Below are positions 1 through 64,000 of a stretch of DNA of 64,000 nt, in pieces. The stretch spans positions 17,298,001 through 17,362,000 of the forward strand of contig NC_043017.1 of the NCBI RefSeq assembly GCF_006345805.1. The letters are read 5' to 3'. The stretch's first letter is position 1. Each line of letters starts with the position of its first letter. The translations under genes and the position numbers were made by a program. Under the pieces are notes generated by a model. The model made no database searches. It was given only the letters and a program-made list of their open reading frames with translations, and had not been told where the DNA came from. This DNA is from Octopus sinensis (taxonomy: Eukaryota).

Positions 1-84
1 ACACACACACATACACACACACACACACACAAAACATTTCCGTTCACAGCAGAACACACACACGCACACGCGTGCCACACATAT

Positions 85-132
<48 letters not shown>

Positions 133-154
133 GGAAATACACATGCGCGTTCAT

Positions 155-189
<35 letters not shown>

Positions 190-361
190 GGGTTAGTTCA
201 CCTGTACTCTTTCTTTCTCTTTTTCTTTCTCTCCCACTCAGTCTTTCATTCACACACGTACACACATATCCACACACATATATCCGCACACACATATCCA
301 CGCATACCCACACATATACACATGGCATTAGTACACCTGCACTCGGCCTCTCTTTCTCTTA

Positions 362-418
<57 letters not shown>

Positions 419-690
419 AAACAAGTACACATACAGACACACATACAGGTGGCGGTTAGACACGCATTCTAACGAATACATGACCATACGGCATTCGTCA
501 GTTGTATTCGCATGCACAACACACACGCACCATACAAGTGCTTCTATACATTCACCTACTCACGTATATACGCAAGGTATTCATTCAATAACACTCACAC
601 ATGCGTACACACACATACACACACAAACAAGTACAACGGGTCAGTAACACACACACATACACACACATATATATATACATATATATAGTC
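1..690. repeat. Compound (CA)n/(TA)n microsatellite region
   Basis: Long AC and TA dinucleotide runs; the overlapping [12 protein letters not shown] ORFs are translations of these runs. Confidence 0.9.
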
Positions 691-761
691 GAAAGCTGCT
701 CATAGAACTCGAATCTGCAACGGTCTTCTTATATGTGTGCGTGTTTGTGTGTATGTGTGTA

Positions 762-794
<33 letters not shown>

Positions 795-959
795 CATGTC
801 CCCGAGAAAAAATTTCGTTGAGTGGAGCGAGACAGCGTTCAGGTCCCGAATTAAAAAGGGGCCGTGAAATGTTATTTCTACTTTCCCAGACATGCATACA
901 TACATACATTTTTATTTATTTATTTTTTTGTTCGAGGGAAAGGATACTGAATATATTCA

Positions 960-1041
960 CAGGGCCATTTATTGACTCCTGGCCCCGGACACTAGTACCA
1001 TCTGAGCCAGCCCCCACCCGGGCTCTCACTTATTGGCCCTG
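960..1041. mobile_element. Small putative hAT-type MITE remnant
   Basis: Ends CAGGGCCA (960) and TGGCCCTG (1034-1041) are inverted complements; no 8-bp TSD seen. Confidence 0.3.
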
Positions 1042-1462
1042 CTTATGTGAATGTTAATATGGCCGTGTATGTATGTATGTATGTATATATGTATATATGT
1101 ATATGGATAAAAACGAATCATTTCACGTCTCTCGAAGTCACTAAATTCTTATAACGTAAGCAATATATAACACCCACACCCACTCACACTTACACACACA
1201 CAACAAGAGAGGTATCCGGGAAGTGAGGCGGTCACTCCACGTAACACTCCAGTAAACATAGACTAATAGGAGGATATGTCGGAAGGAAAATTTCGCTACA
1301 AATCGCTTCCATCCGACACAAACTGAAAATCCAGAAGTTTAACGTGGTGATTGAAATAAGAAGAATGGAATTATAGATATTATGTTCCATTGTTTACAAT
1401 TGATTCAATATCGTTTAACGACAAATTATATAAGATTAAATACAACCGCCCATTCTTTTATT

Positions 1463-1690
1463 ATATCTTTTATTCTTTTACTTGTATCAACCATTTGATG
1501 TTGGCTATGCTGGAGCACCACTTTGAAGGGTATTAGTCGAACAAATTGACCCCAGGACTTAATCTTTTTTAAGCCTACTACTTATTCTACTGTTCTCGTT
1601 TGCCGAACCGCTTAGTTACAAGGGCGTAAACACACCAATACTGGTCGTCAAGCGGCAGTGGAAAACTAACAGACAGAAAGATACACACAA
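1463..1690 (-). mobile_element. SINE family B (CORE-like, OR-type), 3' half
   Basis: Reverse complement of the module ...CTTGACAACCG..GTGTTTACGTCCCCG..CGGTTCGGCAAAAGAGACC..CTCCAGCATGGCC..AAGTAAAAGA seen in the full copies at 15192, 25405 and 38553. Confidence 0.8.
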
Positions 1691-1740
1691 ACACACACAT
1701 ATATATGTGTATGTGTGTGTGTGTGTATACGATGGAGTTC

Positions 1741-1972
1741 TGTTTCTTTATTACCCACAAGGGGCTAAACATAGAGGGGACAAACAAGGACAGACAAACG
1801 GATTAAGTCGATTACATCAACCCCAGTGCGTAACTGGTACTTAATTTATCGACTCCGAAAGGATGAAAGGCAAAGTCGACCTCGGCGGAATTTGAGCTCA
1901 GAACATAACGGCAGACGAAATACCGCTACGCATTTTGCCTGGCGTGCTAACGGTTCTGCCAGCTCGCTGCCT
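1741..1972 (-). mobile_element. SINE family A (tRNA-derived, subfamily A1 tail), full length
   Basis: Matches the plus-strand copy at 17220-17454: A-box-like TGGCAGAA head, B-box GAGTTCAAATTC, tail AGCCCCTTGTGGGTARTAAAGAAA. Confidence 0.9.
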
Positions 1973-2930
1973 TTATATATACAAGGAGTTCTTTCAGTTA
2001 GATAGGCAGACTAAAAGTTTCCGTACATTACCCCTTGCCGCCAGGTGCCGCAATTAAACTGAAGACACTTAGGCATTTATATTCCGATTTGCCATCAGAA
2101 GCTGTCTTGAAATGGGGGGGGGGGAGAAAATAAGACAAAAGCAATAACTTTACTTAGATGTGAACCTTAACCTTTTGCTTTACATCTTGACATTGAAAAT
2201 TAATAATGAATAATAGAAAAAATATATATTATTTTCATAAAAATTTTTTTAGAACTTCAAACTTTAACTGGATTCGAACCTTCAACCTACTTTTTACGTT
2301 GGATAATAAATAAAAATAATTACTTCACCCCTTGAGAGGCGCCAGTAAACAGAGAATGCCGGGTCACGTGACTGATAGGAAAATAATATTTTAACGTTAA
2401 GAAAATTTCGAATCCACGGTTGATTCATTCTAAATCTGGAATTGAAAGTTCGAAAACTGTCGTCACCGTCTTCGATTAAATAAACATCTGTTGTTGTTGT
2501 TGCTGTTGTTGTTGTTGCTGTTGTTGTTCTTGTGGAGTGGGGGATGTTCGGAGATGGGACCCGACTAATGTTGTAATAACTGCACAACAGATGTTCCTTT
2601 CATCTTTACCAACCAACACCTCACAACTAATGAACGTGTACGGCGAAAATGTGTATGTGTGTGTGTGTGAGAGAGAGAGAGACAGTCTTATTGAGTATGA
2701 ATTTGCCCTGATATGCAGCAGGTGTGTGTGTGCGTCTGTATACGTATATTATTTTTGTTTTAGTCGGCTGAAAATGACAAAAGTCACTCGAGGGCATAGC
2801 AATTATTAACCCTACAAGTGTGTGCGCGTGTCGATGTGTATGCGTAAACGTCTGTTTTGCGTGAATGTGAGTGTGTCTGTGTGCGCGCGCATTAGGTACA
2901 ACTATAAATCTATTTATTTATATGTACACA

Positions 2931-3523
2931 TTTCTTTACTACCCACAAAGGGATAAACATAGAGGGGATAAACAAAGACATACAAATGGATTAAGTCGAT
3001 TACATCGACCCCAGTGCGAAACTGGTACTTTATTTATCAACCCCAAAAGGATGAATAGCAAAGTCGACCTCGGCGGAGTTTGAACTCAGAACGTAGCGAC
3101 AGACGAAATACTTGTTTCTTTACTGCCCACAAGGGGCTAAACACAGAAGGGACAAACAAGGACAGACAAACGGATTAAGTCGATTATATCGACCCCAGTG
3201 CGAAAATGCTACTTTATTTATTGACCCCGAAAGGATGAAAGGCAAAGTCGATTCGGCGGAATTCGAACTCAGAACGTAATGGCAGACGAAATACTTATTT
3301 CTTTATTACCCACAAGGGGCTAAACACAGAGAGGACAAACAAGGACAGACAAACGGATTAAGCCGATTATATCGACCTCAGTGCGTAACTGGTACTTATT
3401 TAATCGACCCCGAAAGGATGAAAGGCAAAGTCGACCTCGGCGGAATTTGAACTCAGAACGTAGCGGCAGACGAAATACTGCTGAGCACTTCGCCCAGCGT
3501 GCTAACGTTTCTGCCAACTCGCC
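2931..3523 (-). mobile_element. SINE family A head-to-tail trimer
   Basis: Units start at 2931, 3115 and 3298 (period 183-184 bp). Only the rightmost has the head; the other two begin at the internal GTATTTCGTCTG site. Confidence 0.92.
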
Positions 3524-3974
3524 ACGTTTATCTGAAAACGTTATATCTAAAAACAAAATGATGACATTTAATCTATTTAAACACTTAATGTAGTATTTAT
3601 TAGCCATACATTGAAGTATATAATTTAGTGATTTAGAGATTCTGGCCATCGTACTAATAATGAGCAGTGACTGCACAGCTGAAACAATATAACGAAGGGT
3701 GTCTATAAACTTCTGACATGTTTGTGTAAATGGCTATATGAATATGTATGTATTTGGTTATTCATAAGTATATGTATATCTATGTATCTATTCACCTCTC
3801 TCTCTCTCTCTCTCTCTCTATGTGTGTGTGTGTTTTGACCCATACATATATATATATATATATGTACATATATAAATATACATATAATAATAATAATAGT
3901 AGTAGTAGTAATAATAATAATAGTAGTAGTAGTAGTAGTAATAATAATCCTTTCTGCTATAGGCACAAAGCTTG

Positions 3975-4155
3975 GGGAGGAGAATAGTCGATTACATTGA
4001 CCCCAGTACTCAACTGGTACTTATTTTATCGACCTCGAAAGGATGAAAGGTGAAGCTGACCGCGGCGGAATTTGAACTCAGAACATGAAGACAGACTGAA
4101 ATACTGCTAAGCATTTTGCGCTGCATGCTAACGACTCTACCAGCTCATCGCCTTA
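3975..4155 (-). mobile_element. SINE family A (A2-type tail), diverged
   Basis: GGCACAAAG..AGTCGATTACATTGACCCCAGT..GAATTTGAACTCAGAAC..CAGCTCATCGCC. Confidence 0.8.
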
Positions 4156-4168
4156 AATAATAATAATG

Positions 4169-4203
<35 letters not shown>

Positions 4204-5245
4204 CTGATGCAGTACCAGGCAGTGGATCTCATGGCTTCTGATCTTAACTGATTGGAAGTGTTATCATGTACATTGTTTTGTCTTGGTATAAAAGATGGGC
4301 TACAGCAAATATTCTGCTCAATACCACAGATTTGCTTGCCAGTTGTTTGACCTTAACCAGTTGAGCATGTCCCTTAGTGGCTGACGATATGTGCATCTCT
4401 GATCACGAGCAGAAGTAGTGGGGGAGCATCATAGCCATGTGTTGAGAGGGATTCTTTGGGGTTTGAATAGTTCACCTCTGGAAACATGGTGGTTCTTTCA
4501 ACATCCTTAAACAACCCTTATTCAGGGACCTTTTGAGCGGGATGGGCTACTCAACCTGAAGAAAATTCTAACTGGGCCCCACCTGCAAGGTCATGTGCTG
4601 TTTATCTTGATATGAGATCACCATGTCGCGCACATATGGTTGTGATGCATGTGCCTGGTGTACCTTTATCAGACGGGTAGTCATGATGGGTATATTGGGC
4701 TTCGTATATTTTACCCCAGTGTCACTTTGATGGCATGAACTGCTCTCTCACTCAATAATAATAATAATAATAATAATTGTTTTGTCTTGGTATAAAAGAC
4801 GGGCTACAGTAAATATTCTGCTCAATACCACAGATTTGCTTGTCAGTTGTTTGACCATAACCAGTTGAGCATGTCCCTTGGTGGCTGACGATATGTGCAT
4901 CTCTGATCACGAGCAGGAGTAGTGGGGGAGCATCATAGCTATGTGTTGAAAGGAACTCTTTAGAGTTTGGATAATTCACCTTTGGAAACATGGGTGTTTC
5001 GTTCAACATCCTTAAACAACCCTTATACAGGGACCTTTTGAGCAGGATGGGTTACTCGACCAGAAGAAAATTCTAACTGGGCCCCACCTGCAAGGTCATG
5101 TGCTGTTTATCACCATGTCGCACACATATGGGTGTGGTATATGTGCCTAGTGTACCCTTATCAGACGGGTAGTCATGATGGGTATACTGGGCTTCGTATA
5201 TTTTACCCCAGTGTCACTTTGATAGCATGCACTGCTCTCTCACTC

Positions 5246-5246
<1 letters not shown>
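4204..5246. mobile_element. Tandem pair of an ~550-bp unclassified element embedded in (TAA)n tracts
   Basis: 4204-4754 and 4778-5246 align along their length; the second lacks the first ~70 bp and has a small internal deletion. Each is flanked by (AAT)n on both sides. Confidence 0.85.
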
Positions 5247-5294
<48 letters not shown>

Positions 5295-5402
5295 GGAAGA
5301 AAATTTGAAGAAAGAAGGAAAAAACATGATGATAATAATAATAATAATAATAATAATAATATGTACATTAATAAATACATATATGTGTACATATATATAC
5401 AA

Positions 5403-5439
<37 letters not shown>

Positions 5440-5739
5440 GTGTGTGTGCGTGTGTGTGTGTGTGTGCCCATTTCATTTTTGCACATTCATTCATTCACAT
5501 TTCTTTCATGCCACACTGGAGATCAATTATAAGACCTTGCTATTACTTTTCCGATTGTTGGTTAAAGAAAGTTTAAATTTGAATCGAAAAAGACAAAGGA
5601 CAACGTCATTGTTTACGGTTGTATAAAAGCACGACGTATAGAGAGATGAATCGGGAATAACATGTATCTTTTATATGGCGAATAAATATCTTAGTCGCTT
5701 GAATTGCGGCGCACCTACATTGCCTCTTCCGGTACACTG

Positions 5740-5975
5740 TTGTTGCATACTACATACATACATACATACACTCTCACTGCCCTCTCTTTCTCCTCTCTCT
5801 CTATCTCTCTCCTCTCTCTCTCTCTTTCTATATATATATATATATCTCTATATATATATATATAATATATATATAATATATATACATACAATAGCTTTGT
5901 ATGTCCTTTTCCATTCAAATATATATATATTTATATAGTATATTATATATATGTGTATATTATTATGTATGTATA

Positions 5976-6006
<31 letters not shown>

Positions 6007-6195
6007 ATTATGTATATATATATTATATATATATTAGTATGTATGTATGTATGTATATATGTATGTATGTATGTATGTATATATATATGTATGTGTGTGT
6101 ATATATATATATTAGATATATATTATTTATATATATATTATATGCATACATCAAATATATATTATTTATATAAATACACATACACACACACATAT
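5740..6195. repeat. (CT)n/(TA)n/(TATG)n compound microsatellite
   Basis: Direct inspection. Confidence 0.9.
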
Positions 6196-6196
6196 A

Positions 6197-6380
6197 TCTA
6201 TTATATAAAATCCGTTCTGTCTGTGTGTGTGTCTTTTAGGATTTCGGGCATCCTCCATCCGATTGCGCTCAAATTTGATATGTAGATACCGACGGTATCA
6301 GGGCGTGTATAAGTCTTGAAAAAATTACAAAAATCGATTCCAGGTGAGAATGCGATCGATAAAGCCGTGGAAATGTGCAT
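6197..6380 (+). mobile_element. Non-autonomous Helitron-like 5' end
   Basis: A|TCTATTATATAAAA start, then a GTCTGTGTG run and CCATCCGATTGCGCTCAAATTTG, the usual layout of invertebrate non-autonomous Helitron 5' ends. No 3' CTRR/hairpin end found. Confidence 0.55.
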
Positions 6381-6554
6381 TTGTAAAATCGTTTTTCTTT
6401 GGAATAGAAAGAAAGTCTATCTATATTTCTTCTTTTACTGGTGTCTCAAATTTAGGTTAAATCTGTGTTTCTCGAAGAGGTGGCCTATGGGACGGTCGGA
6501 CAAGTTGTTTTGAGAAAAATTTGGTTTAAATGTTTGACAACTCAGCACCGTCCA

Positions 6555-6708
6555 TTGGACGTGTATGTATATGTGTATGTATGCGTATGTGTGTGTTTTA
6601 TGTGTGTGCATGTGTTTGTATTATGTATGTTTGTATGTATATGTGTGTATGTGCGTATGTGTATGTGTGTCTATATGAGTGTATGTATGTGTACATATGC
6701 GTATTGTG

Positions 6709-6739
<31 letters not shown>

Positions 6740-6900
6740 ATGTCTATATGAATATGTGTGTGTATGTCTATGTGTTTGAATGTATATATGTGTATATATG
6801 CATGCATATATGTGTGTGTATATATATGAGTGTGTGTGTATGTATATATATATATATATGTGGTGTGTGTGTGTGTGTATACGTGAGTGTGTATGTCTGG
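6555..6900. repeat. Degenerate (TG)n/(TA)n microsatellite
   Basis: Direct inspection. Confidence 0.9.
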
Positions 6901-7177
6901 TTAGTATAGTTTTGAGATGGGACCTATGTCCATCTTATTACAAGGCCTCACCTTACCACACCCCCCACAACATTCCTTCCTCCTACACCACCACCTCCAC
7001 CACCACTTCCACCACCGTCTCCACCACCTCCTGACAGCCATCTTTACGTCATTATTGCTTCTCTTCTCCATGACACTGATGTCTGTTGTTGAGTTTCCAA
7101 AAAGAACCGTGTGGGAGAATTGAAAAATTTCGGAAATGGGAAGTTTCGATGCTATTCTATTTGGGTTAGGTGCTATG

Positions 7178-7180
7178 GAT

Positions 7181-7234
<54 letters not shown>

Positions 7235-7342
7235 CAACGACGACGATGACGACTATGACGACGATGACGACGACGTCGATGATGATGATGATTATGATTG
7301 TGGTGGTGGCGGTGGTGGTGGTGGTGGTGGTGGTGGTGGTGA
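7178..7342. repeat. (GAT)n-(GAC)n-(GGT)n compound trinucleotide repeat
   Basis: Direct inspection. Confidence 0.95.
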
Positions 7343-7404
7343 AAGGAAGTCGTTGATTCAATGATTTCGCGTTTAACTCGATGCTTATAATAATGGTTTC
7401 AAAT

Positions 7405-7500
7405 TTTGGCACAAGGCTAGCAGTTTCGAGGGAGGGGTAAGTCAATTACATCGACCCCAGGGTTCAACTGGTACTTATTTTATCGACTCCGACAGGATGA
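7405..7500 (-). mobile_element. SINE family A (A2 tail), 3' fragment
   Basis: TTTTGGCACAAGGCTAGCAG..AAGTCAATTACATCGACCCCAG..TTTATCGACTCCGA. Confidence 0.75.
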
Positions 7501-7504
7501 ATAG

Positions 7505-8060
7505 AGTTCCCAATAGAAAAATGGATATTCTGCCACATATTATTCTGGATATCCATAGATATCCTCTTTTTCTTTGATTTTCAAAGAGAATTCTTTGCAG
7601 CTCATACCTTTGCCCCTCTGTCCCAAACAACAATATCCGGCCGGTTATGTTTACATTTGTTTTGATGGGAATATTCCGCCAGTATTCCTTGAGTTGGTGT
7701 TTATGAATGTATTCCATAATTTTCTAAGTTTATTTCAGGACAGTCTTTTTTGCGGATAGCATTGTAAATTGTTTTAGTAACAACATCGTGCCGCATAGGA
7801 AAGTAATACCGTGACTACATTTTAGGATAGCTGTTTCTGTGATGTCTTCCACAGAAACATGACATAGCCTACATATGCGGGTGCATTTTAGGAATACAAG
7901 AGCGTCACTGTCTCTCTTGTTCACCAGGTACTTTCTGGCAATCTCCTGTTCCTGGATTACAAACGCATAGCCTTCAAAGTGTGATGTGATGTGGTGGTCT
8001 TGTGCCGAAGAGAGGCCGCGCTTCTTCAAGCTTCCGGGAAACGTACCTATGCATAGCCAT
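7505..8060 (-). mobile_element. RLE-clade (R4/Dong-like) non-LTR retrotransposon C-terminus, frameshifted: zinc knuckle plus restriction-like endonuclease
   Basis: Minus strand reads FEGYAFVIQEQEIARKYL..CRLCHVSVEDIT, then RHDVVTKTIYNA, EYIHKHQLKEYW and KHNRPDIVVWD (PD..D motif). Confidence 0.8.
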
Positions 8061-8479
8061 TTGTGTGTGTGTGTGTGTGGGGGGTTGAGTGCTTTTCATC
8101 CAGGTCTTCTCTGAGGTAAGAGAGCCCAGCTGTTTTGGGGCTGTATAGAAGATCATCAGGAGCTTACTGCCAACTCGTACAACATTGCTCACTTCATTTT
8201 TAGCACTGCATTTATATATTTATTTTAGCTGCTGTTTTTTTAGCAGGTACTGCATGTGTGATACCATACAGCATTCGAAGGCCACATGCACTGATCTCAG
8301 GCCTCTACCATCTTATTTCTTCTTAGGTAGAGCCTGTCAACATCACTGTCTCTGCGGAAGTATATATGTATGAGCAAGTAGTAAAACATGTTCATATAAA
8401 TCCTCAAACATAGATTTGCTTTTATATGTAATAAAACGTTTTATATCAATAAATATTAAAACATATATTATAATATATG

Positions 8480-8765
8480 TGAGGGGATTTGGTAGGCGGA
8501 AACTGAAAGAAGCCCGTCGTATATATGTATGTGTGTATGTGTGTGTGTGTGTTTGTGTGTCTGTGTTTGTCCCCCTAGCATTGCTTGACAACCGATGCTT
8601 GTGTGTTTATGTCCCCGTTCCTTAGCGGTTCGGCAAAAGAGACCGATAGAATAAGTACTGGGCTTACAAAAGAATAAGTCCTGGGGTCGATTTGCTCGAT
8701 TAAAGGCGATGCTCCAGCATGGCCGCAGTCAAATGACTGAAACAAGTAAAAGAGTAAAAGGGTAA
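8480..8765 (+). mobile_element. SINE family B, 5'-truncated
   Basis: GGATTTGGTAGGCGGAAACTGAAAGAAGCCCGTCG-(TA/TG)n-..CAGCATGGCCGCAGTCAAATGACTGAAACAAGTAAAAGAGTAAAAG. Confidence 0.9.
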
Positions 8766-9032
8766 AAGAGAGTAATACAAATAAGATGATAATTTACTTT
8801 CGAAAGCAGAGATGCCGTAAGAACAGCGGAAATATTGGCTAAGTTCCCCTTACGAAGCTTTGTCAACTGGTTGCTGACAAAAACATTATCCGCTTTGAAA
8901 GGGTAATTTACACAATATTTCTGCTGTTCAGACGGCATCTTTGCGTTCGAAAGTAAACTATCGTCTTATTTGTATTTACATATACACATTTCGGCGCTTA
9001 TAAAAAACAAATGTTTGTTTATATTTATACAT

Positions 9033-9068
<36 letters not shown>

Positions 9069-9241
9069 ATTAAGGGTGGAATATAATTAATTTAATAAAA
9101 TTAATCAATTTCACCTAGTAGATTTATCGGTATGGAAAAGACCATATTTGGTAAGGGTTATAATAATTATAATTAAGGGTTAATTGCAACAAGTTGCTCA
9201 AAACCACATACCGAAAATATTAGAAATAGCAGCCAAAATTG

Positions 9242-9332
9242 ATCACTATTTCCTCTACTAATAAAAAGTCTCCACAAACAAACAGAATTTGTAAGCTGTA
9301 TATTAGTTGTATATTTATTAGTAGAGGAAATA

Positions 9333-9337
<5 letters not shown>
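9242..9337. repeat. Perfect 24-bp inverted repeat with 48-nt spacer abutting (TA)n
   Basis: ATCACTATTTCCTCTACTAATAAA (9242-9265) / TTTATTAGTAGAGGAAATAGTGAT (9314-9337). Confidence 0.9.
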
Positions 9338-9431
<94 letters not shown>

Positions 9432-9636
9432 ATTTTATAAGATAAGTACTGAAACGTATATGTTTCAAAAAACAAGTAGCTTCACAAACAAACACGCGTA
9501 TTGGTATGTTTATATAAGTAAATATTGTAATATATATATATATATGTCTATAAATAAGTATGAATAGATATAAGAAATATTTCTATAGTTAAGTATTAAA
9601 ACATAAATATATCTGTTTAAATAATTAATAAAACAT

Positions 9637-10205
9637 AATGGAAGCACCTTATAATTTCAAACAAATTTATTTTAATATGGGTTAGGGTCACCTTTCGCAG
9701 TAATTACACCTTGAATTCTACGAGGTATGGACTCGTACAAAGTTTGAATTGTTTCCAAAGGAATTTTTGTCCATTCTTCAGCTAAAGCAGTCTCCAGTTC
9801 TTGTAGTGATGATGGTGAAGGATATCGGCTCCTTATTTGTTTTACTAAAATACAACATAAAGGGTCAATAATATTGAGATCTGGGGACTGTGGTGGCCAG
9901 ATAAGATGTTCAACTTCACTAGAATGTTCCTCGTGCCATTCAGTAACAGCTTTATCTGTGTGAATTAGTGCATTATCATCTTGAAAGATTACGTTACCCT
10001 TCGGAAATGGTTCCGCAACCATAGGATGAAGATGATCAGATAAAATACTTAAATAGTCTCGACTATTAAATTCTGCCATGAAGGGAAACCATTGGGCTGG
10101 CAGATTTCCAAGATATAGCCCCCCAAATCATCACAGATCCTCCTCCATGTTTAACAGTTGGAAGAAGGCAGTCAGGGTCAAATGCTTGGCCGTGACCAAC
10201 GTCTA
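9637..10205 (-). mobile_element. Tc1-family transposase C-terminal half, with DD36E/Incomer-like spacing, and partial 3' TIR
   Basis: PTVKHGGGSVMIWGAI..IFQDDNALIH..WPPQSPDLNIIDPL..ESIPRRIQGVITAKG. There are 36 residues between the second catalytic D and the third acidic residue, which reads D here. One frameshift near 10080. TAATGGAAGCACCTT at 9637-9651 matches the TIR of the MITE at 34094. Confidence 0.92.
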
Positions 10206-10308
10206 CTTTAAAAATATACATGTTGAGTGTGCGTGTATGTGTGTGTACATGCACAAGCACATATCCTATATAAGTGGTAAGTAAAATATACCTTTACAAG
10301 TAACAGTT

Positions 10309-10339
<31 letters not shown>

Positions 10340-10371
10340 AAATGTGTGTGTGTGTGTGTGTGTGTGTGTAG

Positions 10372-10461
10372 TATCGTTTAGAGTGGAGTAAGAACCTACA
10401 GAATTGGTCGCTAGAGCAGTGGAAGAATATTACTTTCTCGGACGAGTTATCCTTTACCTTA
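10372..10461 (+). mobile_element. Tc1 transposase segment with the first catalytic Asp, inverted relative to 9637-10205
   Basis: Plus frame YRLEWSKNLQNWSLEQWKNITFSDELSFTL matches the Tc1 RLxWAxxHxxWxxxxWxxVxFSDE motif. Confidence 0.85.
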
Positions 10462-10569
10462 GATACACACATACACACATATATACATTTGTATATAAAT
10501 TTATGTGGATTAAGTGCCCAAATGATGTAACATTTAAAAAGCAAGCTTCACTCCATCCTGTACAACGTT

Positions 10570-10730
10570 AGTGACGTTTACCGAGGCTGTCCATTATGTA
10601 CCCTCTACCAACCAATCTTCCTCGACGTACAACTACGCATGAGCAAATGGATCCCTCCATTGGGAAAACCAGAGCCTATTTCATTCCATGATTGACAGAG
10701 AGATTTATCGGCTGTCACTGTGAAAGTCAC
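10570..10730 (+). mobile_element. Possible decayed L1/Tx1-type RT fragment
   Basis: VYRGCPLCTLYQPIFLDVQLR loosely resembles the RT motif VRQGCPLSPLLY..LEP.LR. Confidence 0.3.
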
Positions 10731-11214
10731 TCCAAACACTCGAACTCAAAACTGTAAGAGTATAAAAGATGTGAATGACAGAATGGTGTCAGGGAAGAAA
10801 GGGGAAGAGGGATGCGATCTCGGTTTAATTCCTGACACAATGACATGTTTTCCTTTAGCGTTCACCTTTCTCTAACAAGGTCACCTTCTTCAATTAAGCA
10901 TCCATTTAACTGGGTTACTGGAATTCCTTTTCCCGTGTAAAACCCCTATTAACCTCATTCAAATTCCCCAACAACATTACAGCGTATTTCTTTTTCAATT
11001 TATTTCGTCAATGTTGCCATTCATCAACTCGTCTTCTTTTCTATTCTTACTTTCTTCCATCTGTCTCTTGATGCTATTTTTTAAATAACATTTCCTACTT
11101 TTCTTTTCTTTTCTCTAATGTTCCTTTTTTTTTACCAATTATGGTACAAATACGTACCTATAAACAAAAGTAATCTGGATAAGCATTACCCTATTTAATA
11201 ACAATCCTTTATAA

Positions 11215-11410
11215 GTTTTGGTCCCAGGCCAGCAATTCTGAGGAGAGGGGGAAAGGCGATTTCATTGACTCCAGTATTTCAAAGCTACTCACTTTATCGA
11301 CGCCAAAAGGGTTGCAAGGCAAAGCCGACCTCGGCGAAATTTGAGCTCAAAACGTAATTAGTCAGAGGAAATACTGGTAAGCACTTTGGTCCGATTTGGT
11401 AAAGATTCAG
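11215..11410 (-). mobile_element. SINE family A (A2 tail), diverged
   Basis: CCAGGCCAGCAATT..ATTGACTCCAGT..AAGGCAAAGCCGACCTCGGCGAAATTTGAGCTCA. Confidence 0.75.
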
Positions 11411-11469
11411 CTACCTTACGATCCGTTTTGATAATGTTTAACTATGTCTGTTAACAGCGTAATGTTCGT

Positions 11470-11743
11470 CTACGAAGCTATTGCCCCAGCTCCCCTTCAG
11501 GGTTGGCGAAAGCGATGTGGTGGACAACGAAAAACCTGGCTGATGACAGGCAAGGCTGATCTGGAACCCAACCGAGGCCCCCATATCTACGGCGTTCGCC
11601 GCTGGAACAAGGAGTGGTTGGAGATCACGCTGTCGTTAGCCTCAAATCGCCAGGCCTGGTCGGCGTTTGTGAGATGCAACATTGAGGATGAATGAAGCCA
11701 GCTCAACCCACCCCGGGTGAATACTATCAAGCCAAGTCAAGTA
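11470..11743 (+). mobile_element. RTE-clade LINE 3' end
   Basis: GWRKRCGGQRKTW..DL..LASNRQAWSAFV, a typical RTE C-terminus, followed by a short UTR and a CAAG(C/T) repeat tail ending CAAGTA. Confidence 0.75.
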
Positions 11744-12339
11744 ATGTTGGCTAAAAATTGAATTATCTCCCTTGTCTGTTATGTAAAGTATATGGATGCA
11801 ATAGCTAAAACAAAGTTTACTAAAGAGAGATTATCTTCAGAAATTACCTTCAGAAAAACAATGTGTATTAAGGATGAATGTGTTTGAGCAGCGATAGATT
11901 ATTTTATACTTTATAGCACTTCAGGTAAAGCAAATAAAAAATTAAATTACATTTCCTATAACTCAATATTTGCTTTTCCTTTGTATCACACACGATACAC
12001 AGAACATATTTCCATTTTTGAACATATTTTCACTTTTGAGCTATCACAATAACTTGGAATCTATAAAAGGAAAGCTCAATATTTCTCCGAATTTATGAAA
12101 CAACGGCAGACTAAAAGTCGAGAAACAAGCATGGATGGTGATGATAAACTTGTGAAAATAATTTCGATAAACACCTCTTTAACTGACATGACTATGAAGC
12201 ATGTATGTGGTGGGCCAGAAGTCCAAAAAGGGTTTCAATATTAAGTAACTTCATTAATTTTTTTGTTTCAAATATAACATAGCGTCATACACACACACAC
12301 ACACAAACATATATATATATATATATATATAATAATAAA

Positions 12340-12900
12340 TATTAGGGAATAAATCCAAATTTACAGGGAAAAAATCAGATTTAGGATTAAATCCAATTTT
12401 ATAGTAAAATATTATATAATATTAATTAGAGACAAAACGGTAGTGGCGGTTTTTTTTACTTTTTATTAAAATTTTATGTATTGATTAAGTCTTTCCTTGT
12501 TTGTTTTGCAAAATAGTGGTTTTGTCTCTAATTAATATTATATATATATATATATATACATACTATATGTATGTATATAAATATATATATACTCGTAAGA
12601 TACATATACAGGGTAGCGAATATTCTTTAGAAATATCACAACCAGTGGCCTAGCATGTATAAATAGTCAATAGACAATATATTCTTAATATAAAATAGTG
12701 TACATTTAAACACCAGAGAAAAATAACTTATAATTCAGAGACAAATAACACTTGTCTCATCATTATATGTTATAACTTTTCAAAATTCAGCGCGCAAGCG
12801 CAGTTTCAGTAGTTAGTTGTTAAGGCCGGTTACTGAGGAGAATTCGCCAAGCAGATTATCTTATTTGCTAAAGAAATTTGAAACCCAGGTATAACCGCAA
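12340..12900 (+). mobile_element. Putative Penelope-like element terminal-repeat derivative with internal inversion
   Basis: TA-embedded segments, a 26-bp perfect inverted repeat (12413-12438 / 12519-12544) and a minimal hammerhead at the right end. The PLE assignment is inferred from the hammerhead type. Confidence 0.5.
12827..12897 (+). ncRNA. Minimal type-I hammerhead ribozyme
   Basis: Helix I CGGUUA/UAACCG; core CUGAGGA (12833-12839); helix II GAAUUC..AGCAGAU-loop-AUUUGCU..GAAAUUU; GAAA (12880-12883); helix III ACC-CA-GGU; predicted cleavage triplet GUA after 12891. Confidence 0.8.
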
Positions 12901-13074
12901 AAAATAACAAGGTAAAAGTTTTTATTTTTCATTTCCTTCGAAAATTGCTATTAAATGTGATTTCTGATCGTTTTGGCTGCTTCTTCTAGCGTAAAAAAAA
13001 AAGGGTAGTTTTCTCTTGTGTTTAAATGTACACTATTGACATTCGCGCTGGAAGCTCCAAAACTAACATTTCAG

Positions 13075-13240
13075 AGTATTTGAATGTTCAGCTGAGGACA
13101 GTGCAATCTGAAGATATGTACCGAAAGTGATAAAAATCAAACATCCAACGTCATGGCGTTTGGAGTGATCATTAGTGATGGCGACGTTATGCCTCCATTT
13201 ATCACCCCACGCGTCCTTATACTCAACACGACAGTTAACG
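13075..13240 (+). mobile_element. maT (DD37D)-type transposase fragment
   Basis: YVPKVIKIKHP..VMAFGVIISDGDVMPPFI, the same family as 22640-23300. Confidence 0.75.
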
Positions 13241-14189
13241 ATTTTGCCAGCTTGCCGCCGCCTTAAATTGATGTCAGATAATTGCTGGAAGTCAAGGCAT
13301 GACAAATACACACAATGTTAGTTTAGTCATGTGGTCTAATAATGAATGATGCTCTAGGTTTATCTGAAGGTCTAAGTTATACAATAAAATATTTTTAAAG
13401 TTTAAAATTTTCGAATTGATTTAATGAAAACAGCATAACGAAGTCTACAACATAGAAGTGATCATCTGATTCGTTCAACCGATTTTATTGATGAGTAAAA
13501 TAATAATTAAGCTCAATTTATGTATAACGAGTTTAAATTATCGAAATAGTGAAAGAGAATCAAAAGTCTTTTAATTAATATCTGACAAAACAGAAGAATG
13601 CCTGCCCGTTTATCGTTGCCAATCAATTTCTGTTTAATTAAAACTGTATTGGACTTCGGCAGTCGTGTGAGTATCAGATCTTACTTGAGTACCGAGTTTT
13701 TCATAAAAGTGGAGGCCAGTATGGTACTGTGATAATAGAGTAAGTGCAGGATTTTTGAGTTATAATTGGTAGCTTTTAAGCATTTAGCACGCAGCCCATG
13801 AAACTGTGGAGTCGAAGCATGTTTTACTATTTGCTTAATCCAACCTTAACTACACTATACCAAAAAAACACCGTGTTTCTTGCTCAACCTGGATAAACGT
13901 AAGAGACAGATAAACGCAGACATAGCCTCAATATAAACAGCATTACTACATCCGAGTCCTGGGATGCACACCACCAGGGTAAAATGCAGAGGAACAGCAA
14001 CTATTGCGATCTGATTAATACACCTTTCTTTTTCAGCCTCCACTGAGGCTATTACTAGAATTTAGGGTTGTACAAGAACAGACTTGGGACAGTAGAAATA
14101 GTACAACATGTCTAGATTGTCACACTGCCCTCCATCTGAATGTGATTATATGATGTAATTCTTGATGCCCCTAAAACGACCAGTGGTTT

Positions 14190-14275
14190 ACGGTTGGAAA
14201 GCCTTTGATCATAAGGATGATTGACCAGACCGGAGCTGACTTGACCAGGGTTTAAGCAACAACGTTACACTACAC
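14190..14275 (+). mobile_element. 3' end of a further SINE-like family with (CAA)n tail
   Basis: GGTTGGAAAGCCTTTGATCATA..GACCAGGGTTTAAGCAACAAC resembles 40520-40590 GGCTGGAATCTTTTTGATCACAG..CCGGGGCTAAAAAACAACAA. Confidence 0.5.
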
Positions 14276-15191
14276 CACACTAAATAAGGAATATGATATA
14301 TATAGTTGTAGCCCGCTTTGTTGGAAACAACATCCTTTTAATTCATACGGCGTTGCCTTCGAGAAATGGATGCATTGAACCTGTCTGGAATTCTTGGAGC
14401 TTATAAAGATAAAGATGGTTCGTAGTTCTGTAGTTTTCGTTGAGTTATTTATCGTTTTCAGTAGGAATGCAGAAGTATTTATCTAATTTTGGAAATATAC
14501 CTAATCAAGAATTTGAAGTAACCGATATCAAAGAACGACTTATCCTTTGATGAGGGTAAAAAGTAATAAATATGTTAATATCAAATATACTTTGTGGTCA
14601 TTAAATTTTCTGCAGTTTTCTTTAATAAAGATTATAAATAAATAAATCGGCCATTATCAAAGAGGCTTTTGTAGCTTTTAAGGATTTGAGTACATTTATC
14701 ATTATCTTACCCATGTTCATAACTAACCATAAAGATTGCATTGTTGAGATCATTTGGTCACTCGGTTTCATTTGGTGCCGGTTCTTTTAAACTCTTTGCG
14801 TGTAAAATCTTTGTTTCTTTTTCTTTTCTTTTTTTCACTCAATCCCATTTAATTTTATACTTGAATGAGACAGACAGTACTCAACAGTAAGAACGAGGTG
14901 TTGTATTATAACAACCATTATAGTGGACCACACACTTTATATAAACACTATTGCAACATTTTAGCTGAAGAGCCGTTTCTGCTAATTAACCTTATGAATC
15001 AGTGTAGTCTTCTACTTGAAGAACTTAAGTACTTTTATTGTGTATATGAACTGGATGAAAGTTTTGTATAATTAAAAAATAACTATGTGAAAATACCGAG
15101 CGAAGAACTGTGTTCAATATAAAGAGCGAAATAATTTGTAAAGACTCTTATTGCTCGCCAAAAATTCGTTACCATTTAATGTCATAGGCCC

Positions 15192-15625
15192 CGGCGTGGC
15201 TGTGTGGTAAGAAACTTGCTTCCCAACCACATGGTTCCAGGTTCAGTCCCTCTGCGTGCCACTTTGGCCAAGTGTCTTCTGTTATAGCCTCGAGCCGACG
15301 AAAGCCTTGTAAGTGGATTTAGTAAACGAAAACTAAAAGAAGCCCGTCGTATATATATATATATATATCTGTGTGTGTGTGTGTGTGTGTATGTGCGTGT
15401 GTGTGTGTGTGTCTTTATATTTGTGTTTGTTCCCCACCATCGCTTGACAACCGGTGTTGGCGTGTTTAAGTGTTTACGTCTCTGTAACTTAGAAGTTCGG
15501 CAAAAGGGACCGATAGAATAAGTACCAGGCTTATAAAAGTACTGGGGTCGATTCATTCGAGTGAAAATTCTTCAAGGCAGTGCCCCAGTATATCTGCAGT
15601 CAAATGACTAAAACGAGTAAAAATT
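15192..15625 (+). mobile_element. SINE family B, full length
   Basis: Head GGCGTGGCTGTGTGGTAAG..GGTTCAGTCC; CORE-like CACTTTGGCCAAGTGTCTT; internal (TA)(TG) microsatellite; 3' module. Confidence 0.9.
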
Positions 15626-16039
15626 TTAAAAAAACTAAAATTTTATTAACGTTTAGTTTTGAAGTGCAAAAATAAATGGCACCGAATCTGTTTAATTTTC
15701 TGAAAACTTCACATATGACATCAGAAGATATTTAGAATAATTTTTTTGTGAAATAGATGAGAATTATTTTACGGTTAATTCATTAAAACTTTGTGGATCT
15801 GGAATGGTTATCCAAGTCGATGACTTGTGTTTTCCACATAAAGTTAAAACATCATAGGGAGCGGGAATCACACAAACAACCATAAATTTTCAACATTGCA
15901 GTGACTGGGATACATAGAAACTGTAAAACAACATATCATTAGTAGGGTGTGGTCAATAACTGAAAACGTCATCGAGCTAAAACTACAGTGCAGTGAACAA
16001 TAGATAGTTTGTGTAGATATTGATTTCAAATTTTGGTAC

Positions 16040-16532
16040 AGGCCAGCATTTTGGTGCAAGAGTGTAAGTCGATTACATCGACCATAGTGTTGAACTAATA
16101 CTTATTTTATTGACCCTGTAAGGATGAAAGGCAAATTCAACCTTGCTGGAATTTGAACTCAGAACGTAATTTGAATTTGAACTCAGAACGCTCCAGAGCG
16201 TGGGCTGCAGGGTCACTCCGAAAAGCTCTATCTACGACGATTTCATCTCAATCGAAGGAGAGGGGCTTTCTCCGTCCAGGTTGCGGATCCGTGGAATAAG
16301 CTGCCGGACGAAGATAGTGAAGATGCCGACGACCGCTCGGTTCAAAGTCTCTCTTGACCAGAAATGGCCTGAACTCTTTGTATGACCACCCTCCCTGTAC
16401 ATAACCCTATGTCCCCCTACATGGCCTTGCTTTTGCTTTTTGAGCCAATAAAAATTGAATTGAATTGAATTGAATTGCTGCTAAGCATTTTACCCGGCGT
16501 GTTAATAACTCTGCCAGCTCTCGCTGCCTTTG
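16040..16532 (-). mobile_element. SINE family A interrupted by a CR1/L2 LINE fragment
   Basis: SINE body at 16040-16190 and head at 16478-16532 flank the LINE piece. Confidence 0.8.
16191..16477 (+). mobile_element. CR1/L2-type LINE 3' end with (AATTG)n tail
   Basis: GHSEKLYLRRFHLNRRRGAFSVQVADPWNKLPDE, then a frameshift to IVKMPTTARFKVSLDQKWPELFV* (CR1 C-terminal RGHxxKL..FSxRVxxxWNxLP..FKxxLD). AATAAA at 16447 precedes the tail. Confidence 0.85.
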
Positions 16533-17219
16533 AGGTTGGGTAAATATCAGTCGCCTGGTAAGCTGGTAAATCATTCTTTGTGCTTCGTCGATCGAAACAC
16601 TAGATGAGGACGGCACACTTCAGACCTAGAAGACTGTTGAAGTCAAAGCAAATCACATGGCATTCTTGTAGGAGATATACTTACATTTCTGTCTCCCGTA
16701 GTCTAGAATGTGTGACAGACATTCAAATAATAATTTCTACAATTTCTTTAATGCAACAACAGATCAATACAACTTTATCTCAAGTATCACCGATAAATCA
16801 TATTAATAACATTGTGTTTGTATATTTAGATTTTTTAAAAACACGTAAAAAAATCTGTAAAAATGTTTTTTAATATCGTTTTTGTTCTTAAAAATACATA
16901 ACTAGCACTCTTATGGAAATTCAATGCATAATTAATGTCTTAACGCATAAATTTATTGATGAGAATTTCTAAGACATTATATTTGAGATTTCTCTCACGT
17001 CTACAGTTTCATTCCGTAGTAAACGCTGTCTAAAGCGGAACGACTCACTAAATTATTAATGTTATGCTAAATATTTCGATTCATATGTATAGTTAAGTTT
17101 GCTGAAAGCAGAGCACATGGTCATGAGTCGTGACAAGCAGAATAATGACAGCTGGTGATGACCGATAAGCTGATACTTCGAAGTCACTGCCAGCGCTTTT
17201 CTTGTAAAGGTATAATAAA

Positions 17220-17454
17220 GGCGGCGAGCTGGCAGAAACGTTAGCACGCCGGGCGAAATGCTCAGCGGTATTTCGTCTGCCGCTACGTCCTGAGTTCAAA
17301 TTCCGCCGAGGTCGACTTTGCCTTTCATCCTTTCGGGGTCGATTAAATGAGTACCAGTTACGCCCTGGGGTCGATATAATCGACTTAATTCCGTTGTCTG
17401 TCCTTGTTTGTCCCCTCTGAGTTTAGCCCCTTGTGGGTAGTAAAGAAATAGGTA
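17220..17454 (+). mobile_element. SINE family A (A1), full length with 12-bp TSD
   Basis: TSD AGGTATAATAAA at 17208-17219 and 17450-17461; A/B-box head. Confidence 0.95.
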
Positions 17455-17478
17455 TAATAAATATTATTATTATTATTA

Positions 17479-17530
<52 letters not shown>

Positions 17531-17810
17531 CCTTTTGGATCTTTTCAATTCTGAAGCCAGGACCACAGATCTTTCTACTTAACTAAATATTCTGAAACTT
17601 CGTATGCTGATAGAGTCTAGCAAAACAAGACACAGGTTGGAACTAGTTTATTTGAGAAAAATCTATTTTATGACTTTAATCGTAGATTAAAACTGCGAAT
17701 TTTAACCAATCAGATTGTTTGTTTTCATGTGTAAAACTTGACTGCATTCTATTAGTGTGACGTAGAAAGCGCTTTTGTGACGTACTAACGTTCGGAAAAC
17801 TGTAAACAAA

Positions 17811-17878
17811 ACAGAACGTAACGGCAGACGAAATACGGCTACGCATTTCGCCCGGCGTGCTAACGTTTCTGCCAGCTC
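17811..17878 (-). mobile_element. SINE family A head fragment
   Basis: CAGAACGTAACGGCAGACGAAATAC..GCTAACGTTTCTGCCAGCTC. Confidence 0.85.
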
Positions 17879-18419
17879 TTTGCTTTTTTAATATTAAATT
17901 TCTTGCCTTTTGCACAAATAAATACAATAAGTGAAATGAAACGCATTAGCTTAGAAACGAAATCTTGTTAGAAGCCTCGTCACTGAGATGCCACTTCTTA
18001 ATAGCAAACGAAAGCAAGTACTAACAGAATGGAAACATTTTCAGTTTAATACATGTGGCTTATTAACTAGTTTTAAATATTGTTATTAGAAGGTGGCTGA
18101 CTATAGGATCCTGGAAACATGAGTACGTTAAATAATTAGGAGATTTCACGGAGACATGCGGCTTGTTTACATTTAAGATGTTTAATACGTCACCAAATTG
18201 GTGGTCGAGACGGAGTAAATAAAATAAAGCCGAATGACGGAATATCATTGGTTAAAATTCTAATTATTAAACAACGTTAAACTTAGAAGTTACAATTCCG
18301 TTTTCATTCTGGTTTACAATTAAGTTTACTTTTGACACATTCTACCAGTATACGAAGTTTCAAATTGTTTGGTTCAGTAGGAAAAATTTGAAAAAACTGG
18401 CTTCAGAATTGAAAAGATC

Positions 18420-18620
18420 CACCCTTTTTGCCCCTTGTGGAGCATAGGGCCGGTTTTCCGGTTTCCTTGGCGTATAGGTTCCCCACCTGGACGGGACGCC
18501 GGTCCGTCGCAGGTGAGTTACAAGATGCAGGAGGAAAGAGCCACTCATAGCCACAGGGAGGTAAGCTCCCTAAGTACCGGGCATAGCCAGATCTCCAGTG
18601 ATTTAGCATTTACATTAAAG
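18420..18620. mobile_element. GC-richer interspersed repeat, probably SINE-derived
   Basis: CCCCACCTGGACGGGACGCCGGTCCGTCGCAGGT resembles a motif recalled from aquatic-invertebrate SINE tails; not verified. Confidence 0.3.
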
Positions 18621-18882
18621 CTCGACAGTGGCTCTTACCGGCGTCTTGGGTTAAACTCAACTTGCCTTGTTGGCCTATAAGATCACCGTAGAAGTCAAAC
18701 GCTGATTTCGTAAATGGTAACGGTGTAAATTAGGAATAATAAGGGTGGCTTGTTAGCAATTTTTCAACCGAAAGGTAAAACATATATACATCTCTAAAGC
18801 GACTGCAACCAGTATTGCTAGAAATAAGAGTAAAAAATAACTAAAAAAAAGATACCCACCCATGACTGCGTACATATACGTG

Positions 18883-18929
<47 letters not shown>

Positions 18930-18932
<3 letters not shown>

Positions 18933-19115
18933 CAAAGTAGGATAGGGGTTATGGGTGTAACCCACTATGGGATAGTATTTATCCAATATATCTTATATGT
19001 ATTGAATTATGATACATATGTATGCTATTGAGGTTCTCATTTTGTTAAATGAATTAGAATCCAACATTATAATAACCGAAAGTTGATGAACAAACTAAAT
19101 TTGTTTCTCCATTTT
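18930..19115 (+). mobile_element. Dispersed TA-flanked repeat, second copy at 46945-47220
   Basis: Shared TCTTATATGTATTGAATTAT..TATGCTATT(G/A)AGGTTCTCATTTT(T)GTTAAATGAAT..CCGAAAG..ACTAAATT(T)GTTTCTCCATTTT. Confidence 0.8.
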
Positions 19116-19124
19116 CTTATTTGT

Positions 19125-19511
<387 letters not shown>

Positions 19512-20120
19512 GGAAAGTATACAGCTATATCTTCTGTGGAAAATACACCCGGTTGATCTTGGGATTGTATTGAAGTCAGTTAGTGTATGATCAGTGGTGT
19601 AGCTAGCCAAACTGGACCACCCGGTAAGGTACGTAAAAATATTAGAGTATCAACTGTCACAGAACCCACTGGATGCAGAATCCTGTTTTTAATGGCATGA
19701 GCCTTAGAGTACAAGGTTGACCCCCTCGTTCTCACCAACGATGGGTATGACATATGTACCGTATTTCCTGGCGTCGAGGACGCTACAACCTCAAAGACCC
19801 ATCCCAATTATGAATTGAGCATTTTGAAAGAAAAAGGGCAAAATTTCAAAATATCGTCGCCCCGTTTCTCCATTTTCACCAAAGCGTTTTTCTTAATGGT
19901 TTTGAGACATACACCGATCCTGTTGATCTGTTATAGATTGTATTTTAATTGTCTTTCATGTTTACACTACAGAGACACGGTATGTTTAACCCCCACCTCC
20001 CTCATTACAATTGGATTCAGGTTAATGTGGCGGACATCCTTTTGGAAGCAGTAAATTTTCGAGATGTATTTCGAGAAAAAAGACATAATAATAATAATAA
20101 TAATAATTATTATATTATTA

Positions 20121-20159
<39 letters not shown>

Positions 20160-20189
20160 CATCATCATCATTATTATTATCATTTCAAA

Positions 20190-20385
20190 TTTTTGCCTCA
20201 AGGGCAGCTTCGTGGAGAGGGGATGAGTCGATTACATTGACTCCATGGTAGATATTTTATCGACCCCGAAAAACTAAAAGGCAAAGTCGACCGCGGTGGA
20301 ATTCGAACTCAGAACGTGACGACGGACGAAATACCGCTAGGCATTTCGCCCAGCGTGCTAATGATTCTGCCAGCTCGCCGCCTTA
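20190..20385 (-). mobile_element. SINE family A (A2-type tail)
   Basis: GAGTCGATTACATTGACTCC..AAAGTCGACCGCGGTGGAATTCGAACTCAGAACG..CTGCCAGCTCGCCGCC. Confidence 0.85.
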
Positions 20386-20934
20386 AGAAGAAGAAGAAGA
20401 GTGAGCGCAAGAGAATGGAAGAGCCAATGGAATGGTTATATGATACTTTTCAAGTACCAACACCACTACAAGTAATTGAACCCAGACGCACAATTGAAAG
20501 AAAAAAAAATGTACGGAATTCCTGAAAGTGGAAGCCAAACGAAAAAAATAATTAAATGTGTAACTGTATAAACAAATAAAACTAAAAAATGGAGGTAGGG
20601 TGATGTAAAAATTATTACTAATAGAAGAAATAAAATTACACTCCCTAAGAAAAAAAGAAAAACTTAAAAGGGGAGATGTTATGGGGATAATGCTGATAAT
20701 GGAACACCCCTCTCATGTGACGAGTGGTATGTGCTAGTCAGTACAAATACTGTGACATAGGAAGTCGGGAGCGTCGGTCGAGTAGCCGATCATAGAGAAA
20801 TAGTCGTGTCTTTACTTATCTAACAAACCATACTGCTATACTGGAGTAGGCGTGATAACAGTCCAACGGAGGATTAGAACAACAATGTTTACACGAACTG
20901 GGAAATCGCGTACGAAACAAAACATGATAAAGTG

Positions 20935-21100
20935 CAAGATATATGCGAAAAGTTTCTGGTTTTAAGTGTATCGCGAAAGGCCGGGTTCGAGGCCCAAATT
21001 TCCGAGTTCTTTTATAGGGCTTAAAAGTGAAGGACTGCTACAATAAGTGTGTAAATCCGAGAGGGGAATATGTTGGATAAAATGATAATTAACTTATCTT
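20935..21100 (+). mobile_element. Internally deleted mariner remnant
   Basis: TIR-like GAAAAGTTTCTGGTTTTAAG, then ..NKCVNPRGEYV, the mariner C-terminal KCVxxxGxYVE motif. Confidence 0.55.
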
Positions 21101-21194
21101 CCCGTATTGTCTTCTACTCAAAGCCAGAAATCATCTCGTAATGCAAAAATACCCAGCAGACTGCGATAGAAATAAAGTATGAAAATTTATTCTC

Positions 21195-21226
21195 TCTGTG
21201 CGGCCCGTGACGGTTAGGGACCCCTG
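21195..21226. mobile_element. hAT (Charlie-like) MITE right end
   Basis: GCGGCCCG..GGTTAGGGACCCCTG followed by CTCTAAAG (NTCTAAAN-type target). Confidence 0.45.
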
Positions 21227-21560
21227 CTCTAAAGGATCTGATAAACGACGAGAACATTGTCAACACAAAGCTGATTATGACAGCCTTTGGTTGTTGTGTA
21301 CGATATAATAACAGCAAATTGGTTAAATTAGAAAAACGACATGTAATTAAATATTAAACTGGATAAACTAATGCTGCAAAAATTGCAAATTGGAGATATT
21401 CCATGGCAATAAACACGGAGGTTTTTGCTCATCAAATATTAATGTGACTATACAGATCCACAAACAGAATTTTCACTGACCTTGAACCTATACTCTCAGA
21501 GACAACAAACCAACTCATAAAATCTTTAAACAACTAAATAAAGAATCATAAAGCCATACA

Positions 21561-21593
<33 letters not shown>

Positions 21594-21607
21594 CGCACAC
21601 GCACACA

Positions 21608-21658
<51 letters not shown>

Positions 21659-21674
21659 TATATATATATATATA

Positions 21675-21735
21675 GGGAGAATTCACAAAAAACAAAAGAC
21701 GAAGACGGGTGGTGTAGACAACAAACAGATGTATA
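21675..21735 (-). mobile_element. Fragment of the repeat family at 42700-42860
   Basis: GGGAGAATTCACAAAAAACAAAAGACGAAGACGGGTGGTGTAGACAAC is close to the reverse complement of 42810-42860. Confidence 0.7.
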
Positions 21736-21949
21736 TATAATATACTATATTATATATTTTTATCGTTTATCTTTTCTTATGCATATATATATATTATATT
21801 ATATATATATTATATTATATATATATATGTGAGTGTATGTATTTATGTATATATGTATGTATGTTTATAAGTATGTATGCATGTAGGCATGTATGTATGT
21901 ATGTATGTATGTATGTAGTGTATGTATGTATGTACGTACACTCACCAAA

Positions 21950-22100
21950 AACTTAGGAGTAACCACAAGAAAAAAGGATGAATCAAACGACACGAGAGAA
22001 AGGCTTGAACACTCTCCACCTCATCCTCCACCAACATTACCATGCAGTCAATGCCATCGACTCTTCTATGCAAGAATTGGTCTACAAAGTATTGCTATTG
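21950..22100 (+). mobile_element. RTE/BovB-like LINE C-terminal zinc-finger fragment
   Basis: PTLPCSQCHRLFYARIGLQS matches CxxCxRxFxxRIGLxSH. Confidence 0.65.
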
Positions 22101-22259
22101 GTTTGTTTACGTTCCCGTAAATTAGCAGCCCAGCAAAAAACATAGACCAACAGAATAAGTACCAGACTTCAACTAGGTACACTGGTCGATTTGTACCTTG
22201 TTCATATCTGTATATTCTATGCATTGTGTGTGTGTATGTGCAATTATATGTATTATTTT

Positions 22260-22460
22260 ATTCTTTTACTAGTTTTAGTTATTTGACTGTGGCCATGCTG
22301 GAGCACTGGATTAAAGTGCTCCTTAGCACTTATTCTTTGTAAGCCTAGTACGTATTCTATCGGTCTCTTTTGCCGAACCGCTAGTTACGAGGACGTAAAC
22401 ACACCAACATCGGTTGGCAAGCGATGGTGTGGGACAAATACAGACACAAAGACACATGCA
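22260..22460 (-). mobile_element. SINE family B, 3' half
   Basis: TTTGACTGTGGCCATGCTGGAGCAC..TTTGCCGAACCGCTA..ACACCAACATCGGTTGGCAAGCGAT. Confidence 0.85.
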
Positions 22461-22639
22461 CATAAATACAAACACACACACACATACACATACGCACAAA
22501 CACACACACACATATACAAGCTGCAGTGAATATATTGTATAAATTACGCAAAAACGAAAATAACACTGACATCTCATTTTAACAGATATATTTACCAAAA
22601 TTACATAAAAATATCTTGAAATACTAAAGAGTAAATTTA

Positions 22640-23300
22640 TTCAATAAAATCGCCATTGGCTTCAATCACGGCCTGCAGACGACTTCCGAATTTCCTACAA
22701 TTCTTCTGGACGGTTTCCTTGTTTAATGCTGCCATAATCCTTGCCTTCGGTTCATCTTTGGTGTTACAAGAAATTTTCTTGGTCTCTTACTCAACTACGC
22801 CCCACACATAATAATCAAGGGGATTGCAGCCTGGGGAGTTAGGTGGCCAGATGTTAGGGGTGGTGTGGTCGCAGAAATAATCTGACAGCCATGACTGGGT
22901 TCTCCTGCTTGTGTGGCATCGTGCAGAATCATGTTACCAGACATAGGGTCTTCCAGCAGCCACCCTCTCTATCCAGGGCAGTACTACCTCCTCCAGGCAC
23001 TTGATGTAGGCCTCCGTGTTGAGTCTGAGGCCGTGTGGGAGACATAATGTCGCGATGAGTAGTGATCACTCCAAACACCATCATGTTGAGTGGGTGTTTG
23101 ATTTTTATCACTCTCGGTACGTGTTTTGGTGATAGCGCAAGTAAACGGTTGCTCTGTGTGTTCAAGACCTTTTCGTATTGGAACTTCCGGCGTGAATGCC
23201 ATGCAGTACAGCATGTCCTTTCCAATTTTCTGGTAGAGCGGATTGCGTCATGGTGCTGTTTCTATCACAAACTGTGACCATGACCGTGTAGTCGACAAAA
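22640..23300 (-). mobile_element. maT (DD37D) Tc1/mariner transposase pseudogene
   Basis: MMVFGVIT..HGLRLNTEAYIKCLEEVVLPWIERVAAGRPYVW*HDSARCHTSRRTQSWLSDYFCDHTTPNIWPPNSPGCNPLDYYVW; 37 residues between the second and third D; stops and frameshifts present. Confidence 0.9.
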
Positions 23301-23317
23301 TCAAAAACAAACACTGT

Positions 23318-23362
<45 letters not shown>

Positions 23363-23464
23363 TTATATATATATATATAAGGATATATAGAGAGAGAGAG
23401 AGAGAGATGATAGAGTGAGAGAGAGAGAGGAGAGAGAGATATAAAATATTAAATATATATATAT

Positions 23465-23545
23465 ACGACGGGCTTCTTTCATATTTTCCGTCTACCAACT
23501 CCACTCACAAGGCTTGGTTGTGGCCCGAGGCTATAGTAGAAGACT
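23465..23545 (-). mobile_element. SINE family B fragment
   Basis: ACGACGGGCTTCTTTCA..TTTCCGTCTACCAACTCCACTCACAAGGCTT..CCCGAGGCTATAGTAGAAGAC. Confidence 0.8.
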
Positions 23546-23571
23546 TCTTACTACACTGCCACCCCTTCGCT

Positions 23572-23642
<71 letters not shown>

Positions 23643-24129
23643 TACACTTCATGCACAATATAAGGATTCAACCAAGCCGGTGATGCTCATAAAAAAGCTC
23701 TTTTAATGGATCAGGCTAGAAACCACATAGTAAACCACAACACAACAAATAGATGGAATGTATAGTCAGATGCAGTTGAAATATGATAAATCCAGTTAGT
23801 AATGATTATTTCATTAAGAGTGCAAAAATAATTTATCTATTTTTTATAGACAAAAATGAATAGTTCTTATATAATAATATGATAAAGACTGCAAAACAAT
23901 TGTCAGTATATGGATGTCAATTGGAGAAATATATATTTTCATCTTATGCCTACTTTTTTTTCTATATACACACACATACAAACACTCACACACATACACA
24001 CACGCGCATACACACACACTAACACACACACACATACAAACACTCACACACACACATTATTTGTTTGGCTCAAATATTTTTCTCTCACCAGATGGAGTAC
24101 TTGTTTTGTTTAATTTTCTATCAGGGATC

Positions 24130-24180
24130 AGAACATTATATGTATATATATGTATATATATATATATATATAATATATAT

Positions 24181-24212
<32 letters not shown>

Positions 24213-24232
24213 CATATATATACATATATATT

Positions 24233-24283
<51 letters not shown>

Positions 24284-24313
24284 CATATATATACATATAT
24301 ATACATATATAAC

Positions 24314-24345
<32 letters not shown>

Positions 24346-24362
24346 TACATATATATATATAC

Positions 24363-24397
<35 letters not shown>

Positions 24398-24403
24398 GAT
24401 ATA

Positions 24404-24435
<32 letters not shown>
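24130..24435. repeat. (TA)n microsatellite
   Basis: Direct inspection. Confidence 0.95.
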
Positions 24436-24436
<1 letters not shown>

Positions 24437-24859
24437 CTAGCTCTATATATCTGTGTATCTTTTACAATACATTATGTACCCCCGTAAGGTCGCACGTGCT
24501 CTAACCCTCTTCACATCTTCATCCCAGCCATCTTCATTATTCTAAAACACGTTTAGTCAACTTACATTTAAACATTGCAGGACAATGTTATTGTTGTTGT
24601 CACTCTTGTTGTTGCCATTGTCGTCGTTGTTGTTGTTGTTGTTGTTGTTGTTGCTGTTGTCTCTCATTTTTCTTTTTTAACGCTAGAATTTCCTTTTGAT
24701 CTAATTCGGTACTTTTTTCTTTGTCTTGTTTTGTACCGTTTCCTTTTCTTTTCTTTTTTTTTCTGCTATCCTTTTTCTCTGGGGCTTACTAAAAGGTGAA
24801 AGAGTAAACCCGTAACCCTTTATGGAGTTCTTCTTCATAATGTACAAAATGGAGAGTAG

Positions 24860-25210
24860 TAGAAGGAAAGTTAGCCTTATAAGAACGACCCGGTGGACCG
24901 AATGCTCGCAGGATTCAGGAGAGTGACCCCCGCTAAAGGCACCTAACGTCCAGGTGGTGGAACTAACAAGGTAGTGATATTGAATCTGAATTTACCGAGT
25001 CCCCCGTAATATTCTTGGGACAATACACAGGCCAGGATCATCAAATGAATGTAGGGGTAGCAACGAAAGACCCTAATCTGGTCCTAATCCATGATCCTTC
25101 GTTTGGTTGATAAATCCATAACGACCACTGCCACTACTCAATTTTTCCAGGCTTCATGACGACCAAAATTCTGCTTCGAACATCAACGGAGCCCTTAGAG
25201 TATTCCATTC
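24860..25210. mobile_element. Unclassified dispersed repeat; terminal ~90 bp also at 31040-31135
   Basis: Shared GGCTTCA(T/C)GACGACCAAAAT..CGAACATCAACGGAGCCCTTAG(A/G)GTATTCCATTCAC. Confidence 0.65.
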
Positions 25211-25211
25211 A

Positions 25212-25385
25212 CTCATACAAACACACGTGTGAAGGCGCGTGGCTTAGTGGTTAGGGTATTCGGATCATGATCGTAGAGTTGCGAGTTCGATTCTCGGCGG
25301 CGCGTTGTGTCCTTGAGCAAGACACTTTATTTCACGTTGCTCCAGTCCACCCACCTGGCAAAAATGAGTAGTACCAGTATTTCAA
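25212..25385 (+). mobile_element. SINE family D (tRNA head plus CORE-like body), truncated by a family-B insertion
   Basis: A-box TGGCTTAGTGG, B-box GAGTTCGATTC, GTGTCCTTGAGCAAGACACTT; ends GTACCAGTATTTCAAAG. Confidence 0.8.
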
Positions 25386-25404
25386 AGAGCTATATATATA
25401 TATG

Positions 25405-25812
25405 CGTGGGACTGGCTGTGTGGTAAGTAGTTTGCTTACTAACCACATGGTTCTGGGTTCAGTCCCACTGCGTCGCACCTTGGGCAAGTGTCTTCTACTA
25501 TAGCCTCGGGCTGACTAGAGCCTTGTGAGTGGATTTGGTAGACGGAAACTGAAAGAAGCCAGTTGTATATATGTATATATATATATGTATGTATGTATGT
25601 GTGTATATGTTTGTGTGTCTGTGTTTGTCCTCCCAACATCGCTTGACAACCGATGCTGGTGTGTTTACGTCCCCGTTATCTAGCGGTTCGGCAAAAGAGA
25701 CAGATAGAATATGTACAGGGCTTACAAAAATAAGTCCTGCGGTCGATTTGCTCGACTAAGGGCAGTGATCCAGCATGGCTACAGACAAATGACTGAAACA
25801 AGTAAAAAAAAA
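25405..25812 (+). mobile_element. SINE family B, full length
   Basis: GGCTGTGTGGTAAG..GGGTTCAGTCCCACTGCGTCGCACCTTGGGCAAGTGTCTT..GACTGAAACAAGTAAAA. Confidence 0.92.
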
Positions 25813-26597
25813 AGAGTATATATGAATAGGTTATGAAAAATTATAGAGATGAATTTTTCGAAAACAAAAAATAAATAAACAGCGTGGGGGCTCAATTTAT
25901 TGATTTTGCAGTTTGCCTTCTCTTTGAGAAGGCATGTTCCAAGATCAATAATATTCCTCATCAAAGCTGACACATATCTAAATACAGAAGGCATATATTA
26001 GCCATTATAAGTATGTGAACACGTGTACATAGAAACATATAAATGCGAAGTAAACACCATAAAGGATCCTAGGAAAGTGTATATAGGAATAGAACACATT
26101 TAAACTCGTTTATAAATAAAGTATCTAAAAAATTAAAGGCCCTGGCTATTTATATCAATAAATTAAAAAATAGTAATAGTAAATACGCTTTAAAGTGGCC
26201 TATTATGTGTGAATCCACTCCTTATAATACTCATACAAAAGTTTGGAAATTATGCATCAAGTAGGCCATTAGCATACTTCGAACGGACAAAAAATTATTG
26301 CTTAACAAGATCTCGGAGTGTTTGATCTCATGTTGACATAACTACTTTTCCACTTTAAAATTATTTTCAGTATAATAATTATATAATCTAGATATTTTAA
26401 TCAGCTTATCCCACCAAATTTTGAACTCGTCCTAGTTTATATTCGCACATATCTCATGAACTAGCTAAAAATATAAATTTTGTATTGGGGGGTATTTTTT
26501 TTTATAGTTCTACACTTTGAACATTCTTCCAACGAAATGGAATACTGGGATTTATGAAATTTTTATACTTGTATATAATTACTGTATATTCTTAAAC

Positions 26598-26954
26598 GGA
26601 GGCGTAATGGCCCGTAGGATCGCGGTTTCGATTCCCAGGCCGGGCGTTGTGAGTGTTTATTGGGCGAAAACACCTTAAGCTCCATGAGGTTCCGGCAGGG
26701 ATGGTGGTGATCCCTGCTGTACTCTTTCACCACAACTTTCTCTTACTCTTACTTCCTGTTTCTGTTGTACCTGTATTTCAAGGGGCCGGCCTTGTCACTC
26801 TCTGTGTCACGCTGAATATCCCCGAGAACTACGTTAAGGGTACACGTGTCTGTGGAGTGCTCAGCCACTTACACGTTAATTTCACGAGCAGGCTGTTCTG
26901 TTGGTCGGATCAACCGGAACCCTCATCGTCGTAACCGACGGAGTGCTTCCATCC
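26598..26954 (+). mobile_element. SINE family E with 12-bp TSD
   Basis: TSD ATATTCTTAAAC at 26586-26597 and 26955-26966; B-box GTTTCGATTCC; A-box region appears deleted; 3' module shared with 45010-45152. Confidence 0.85.
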
Positions 26955-26999
26955 ATATTCTTAAACATATTTTTCATTTTACAATCCAACGAATAATTT

Positions 27000-27400
27000 T
27001 ATGATTCTGTTTAAAAATTTCAAATCCGTACACCCTCTGATAACTCACGGATGGTGATTCGACGATTTCCTCTCACAGCTGCAGGCACATCTGCGATGTT
27101 TTTCTCAGTTCTGCTGGTTGTGGGTCTCCCAGAACTTTTGTCACTATCGATATTTTCCCTGCTATCTTGGAAATGTCTAAACCACTCGTACACTTGTTTG
27201 CGACTCATAGAATCCTCCCCATACACTTTCTGCAACTTTGCGTTGGCCTCTGAGCAGTTACCGCCATGACAAGTTTCTGTGTCATGGTCAATGCAACGAT
27301 CACACACTACACACCTTCCTTCCAAGCACTGTTGTAAATAGCGGAATTGAGCCAGAACGTTAAAACTTAGTGTGCATGCACAGCAACGTTGAAGATCAAT
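27000..27400 (-). mobile_element. mariner transposase N-terminal HTH fragment
   Basis: EANAKLQKVYGEDSMSRKQVYEWFRHFQDSRENIDSDKSSGRPTTSRTEKNIADV..NRRITIRELSE. Confidence 0.9.
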
Positions 27401-27469
27401 CTTTGCCAAGCGGCTTCACTCTGTGTGCTTTAGCTTCGTTACTATGGCAACATTGCAGTACAAATACGT

Positions 27470-27815
27470 ACCCATTTATGTATTTACACATACACACATA
27501 CATACACACATATACACACATGCACGCACATATATGCATACACATGTAAGCTTGCATGTATATATGTGTGCGAGTATGTATGCATGTACATACATACAAT
27601 ACATATAGATACATCCCACATGCATGCGTACATACATACATACACTTAATAATACACTCATACATAGATGCATACATACATACATACATACATACATACA
27701 TACAAACATACATACGTACACAAGCATATACATATACACATGTACACATACACGCACACACCTATACGCATATACATGCAAACATACATACATTGACAGA
27801 CAGACACACTCGTAC
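27470..27815. repeat. Degenerate (CA)n/(TACA)n microsatellite
   Basis: Direct inspection. Confidence 0.9.
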
Positions 27816-28314
27816 ATCCAAAGAAGGAGGGGAAGATATTTCTGTATAGCTTTTCTAATATTTTAACGGATCTAATCGATTGATTACCGGCCTTGAGTTG
27901 CTTCAATGACTAAGAGATTAATTCGCTTGTGGGGGTTGGAAGTTTTATGAAGAAATTAGTGACGATAACATGGTGTGCTGTATAGAGATGAGGTAAAACG
28001 TACTCCTTAATTCCTAGTTTTGTTTATTTAATATGCATAAAAATATCAAGAGCATGTGAAAACAATATAAAAGATGTTTGTAATATTGGTTTGTATGCTG
28101 GACGAATATATTTATAGCTGTAAGCGTCAGATACGTACAGGGACAGATGTTTACACATGTACACAACACATATGCATACATACCTGTATATAATATATAT
28201 ATATATATATATATACACACATGTATACGTGCATTCATACATACACACACACACACACACATACACACACACATATATATATACCTATATATATATATAT
28301 ATATATATAAATGA

Positions 28315-28353
<39 letters not shown>

Positions 28354-28508
28354 ACGAGAAAGAGTTGGGGGATAAAGAGAGAGAAAGTAGTCCGAGAAAG
28401 ACAAAGAGGCGGGTGCTATACAAGGAGACAGTATGTAAGTATCAATATATACACACACGCTCTCTCTCTCTCTCCCTCTCTCTCTTTCGCTCTCTCAAAC
28501 ACACACAA

Positions 28509-28553
<45 letters not shown>

Positions 28554-28814
28554 TAGACATGCATACATAGTTATAAGATAAATAGAAATATGTAAGTACG
28601 CACATACACATACATACTTCTATATGTATATATCATGGTATATTTAACTATTTCCTTCGTAGATTGAAAAAATGACAAACAGCCTGAATCTATTTTCGAA
28701 TCTTATTGAGTTCTCATCAGTACTCATCAGTATAAGTATTTAACACTTTAATATCAGCGGCCTGTCAACGGGGATCTCAGTCCACATAGTATCACAGTAT
28801 GATATAACATTAGT

Positions 28815-29020
28815 TTCCGATTTTGGCATAAGACCAGTAATTTGAGGGAGGGGTAAGTCGATTGCATCGACCCCAATACTCCACTGGTAGTTATTTTATC
28901 GACCCCGAAAGGATAAAAGTAAAGCCGACTCCGGCATAATTTGAACTCAGAACGTAAAGACGGACGAAATGCCGCTCAGCATTTCCCCGACGTACTAACA
29001 ATTCTACCAGCTCGCCGCCT
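28815..29020 (-). mobile_element. SINE family A (A2 tail)
   Basis: TTTTGGCATAAGACCAG..AAGTCGATTGCATCGACCCC..CCAGCTCGCCGCC. Confidence 0.88.
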
Positions 29021-29264
29021 TAAAGTTGCAAATTATCATAGTTTATTACTATTATAATAGTAGTAGAGATACAAAGATGGCAAATATATATATGTGTATG
29101 TAGGTATGTATTTGTGCTTCGCTGTATGTTTTAAAATAAGAACTGAACACCAAGTACTCAATACATAGAGTGGATGTGTTAACTTATTAAGTAAATGACG
29201 CTTACCTGACCAGTCATGTTTTAGCCACTTTAAAATTAATCGAAAGAAGCTTAAATTTTTTTCT

Positions 29265-29655
29265 ACTCTAGGCACAAGGCCCGAATTTTTGTGGGAGGGA
29301 GGCAGTCGATTAGATCGACTCCAGTACACAGCTGGTACTTAATTTATCGACATCGAAAGGATAAAAAGCAAAGTTGACCTCGGCGGAATTCGAACTCAGA
29401 ACGTAACGGCAGACGAAATACCTATTTCTTTACTACCCACAAGGGGCTAAACACACAGAGGACAAACAAGGAGAGACAAACGGATTAAGTCGATTATATC
29501 GACCCCAGTGCGTAACTCGTACTTATTTTAATCGACCCCGGAAGGATGAAGGGCAAAGTCGACCTCGGCGGGATTCGAACTGAGAACGTAACGGCAGACG
29601 AAATACCGCCAAGCATTTCTCCCAGCGTGCTAACGTTTCTGCCAGCTCGCCGCCT
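29265..29655 (-). mobile_element. SINE family A chimeric dimer (full A1 joined to the 3' part of an A2 copy)
   Basis: Junction on the minus strand reads AGTAAAGAAATAGGTATTTCGTCTGCCG (about 29407-29434); the left unit has the A2 tail and the right unit the A1 tail. Confidence 0.9.
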
Positions 29656-30098
29656 TGAACAAACGAAACTTAAATTGAAACAGGACAATTCTCGTTAATG
29701 TCACTTGTAATACATACATGTGTGGTGTGTGTGTGTCTGCGTGTGTGTGTCTGTGTGTAAATGTATATATGTATTCACATACATGTAAACATGTATACAT
29801 GTATATATTTCTACACATATGCGTGTGTATGTGTATATATTATATGCATATATACATCCTATTTTACCTTACTTTTATGTTTCAGGTCTTAAGAAAGGCT
29901 TTCTTTATTCTGTGTTATTTACGTTGTTTTAATTTTTTATATTAGGATATCATTAGTATGGCTTATTAAGCAACACTTATTACTATTATTTAGTGAAACA
30001 CGTTGCAGATTAGCATAAAGTTGAGCTGTCAACGTTTCAGTCTTGCTTTACCGCCCAAAATACACGTTCATCTCTGTATTTCTCTTTCTCTCCACGCT

Positions 30099-30160
<62 letters not shown>

Positions 30161-30274
30161 ACAAAACTCCTTTTTCTTTTTTCTATACCCTCCATCGATG
30201 TCTGTCTGTCCCACGCTGCTGCTCTCTCTCTCTCTCTCTTTCTATTTATCTATCTATCTATTTATTTTTCTCTA

Positions 30275-30625
30275 TTAGGAGTGGCTGTGTGGTAAGTAGC
30301 ATGCTTACCAACCATATGGTTCTGGGTTCAGCCCTGCTGCATGGCACATTGGCAAGTGTCGACCAAAGCATTGAGAGTGGATTTGGTAGACGGAAACTAA
30401 AAAGAAGCCCGTCATATATGTGTGTTTGTGTTTGTCCCGCCCACCGTCGCTTGACAACCGCTGTTGGTGTGTTTACGTCCCCGTAACTTAGCGTTTTGTC
30501 AAAAGAGACCGAAGGATAAGTACTAGGCTTACAAGGAATAAGTCCAGGGATCGATTTGTTCGACTAAAAAGCGGTGCCCCAGCATGGCCGCAGTCAAATG
30601 ACTGAAACATGTAAAAGACTGAAAG
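30275..30625 (+). mobile_element. SINE family B with internal deletion
   Basis: GGAGTGGCTGTGTGGTAAG..GGCACATTGGCAAGTGTC|GACCAAAGC..CAGCATGGCCGCAGTCAAATGACTGAAAC. Confidence 0.88.
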
Positions 30626-31769
30626 CATATCTCTTTCTCTCGCTTTGTCTCTCTCTTTCTCACTCTCTCTCTGCATCTAATTTTCTTTTTATATCTCTCT
30701 CTCTCTCACTCTCTTTCTGGTTACATCTATGTCTTTGTTTCTTCCTTTCCTTCTTTCTCTCTCCCTCTCTCCCTCCCCACCTCCCTCTTCCCTAAGTGCC
30801 CCTAATTCCCCAATCAATCCTCATCCATCATCAACATTCTTAATCCTTCACTCAAATCATTTTTACATTCTTACCCATTAACGTTTGTCTCCTTCATTAA
30901 CAAGTGTCGGTTTACATCACTGATTCCCCCCACCACCACCACCACCAGCAACATCGCCATCACCACCGTCGACATTACCATCACCACTACCACCATCACC
31001 ACCACCACCATCACCACCACCATTATCATCATCTCCACCACCACCGCCACTGCTCTATTCCGCCTGGCTTCACGACGACCAAAATCCTGCAGGACTGTCG
31101 AACATCAACGGAGCCCTTAGGGTATTCCATTCACACACACACACACACACACATCAAAATCTGAATTCAATCCTTGGGATTAAGTCCCCGGGTACTAGTG
31201 GTAGACGAGTATAGAAATGTGAAGCAGCCATGATTTTCCTTGAAATTCCATGACAAACCACAACTCACTTTATAATTCTAGAATTCAGAAATGGCTCTCT
31301 GTCTGTCTATCTATCGATCCTATATCTTTGTGCGTCTTACCTATACTCATGGAAGAAGCGAACACTAAGTCATGAGCACAACTAAGTAACCCAAACGCAT
31401 TCAAAATAGAAACTCTCTAGCACACCTCGAGACACGTGCGATTCGAACCGAAAAACTCTCGTAAAGTGCGAGAGTCCGGAAGCGAACACTATTAAATTAA
31501 CATCTAATTTAGGAAAAAAATTTTCGAAAGAAATTCTATCAATGGCCAGCATATTAAAAAATACCTTTAAAGGTTAAATTTATAAACAATTTATAAGTAA
31601 GTGCAAAAGAAAAAAATTCTAATGCCAAAATATGCCGAAAATGGACACAACGTCTATAACCATGTAATTTATCACTATAAGCACGTATTTGGGGTACTTA
31701 GTTGTGCTCATGACTTAGTGTTCGCTTCTTCCATGTGTATAGGTAAGTATTCCACTTATTTCTTTACCG

Positions 31770-31970
31770 CATTTATCAAGGATAGTACAGCTAGCAATTA
31801 TAGACCAATTACTTGCTTACCATTAGTGTAAAGCTGTTAACAAGAATGCTTTCAGAAAGCATTTAAGAGCATCTTGACAACCAGAATTTACTACCAGAAT
31901 TTACTACCAGAAAAGAAAGGTTGTAAGAATAAGGATAGAAGAACGCATGATCTATTATACATAGTTCAAA
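31770..31970 (+). mobile_element. R4/Dong-like non-LTR RT N-terminal fragment
   Basis: ASNYRPITCLPLV*KLLTRMLSES..HLDNQNLL(dup)PEKKGCKNKDRRTHDLLYI, matching the RT motif NYRPITCL..K.LT..LLP.EQKGC. An 11-bp duplication CCAGAATTTACTA lies inside. Confidence 0.8.
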
Positions 31971-32188
31971 TTTCGCCGATGTCAGCTTTGGTAGTCGTTC
32001 ATATGGAGTCGATAAAACAAGTACCAGTCGAGTACTGGGGTCGATGTAATCGGCTTGTCTCTTAACCTCCAAAAATACTAGCCTTGAGCCCTGTAACAGA
32101 TCACCACCCCGTTCGTGAAAATCCAATAACCAACCATATGTATGTGTGTGACAGAGGCAGTATTAATACAGATAGGTAATAGTTAATC

Positions 32189-32415
32189 TCGGCAGAAACG
32201 TTAGCACGCCGGGCGAAATGCTTAGCGGTATTTCGTCTGCGTTACGTTGTGAGTTCAAATTCCGCCGAGGTCGACTTTGCCTTTCATTCTTTCGGGGTCG
32301 ATAAATTAAGTACCAGTTACGCACTGGGGTCGATGTAATCGACTTAATACCCGTGTCTGTCCTTGTTTGTCCCCTCTGTGTTTAGCCCCTTGTGGGTAAT
32401 AAAGAAATAGGTAAT
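32189..32415 (+). mobile_element. SINE family A (A1) with 17-bp TSD
   Basis: TSD ATAGGTAATAGTTAATC at 32172-32188 and 32407-32423, overlapping the SINE tail. Confidence 0.95.
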
Positions 32416-32451
32416 AGTTAATCCTTCTTAAACGTGGACGTTCTGTCTGTG

Positions 32452-32643
32452 CAAACTTTACTGCAGTACCTACCATTAGAGAAACTATCATATAGGCTTT
32501 TGGTGCAAAATGCCCACTTGTTTATATCGGTAGCGTAGGAGATAAATTCCCATCAACTCCAGCACCAACAGAAATAGGCGTGCAGTTTGCACTAAACGAC
32601 TCTATGGCAGTTCCCCTAATGGTATCTACTGCAGTGAAGTTTG
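32452..32643. mobile_element. Degenerate inverted repeat / MITE remnant with ~60-bp arms
   Basis: 32452-32510 is about 75% identical by eye to the reverse complement of 32585-32643. Confidence 0.65.
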
Positions 32644-33064
32644 TTCTAACACAACATCCGCGTTCAAGTGGGGGTTAAATATTACCTCTCTATATACAGA
32701 TATGCATAAATATTTCTTTATATACATGAAAGAAAACAAATAAATATCGAGGAAGTTGTTAAAGCCATTACAGGTTCAATCCCGGGACAACTTACCGTGA
32801 CGTTTTTTTTTTTTTTTTCCCCGTAGTTGAATGGTTGTCGATCTTGATATACCATCCCTAACCTCGCTGTCTCAACATTTCTTCTTAAACGGTGACTCAG
32901 TACAGAACATCACCAATCACATCATCTTTTCCTTTCCCCTCGCTTCCATCTATTTCTCTCATTCTCTCTCTCCCACCTCTCTCTCTTCTATTCCCCTCTC
33001 TCTCTATTGCTCTCTCTCTCTGTTTTCCTTCATACTTCCTTGTTGTTGCAGTTGTAGTTGTAGA

Positions 33065-33120
33065 TGTTACTTAACTGCAGTAGTAGTAGTAGTAGTAGTA
33101 GCAACAACATCGTCATCAAC

Positions 33121-33152
<32 letters not shown>

Positions 33153-33259
33153 CAGTAGTAGTAGTAGTAGTAGTAGTAGTTGTTGTAGTAGTAGTAGTAG
33201 TTGTAGTGGTAGTAGTAGTAGTAGCAACAACATCGTCATCAACAGTAGTAGTAGTAGTT

Positions 33260-33303
<44 letters not shown>

Positions 33304-33370
33304 TGTAGTTGTAGTAGTAGTAGTAGTGGTGGTAGTAGTAGTAGTTGTAGTTGTAGTGGTAGTAGTAGCA
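33065..33370. repeat. (AGT)n compound repeat with a duplicated AGCAACAACATCGTCATCAAC interruption
   Basis: The interruption occurs at about 33100 and 33222. Confidence 0.95.
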
Positions 33371-33784
33371 GTCGGCCCTGTCGATATCTCAGCAGATTTG
33401 ATTCGGTCCATCAAGTTTCGCTTTTAATCAAAATATTGCAGACATTTTGAGGGGGGGAGCAAACGGAGTATAGGAGGAGAGGAGGGGCGGTGATTGAAGG
33501 GACAGGTTGGGAGAAGGTTGGTAAGAGGAGGAGGGGGATGAGGGAGGTCGGATGCAGTGAGGGAAATGACTTCGGAGTGATAGATATATGGTGAGAGATT
33601 AAGTGAGGGAGAGAGAGGGGGGTGTTGAATGAGGGAAGGTGAGAGAGGGTGAGAGATAAATAGAAAAAAAGGATGGTGAGTTTAACGGGAAGAAGCGAGC
33701 ATACATGTATATATATTTACAGATACACACTGTGTGTGTGTGTGTTGTGTGTATGTGTGTGTGTGTGTGTGTGTGCGTGCGTGT

Positions 33785-33955
33785 GTATGCGTGGCCGTGT
33801 GATAAGAAACTTGCTTCCTAACCACATGGTTCCGAGTTCAGTCCTATTGCATGACACCTTGGTCAAGTATCTTCTACTATAGTCTCGGGCTGACCAAAGC
33901 GTTGTGAGTGGATTTGGTATATAGAAACGGAAAGAAGCCCATCTGTGAGTGTGCG
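33785..33955 (+). mobile_element. SINE family B, 5' half
   Basis: GCGTGGCCGTGTGATAAG..GACACCTTGGTCAAGTATCTT..GAAAGAAGCCC. Confidence 0.85.
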
Positions 33956-33974
33956 TGTCTATGTATATACATAC

Positions 33975-34005
<31 letters not shown>

Positions 34006-34018
34006 CATACATACATAT

Positions 34019-34086
<68 letters not shown>

Positions 34087-34093
34087 GTATGTA

Positions 34094-34164
34094 TAGGGGT
34101 CGGACAAAATAATGGAAACACCTTTGAAATTCTAAGGTGTTTCCATTATTTGGTCCGACCCCTC
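34094..34164. mobile_element. 71-bp TIR-only Tc1 MITE
   Basis: 30-bp arms (34095-34124 / 34134-34163, 1 mismatch), 9-nt spacer, TA on both sides. Confidence 0.9.
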
Positions 34165-34289
34165 TATATATATATATATACACTGACATAGGATGTCTCC
34201 GACCCAAAATCTGATAACTCACCTTTCTTTTCTTTTAGATTTGCTCCTTCAGAAATAATGCAAGTGTCAGACTAAGCTTTAAACAAAGG

Positions 34290-35065
34290 AAATGTAAGCT
34301 AAAGTGCTCAGGGAAGTTTGTAAACGCAGTCGAAGTGCATACACAACTTAGGATTGGATTTCAAGCAGATTCACCTACGCGACTTACCATCTCTCGAATT
34401 GCAGATAAGTTTATAAAGCCGATGGCACTGTTCAGAATGTCTGCAAGAAACTTTCTTGAAGATTGCGGACATCAACGATCCCCACAAAACAAGAAAAAGT
34501 TACCAGACACGTATTGCTAGAGTTCGAGAAAATCTTTATGGTGAGCGAGTCGCGTAGAAGATGCGCAAACACCAACAAAGTTTGTTTGGAGTACGTTAGG
34601 CTCAATTAACTGCCACAGTTGCACCTTCTGGGGACCTGAGAATCTGCTTATTACGGAGAAACATAAAGCTAATTTACCTGATGTTACATCATGAAGTGGA
34701 TTATTAGCAAACGGATTAACTGGACCATTCTTTTTTTTTTTTTTCGATAATCTGATTGAGCCCCGTTTACTTGAATTTGCTGTGATAATCTGTTATATCA
34801 GACACTCAAGAGGTCTTTGAAGATGTGGGGTTTTACTCCCAGCAAGATGGGGCATTCCCATACTGCCATAGAAATGTGGGAGCCAACCTTGATGAGACTT
34901 TGCAAGAACGGGTGGATGAAGAGGTTCAATTGAATAGCTTCCACGTTCGCTGAAACTCTCTCTACCAGATTTTTGGGGAATACTTAAAAGATAGAATTTA
35001 CAGTACATAATTGGCAACAGTCGGTGAATTGAGGGCAGCCATTGAATGAGAATGTACAGAGAATA
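34290..35065 (+). mobile_element. rosa/DD41D-like Tc1/mariner transposase pseudogene
   Basis: N-terminal PTRLTISRIADKF.ADGTVQNV..; C-terminal QQDGAFPYCHRNVGANLDETL..RGSIE*LPRS..FWG.LKDRIY..ELRAAIE. Multiple frameshifts; the 41-residue spacing is inferred from the reconstructed motif. Confidence 0.7.
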
Positions 35066-35069
35066 CCAA

Positions 35070-35215
35070 ACAGGAGGAGGAGGAGGAGAAGAAGAAGAAG
35101 AAGAAGAAGAAGAAGAAGAAGAAGATGATGGTGATGGTGGTGGTGGTGGTGGTGGTGGTGAAGAAGATGATGATGATGAAGAAGATGATGATGATGAAGA
35201 TGATGATGATGATGG

Positions 35216-35259
<44 letters not shown>

Positions 35260-35429
35260 TTGGTGAAGAAAATGATGATGATTATGAAGAAGAAGAAGAT
35301 AATGATGATGGTGGTGGTGGTGGTGGTGAAGAAGAAGATGATGATGAAGAAGAAGATGATGATGATGATGAAGATGATGATGATGATGATGATGAAGAAG
35401 AAGAAGAAGAAGAAGAAGAAGAAGAAGAA

Positions 35430-35474
<45 letters not shown>

Positions 35475-35525
35475 AATGAAGAAGAAAACTTTCGTGGGGA
35501 GAGAGAGAGAGAAGAGATAGAGAGA
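35070..35525. repeat. (GAA)n/(GAT)n/(GGT)n compound trinucleotide repeat
   Basis: Direct inspection; source of the 238-aa acidic ORF. Confidence 0.95.
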
Positions 35526-36566
35526 GAAAAAAGAAAAGAGAGCAAAAACGTGGACGAGTCTTTGAACAGGAACTGTTGGTGCCAATACTTGGAAACCTTT
35601 TTTTCACGTACGGCGTTCGAAACATCACCATCAACAGCAGAAGCAGTAGGATCAACACCAGCAGAGGCTGTATTAAAAGGAGTAGTTGTTGCACAAGCGA
35701 GCAAAAGTTCTCCTCCTTCTAAAAACCACAACATACGAATTATCTTCCCTTTCAGTGAATAAATTAATTTAACGTTAATACAACATTCATAAATAACATA
35801 AAAAATAGGTTAAGTTAGCTGCACTAACTTAACCCATTCAGAATTTAGTTTTAATTCTGTTTTATTTTATCTTCATTTTATTTTTATTTCATTGTCGTTC
35901 TCTTTTCCCTTTTCTGATTCTATGAAACATGGTGGCTAGATGTCGCACAATGTCTGTTTATGTTGGCTGTTTGTAATTTTAAATGCATTATAGATTTTGT
36001 TCGTTATGCGTCGTCTTTTTTTTTAATGCTTTTTTATTAAAATTTCTATATTCCTGGCTTTGACTTTTGACTTCGGTTCTCTAAATCCCTCTGAGAATTT
36101 TGACAAAACAAGAACCGGCGGTGATGTATTATCGGGTTTTTCCAATTAAATTTCACACCACCATCACTTACCAATACAACCAGCAGCCTCTTTCCTCTAA
36201 AGCAAGTTCCTGAAAATGGTCGAATACCGAGTCAACACGACTGGAACTGGAATAAATATAAGACGAAAAAAAAAGAGCAATATTTGTTTTGGCGTTTGTA
36301 AGTTTACAGGAAATATTTTTCCTCTACAACTCATCGTACAGACACTCACACATACACTCATAATATGTATGTATGAGCGTGTGTAAGTATATATACATAC
36401 ATACATACACGCACATTACACACATACATATATACATGTATGATTGTGTATATATATATATATATAATATATATATATATAATATATATATATACATATA
36501 TATGCATGCACACACACACACGCACGCACGTACACACACGCAAACACGCACGCACACACACACACG

Positions 36567-36622
<56 letters not shown>

Positions 36623-36788
36623 ACACATGTATTTATATAGCTTTCCATTTAAAATTGGTTATTTTCTTTATTCCAGGCACAAAAGTAACTTCTGGAAGAT
36701 ATTTTCATACGAACACACGCACACACAAACACAGAAACATAGACACACACAGACACAAAAACACACACACTCACACACACACACGTGA

Positions 36789-36822
<34 letters not shown>

Positions 36823-36958
36823 TATATATATATACGCACATATATATGTATATATATATATATATGTATATGTATATACTATACTATATACTATATAAAC
36901 GCATGCATACACGCACACTCATACACATGTATGTGTGTGTGTGTGTGTGTGTGCGTGC

Positions 36959-37014
<56 letters not shown>

Positions 37015-37559
37015 TGCGTATGTGTGTGTATGTGCATGTATATAAAAGTTCTCTAGACAAACTAGGTAGGCTAAATAGAATTATTGTTTTCGTGAGATGG
37101 CGTTAAATTAAATTATTTTCAAACGTAGAAAATTGAAAAATATTGGTTTGTATTTGGAAGCAAAAACCTGAACCATATGCTTGATTCCTTCATCGTTATT
37201 TCGGTTTGTCTGTGTTGTTATTGTTGTACTCTGGTTTTTCTCCCCCCCCCCTCTCTCTCTCTCTTTTTTTTTCTCCCGTTTTGTTCTTTGAAGATGAAAA
37301 GAAACGTTCTATTTGGTAGCGGCACTGTTGTTTAGGCTATTGTTCTTGTTGTTGTTGCTGTTGTTGTAAAACGTTGTTGCTTTAACTGTTGTTGTTGTTG
37401 TTGTCGTTATGGTGGTGGTGGTCGGGGTGGTGGTGGTGGTGGTGGTGGTGGTTATGTTTTTCCATTTTAACAGTAATTTTTTTGGAGTAGAAAAAAAAAA
37501 CGTTTGACCATTGCTAGGTAGATGTCAATAAGTTAGCATTATTTTTGAGCGAGTGCAGA

Positions 37560-37704
37560 CACACACAAACACACACACACACACACACACACAGATAGTG
37601 AGAGAGAGAGAGAGAAAGAGAAAGAGACAGAGACAGAGACAGAAGGAAAGATAGACAGACATGCAGACAGACTGATAGAAAGACAGACAGACAGACAGAC
37701 AGGC

Positions 37705-37768
<64 letters not shown>

Positions 37769-37808
37769 AGACAGACAGGCAGACAGACAGATAGGAGGAC
37801 AGACTGAC

Positions 37809-37880
<72 letters not shown>

Positions 37881-37890
37881 GGATAGATAG
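37560..37890. repeat. (CA)n,(GA)n,(GACA)n,(GATA)n,(GATT)n compound microsatellite
   Basis: Direct inspection. Confidence 0.92.
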
Positions 37891-38552
37891 GCAAGCAGAT
37901 ATTTTCTTTCCCAGATAAAGTTACATAACGATATGATGTTTGTAAATAAACGGTTTTTTCTTGAGAGATGTTTTAGATATAAAATGAATTTAGAACGACC
38001 ATAGACATGTACTTACTACAGTCTTTGTTGTTTTTTGTTGCCTTTGTTTTTGTTGTTGGTTTTGTTTTGTTGTTGGCGTCGCCGTCTTTGTTGTTGTTGA
38101 TAGTGGTTGTGTTGCTGTTGTTGATGTAGTAGTTATTGGCATCCTCGTTGTTGTTGCTTTGCTCCAAGGATCAGCTCCCCTGCATGACCTATGACCGAAT
38201 GTCTTTCTGCCATAAAGCGTCTTGCTCTTCTTCCACTTCCCCCAACCCCATCCAGACTATAAACACTTCCAGATATTCTGCATTCCATCTCTGGACTGCA
38301 TTATACTTATTATATCCTACTTTATAACTTGTACAAACTTCAGCATGTGGCTTGAAGAAGACTGACGCAGACATATATATGGAAGCCATAACCTACTCAT
38401 AATAAAAAAAGGAATAATTGTGGAATGTATCAAGGAAGACCGCAATAAAATATAAGTACAACAGACCTGATAATGATTTGGGATTGAGAAGAGAAACTGT
38501 GCACAGTTGTGGAAACTAGCTGCTCACCGGATGCGAACATAAAGCTGAAGAT

Positions 38553-38965
38553 TACTCTCTTTTTCTCTCTCTTTTACTTGTTTCAGTCATTTGACTGCGG
38601 CCATGCTGGAGCACCGCCTTTAGTCGATCAAATCGACCCCGGGACTTATTCTTTGTAAGCCCAGGACTTATTCTATCGGTCTCTTTTGCCGAACCGCTAA
38701 GTGACGGGGACGTAAACACACCAGCATCGGTTGTCAAGCAATGCGAGGAGGACAATCACAGACACACAAACACACACATACATATATATATATATATACA
38801 TATATACGACAGGCTTCTTTCAGTTTCCGTCTACCAAATCCACTCACAAGGCATTGGTCGGCCCGGGGCTATAGCAGAAGACACTTGCCCAAGATGCCAC
38901 GCAGTGGAACTGAACCCGGAACCATGTGGCTGGTTAGCAAGCTACTTACCACACAGCCACTCTTG
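38553..38965 (-). mobile_element. SINE family B, full length
   Basis: Near-consensus reverse copy from TTTTACTTGTTTCAGTCATTTG to CTTACCACACAGCCACTC. Confidence 0.93.
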
Positions 38966-39362
38966 CGCCTAATTAGTGAAAATTAGAGAACATTTATGCT
39001 GAACTATTGAGAAATCTGTAGTTACTCTACCCAGAAAACAAGTTCAAGTTTATACCTGTAATTATTGAGGCCCTGAGATATGTAACACATTGTCTGAATA
39101 CCAATCTTGAGAAATTAGGCTTCTCAAAACCAAAAAGGAGAAAGCTAATTCGAAGACTACAGATCCAATCCATCACTGGAATTGTAAATATCTGTAAAAC
39201 TTTCCAGAAGTTTATCATTTAAATATATACGAGCGTGTCTAGATATGCTACTATATGCATGAGAATACATACATAAAATATACAAACCTGCACATACATG
39301 CATACATACATACATACATACATTCATACATACATACATACAAACATACATACATACATACA

Positions 39363-39392
<30 letters not shown>

Positions 39393-39393
<1 letters not shown>

Positions 39394-39530
39394 TTCTTTA
39401 TTACCCACAAGGGGCTAAACACAGAGGGGACAAACAAGGACAGACATAGGTATTAAGTCGATTACATCGACCCCAGTGCGTAACTGGTACTTAATTTATC
39501 GACCCCGAAAGGATGAAAGGCAAAGTGGAC
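39393..39530 (-). mobile_element. SINE family A (A1) 3' fragment inserted in (TACA)n
   Basis: TTTCTTTATTACCCACAAGGGG..GGCAAAGTGGACC flanked by TACA runs. Confidence 0.88.
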
Positions 39531-39560
39531 CTATACATACATACATACATACATGCATAC

Positions 39561-39596
<36 letters not shown>

Positions 39597-39614
39597 TATA
39601 TATATATATATATA

Positions 39615-39775
39615 TACGACAACTTCAATACAACTTCTATCTAGGAAATCCACTCACAAGGGACTGGTCGGCCCGAAGCTAGAGTAGAAAATACTTGCTC
39701 AAGATACGGCGCAGTGGTACTGAACCGGAAACCACGTGGTTGAAGAGCGAGCTTCTGAACCACACAGCCATACCT
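39615..39775 (-). mobile_element. SINE family B 5' half, diverged
   Basis: AAATCCACTCACAAG..TACTTGCTCAAGATAC..CTGAACCGGAAACCACGTGG..CCACACAGCC. Confidence 0.75.
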
Positions 39776-39964
39776 TCACCTAATGCCATTTTTAACCTAC
39801 TTGCTATTAACTTTTTTATTTTCAACTCGAAAGCTGCCGCCATGCTGGAGCACTGCCGTTAATGCTGCCAAAAAGCAGTTTGGGCGGGAATAAATGAATA
39901 ATTAGAGGGAACTAATCATAATAGCTCTCCTCCTTGAGAATATTATAGAGTAGCACGGTTTCAC

Positions 39965-40260
39965 CTACAGAAATCCCTTTTCGTTAATAATAGCCGGCTG
40001 ATACTATTAAGCAGCAAAATTATTTTATAGCCTGCTAATTTTGATAATAATAACCACTTAATAACATTAAACAGGGAAATAGTTTTTATAGCAATAATCC
40101 GGTTTCTAACATTAAGCAGGAAGACAGTTTAGGGCCCACTAATTTCAACCCGCCAATTATCGGCCGTTTACACTAAGCAAGGAAATAGTTTCGTGCAACA
40201 AAATTTTGATAACAATAACCGCTTAACGCAATCGTGATTATAATAAGCCGCATCCATTGT
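39965..40260. mobile_element. Putative pogo/Tigger-type MITE with internal ~55-60-bp degenerate repeats
   Basis: A recurring ATAATA(A/G)CC..TTAAGCAG..AATAGTTT motif; right end GATTATAATAAGCCGCATCCATTGT is TIR-like. Confidence 0.4.
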
Positions 40261-41788
40261 CTTACATCAGCGATTCCAACACTTCTGAACTATGCAGCAT
40301 ATGCCCTGTGTATCACTAAGATCTCGACGACGCACCATCCCCTTCATATCTCACTCCTCTGCACCTCCAACAATCATCTCGGTACAACGAAACAACAAAC
40401 AAGTAAATAGTCGCACACTTTGCTAGAAGTAGCAGCCAAATCTTCTTAAAGCAAAACACATTGGTTAATGTATAGTCATGGTTAACTTACTTGTATATTA
40501 GAAAAAGTTGATATAGTCACGGCTGGAATCTTTTTGATCACAGATCTGCTGAAGGACTGATCCGGGGCTAAAAAACAACAATAACAGCAACCTTGATTCC
40601 AGAATCCCCGCTCCAATTTATTTTCGCTTAAAACCTTTTACCACCAAAAGAGCAACTTTCTAGACACCCTATCTATCGCCTCCTCTTGTTCTAACCCCGA
40701 TTAAAAAATGGCTGCCGCTAGCCCTGCAAGATATTGAGTAAAAATCCGTTACTTTCGAATAAAAATACCCTGTAAGGTATTTGTACCGCCCGTATCCCAG
40801 AGTAAACCCTTGTCGTTCTCGCCCTCAGAAATATTGTGAACCTCTAATTGGTCCCTCGGAAAGCTGTAACCAAAGATGCTGCTGTTCATCAATTGCGATA
40901 TAAAATCAGTGAGTGTATACACACACGCACGCGCGCATATAATATATATGTGTGTGGGGTGGTGGATATGCATGTGTATATACATGCAAACATACATGTG
41001 TGTGTGTCTGTGTGTGTAACTGATTGAAATTTGTCAAACTTTCTCTGTATCTTTATAGTGGAGGAGGGCAAGAAACAAACTTTGTTGCTTGCTCTCTCTC
41101 TCTCTCTCTCTTTCTCTCCCTTTCTCTCCCTTTCTCTCTCCCTCTCTCCCCCTCTCTCCCTATCTCTCCCTCTCTTGTTATCTGTTTATAAAACCGACAC
41201 ATAGTGATAGAGAGAGAGAAAGAGAGAGAGAGAAGAAGAGAGAGAAAGGAATAGAGAGCGAGGACAGAGAGGGGGGACAGAGGAGAGAGAAAGAGAGAGA
41301 GGGAAGAGAGAGGAGGGAGGAGGGGGAGTAAGAGATTAAGACAGAGAGAGAGAGAGATCCTTTGCAGCATGCTTTCTGTTTTGTTAAATCGCTGGAGGCA
41401 TCGCACCAGGACAGACTTTAATAAATTCCCTTTCATCAAAGGCCTGTTTGCAATTTCCCATCAATGAAAGCCATCAACAAACAAACAAACAACCAAACAA
41501 ATAAAATACAGACATTATTTATAAAGGAACAGAGAGATCCCCTTATACTCAGAAATATTTGATTTTCTCGTTAACGGTTCACTGTAGTCATTATCATATC
41601 TGCAACATAGTGTCCTTATTTGCCCCTCTCTACCGAATTTTTCTTCGGTGCAGTTTAAGACCACATGTACTTACAGTCTTCTCCGCAAGATATAATTCCA
41701 TAAATTATTAGATATATTATATATAAATAAATATATATATAATATATATAAATATATATATATACATACACACACACACACAACACAC

Positions 41789-41821
<33 letters not shown>

Positions 41822-41884
41822 CATACATACATACACATACACACATTCATACAAACACATACATGCATTCATACATATACATAC

Positions 41885-41923
<39 letters not shown>

Positions 41924-41945
41924 CATACATACATACATACATACA

Positions 41946-41981
<36 letters not shown>

Positions 41982-42699
41982 TACATTTGTGTGTGTGCTC
42001 AAGGGAATCATACAGAGTTATTAACACATCTGCAATGAGAAATTCTACATTTTTTTCTCACATTATTTCAATAGTAAAAGTGACTTTTTCAGTAGTAGTA
42101 ATAGGATCCCCTGTGGGGTAATAAATCCACGATCTGGCTACAATTCTGTTTGATAGTGTTATAGAAAAAACATTCTCGTTAAACTTCCGGAAATTTTTCC
42201 CCAAGTTTCTTTTTTTATATATATAAATATATCATTGATATAAACCCAAATTTATTTATTTTCATTTCAAATAATACCATTTTTCATTCCTGTGAGTGTC
42301 TCACAAAGGACTATCACCCCTCACCAACACATGAGTAAAAGAGCCCACCCACTCTGATCACGTGATGCCGAGGCGGAGATATTCGGTAATAAAAATCCTG
42401 GGATACAACAGCAATACAGAAAGTGATTCCCTTGACTCTGGGGAATAAAGAATGTTCGTGCTTTAATTATCAAAAACCTGGTCCCTATTAACCTTTCTTT
42501 AAAAGATAGACTGTTGTGAACCAACAGAAATTTTGGAATGGGTTTGGGAAGGCATCTGAGTCTCTACAGCAGAGATATTGACCACTTTTACAAATCCACG
42601 GCTGAATAAGGCAATGAGTATGTTATGGCCCATCATCAACTTTTTAAAAGTTTTATAGAAACTCACACACATGAATATTAGCCACTACACACATTATTT

Positions 42700-42860
42700 T
42701 CTCTCCTTGTTTCTCTCCTTGTTTTTTCTGTGTCCCTTTCTGTAGAAGAGCGTAGGCTCGAAACGTAAAAGACTTTTTCTATTCCTGAGCGTTATACTAA
42801 CATCTTTTGTTTTGTATACCACCTGTCTTCGTCTTTTGTTTTTTTTTCATAAACTCTCCC
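42700..42860 (+). mobile_element. Penelope-type terminal-repeat remnant with hammerhead-like motif
   Basis: CTTT-CTGTAGAA-GAGC-GTAG-GCTC-GAAA-C-GTA-AAAG at 42736-42771. Confidence 0.6.
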
Positions 42861-42942
42861 TATATATACATATATATATAATTATATATATATATATTAT
42901 ATATATATATATATTATATAATATTATATATACATACATAAT

Positions 42943-43037
<95 letters not shown>

Positions 43038-43077
43038 CATATATATATTTGTTTATTTAGATTGACTGTAATGCATG

Positions 43078-43133
<56 letters not shown>

Positions 43134-43189
43134 CATATACCATACATATACAGTCAATCTAATAAACAAACAGTTTTCAACAACGAATA

Positions 43190-43350
43190 ATAAAATTAAT
43201 GGAGAACAAGAGGACGTGTACAAAGACTGTATTAACTTGGCGCTCGGTGAAAAGAGAAACTTTGACGTTTCTCGCATAGCTCTTCGCTGGAAAGGAGAAA
43301 AGGGAAAGTCCAGAAGAGGAAAAGAAATCGCCAAAAGCACATGAGTGCGT
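43190..43350 (-). mobile_element. Second Penelope-type terminal-repeat remnant, inverted
   Basis: Minus strand CTTT-CCAGCGAA-GAGC-TAT-GCGA-GAAA-C-GTC-AAAG at 43260-43294. Confidence 0.5.
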
Positions 43351-43364
43351 GTATTTATAAGCGC

Positions 43365-43560
43365 TGGAGTGGTTGTATGGTAAGAAACTAGGTTCCCAAC
43401 CACATGATTCCAGGTTCAGTCCCACTGCGTAGCACCTTGGGCAAGTGCCTTCTACTATAGCCTCGAGCAAACCAAATTCTTGTGAGTGAATTTGATAGAC
43501 GGAAACTGAAAGAAACCCGCCGTATATATATATGTGTGTGTATGTGTGTGTTTGTGTGTC
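43365..43560 (+). mobile_element. SINE family B, 5' half
   Basis: GGAGTGGTTGTATGGTAAG..GTAGCACCTTGGGCAAGTGCCTT..GAAAGAAACCCGCCG. Confidence 0.85.
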
Positions 43561-43843
43561 TGCGTTTATCCCCCCACCCACGTGTGTGTATGTGTAATAT
43601 TTTGATTATGTTGAAGTATTCTGGCCAAGAAAGCGATCATCTTCCGCAAAGTATTCTTCAAATGTAACCTATAAGCAGAACACTGAAAATATGCAAAGCT
43701 TTTCTAAAATCTATCATATAACTTTACACAGTAACTTATCGTCTAAATTCCTGGGTCGTTTGTTAAGTAGTCTTATTCCATTGTTAGAAACTAAACCTTT
43801 CTTTTTAAGACGAAAGAATTCAGGAATTAAAGCAGAAAAGAAG

Positions 43844-43874
<31 letters not shown>

Positions 43875-44471
43875 TATATATATAGAGAGAGAGAGAGAGA
43901 GATGAGGAGAAGAGAGAGAGAGGAGAGATTTAAAGATATATATGTTATCTGCGAATCTGCCTCGTCTGATCCGGTAAAACTGTGCCAACATTTAAAACAA
44001 TTCATCATACCTGAGCGAAATATTCCAGGAAACTTTATATCTTCTGTATTATAAGTCGCTTATTAACTTTCCTTTTGTGTGCGTATGTATATGTGTATGT
44101 GTGTGTGTGTGTGTTAGTGTGCGCCTGTGTATGACTGTGTTAGTGTGTGCTCTGTGTATGCGCGCGCGTATTTGTGCGTGAACTTCTGCTAACTCAAAAT
44201 CACGCTTACTGCATTGATGGCTCTAGAAAACAGCGTATTCCATCAACCGTGTACAACACACCTTCATGTCTCATCATTTTGGAGCATACCTACCTTCAGT
44301 GTATAACACGCGCATACACACTTATACCCTACACACACATATATTTATGCACACACAGATTTTTATGTACACACAGACACACACATTTATATATAGATTA
44401 TAATACTTGTTTTGGCTGGGATTTTAATTTTGGGCTGACGGCCAACTGGGCCAGGCTGCTTTAATAAAGGC

Positions 44472-44571
44472 NNNNNNNNNNNNNNNNNNNNNNNNNNNNN
44501 NNNNNNNNNNNNNNNNNNNNNNNNNNNNNNNNNNNNNNNNNNNNNNNNNNNNNNNNNNNNNNNNNNNNNNN
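44472..44571. other. Assembly gap (100 N)
   Basis: Run of N. Confidence 1.
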
Positions 44572-44599
44572 GACGGTCACATACCGCTGAATCGTAGTT

Positions 44600-45000
44600 A
44601 AATCACGCCGGGTGGAAAATGCTCCTGAGAGCCAAATACGAATATGCCTTCAGCGCCTGTGAGAACAAGATCTACATCACTCGAGGAAAGAAGTTTGGGA
44701 CTAGTGAGATGAGATTTGGGACGGAAGAAAAAGCCAGGTGTCATTCTGCAACCACTTTGAGGTATGAAAACCTCTTCTTAATCCCCAACTAACGCGGACA
44801 ACACCTTGCTAAGGTTATAATGTTGAATGTGCCGCCAGAAATATCCCTCACCTAGCTGGTGACGGCCGTCTTGACAGATTTAGAAGATGACGAAGTGACA
44901 CTCTTGGAGGACAAGAAAATACCTAAACAAAACTGGTTAGGAATAGGTATGGAACTGACCTTACAGTGTAAGCTCATATCGACCAGCTGCCCGATCTAAT
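44600..45000 (+). pseudogene. Decayed ~130-codon reading frame, possibly L1/Tx1-type ORF1
   Basis: One frame, AKYEYAFSACENKIYITRGKKFG..FGTEEKAR..IPN*RG..KVIMLNVPPEISLT*LVTAVL..NWLGIG, with only two stops. The family assignment is from recalled resemblance only. Confidence 0.4.
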
Positions 45001-45009
45001 GTGTGTGTG

Positions 45010-45152
45010 TGTGATCTCTGTCATCTCCCTGGGAAGTATGTGAAGGGGTACGCGTGTCTGTGGTGTGCTCAGCCACTTGCACGTTAATGTCACGAGCAAG
45101 CTGTTCCGTTGATCAGATCAACTGGAACCCTCGCCTTCGTAAGCCACGGAGT
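45010..45152 (+). mobile_element. SINE 3' module shared with family E
   Basis: GGGTACGCGTGTCTGTGGTGTGCTCAGCCACTTGCACGTTAAT..GGAACCCTCG..ACGGAGTGC. Confidence 0.8.
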
Positions 45153-45226
45153 GCCAATTATATACATATATGTATATGTATGTCTGTATGGCTGTCTGTC
45201 TGGCTGTCTGTCTGTCTGTCTCTCTG

Positions 45227-45270
<44 letters not shown>

Positions 45271-45854
45271 AACACATACACACACACACACATATATATA
45301 TACATATATATATATTTAGCAGAAGCAACAGAGTGACTCAAGGTCCGAGAGTTTCTTGCGTTATGTTTGAACGCACGAAATTCTGGGACCTTGTGTCACT
45401 CTGTTGCTCGTGCTAAATATTAATAAAAGATATACATATGCTTACATTTTGAGTTCTATTTTTCCTCTTTGCACCAAAATACCTATATATATATATATAT
45501 ACACATCCATACACATACATACTCACACACATATATACACACATAGACACATACATATGTATGTATGCGTTGTGTGTGCGTGCATTTCTGTGTATGAATG
45601 AGTGTGCATGTGTGTGTGTGTTTTGTGCGTGCACCCATTCTGTTTTAGGAATGTCTGACTAACTACGTCTTTCATCTAAATAAATGAGGCATTAATAGAA
45701 GGAAGGTTGTATACGAAGTTATAATTATATAAAGCTTAAACACTTTTTGAGGAACTAGGAATCGATTTCGGAACTGATTAATGGTCTGACAGGCAGATTA
45801 ATCAGGCAAAAATAGAGGTAAGGTATAATAATGATAGCAATAATAAATGCAATT

Positions 45855-45917
<63 letters not shown>

Positions 45918-45934
45918 ATATTTAAACAAGAAAT

Positions 45935-46325
45935 GAACACAAAATCGAAAAAGCACGGAAGAAAAAAATGTACGGTCAGTTTGCAAGATATGTGAACACG
46001 AAGACAGATACAGAGGACCGGTGGCTATGGATGACCCGGAGTGACATGAAGATAGAAACAGATGCACTCATATGCGCAGCTCAAAAACAACTGTTAAGGA
46101 CCAACTATGTGAAGTGCAGAATAGACAACACTACCGACAGCGACAAATGCAGAATGTGTGGTGAAAGGAGTGAAATGATATGGCATATCGTTAGCGAGTA
46201 TCCGAAATTGGCATAACGTGACAATGTGGTAAATATGATTCATTGGGAACTCTGTGGAAATCGCGCCCTACAAAGAGCAAAAAGGTGGTATGAGAAAACC
46301 CCAGAAGGACTCACCATGAATGAGA
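45935..46325 (+). mobile_element. R4/Dong-like non-LTR C-terminal CCHC region
   Basis: KKMYGQFARY..W.WM..SDMKIETDALICAAQKQ.LRTNYVK..IDN...DKCRMCGE..E.IWHIVSE.PKLA*RDNVVNMIHWELCG..AKRWYE. Confidence 0.85.
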
Positions 46326-46591
46326 ATTTAATCATCTAAAGTTCTGGTAACACAAAAGGTGAAATTAATTGATACTGAGATGTGTGTACTTTTCTTTGTA
46401 GTTTTGCAAAGGTAAGGGCTATTTTTATTATATGCACTACATTAAACGTGCGTGTTTACTCATATTGGGAAATATGTGGCTTCAGAGAGTTAACTCTTCT
46501 TTCTAGCATAGCCGGTACATATTGTACCCTAATTTTTACGTATATTTTACCTATTTTGGTTAAGTTTGCTTGCCACTTTATTATTATTATT

Positions 46592-46643
<52 letters not shown>

Positions 46644-46889
46644 CATTATTATTATTATTGCTGTTGCTGTTGTTGTTGTTGTAACATGTTAGCATCAAAG
46701 TTAAGGATTTACTTACAGAGATAGCGATTATATATCACCTGAGGAAATACAACTGGATCCCATTATACAGGTAAACCGTTGCTAAATTTAGATCCTGTGT
46801 ATATGTGGATCTATGTTGTATCAAAACATGTGTAGTGTCTATTAAATATCTGTCTCTACGTACTCCTTCTTGTTGACTCTATTTATTCT

Positions 46890-46942
<53 letters not shown>

Positions 46943-46944
46943 TG

Positions 46945-47220
46945 AATACCAAGTAAGTTAGAGTTTATGGATCCAACCCACTAAGGGATAGTATAGGCAC
47001 GAAAAAAAACTACTTTTATCCATAGGCTGAAACAGCTGTAAGGAGTGATTTTAAGGATTTCAATAATTTATGTTATGATTTTTATAATTGTATCCTTATC
47101 TTATATGTATTGAATTATAATGTATATAAGTATGCTATTAAGGTTCTCATTTTTGTTAAATGAATAAATAATTCAACATTCTAATATCCGAAAGCTGAAA
47201 CCAACTAAATTGTTTCTCCA
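46945..47220 (+). mobile_element. Dispersed TA-flanked repeat, second copy of 18930-19115 with an extra internal block
   Basis: Pairwise similarity by eye. Confidence 0.8.
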
Positions 47221-47362
47221 TTTTTTTTTTTTCCTTGTTTTTGTATTATATATTATATATATATATATATATATATTTTTGTGTGTGTGTGTGTGTGTGT
47301 GTGCGCGCGCTGCGCGTGTGGTGTGTGTGTGTATGTATGTATGTATGTATGTATGTATGTAT

Positions 47363-47510
47363 ACGACGAGCTTCTTTCAGGTACCGTCTACCAAATCCAC
47401 CCACAAAGCCAGAGCAGGTCAAAGACTATAAAAGCAGACACTTGCCAAAGGTGCCAAACAGTGGTTCAGAATCATGTGGTTGGGAAGCAAACAGCTTACC
47501 ACACAGCCAC
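47363..47510 (-). mobile_element. SINE family B, 5' half
   Basis: ACGACGAGCTTCTTTCAG..CTACCAAATCCAC..GACACTTGCCAAAGGTGCC..CTTACCACACAGCCAC. Confidence 0.8.
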
Positions 47511-48274
47511 ACTTTGCACCTATACACCTATGCGCGTCCGCGCACACACATATACATATATATATAGTATACAAACATATCAAATATGTATGAGTGGGTA
47601 TTTATGTATGTGTGTACATATATATATATATATGTGTGTGTGACTCTGTGTATGTTTGTGTGTGTGCGTGTGCGAGGGCGCTTGTGTAGATAGGAACCGA
47701 AAAATGAAAGGTTAAAACAAAATTTACAAAAAGAAACTGGTGAGCAGTCACCATAATAATCAATGTTTAAATCTAATTAAAACTATAAAAATTGAAACTG
47801 AGAAACCAGTCTTTCCAGATTACAAAATCCTGAAGATTGTGATTATGGATTTATAATAAAGATTATATATCTTCGAAATATTGTAAACAAAATATAAATT
47901 TTGAAAAGGAAATCTGTAAATAAATTTAATCGCTTCTGTTGTATAAAAAATTATAAATTATTTTAAATATTATGAAAAATATTAAAAAAATTTAAAGAAA
48001 ATCTGCAAATATATTCCAAATTTGTATTTCCAAGGAAATGTTTTGCTGGGGTGATTTGTACTTTTGTACTTCGATTTTCGATTTATTTGGCTGCCTTTTG
48101 ATCTACTATATCAGTTTACACACACAAACTCACTCACACACACACACACACACATTCACTCACTCACTCACTCACACGCGCACACACACTCAGCACCCCC
48201 ACCCAAAAAAATCTAACAAACACCGACACAAGCACTAATGTTTACCATAACACTAACATAACAAGATAGATAGG

Positions 48275-48350
48275 AGTCACGCACTGGAACTGAACCCGGA
48301 ATCATGTGGTTGGGAAGCAAATTTTTTACCACACAGCCACTCCTGCGCCT
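48275..48350 (-). mobile_element. SINE family B head
   Basis: GGAACTGAACCCGGAATCATGTGGTTGGGAAGCAA..TACCACACAGCCACTCC. Confidence 0.8.
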
Positions 48351-48398
48351 AAACATATAATATATATATTACATATACATATGCATACATACATAAAC

Positions 48399-48453
<55 letters not shown>

Positions 48454-48536
48454 GCATACATACATACACACACACAAACACACACACACATACACACACA
48501 CACATGTATATATATATATATATATAATATATAGAT

Positions 48537-48569
<33 letters not shown>

Positions 48570-48908
48570 GTCACATACAGATCTATACATACACACATCC
48601 ACGCTTATGGTGTTACCTCTCTCATCACATACACGTCACAACGATCCACTGCTTGTCAAGCACACACATACACCACCTCCTGCCACACAATATTTATATA
48701 AAGGGACAAAGATGTCCAATGAAGGAAACCAGATCCACCAATGGGAGCACGGACCGGGTGGTGGTGGGGTGAAATGAGGTCAGGTAACTGAAGTATTTGA
48801 GAGAAGAAGGTCAGGTGACTGCAGTAGTTTTGGTGTAAGGTCGTCAGGAGCAAAGATAGGTGTTATCGTCTTTTATCTAAAGTCTTCCAAGATGTAAGGA
48901 GAAGCTTG

Positions 48909-48938
48909 TTAGGGTTAGGGTTAGGGTTAGAATTAGGG
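48909..48938 (+). repeat. Short interstitial (TTAGGG)n tract
   Basis: TTAGGG x3 (48909-48926), then TTAG-AA-TTAGGG. Confidence 0.8.
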
Positions 48939-49733
48939 GTCGACTGATGGGCAATGGGATAAGGGTTGGGGTTATTTCCAACGATGGGAAGATATAGGGC
49001 GTTAGAGGTAGCGGTTATAAGATGGGCTGGTGAAAGAAGTTTTAAGGTTTAAGGGGTTTGGTGGGGTACGGATTTAAGGCTGGAATTTTGAGTGTAGCGG
49101 GTTGAAGTTTGATGATGGCGATGGAAGGGTACGATCGCAACGGCGAGGGAAGTGGAGGTGTTGTAGGGGGAAGGGAGAGTTCTTGTTTTTTTAATAAAAG
49201 GCAGAGAAAACGATATAACATGAACGGGTATCAATCTGTCCTGAGTGCTGGGTCTTGAGTTTCGTTAGTCGGTGAGGGGTGGTTTTGATGGTTCGCAGAT
49301 CGGCCACGCGATCTCTCCATCTCACCATCACCCAGCTACCGCTATTACCGTTTTAGACTCATATACACACAAACATAAGAACACGCCTACACTCATACAA
49401 ACACACACGTAGACATACACATATATACACGTGCACATAGATACATAGGCACACACACATATACACATATATAGAGACACACGCATACACACAGTCACAC
49501 ATATAGACGAACAACATACATAAACACAGACATAAGCACAAACACACACAGATACACAGTGACATAGACTAACATATACTCATACAAATAGACACACACA
49601 CGCACACACACACACAGAAGACCAGTGACATAAGCCCTACTGCTGTCATTGGATTCTTATCTCTGTAGAAAAACATCACCTAAATGGAATTCAGTACAAA
49701 CATCTTTGATCGATCTAATTAAAGTGGGGGTAC

Positions 49734-49785
<52 letters not shown>

Positions 49786-49788
<3 letters not shown>

Positions 49789-52700
49789 ATATAAATATAA
49801 AAAAAGGGGACCAAGAAGTGGATCGAACGACGAATCGGAACGAACCTGATGCGGGGCGCTGTCAGACAATAAGGAGATAAATAAAAATATATGCATACAT
49901 ACAAACATATATGTACGTACCTACATCTACATGTATATATACATGCATATATAAATAATTATACGGAAGTACAGGACATCACAATAAGAAGTAGAAACGG
50001 AAAAAGCCAAAAAACAAAAAACAAAAAAACAAGGAAAACGAAAAAAAAAAAAAACAAATACAGGACGAGCTACACAAGGACAAAACCCCCGTCATCAGCT
50101 GTCGCTAGAGGAGTCAGGCATGTTTCGAAGGCATAACAGAACACTAATCCAATAGGCCTTCCTGCGAGAGAATTAAAATAAATTCAAGCAGCGGGGCACA
50201 ATGAGTACGAACACAAACGTACAAAAACAAACACAAGAAGGAGACGAACGGAAAAGCCTTTTTTCTGGCATAGACAAACAATAAAACTGCAAAAATAAAA
50301 ATACAAGTACAAAAAGTACAATTAGTTACAAAACGAGAAAATAACAAGAATACTATACAGGAAATCAACCACACAAGGGGACGAACGAACGAAAAGAAGC
50401 CTTTTGCTGGCAAGGACGAAAGTGTAGTAGCAGCGCGTGGAGGCAGTCTTTTAAATAGTGGGAACCACGTGTAAAGGAATTTGTTTTATAGGCAAGGAAG
50501 AGGGAAGGAGGAGGGGGACACGCAGCGAAGAGAGAGGAGGAGGGGGAGGGAGAAAGATTGAAGAGGTTAAAGCAAAAGAAAGGGAGAGAGTACCGCATCT
50601 TCAATATAATAATATAAATATAAAAAAAGGGGACCAAGAAGTGGATCGAAACGACGAATCGGAACGAACCTGATGCGGGGCGCTGTCAGACAATAAGGAG
50701 ATAAATAAAAATATATGCATACATACAAACATATATGTACGTACTACATCTACATGTATATATACATGCATATATAATAATTATACGGAAGTACAGGACA
50801 TCACAATAAGACGTAGAAACGGAAAAAGCCAAAAAACAAAAAACAAGAAAACGGAAAACGAAAAACAAATACAGGACGAGCTACACAAGGACAAAACCCC
50901 CGTCATCAGCTGTCGCTAGAGGAGTCAGGCATGTTTCGAAGCATAACAGAACACTAATCCAATAGGCCTTCCTGCGAGAGAATTAAAATAAAATTTCAAG
51001 CAGCGGGGCACAATGAGTACGAACCAAACGTACAAAAACAAACACAAGAGGACGAACGGAAAAGCCTTTTTTCTGGCATAGACAAACAATAAAACTGCAA
51101 AAATAAAAATACAAGTACAAAAAGTACAATTAGTTACAAAACGAGAAAATAACAAGAATACTATACAGGAAATCAACCACACAAGGGGACGAACGAAGAA
51201 GCCTTTTGCTGGCAAGGACGAAAGTGTAGTAGCAGCGCGTGGAGGCAGTCTTTTAAATAGTGGGAACCACGTGTAAAGGAATTTGTTTTATAGGCAAGGA
51301 AGGAGAGGGAAGGAGGGGGACACGCAGCGAAGGAGAGGAGAGGAGAGGGGGAGGGAGAAAGATTGAAGAGGTTAAAGCAAAAAGGGAGAGAGTACCGCCA
51401 TCTTCAATATAATAATATAAATATAAAAAAAGGGGACCAAGAAGTGGATCGAAACGACGAATCGGAACGAACCTGATGCGGGGCGCTGTCAGACAATAAG
51501 GAGATAAATAAAAATATATGCATACATACAAACATATATGTACGTACCTACATCTACATGTATATATACATGCATATATAAATAATTATACGGAAGTACA
51601 GGACATCACAATAAGACGTAGAAACGGAAAAAAAAAAAAAAAAGCCAAAAAACAAAAAACAAGAAAACGGAAAACGAAAAACAAATACAGGACGAGCTAC
51701 ACAAGGACAAAACCCCCGTCATCAGCTGTCGCTAGAGGAGTCAGGCATGTTTCGAAGGCATAACAGAACACTAATCCAATAGGCTTCCTGCGCGAGAGAA
51801 ATAAAATAAAATTTCAAGCAGCGGGGCACAATGAGTACGAACACAAACGTACAAAAACAAACACAAGAGGACGAACGGAAAAGCCTTTTTTCTGGCATAG
51901 ACAAACAATAAAACTGCAAAAATAAAAATACAAGTACAAAAAGTACAATTAGTTACAAAACGAGAAAAAAACAAGAATAAATAACAGGAAATCAACCACA
52001 CAAGGACAGGGAACGAAAAGAAGCCTTTTGCTGGCAAGGACGAAGTGTAGTAGCAGCGCGTGGAGGCAGTCTTTTAAATAGTGGGAACCACGTGTAAAGG
52101 AATTTTGTTTTATAGGCAAGGAAGAGGGAAGGAGGAGGGGGACACGCAGCGAAGAGAGAGAGAGGAGGGGGAGGGAGAAAGATTGAAGAGGTTAAAGCAA
52201 AGGGAGAGAGAGTACCGCATCTTCAATATAATAATATAAATATAAAAAAAGGGGACCAAGAAGTGGATCGAAACGACGAATCGGAACGAACCTGATGCGG
52301 GGCGCTGTCAGACAATAAGGAGATAAATAAAAATATATGCATACATACAAACATATATGTACGTACCTACATCTACATGTATATATACATGCATATATAA
52401 ATAATTATACGGAAGTACAGGACATCACAATAAGACGTAGAAACGGAAAAAGCCAAAAAACAAAAAACAAGAAAACGGAAAACGAAAAACAAATACAGGA
52501 CGAGCTACACAAGGACAAAACCCCCGTCATCAGCTGTCGCTAGAGGAGTCAGGCATGTTCGAAGGCATAACAGAACACTAATCCAATAGGCCTTCCTGCG
52601 AGAGAATTAAAATAAAATTTCAAGCAGCGGGGCACAATGAGTACGAACACAAACGTACAAAAACAAACACAAGAGGACGAACGGAAAAGCCTTTTTTCTG

Positions 52701-55700
52701 GCATAGACAAACAATAAAACTGCAAAAATAAAAATACAAGTACAAAAAGTACAATTAGTTACAAAACGAGAAAATAACAAGAATACTATACAGGAAATCA
52801 ACCACACAAGGGGACGAACGAAGAAGCCTTTTGCTGGCAAGGACGAAAGTGTAGTAGCAGCGCGTGGAGGCAGTCTTTTAAATAGTGGGAACCACGTGTA
52901 AAGGAATTTTGTTTTATAGGCAAGGAAGAGGGAAGGAGGAGGGGGACACGCAGCGAAGAGAGAGGAGGAGGGGGAGGGAGAAAGATTGAAGAGGTTAAAG
53001 CAAAGGGAGAGAGTACCGCATCTTCAATATAATAATATAAATATAAAAAAAGGGGACCAAGAAGTGGATCGAAACGACGAATCGGAACGAACCTGATGCG
53101 GGGCGCTGTCAGACAATAAGGAGATAAATAAAAATATATGCATACATACAAACATATATGTACGTACCTACATCTACATGTATATATACATGCATATATA
53201 AATAATTATACGGAAGTACAGGACATCACAATAAGACGTAGAAACGGAAAAAGCCAAAAAAACAAAAAACAAGAAAACGGAAAACGAAAAACAAATACAG
53301 GACGAGCTACACAAGGACAAAACCCCCGTCATCAGCTGTCGCTAGAGGAGTCAGGCATGTTTCGAAGGCATAACAGAACACTAATCCAATAGGCCTTCCT
53401 GCGAGAGAATTAAAATAAAATTTCAAGCAGCGGGGCACAATGAGTACGAACACAAACGTACAAAAACAAACACAAGAGGACGAACGGAAAAGCCTTTTTT
53501 CTGGCATAGACAAACAATAAAACTGCAAAAATAAAAATACAAGTACAAAAAGTACAATTAGTTACAAAACGAGAAAATAACAAGAATACTATACAGGAAA
53601 TCAACCACACAAGGGGACGAACGAAGAAGCCTTTTGCTGGCAAGGACGAAAGTGTAGTAGCAGCGCGTGGAGGCAGTCTTTTAAATAGTGGGAACCACGT
53701 GTAAAGGAATTTTGTTTTATAGGCAAGGAAAGAGGAAGGAGGAGGGGGACACGCAGCGAAGAGAGAGGAGGAGGGGGAGGGAGAAAGATTGAAGAGGTTA
53801 AAGCAAAGGGAGAGAGTACCGCATCTTCAATATAAATATAAATATAAAAAAAGGGGACCAAGAAGTGGATCGAAACGACGAATCGGAACGAACCTGATGC
53901 GGGGCGCTGTCAGACAATAAGGAGATAAATAAAAATATATGCATACATACAAACATATATGTACGTACCTACATCTACATGTATATATACATGCATATAT
54001 AAATAATTATACGGAAGTACAGGACATCACAATAAGACGTAGAAACGGAAAAAGCAAAAAGCAAAAACACAAAAAAACAAGAAAACGGAAAACGAAAAAC
54101 AAATACAGGACGAGCTACACAAGGACAAAACCCCCGTCATCAGCTGTCGCTAGAGGAGTCAGGCATGTTTCGAAGGCATAACAGAACACTAATCCAATAG
54201 GCTTCCTGCGAGAGAATTAAAATAAAATTTCAAGCAGCGGGGCACAATGAGTACGAAACAAAAACGTACAAAAACAAACACAAGAGGACGAACGGAAAAG
54301 CCTTTTTTCTGGCATAGAAAAACAATAAAACTGCAAAAATAAAAATACAAGTACAAAAAGTACAATTAGTTACAAAACGAGAAAATAACAAGAATACTAT
54401 ACAGGAAATCAACCACACAAGGGGACGAACGAAGAAGCCTTTTGCTGGCAAGGACGAAAGTGTAGTAGCAGCGCGTGGAGGCAGTCTTTTAAATAGTGGG
54501 AACCACGTGTAAAGGAATTTTGTTTTATAGGCAAGGAAGAGGGAAGGAGGAGGGGGACACGCAGCGAAGAGAGAGGAGGAGGGGGAGGGAGAAAGATTGA
54601 GAGGTTAAAGAAAAGGAGAGAGTACCGCATCTTCAATATAATAATATAAATATAAAAAAAGGGGACCAAGAAGTGGATCGAAACGACGAATCGGAACGAA
54701 CCTGATGCGGGGCGCTGTCAGACAATAAGGAGATAAATAAAAATATATGCATACATACAAACATATATGTACGTACCTACATCTACATGTATATATACAT
54801 GCATATATAAATAATTATACGGAAGTACAGGACATCACAATAAGACGTAGAAACGGAAAAAGCCAAAAAACAAAAAACAAGAAAACGGAAAACGAAAAAC
54901 AAATACAGGACGAGCTACACAAGGACAAAACCCCCGTCATCAGCTGTCGCTAGAGGAGTCAGGCATGTTTCGAAGGCATAACAGAACACTAATCCATAGG
55001 CCTTCCTGCGAGAGAATTAAAATAAAATTTCAAGCAGCGGGGCACAATGAGTACGAACACAAACGTACAAAAACAAACACAAGAGGACGAACGGAAAAGC
55101 CTTTTTTCTGGCATAGACAAACAATAAAACTGCAAAAATAAAAAAATACAAGTAAAAAGTACAATTAGTTACAAAACGAAAATAAAAACAAGAATACTAT
55201 ACAGGAAATCAACCACACACAGGGGACGAACGAAGAAGCTTTTGCTGGCAAGGACGAAAGTGTAGTAGCAGCGCGTGGAGGCAGTCTTTTAAATAGTGGG
55301 AACCACGTGTAAAGGAATTTTGTTTTATAGGCAAGGAAGAGGGAAGGAGGAGGGGGACACGCAGCGAAGAGAGAGGAGGAGGGGGAGGGAGAAAGATTGA
55401 AGAGGTTAAAGCAAAGGGAGAGAGTACCGCATCTTCAATATAATAATATAAATATAAAAAAAGGGGACCAAGAAGTGGATCGAAACGACGAATCGGAACG
55501 AACCTGATGCGGGGCGCTGTCAGACAATAAGGAGATAAATAAAAATATATGCATACATACAAACATATATGTACGTACCTACATCTACATGTATATATAC
55601 ATGCATATATAAATAATTATACGGAAGTACAGGACATCACAATAAGACGTAGAAACGGAAAAAGCCAAAAAACAAAAAACAAGAAAACGGAAAACGAAAA

Positions 55701-58700
55701 ACAAATACAGGACGAGCTACACAAGGACAAAACCCCCGTCATCAGCTGTCGCTAGAGGAGTCAGGCATGTTTCGAAGGATAACAGAACACTAACCAAATA
55801 GGCCTTCCTGCATAGGCCGAATTAGAATTAAAATAAAATTTCAAGCAGGGGCACAATGAGTACGAACACAAACGTACAAAAACAAACACAAGAGGACGAA
55901 CGGAAAAGCCTTTTTTCTGGCATAGACAAACAATAAAACTGCAAAAATAAAAATACAAGTACAAAAAGTACAATTAGTTACAAAACGAGAAAATAACAAG
56001 AATACTATACAGGAATCAACCACACTTTCGTCCTTGCCAGCAAAAGGCTTCTTCGTTCGTCCCCTTGTGTGGTTGATTTCCTGTATAGTATTCTTGTTAT
56101 TTTCTCGTTTTGTAACTAATTGTACTTTTTGTACTTGTATTTTTATTTTTGCAGTTTTATTGTTTGTCTATGCCAGAAAAAAGGCTTTTCCGTTCGTCCT
56201 CTTGTGTTTGTTTTTGTACGTTTGTGTTCGTACTCATTGTGCCCCGCTGCTGTTGAAATTTTATTTTAATTCTCTCGCAGGAAGGCCTATTGGATTAGTG
56301 TTCTGTTATGCCTTCGAAACATGCCTGACTCCTCTAGCGACAGCTGATGACGGGGGTTTTGTCCTTGTGTAGCTCGTCCTGTATTGTTTTTCGTTTTCCG
56401 TTTTCTTGTTTTTGTGTTTTTTGGCTTTTTCCGTTTCTACGTCTTATTGTGATGTCCTGTACTTCCGTATAATTATTTATATATGCATGTATATATACAT
56501 GTAGATGTAGGTACGTACATATATGTTTGTATGTATGCATATATTTATTTATCTCCTTATTGTCTGACAGCGCCCCGCATCAGGTTCGTTCCGATTCGTC
56601 GTTTCGATCCACTTCTTGGTCCCCTTTTTTTATATTTATATTATTATATTGAAGATGCGGTACTCTCTCCCTTTGCTTTAACCTCTTCAATCTTTCTCCC
56701 TCCCCCTCCTCCTCTCTCTTCGCTGCGTGTCCCCCTCCTCCTTCCCTCTTCCTTGCCTATAAAACAAAATTCCTTTACACGTGGTTCCCACTATTAAAAG
56801 ACTGCCTCCACGCGCTTGCTACTACACTTTCGTCCTTGCCAGCAAAAGCTTCTTCGTTCGTCCCCTTGTGTGGTTGATTTCCTGTATAGTATTCTTGTTA
56901 TTTTCTCGTTTTGTAACTAATTGTACTTTTTGTACTTGTATTTTTTTATTTTTGCAGTTTTATTGTTTGTCTATGCCAGAAAAAAGGCTTTTCCGTTCGA
57001 CCTCTTGTGTTTGTTTTTGTACGTTTGTGTTCGTACTCATTGTGCCCCGCTGCTTGAAATTTTATTTTAATTCTCTCGCAGGAAGGCTATTGGATTAGTG
57101 TTCTGTTATGCCTTCGAAACATGCCTGACTCCTCTAGCGACAGCTGATGACGGGGGTTTTGTCCTTGTGTAGCTCGTCCTGTATTTGTTTTTCGTTTTCC
57201 GTTTTCTTGTTTTTTGTTTTTTGGCTTTTTCCGTTTCTACGTCTTATTGTGATGTCCTGTACTTCCGTATAATATTTATATATGCATGTATATATACATG
57301 TAGATGTAGGTACGTACATATATGTTTGTATGTATGCATATATTTTTATTTATCTCCTTATTGTCTGACAGCGCCCCGCATCAGGTTCGTTCCGATTCGT
57401 CGTTTCGATCCACTTCTTGGTCCCCTTTTTTTATATTTATATTATTATATTGAAGATGCGGTACTCTCTCCCTTTGCTTTAACCTCTTCAATCTTTCTCC
57501 CTCCCCCCCTCCTTCTCTTCGCTGCGTGTCCCCCTCCTCCTTCCCTCTTCTTGCCTATAAAACAAAATTCCTTTACACGTGGTTCCCACTATTTAAAAGA
57601 CTGCCTCCACGCGCTGCTACTACACTTTCGTCCTTGCCAGCAAAAGGCTTCTTCGTTCGTCCCCTTGTGTGGTTGATTTCCTGTATAGTATTCTTGTTAT
57701 TTTCTCGTTTTGTAACTAATTGTACTTTTTGTACTTGTATTTTTATTTTTGCAGTTTTATTGTTGGTCTATGCCAGAAAAAAAAGGCTTTTCCGTTCGTC
57801 CTCTTGTGTTTGTTTTTGTACGTTTGTGTTCGTACTCATTGTGCCCCGCTGCTTGAAATTTTATTTTAATTCTCTCGCAGGAAGGCCTATTGGATTAGTG
57901 TTCTGTTATGCCTTCGAAACATGCCTGACTCCTCTAGCGACAGCTGATGACGGGGGTTTTGTCCTTGTGTAGCCTGTCCTGTATTGTTTTTCGTTTTCCG
58001 TTTTCTTGTTTTTTGTTTTTTGGCTTTTTCCGTTTCTACGTCTTATTGTGATGTCCTGTACTTCCGTATAATTATTTATATATGCATGTATATATACATG
58101 TAGATGTAGGTACGTACATATATGTTTGTATGTAGCATATATTTTTATTTATCTCCTTATTGTCTGACAGCGCCCCGCATCAGGTTCGTTCCGATTCGTC
58201 GTTTCGATCCACTTCTTGGTCCCCTTTTTTTATATTTATATTATTATATTGAAGATGCGGTACTCTCTCCCTTGCTTTAACCTCTTCAATCTTTCTCCTC
58301 CCCCTCCTCCTCTCTCTTCGCTGCGTGTCCCCCTCCTCCTTCCCTCTTCTTGCCTATATAAAACAAAATTCCTTTACACGTGGTTCCCACTATTTAAAAG
58401 ACTGCCTCCACGCGCGCTGCTACTACACTTTCGTCCTTGCCAGCAAAAGGCTTCTTCGTTCGTCCCCTTGTGTGGTTGATTTCCTGTATAGTATTCTTGT
58501 TATTTTCTCGTTTTGTAACTAATTGTACTTTTTGTACTTGTATTTTTATTTTTGCAGTTTTATTGTTTGTCTATGCCAGAAAAAAGGCTTTTCCGTTCGT
58601 CCTCTTGTGTTTGTTTTTGTACGTTTGTGTTCGTACTCATTGTGCCCCGCTGCTTGAAATTTTATTTTAATTCTCTCGCAGGAAGGCCTATTGGATTAGT

Positions 58701-59757
58701 GTTCTGTTATGCCTTCGAAACATGCCTGACTCCTCTAGCGACAGCTGATGCGGGGGGGTTTTGTCCTTGTGTAGCTCGTCCTGTATTTGTTTTTCGTTTT
58801 CCGTTTTCTTGTTTTTTGTTTTTTGGCTTTTTCCGTTTCTACGTCTTATTGTGATGTCCTGTACTTCCGTATAATTATTTATATATGCATGTATATATAC
58901 ATGTAGATGTAGGTACGTACATATATGTTTGTATGTATGCATATTTTTTATTTATCTCCTTATTGTCTGACAGCGCCCCGCATCAGGTTCGTTCCGATTC
59001 GTCGTTTCGATCCACTTCTTGGTCCCCTTTTTTTATATTTATATTATTATATTGAAGATGCGGTACTCTCTCCCTTTGCTTTAACCTCTTCAATCTTTCT
59101 CCCCCCCTCCTCCTCTCTCTTCGCTGCGTGTCCCCCTCCTCCTTCCCTCTTCCTTGCCTATAAAACAAAATTCCTTTACACGTGGTTCCACTATTTAAAA
59201 GACTGCCTCCACGCGCGCTGCTACTACACTTTCGTCCTTGCCAGCAAAAGGCTTCTTCGTTCGTCCCCTTGTGTGGTTGATTTCCTGTATAGTATTCTTG
59301 TTATTTTCTCGTTTTGTAACTAATTGTACTTTTGTACATGTATTTTTATTTTTGCAGTTTTATTGTTTGTCTATGCCAGAAAAAAGGCTTTTCCGTTCGT
59401 CCTCTTGTGTTGTTTTTGTACGTTTGTGTTCGTACTCATTGTGCCCCGCTGCTTGAAATTTTATTTTAATTCTCTCGCAGGAAGGCCTATTGGATTAGTG
59501 TTCTGTTATGCCTTCGAAACATGCCTGACTCCTCTAGCGACAGCTGATGACGGGGTTTTGTCCTTGTGTAGCTCGTCCTGTATTTGTTTTTCGTTTTCCG
59601 TTTTCTTGTTTTTTGTTTTTTGGCTTTTTCCCGTTTCTACGTCTTATTGTGATGTCCTGTACTTCCGTATAATTATTTATATATGCATGTATATATACAT
59701 GTAGATGTAGGTACGTACATATATGTTTGTATGTATGCATATATTTTTATTTATCTC

Positions 59758-59760
<3 letters not shown>
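49786..59760. repeat. ~803-bp tandem satellite: about 7.7 forward units then about 4.6 inverted units, converging at 56022-56066
   Basis: Anchor GGGGACCAAGAAGTGG at 49806, 50629, 51432, 52251, 53052, 53853, 54661 and 55463; its reverse complement near 56610, 57410, 58210 and 59010. Both outer ends abut (TA)n. Confidence 0.97.
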
Positions 59761-59797
<37 letters not shown>

Positions 59798-59854
59798 CTA
59801 TATATATATAAATACGTGTGTGTGCCTGAATATGTATATGTGCTTGTGGAACCT

Positions 59855-59855
59855 T

Positions 59856-59904
<49 letters not shown>

Positions 59905-59939
59905 CAGCAGCAGCAGTAGTAGTGGTGGTGGTGGTGGTG

Positions 59940-60000
<61 letters not shown>
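59855..60000. repeat. (TAG)n-(CAG)n-(TGG)n-(TAG)n compound repeat
   Basis: Direct inspection. Confidence 0.95.
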
Positions 60001-60001
<1 letters not shown>

Positions 60002-60139
60002 TGACGAGGATGATTTGACATAACTGGTGCCAATCTGACCTTTTTGGTGAAGCAATATTTCTGTCTCTCTGTGTTGTTTGTTTTTAGAATATTTCATTCC
60101 AGAGGAAAGACTACCAAAGATATTTAGCTAAAATACACG

Positions 60140-60358
60140 TAGGGAGACACTGAGGCACAGATGCAGAGAGGCACAAAGGCACAGAAGCAAAGAGAGACAG
60201 AACCACAGAGAACAGAGGTACAGAGGCACAGAGGGATAGAGGAACAGGAGGACACAGAGACAAAAGCATAGACAAAGGGACAGAATCATATGGAGACAGA
60301 AGCATATAGGGACAGAGGCACAGAAGGACAAAAGCACAGTGGGACAGAGGAATAGGGA
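60140..60358. repeat. Degenerate ~8-bp minisatellite (GAGGCACA/GAGGGACA)
   Basis: Recurrent ACAGA/GGCACAGA units. Confidence 0.7.
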
Positions 60359-60388
60359 CTTAAAATTACCTATTAATATCTTCTAAAC

Positions 60389-60697
60389 CAGTGGTTCCCA
60401 AAGTGGGTGGTATTCCCACCATGGGAGCGGAGGAAAGTTCTAAGGGGGCGTTGAAGAAATGTGAGGTGATAATAAGGTAGCGATACATGCAAAAATTGGA
60501 GCGATAATTGGGTGGAGATTCGTGTGAAAACAACAAAATAATGGGTTCATTAGGTTAAGTTTTATTTGTGGAATACCGTTGCTTTGAATTTATTTCAGAA
60601 AGAGGTCTATGTTTGTGATGGTTAGTTGGGGTGGGGGCACTAGGAATGTGGCCTGAATGTCAAGGGGGCAGCAGCCCTAAAAGTTTGGGAACCACTA
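60389..60697. mobile_element. hAT (Charlie-like) MITE
   Basis: TIRs CAGTGGTTCCCAAA / TTTGGGAACCACTA; left flank TTCTAAAC, with a degenerate match on the right. Confidence 0.8.
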
Positions 60698-61104
60698 TTA
60701 AACCAAACTCGAATGTAGATAGCGCCAAACCCTGCCCTGGAATGTACTTCACCAGAAATCGGAGATGACGAGGGGTGAAAAACCGTGCTGGAACCAAGGA
60801 AAATAGTAAATTATATTTTTGCGCTTAAATTGTTGCTGTATACATTTACTTACGATAGCAGAGTTGCATTTGAGTCCTTGTTATAATTCACTACGGTCCG
60901 TTAAAGATGGTTTCGTCCAGAAGATAATGCCCCTATTTTGTTGCAGATTCTTTTGAGTTCGTGCTTCACGGCGATTATGGTGGGCTCTAACCGATAAATT
61001 TGTTACTGCAAATTCATCAAGACTAGTTACATTGCTGTAAATACATCACCTGTAACTTCATTGCGAGGTACTTACATCGCTATGCCAGATATATATATAC
61101 ATAA

Positions 61105-61135
<31 letters not shown>

Positions 61136-61225
61136 ATATATATATATATATATTAATATATATATATATAATATATATAGCAATAATAATTCTCTAAATG
61201 AGATAGACAGTGACTGCTCCATAAT

Positions 61226-61520
61226 ATAAGGATATTAGCCAACCGAATATGGCTAGGGACAGGGCATGGTGGTGGGGGTGTCACTGTTGCATTTAGCCCC
61301 AGGCGAACATCAACGTCAAATAGGCAATACACCTTGAAACCTAGGTCCGTGTGTGGTATCCGCTTCTTGGTGAATGATCTCCCTTTGCAAGATAGAGGAC
61401 GCCGTGATGACGTCAGGCCTATCTGGTGACGTTGATGTTCGCCTGGGGCGAAATGCAACAGTGACACCCCCACCACCCTGCCCTGTCCCTAGCCATATTC
61501 GGTTGGCTAATATCCCTTAT
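61226..61520. mobile_element. MITE with ~100-bp terminal inverted repeats, inserted in (TA)n
   Basis: ATAAGGATATTAGCCAACCGAATATGGCTAGGGACAGGG..CAACGTCA is mirrored almost perfectly at about 61416-61520. Confidence 0.9.
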
Positions 61521-61532
61521 ATTATATATATA

Positions 61533-61572
<40 letters not shown>

Positions 61573-62094
61573 GCGGTATATTTCCTGTCCTATCTTTATC
61601 CACATATCGAATATATCTTTAAATATCTAAAAGTTCTCTATTTGCATTTAATTAACAATGTAAAGGAATTCCAAAAGCGGAAGTTAATATCAGATCTATT
61701 GAACACATTTAAATACATACATGTGGTGGGGCAGAACAAATCGAAATTATTTTTTAATATAAAAATCACAAAAATAAAATACAAAACTATTTCAAAATGG
61801 AGGCGGAAGAAACATTCTAAAAGAGAAATAATCAACAATGCCTCTTAAATATTCCAATATTCTGTGATTTTGTCATTCCTTAACATACAATTCTCGCCCC
61901 ATTATCTTTAGATTGCTTTTTACGATGTTAGAATTTTTCCTACATACCGCTCTGTTATTACTTTCTTCATGGCTCCCTTTCAATAATTTCTAAACCCTTC
62001 CGGATAGAACATGTATTTCATTTGTTTTTCCTTTGTTAATGAAATGAGTTATTTGACCATGTGAATAAAGCTTTAAATTATGTATATACTTTTC

Positions 62095-62400
62095 ATTGGG
62101 TGGGTAAAAAGTATAAGGCTGAATTTACCGCTAATGAATTGGCTCATTGGCTCAATACGTAACTACTTTGCGATGAAATGGCAGGCGATGTAATTACCCG
62201 CAATAAATTTACAACGAATGGTTTTGTGAAGCGGGGTATTTCATGTAGGACAGGAAAAGAAACTTCGGGAATTTTGAATGGTTTTACTGAAACCTGTTTG
62301 CATGTTTTCAAGAGGATTGTCAGGAAAGTATCGACGTTGGTGAGTTTAGGTCCACTTCACTTGCGACTGATACTGCATCACTTTGAGGATGTGTAGCCAC
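62095..62400 (+). mobile_element. Possible decayed mariner 5' end
   Basis: TIR-like GGGTGGGTAAAAAGTATAAGGCTGA and weak FKR..ESID..RS similarity. Confidence 0.35.
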
Positions 62401-63482
62401 AATTGTTTTAAGGAACACCAAACAAAAGTTGAATTTCCAAATCGATTTTCTTTTAACGACCAAAATAGAAAAACAAAATATTTGGGTGACTCAAAATTAT
62501 TGGTACATCTACAACTTTTGATGATGACTTTCGATCAATAGTGTATTCTTTATACTTAATAACTTTCTTCATTCCACTCGCGTAGTTTCCTGTAAACTTC
62601 AGCGACAGATCAGAAGGAATTGAAACCTGTTCTTCAATCGCATATTCTTCCAACTGCATCAAATTAGACGGCGTTCTTACTTTCACTCTTTTCTTTAGCT
62701 CATGCCATGAAGCTTCTATCGACTTTTAGTCAGGACTTTGAGCCGACCTTGGAAGTACATCTACCTTGTTTTCTTTCAAACAATTTTCGATTAAAAGTGA
62801 GGTAAACTTGAAATCAATTTCCAACTGTGGAAGGTCCAACTGTGTCCTAACCCCAGTTGTTTCGCCGATGACTTCAGGTTTTCATTCAAAACATCGAAAT
62901 AATTCTCTTTTTTCATAGTTCCTTCAATTCGAATTAATTTTCCTATGCCTTTAGCCAAAAACAGACTCTCTATTGAGAGTTCGAGTATCGTTAATCTTGA
63001 AACATGGACTCTGATAGCTGTCAAATTAGTTTTCGTCATCACAGTTGTTATTTTAGGGTCATTGTTGACCATTTTAATTAACATCTGCTCATCTTGTCCT
63101 AAAAAAGAACTTTCTGCCGCATCTACTCTCATTCATTATCAAACCGTTATCTCGGTGCTTCATAATTATGTTGCCAACAGTTGATCTAGCCATACTGAAA
63201 TTCTTAGATATTGCCTTATACCTATCTCCAGCAGCATAAGCATCAACAATTTGATAAAGGTGCTCTTGCACCTTTATCATGACGTCGATGATAGAATAGT
63301 CTGTTGCCCAAAAGAAGGTTGCAAATTGATTGTGTAAGTAATGTCACGTAGCCTTGACACACGTTATTCTAGAAGTTTCTGTATCTTTGAACTTTCTCAG
63401 GATGACGTAACCTCTCATATTCAGTGTTTATTGCAGCGCAATAATCAAATTGTCATGAAGGTGCCAATAATTTTGAACCGTG
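62400..63482 (-). mobile_element. Tc1 transposon remnant with internal deletion
   Basis: HTH IVDAYAAGDRYKAISKNFSMARSTVGNII..GRK; GKLIRIEGTMKKENY.DVL.ENL..SAKQLGLG..WTF; SAQSPD*KSIE..W.ELKKRV..PSNL.QLE. Inverted motifs TCAAAATTATTGGTAC (62491-62506) and GTGCCAATAATTTTGA (63461-63476). Confidence 0.88.
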
Positions 63483-63699
63483 CTTGAAATCTTTATCGCC
63501 TGAGATTACCATATTAAACATCACCAGATGTCCTCCTTTGGCAAAATTTATGCTTTAGTTGTTTATATTATCGTGACTTAAGAGCGTTTTCGTTGACATC
63601 TAACTTTAGCGAGAAATTCAATAAAAACCCATTTTTGACAAGGAGTGCCATTAACTGTGGGTACCAGTATATGAATGTATATATAACCTTATACAGACA

Positions 63700-63880
63700 T
63701 AAGGCCGGAAATTAGGGGGAGGAGGAGTTAACTAAGTAAATTGACCCCAGTTATCTTGACGTATTTTATTTTACCGATATCTGAAGGGCGAAAGGCAAAG
63801 TTGACTTCAACAGGATTTGAACTTAGAACGTAGAAAGTTGGAATAAAATACCATAACACATTTTGACCACACTCAAACGA
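63700..63880 (-). mobile_element. SINE family A (A2 tail), diverged
   Basis: AAGGCCGGAAATTAGGGGG..TTGACCCCAGT..GAAAGGCAAAGTTGAC..GATTTGAACTTAGAACG. Confidence 0.75.
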
Positions 63881-64000
63881 TTCTGTACCACCACCACCAC
63901 CCACACACCCAGGCATACACGCTGTATGTGAGATATACAGTATAAGCTTTTATGAATAAACAAAATTCCTCCAAGATAAATAAAGAAGGAATGCACTTAT

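Follow-up and report, generated by a model that had tools for sequence, protein, structure and literature searches.

An 802-bp tandem satellite of Octopus sinensis with an inverted junction of fold-back anatomy

A stretch of 64,000 nt of the Octopus sinensis genome (GCF_006345805.1, NC_043017.1:17,298,001-17,362,000, forward strand; hereafter the window, within which all positions are counted) contains a block of tandem repeats whose units run in two orientations and meet tail-to-tail (Table 1). Both arms of the block give the same 802-nt consensus unit, and measured against it the left arm of 6240 nt holds 7.78 units and the right arm of 3739 nt holds 4.66, in agreement with the approximately 7.7 forward and 4.6 inverted units of about 803 bp counted in an earlier, sequence-only reading of this DNA. 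The left arm, whose top strand is the A-rich one, starts at unit position ~779 and stops at unit position ~555 (..CAACCACAC), while the outer end of the right arm lies at unit position ~64, leaving the two outer ends 87 nt out of unit phase. As the same reading had reported, each outer end adjoins a (TA)n tract at a different unit position (on the left, ..TATA is followed by ATAATATAAAT..; on the right, ..TTATCTCC is followed by TATA..), and the tract on the right gives way to unique sequence. The left and right flanks are unique and do not mirror one another, having only microsatellites in common. A Tc1 fragment was also recorded; its best matches are 76% identical, and the relatives named are an amphipod and a spider.

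Table 1. Features of the satellite block and its surroundings (positions in the window)
Feature	Position	Strand	Description
Scaffold gap	44472..44571	.	100 N; 5.2 kb separate the array from the start of its contig at 44572
Left-flank compound microsatellite	49737..49788	.	(CA)14(TA)12, merging with the left end of the array
Left arm	49786..56025	+	24-nt unit tail, 7 full units (F1-F7) and 560-nt partial F8
Reference monomer F4	52254..53054	+	801 nt, 1 difference from the 802-nt consensus
ACAC	56022..56025	.	4-nt microhomology common to left-arm end and right-arm start; pairs with GTGT
Spacer	56026..56066	-	41 nt, single copy (fold-back loop); unit sequence, not adapter
GTGT	56067..56070	.	Inverted partner of ACAC; proposed snap-back priming point
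Right arm	56022..59760	-	600-nt partial R1, 3 full units (R2-R4) and 736-nt partial R5
Right-flank microsatellite	59759..59814	.	(TA)13(CA)3..(TA)5

The units are regularly spaced and nearly identical. Unit anchors fall at 49809, 50632, 51435, 52254, 53055, 53856, 54664 and 55466 on the forward strand (spacing 801-823) and at 56604, 57405, 58204 and 59007 on the reverse strand (spacing 799-803). Across these 12 anchors, 799-823 nt apart, identity to the consensus is 95.4-99.9% per unit; repeat families and inverted matches of 200-349 nt are 99-100% identical, and a 21-nt unit motif matches 21 times where no match is expected. The reference monomer contains an imperfect TA/CA-rich palindrome (52333-52398), an A-rich (CAAAAA)-like stretch, a GA-rich polypurine tract and two copies of the motif GGACGAACGnAAnAGCCTTTT (52675 and 52812). 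Base composition differs sharply between the two strands (A 44%, T 17%), and the unit includes microsatellite sequence of the host type. Head-to-tail copies of such high identity are characteristic of satellite DNA. No further copies of the unit, degenerate ones included, were found in the window outside the array.

Differences between units amount to 104 events, almost all of them private and with transversions exceeding transitions. The sequence-only reading had ascribed them mostly to homopolymer indels; the noise is indeed dominated by indels (86 events, 83%), and the emphasis on homopolymers was slightly overstated, with 47 of the 86 falling there. Even F8 and R1, which adjoin the junction and are expected to be identical copies, are separated by 12 difference events. 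Private, indel-dominated differences of this kind represent consensus noise on identical units, pointing to youth or homogenisation of the array and to poor polishing; with a base accuracy of only about 96-99.9% per unit, the region is backed by few long reads or by poorly polished ones. Among variants compared across the junction, two of eight shared events fall in a mirror pair (F7/R2), which is suggestive only (permutation P=0.11).

The unit has neither coding capacity nor a structured-RNA gene. Open frames in a trimer of the consensus are only 70-138 aa long and driven by composition, the long ones lying on the A-poor strand, and the 138-aa frame is without a homologue among 5.8 billion proteins. 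The whole window yielded no RNA family in Rfam at gathering thresholds, and no tRNA or tmRNA genes were found; when two units were searched on both strands at E<=5, the only Rfam matches were sub-threshold, miRNA-like ones to the TA/CA-rich hairpin. Hammerhead, HDV-like, twister and other ribozyme families were absent from that same permissive search, leading us to reject a retrozyme or other ribozyme-bearing repeat, and a Helitron or rolling-circle transposon array was set aside because 5'-TC...CTRR-3' termini are absent at both ends. Three invariant unit 23-31-mers had no match in viral_contigs or metagenome_contigs, blastn of the unit against plasmids and phages gave none, five unit 20-mers were absent from the literature searched, and the 802-bp repeat is absent from ENA contigs L001 and L002.

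These results bear on one of the two origins put forward in the sequence-only reading, the insertion of a hairpin cDNA. According to this model, rolling-circle reverse transcription of a circular RNA of ~800 nt, with self-primed synthesis of the second strand, would have yielded a hairpin concatemer that was then inserted into a TA tract. Reverse transcriptases can self-prime by snap-back, the strand asymmetry of the unit is strong, and identical units are what the copying of one circle would produce. The absence of a ribozyme or RNA family, of an ORF or reverse transcriptase relative, and of poly(A) and a target-site duplication at the ends nevertheless argues against it, as does the host-type microsatellite sequence inside the unit. 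Furthermore, a self-primed hairpin cDNA is an ordinary looped duplex, which would have to be unfolded and replicated before it formed a palindrome. The proposal is not upheld, and we consider a retro-derived concatemer hardly credible.

The block switches orientation only once between 49786 and 59760, the reverse units directly adjoining the right flank. As read, the junction is ..CAACC-ACAC-41 nt-GTGT-GGTTG.., and its novel adjacency places CAACCACAC next to TTTCGTCC (also given as ..AATCAACCACAC followed by TTTCGTCCTT..). The ACAC said to be shared by the two arms is read directly there, and the spacer occurs, as had been described, in one orientation only: it is present once, in the orientation of the right arm and contiguous with that arm, and is the reverse complement of the ACAC-to-GTGT segment found in every forward unit. 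The snap-back, self-priming anatomy proposed for this site thus matches exactly, as a 4-bp stem and a 41-nt loop. Inverted copies around a single-copy spacer that is contiguous with one arm, together with a short inverted microhomology at the spacer edges (ACAC/GTGT) in excess of chance, constitute the anatomy of a fold-back inversion. No special DNA structure was found at the junction (MFE -4.8 kcal/mol, z=+1.35). Two independent insertions in opposite orientations were rejected, a remnant of a TA tract being absent from the junction.

The statistics of the junction favour a real inversion by intramolecular snap-back. If inverted joins were made in the unit at random, only 0.35% of them would carry at least 4 nt of microhomology (P=0.0035); microhomology of the ACAC/GTGT kind occurs at ~20% of unit positions. 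This rarity, together with the 4-bp stem and the 41-nt loop contiguous with one arm, argues for a real inversion, and in unit phase no more than 45 nt separate the joined arm ends (P=0.11 if the ends are independent), which points to an intramolecular event. Alternatively, two linear array fragments could have been ligated tail-to-tail by NHEJ or MMEJ, before or during integration, with no snap-back synthesis. The unequal arms and unrelated outer ends would accord with such a ligation, and inverted joins of this sort are seen in transgene-type concatemers; concatemers of exogenous or extrachromosomal DNA often include a few head-to-head or tail-to-tail joins that carry short microhomology. Against end joining stand the proximity of the joined ends in unit phase and the fact that they are related exactly as the stem and loop of a fold-back, with a microhomology that would seldom arise by chance, and we therefore regard it as very unlikely.

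On balance we lean towards a genuine genomic structure, the product of one snap-back-primed inversion in vivo within a young satellite block at a fragile TA tract. A DNA 3' end terminating at ..CGAAAGTGT inside a unit would have become single-stranded and folded back, allowing its GTGT to anneal to ACAC 41 nt upstream. Extension of the annealed 3' end, with its own strand as template, and replication of the resulting hairpin would then generate a palindrome centred on the single-copy 41-nt loop. The inequality of the arms and their offset in phase imply that the fold-back was followed by a further break or join. We infer the occurrence in vivo, the order of these events and the route by which the block reached its present site. 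Along the route we prefer, a broken fragment consisting of the palindromic concatemer, linear or extrachromosomal, would have been captured at a break in the fragile TA tract; alternatively, the fold-back may have occurred in situ and been followed by a dicentric or a template switch, after which the inverted arm, itself broken, would have healed by joining a TA tract. Fold-back repair of a breakage-fusion-bridge-like kind was the other origin suggested in the sequence-only reading. The fold-back anatomy of that suggestion is supported; a breakage-fusion-bridge history is compatible with the block, because the breakage of a dicentric is expected to leave the spacer in either orientation and the inverted arm shortened and sealed to foreign sequence.

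The main competing explanation is a sequencing or assembly artefact, in which the satellite is real and the switch in orientation is not genomic. Such an error could arise from a chimera formed by template switching in vitro (for example in MDA/WGA, or by snap-back and fill-in), with which an assembler or gap-filler then bridged ambiguous, identical repeats, possibly joining two different satellite loci that each end in a TA tract. Tandem arrays are classic sites of misassembly. Here the gap 5.2 kb to the left raises the risk, placing the array near a contig end, and the consensus across the array is of low quality with private, indel-rich noise; identical units make overlaps inside the array ambiguous and copy numbers unreliable, and TA tracts are abundant. 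In addition, fold-back chimeras are documented in both ONT and PacBio data, palindromic chimeras from WGA are common in long reads, and template switching by polymerases in vitro yields the same signature of microhomology plus loop. The junction was matched by no second copy, allele or related genome in the searches made, an observation that counts against a real inversion.

Several features of the block are nonetheless difficult to reconcile with an artefact. The unmirrored flanks lower the risk, and with unequal arms that are out of phase several independent errors would be required; the same three features favour a real inversion. The centre contains no adapter, and the 41-nt loop rules out both simple duplex read-through and a missed SMRTbell adapter. 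Building the contig needs reverse units physically at the right flank and forward units at the left flank, and an in-vitro fold-back on the kilobase scale would require a strand-displacing polymerase, that is, an amplified library. The simple form of a long-read fold-back or missed-adapter artefact was accordingly rejected, since mirrored flanks, equal arms and a central adapter or exact axis are all absent, and so was read-through from template to complement, the axis of symmetry falling inside the non-palindromic loop. An artefact by the more elaborate routes is a distinct possibility, to which we give lesser weight than to the in-vivo inversion.

The setting of the array in TA repeats adds to the case for a real inversion, since both outer ends lie in TA tracts, which make up only 2.8% of the surrounding sequence, and the two flanks, if joined, combine into one continuous compound microsatellite, (CA)n(TA)~25(CA)n. 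No less plausibly than a breakage-fusion-bridge history, the flanks may represent a single TA microsatellite split in two, which would mark an insertion. An argument from one empty site is weak, given how common TA tracts are in this DNA, with 38 perfect (TA)>=10 tracts counted over 64 kb. We judge it somewhat probable, as a joint statement with the in-vivo fold-back inversion, that the block is a tandem, non-coding satellite that is lineage-restricted, young and essentially homogeneous, set in a (TA)n microsatellite. A more specific and rather unlikely extension is that the block is a fossil of the satellite's birth. Host DNA of 802 bp would have been multiplied outside the chromosome, through rolling-circle replication or linear replication with hairpin caps, and a double-strand break in fragile (TA)n would then have taken up the product, a broken palindromic concatemer. 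Extrachromosomal amplification would explain both the identical units and the snap-back junction.

If real, the block represents a clean natural case of a microhomology-primed fold-back inversion in a tandem array, with its junction kept to the base. It would link three subjects usually studied apart, namely the fragility of TA tracts, repair by fold-back and the founding of new satellite loci, and its one novel junction k-mer would provide a testable marker for population and species surveys. Were the satellite's birth truly recorded here, the block would offer direct sequence evidence from an animal germline for the long-postulated extrachromosomal seeding of satellites, with the inversion junction as its signature. 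If the junction is instead artefactual, it serves as a useful warning that a fold-back chimera can persist in a scaffolded assembly, in this case at a repeat close to the end of a contig. The class of mechanism is already well described, and the gain is incremental either way.

Among known systems, the programmed rDNA palindrome of Tetrahymena is formed after developmental breakage by intrastrand annealing of a 42-bp inverted repeat. It resembles the octopus array in the annealing of a short inverted repeat near a break and in its short non-palindromic centre, but the array has just 4 nt of chance microhomology in place of a dedicated 42-bp inverted repeat. Artefactual long reads share with the array adjacent forward and reverse copies in a noisy long-read context. 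Fold-back artefact reads are near-perfect palindromes broken at mid-read (PMC12870357), and with WGA palindromes occur in 12-50% of reads (10.1101/173872). Such reads mirror everything about their midpoint, whereas the array has unique flanks, unequal arms that are out of phase and a centre formed by a loop of unit sequence.

Small, very homogeneous euchromatic blocks at new sites are also known from Rsp-like and 1.688 satellites of Drosophila, for which seeding by eccDNA and MMEJ has been described (10.1101/846238). As in the array, the monomers at either end of these blocks are truncated, and their junctions fall in sequence that is repetitive and microhomologous (10.1101/846238). They differ in being direct arrays inside another satellite, with no inverted junction described (10.1101/846238), while the octopus block is set in a TA microsatellite. 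The signature of eccDNA, in which the first and last truncated monomers add up to one unit, is inapplicable to a palindromic insert. ODIRA, which gives an inverted triplication whose two inversion junctions surround an origin, was rejected; the array has one junction and no forward copy past the reverse arm.

The closest counterparts are the fold-back inversions of yeast and human cells (PMC7467729, PMC10622511, PMC3907307), which share with the array inverted copies, a single-copy spacer contiguous with one arm and a short inverted microhomology at the spacer edge, 4 bp in this case. The array departs from them in lying inside a tandem satellite, where the template is repetitive, and in being interstitial, with unique sequence on both sides and arms of only 3.7-6.2 kb. 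In human inverted duplications the inverted microhomology measures 2-8 bp and the spacer, likewise single-copy, 0.8-70 kb as against 41 nt in the array (PMC3907307). In yeast, the stems of fold-back inversions are as short as 4 bp, the median loop in repair-proficient cells is 35.5 nt, and all fold-back inversions of such cells undergo secondary rearrangements (PMC7467729). The 41-nt loop of the array falls within this repair-proficient range, and its unequal arms point to a secondary rearrangement here as well. The match of the junction to the short stems and loops of yeast and to the inverted microhomology of human cells thus favours a real inversion.

The two arms of the satellite array, whose 802-bp units run forward on the left and in reverse on the right, comprise 6240 nt (7.78 units) and 3739 nt (4.66 units), respectively. 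A unit anchor has eight occurrences on the + strand, from 49809 to 55466 at intervals of 801-823, and four on the - strand, from 56604 to 59007 at intervals of 799-803, and a repeat finder returned the same periodicity together with inverted matches of 200-349 nt at 99-100% identity. At 56 kb the AT skew turns abruptly from +0.47 to -0.44, because the 802-nt consensus unit is A-rich (A 44%, G 23%, T 17%, C 16%) and its orientation switches there. Direct reading of the top strand across the junction gives ..CAGGAATCAACC-ACAC-TTTCGTCCTTGCCAGCAAAAGGCTTCTTCGTTCGTCCCCTT-GTGT-GGTTGATTTCCTG..., in which TTTCGTCCTTGCCAGCAAAAGGCTTCTTCGTTCGTCCCCTT is the 41 nt of the spacer, and agrees to the base with the junction described in the sequence-only reading. 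Every forward unit carries the identical 41 nt between ACAC and GTGT in the opposite orientation to the junction copy, and thus the tail-to-tail contact of the arms falls at unit positions ~555 and ~600. The inverted microhomology common to the arms is 4 nt, and the 41-nt loop that it encloses is single-copy, non-palindromic and contiguous with the right arm; the sole novel adjacency is that of CAACCACAC with TTTCG. A partner of at least 4 nt lies within 100 nt of about 20% of unit positions, and the local fold at the junction is not unusually stable (z=+1.35); the site is therefore opportunistic rather than specialised.

This anatomy matches that of fold-back inversions in yeast and humans. 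In yeast, a resected break exposes a 3' tail, which pairs with an inverted sequence close by and serves as primer for synthesis; stems of as little as 4 bp occur, short stems being used if the break lies within ~50 bp, the median loop in MRE11/SAE2-proficient cells is 35.5 nt, and all events undergo secondary rearrangement (PMC7467729). In human inverted duplications the inverted microhomology spans 2-8 bp and the spacer is single-copy (PMC3907307). The short microhomology and single-copy loop found here fit such inversions and support the fold-back repair that had been proposed from the sequence. A 3' end at ..CGAAAGTGT would have paired with the ACAC that lies 41 nt upstream and been extended along its own strand, and replication of the hairpin would have yielded the palindrome. 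The orientation of the spacer with respect to the longer arm is no guide to which arm is original, because a hairpin becomes symmetric on replication and a second break may leave either half.

Template-to-complement read-through would give a perfect axis or the 41 nt in both orientations, whereas the axis here falls in a single-copy loop; a missed hairpin adapter would leave adapter at the centre, which here is unit sequence. A fold-back read extending the contig would mirror everything, whereas the flanks are not mirrored (the left, 5.2 kb, and the right, 4.2 kb, have only microsatellites in common) and the arms differ in length and phase, their outer ends being offset by 87 nt. Artefactual fold-back reads are near-perfect palindromes broken at mid-read (PMC12870357). 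A blunt ligation chimera was also rejected, since microhomology of at least 4 nt is expected at 0.35% of random inverted joins in the 802-bp unit and two independent ends have only a small chance of lying within 45 nt of each other in unit phase (P=0.11). With these simple artefacts excluded, a hairpin-looped DNA strand, arising from annealing and polymerisation, is required. It is possible, if rather doubtful, that a chimeric molecule made in vitro bridged two array ends, even from two loci: palindromes of just this kind arise through strand-displacing amplification and occur in 12-50% of long reads (10.1101/173872), the array region is poorly polished, identical units make overlaps within it ambiguous, and the array lies 5-15 kb from the contig end at 44572, 5.2 kb to its left, which borders a 100-N scaffold gap. 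We hold, with modest confidence, that the inversion is a real in-vivo fold-back.

The units differ from their consensus by 104 events, of which 86 are indels, 47 of them in homopolymers, and 18 are substitutions (Tv:Ts = 12:6); only 8 are common to any two units, the two arms have identical consensus sequences, and base accuracy is ~96-99.9% per unit. These differences are consensus noise of error-prone long reads, because they are star-like, private, indel-rich and biased towards transversions, and tandem arrays do not diverge in this way. The true units are therefore essentially identical, and the array is young or homogenised. F8 and R1, the partial units that flank the junction and are expected to be copies of each other, show 12 differing events and none in common, and the mirror partners F7 and R2 have two common events at mirror-symmetric distances from the centre (permutation P=0.11). 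Beside the junction, F8 has a 9-nt templated-looking insertion (ATAGGCC/GAATTA duplicated) and a GC deletion, and R1 an AC insertion at the corresponding unit position (~370-374); these changes may represent a local error hotspot or real heterogeneity near the junction.

The unit is non-coding. Its long ORFs are confined to the A-poor strand, which has few stop codons, and the longest has no homologue among 5.8 billion proteins. Rfam returned no family at threshold over the whole window, and when two units were searched on both strands at permissive E-values the only matches, miRNA-like and sub-threshold, fell on an imperfect TA/CA-rich palindrome of ~65 nt. This palindrome was rejected as a miRNA and is a low-complexity hairpin, scoring 39 bits against mir-297/mir-466-type models with gathering scores of 85-100. 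A tRNA search returned none, and neither Helitron termini nor ribozymes were found in the unit. Searches of viral and metagenome contig collections with its invariant 23-31-mers gave no hit, blastn against plasmids and phages gave no match, and the sequence was not found printed in the literature. The rest of the window contains nothing like the unit, save that consensus positions 70-156 resemble the genome's ubiquitous TA/CA compound microsatellites. Because it also holds an A-rich (CAAAAA)-like stretch and a GA-rich polypurine tract, the unit has the look of amplified intergenic DNA of the host and not of a virus or transposon.

The window is eukaryotic and very microsatellite-rich, perfect SSR runs making up ~9% of non-array sequence. 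Its very long trinucleotide arrays, one of them directly beside the satellite, yield elsewhere homopolymeric pseudo-ORFs of 130-240 aa in several frames and strands. Amid transposon debris lies a C-terminal Tc1-type DDE_3 transposase fragment (151-aa open frame), with microsatellites in place of its N-terminal half; its best database relatives are 76% identical, the named ones being from the amphipod crustacean Trinorchestia longiramus and the spider Trichonephila clavipes. These relatives were taken to place the host among the arthropods, probably the crustaceans. Four further open frames, judged by eye from translations, look like a mariner-type N-terminal HTH, two non-LTR retrotransposon C-terminal tails and a Tc1-like HTH fragment. 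A SINE- or MITE-like interspersed repeat of ~400 bp (at least 12 copies, 74-90% identity) often adjoins microsatellites and gives rise to spurious ORFs in whose translations 'LRPCWS..' and '..GLNPEPCGW' recur. The small inverted repeat in the right flank may represent either a MITE or a local hairpin.

Coordinates of the array and of other features in the window
Feature	Position	Strand	Remarks
Left arm	49786-56025	+	F1-F8
Right arm	56022-59760	-	R1-R5
Junction ACAC	56022-56025
Junction loop	56026-56066
Junction GTGT	56067-56070
F8 changes	55810-55830
R1 change	56255-56262
Unit palindrome	52333-52398		and corresponding site of every unit
Scaffold gap	44472-44571
Trinucleotide array	59856-60001		(GTA)n/(GGT)n
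Trinucleotide arrays	32900-33430, 34980-35760
Right-flank inverted repeat	61221-61318, 61427-61525		arms ~99 nt, 97% complementary, ~108 nt apart
Tc1-type fragment	9675-10127	-
Transposon-like open frame	27023-27415	-
Transposon-like open frame	11435-11692	+
Transposon-like open frame	45926-46213	+
Transposon-like open frame	63092-63343	-
~400-bp repeat, reference copy	38551-38972
~400-bp repeat, copies	25410-25815, 8478-8776, 15185-15622, 30279-30618, 43358-43574, 33791-33984	-
~400-bp repeat, further copies	22262-22486, 39566-39784, 1474-1706, 47340-47522, 23446-23544, 48278-48352
~240-nt repeat	3291-3531 and 1740-1976 versus 17215-17455		inverted orientation, 90-93% identity; dispersed element copies

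The left end of the array joins (CA)14(TA)12 at unit position ~779, within the unit's own AT-rich tail, and this boundary may therefore be off by a few bases; on the right, the array stops against (TA)13(CA)3 at unit position ~64, where microhomology of 1-3 nt is possible. With the block taken out, the flanks would give one (CA)n(TA)~25(CA)n microsatellite. TA tracts constitute only 2.8% of the sequence around the array, so the placement of its ends is not random; such tracts are also frequent, with 38 perfect tracts of at least 10 TA repeats in the 64-kb window, so the argument from a single empty site has limited weight. A pre-existing palindromic concatemer, broken linear or extrachromosomal, may have been captured at a break in a TA tract; alternatively, a direct array may have broken in situ and folded back, its broken inverted arm then being healed onto a TA tract. 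We lean towards capture, because the two flanks together restore a single microsatellite and the arrival of the unit at this site requires an insertion in either case. The breakage-fusion-bridge-like event of the sequence-only reading fits in situ breakage and is possible, though unproven, whereas its other proposal, a hairpin cDNA, finds no RNA or RT signature and alone would not yield a palindromic duplex. The event belongs to a well-known class, of which its setting, within a homogeneous satellite and in a TA tract, provides a neat but incremental example. ODIRA proper, an inverted triplication with two inversion junctions, does not describe an array with only one. Capture of a concatemer is comparable to the hairpin-capped inverted linears of ODIRA and to the seeding of satellites via eccDNA and MMEJ in Drosophila (10.1101/846238).
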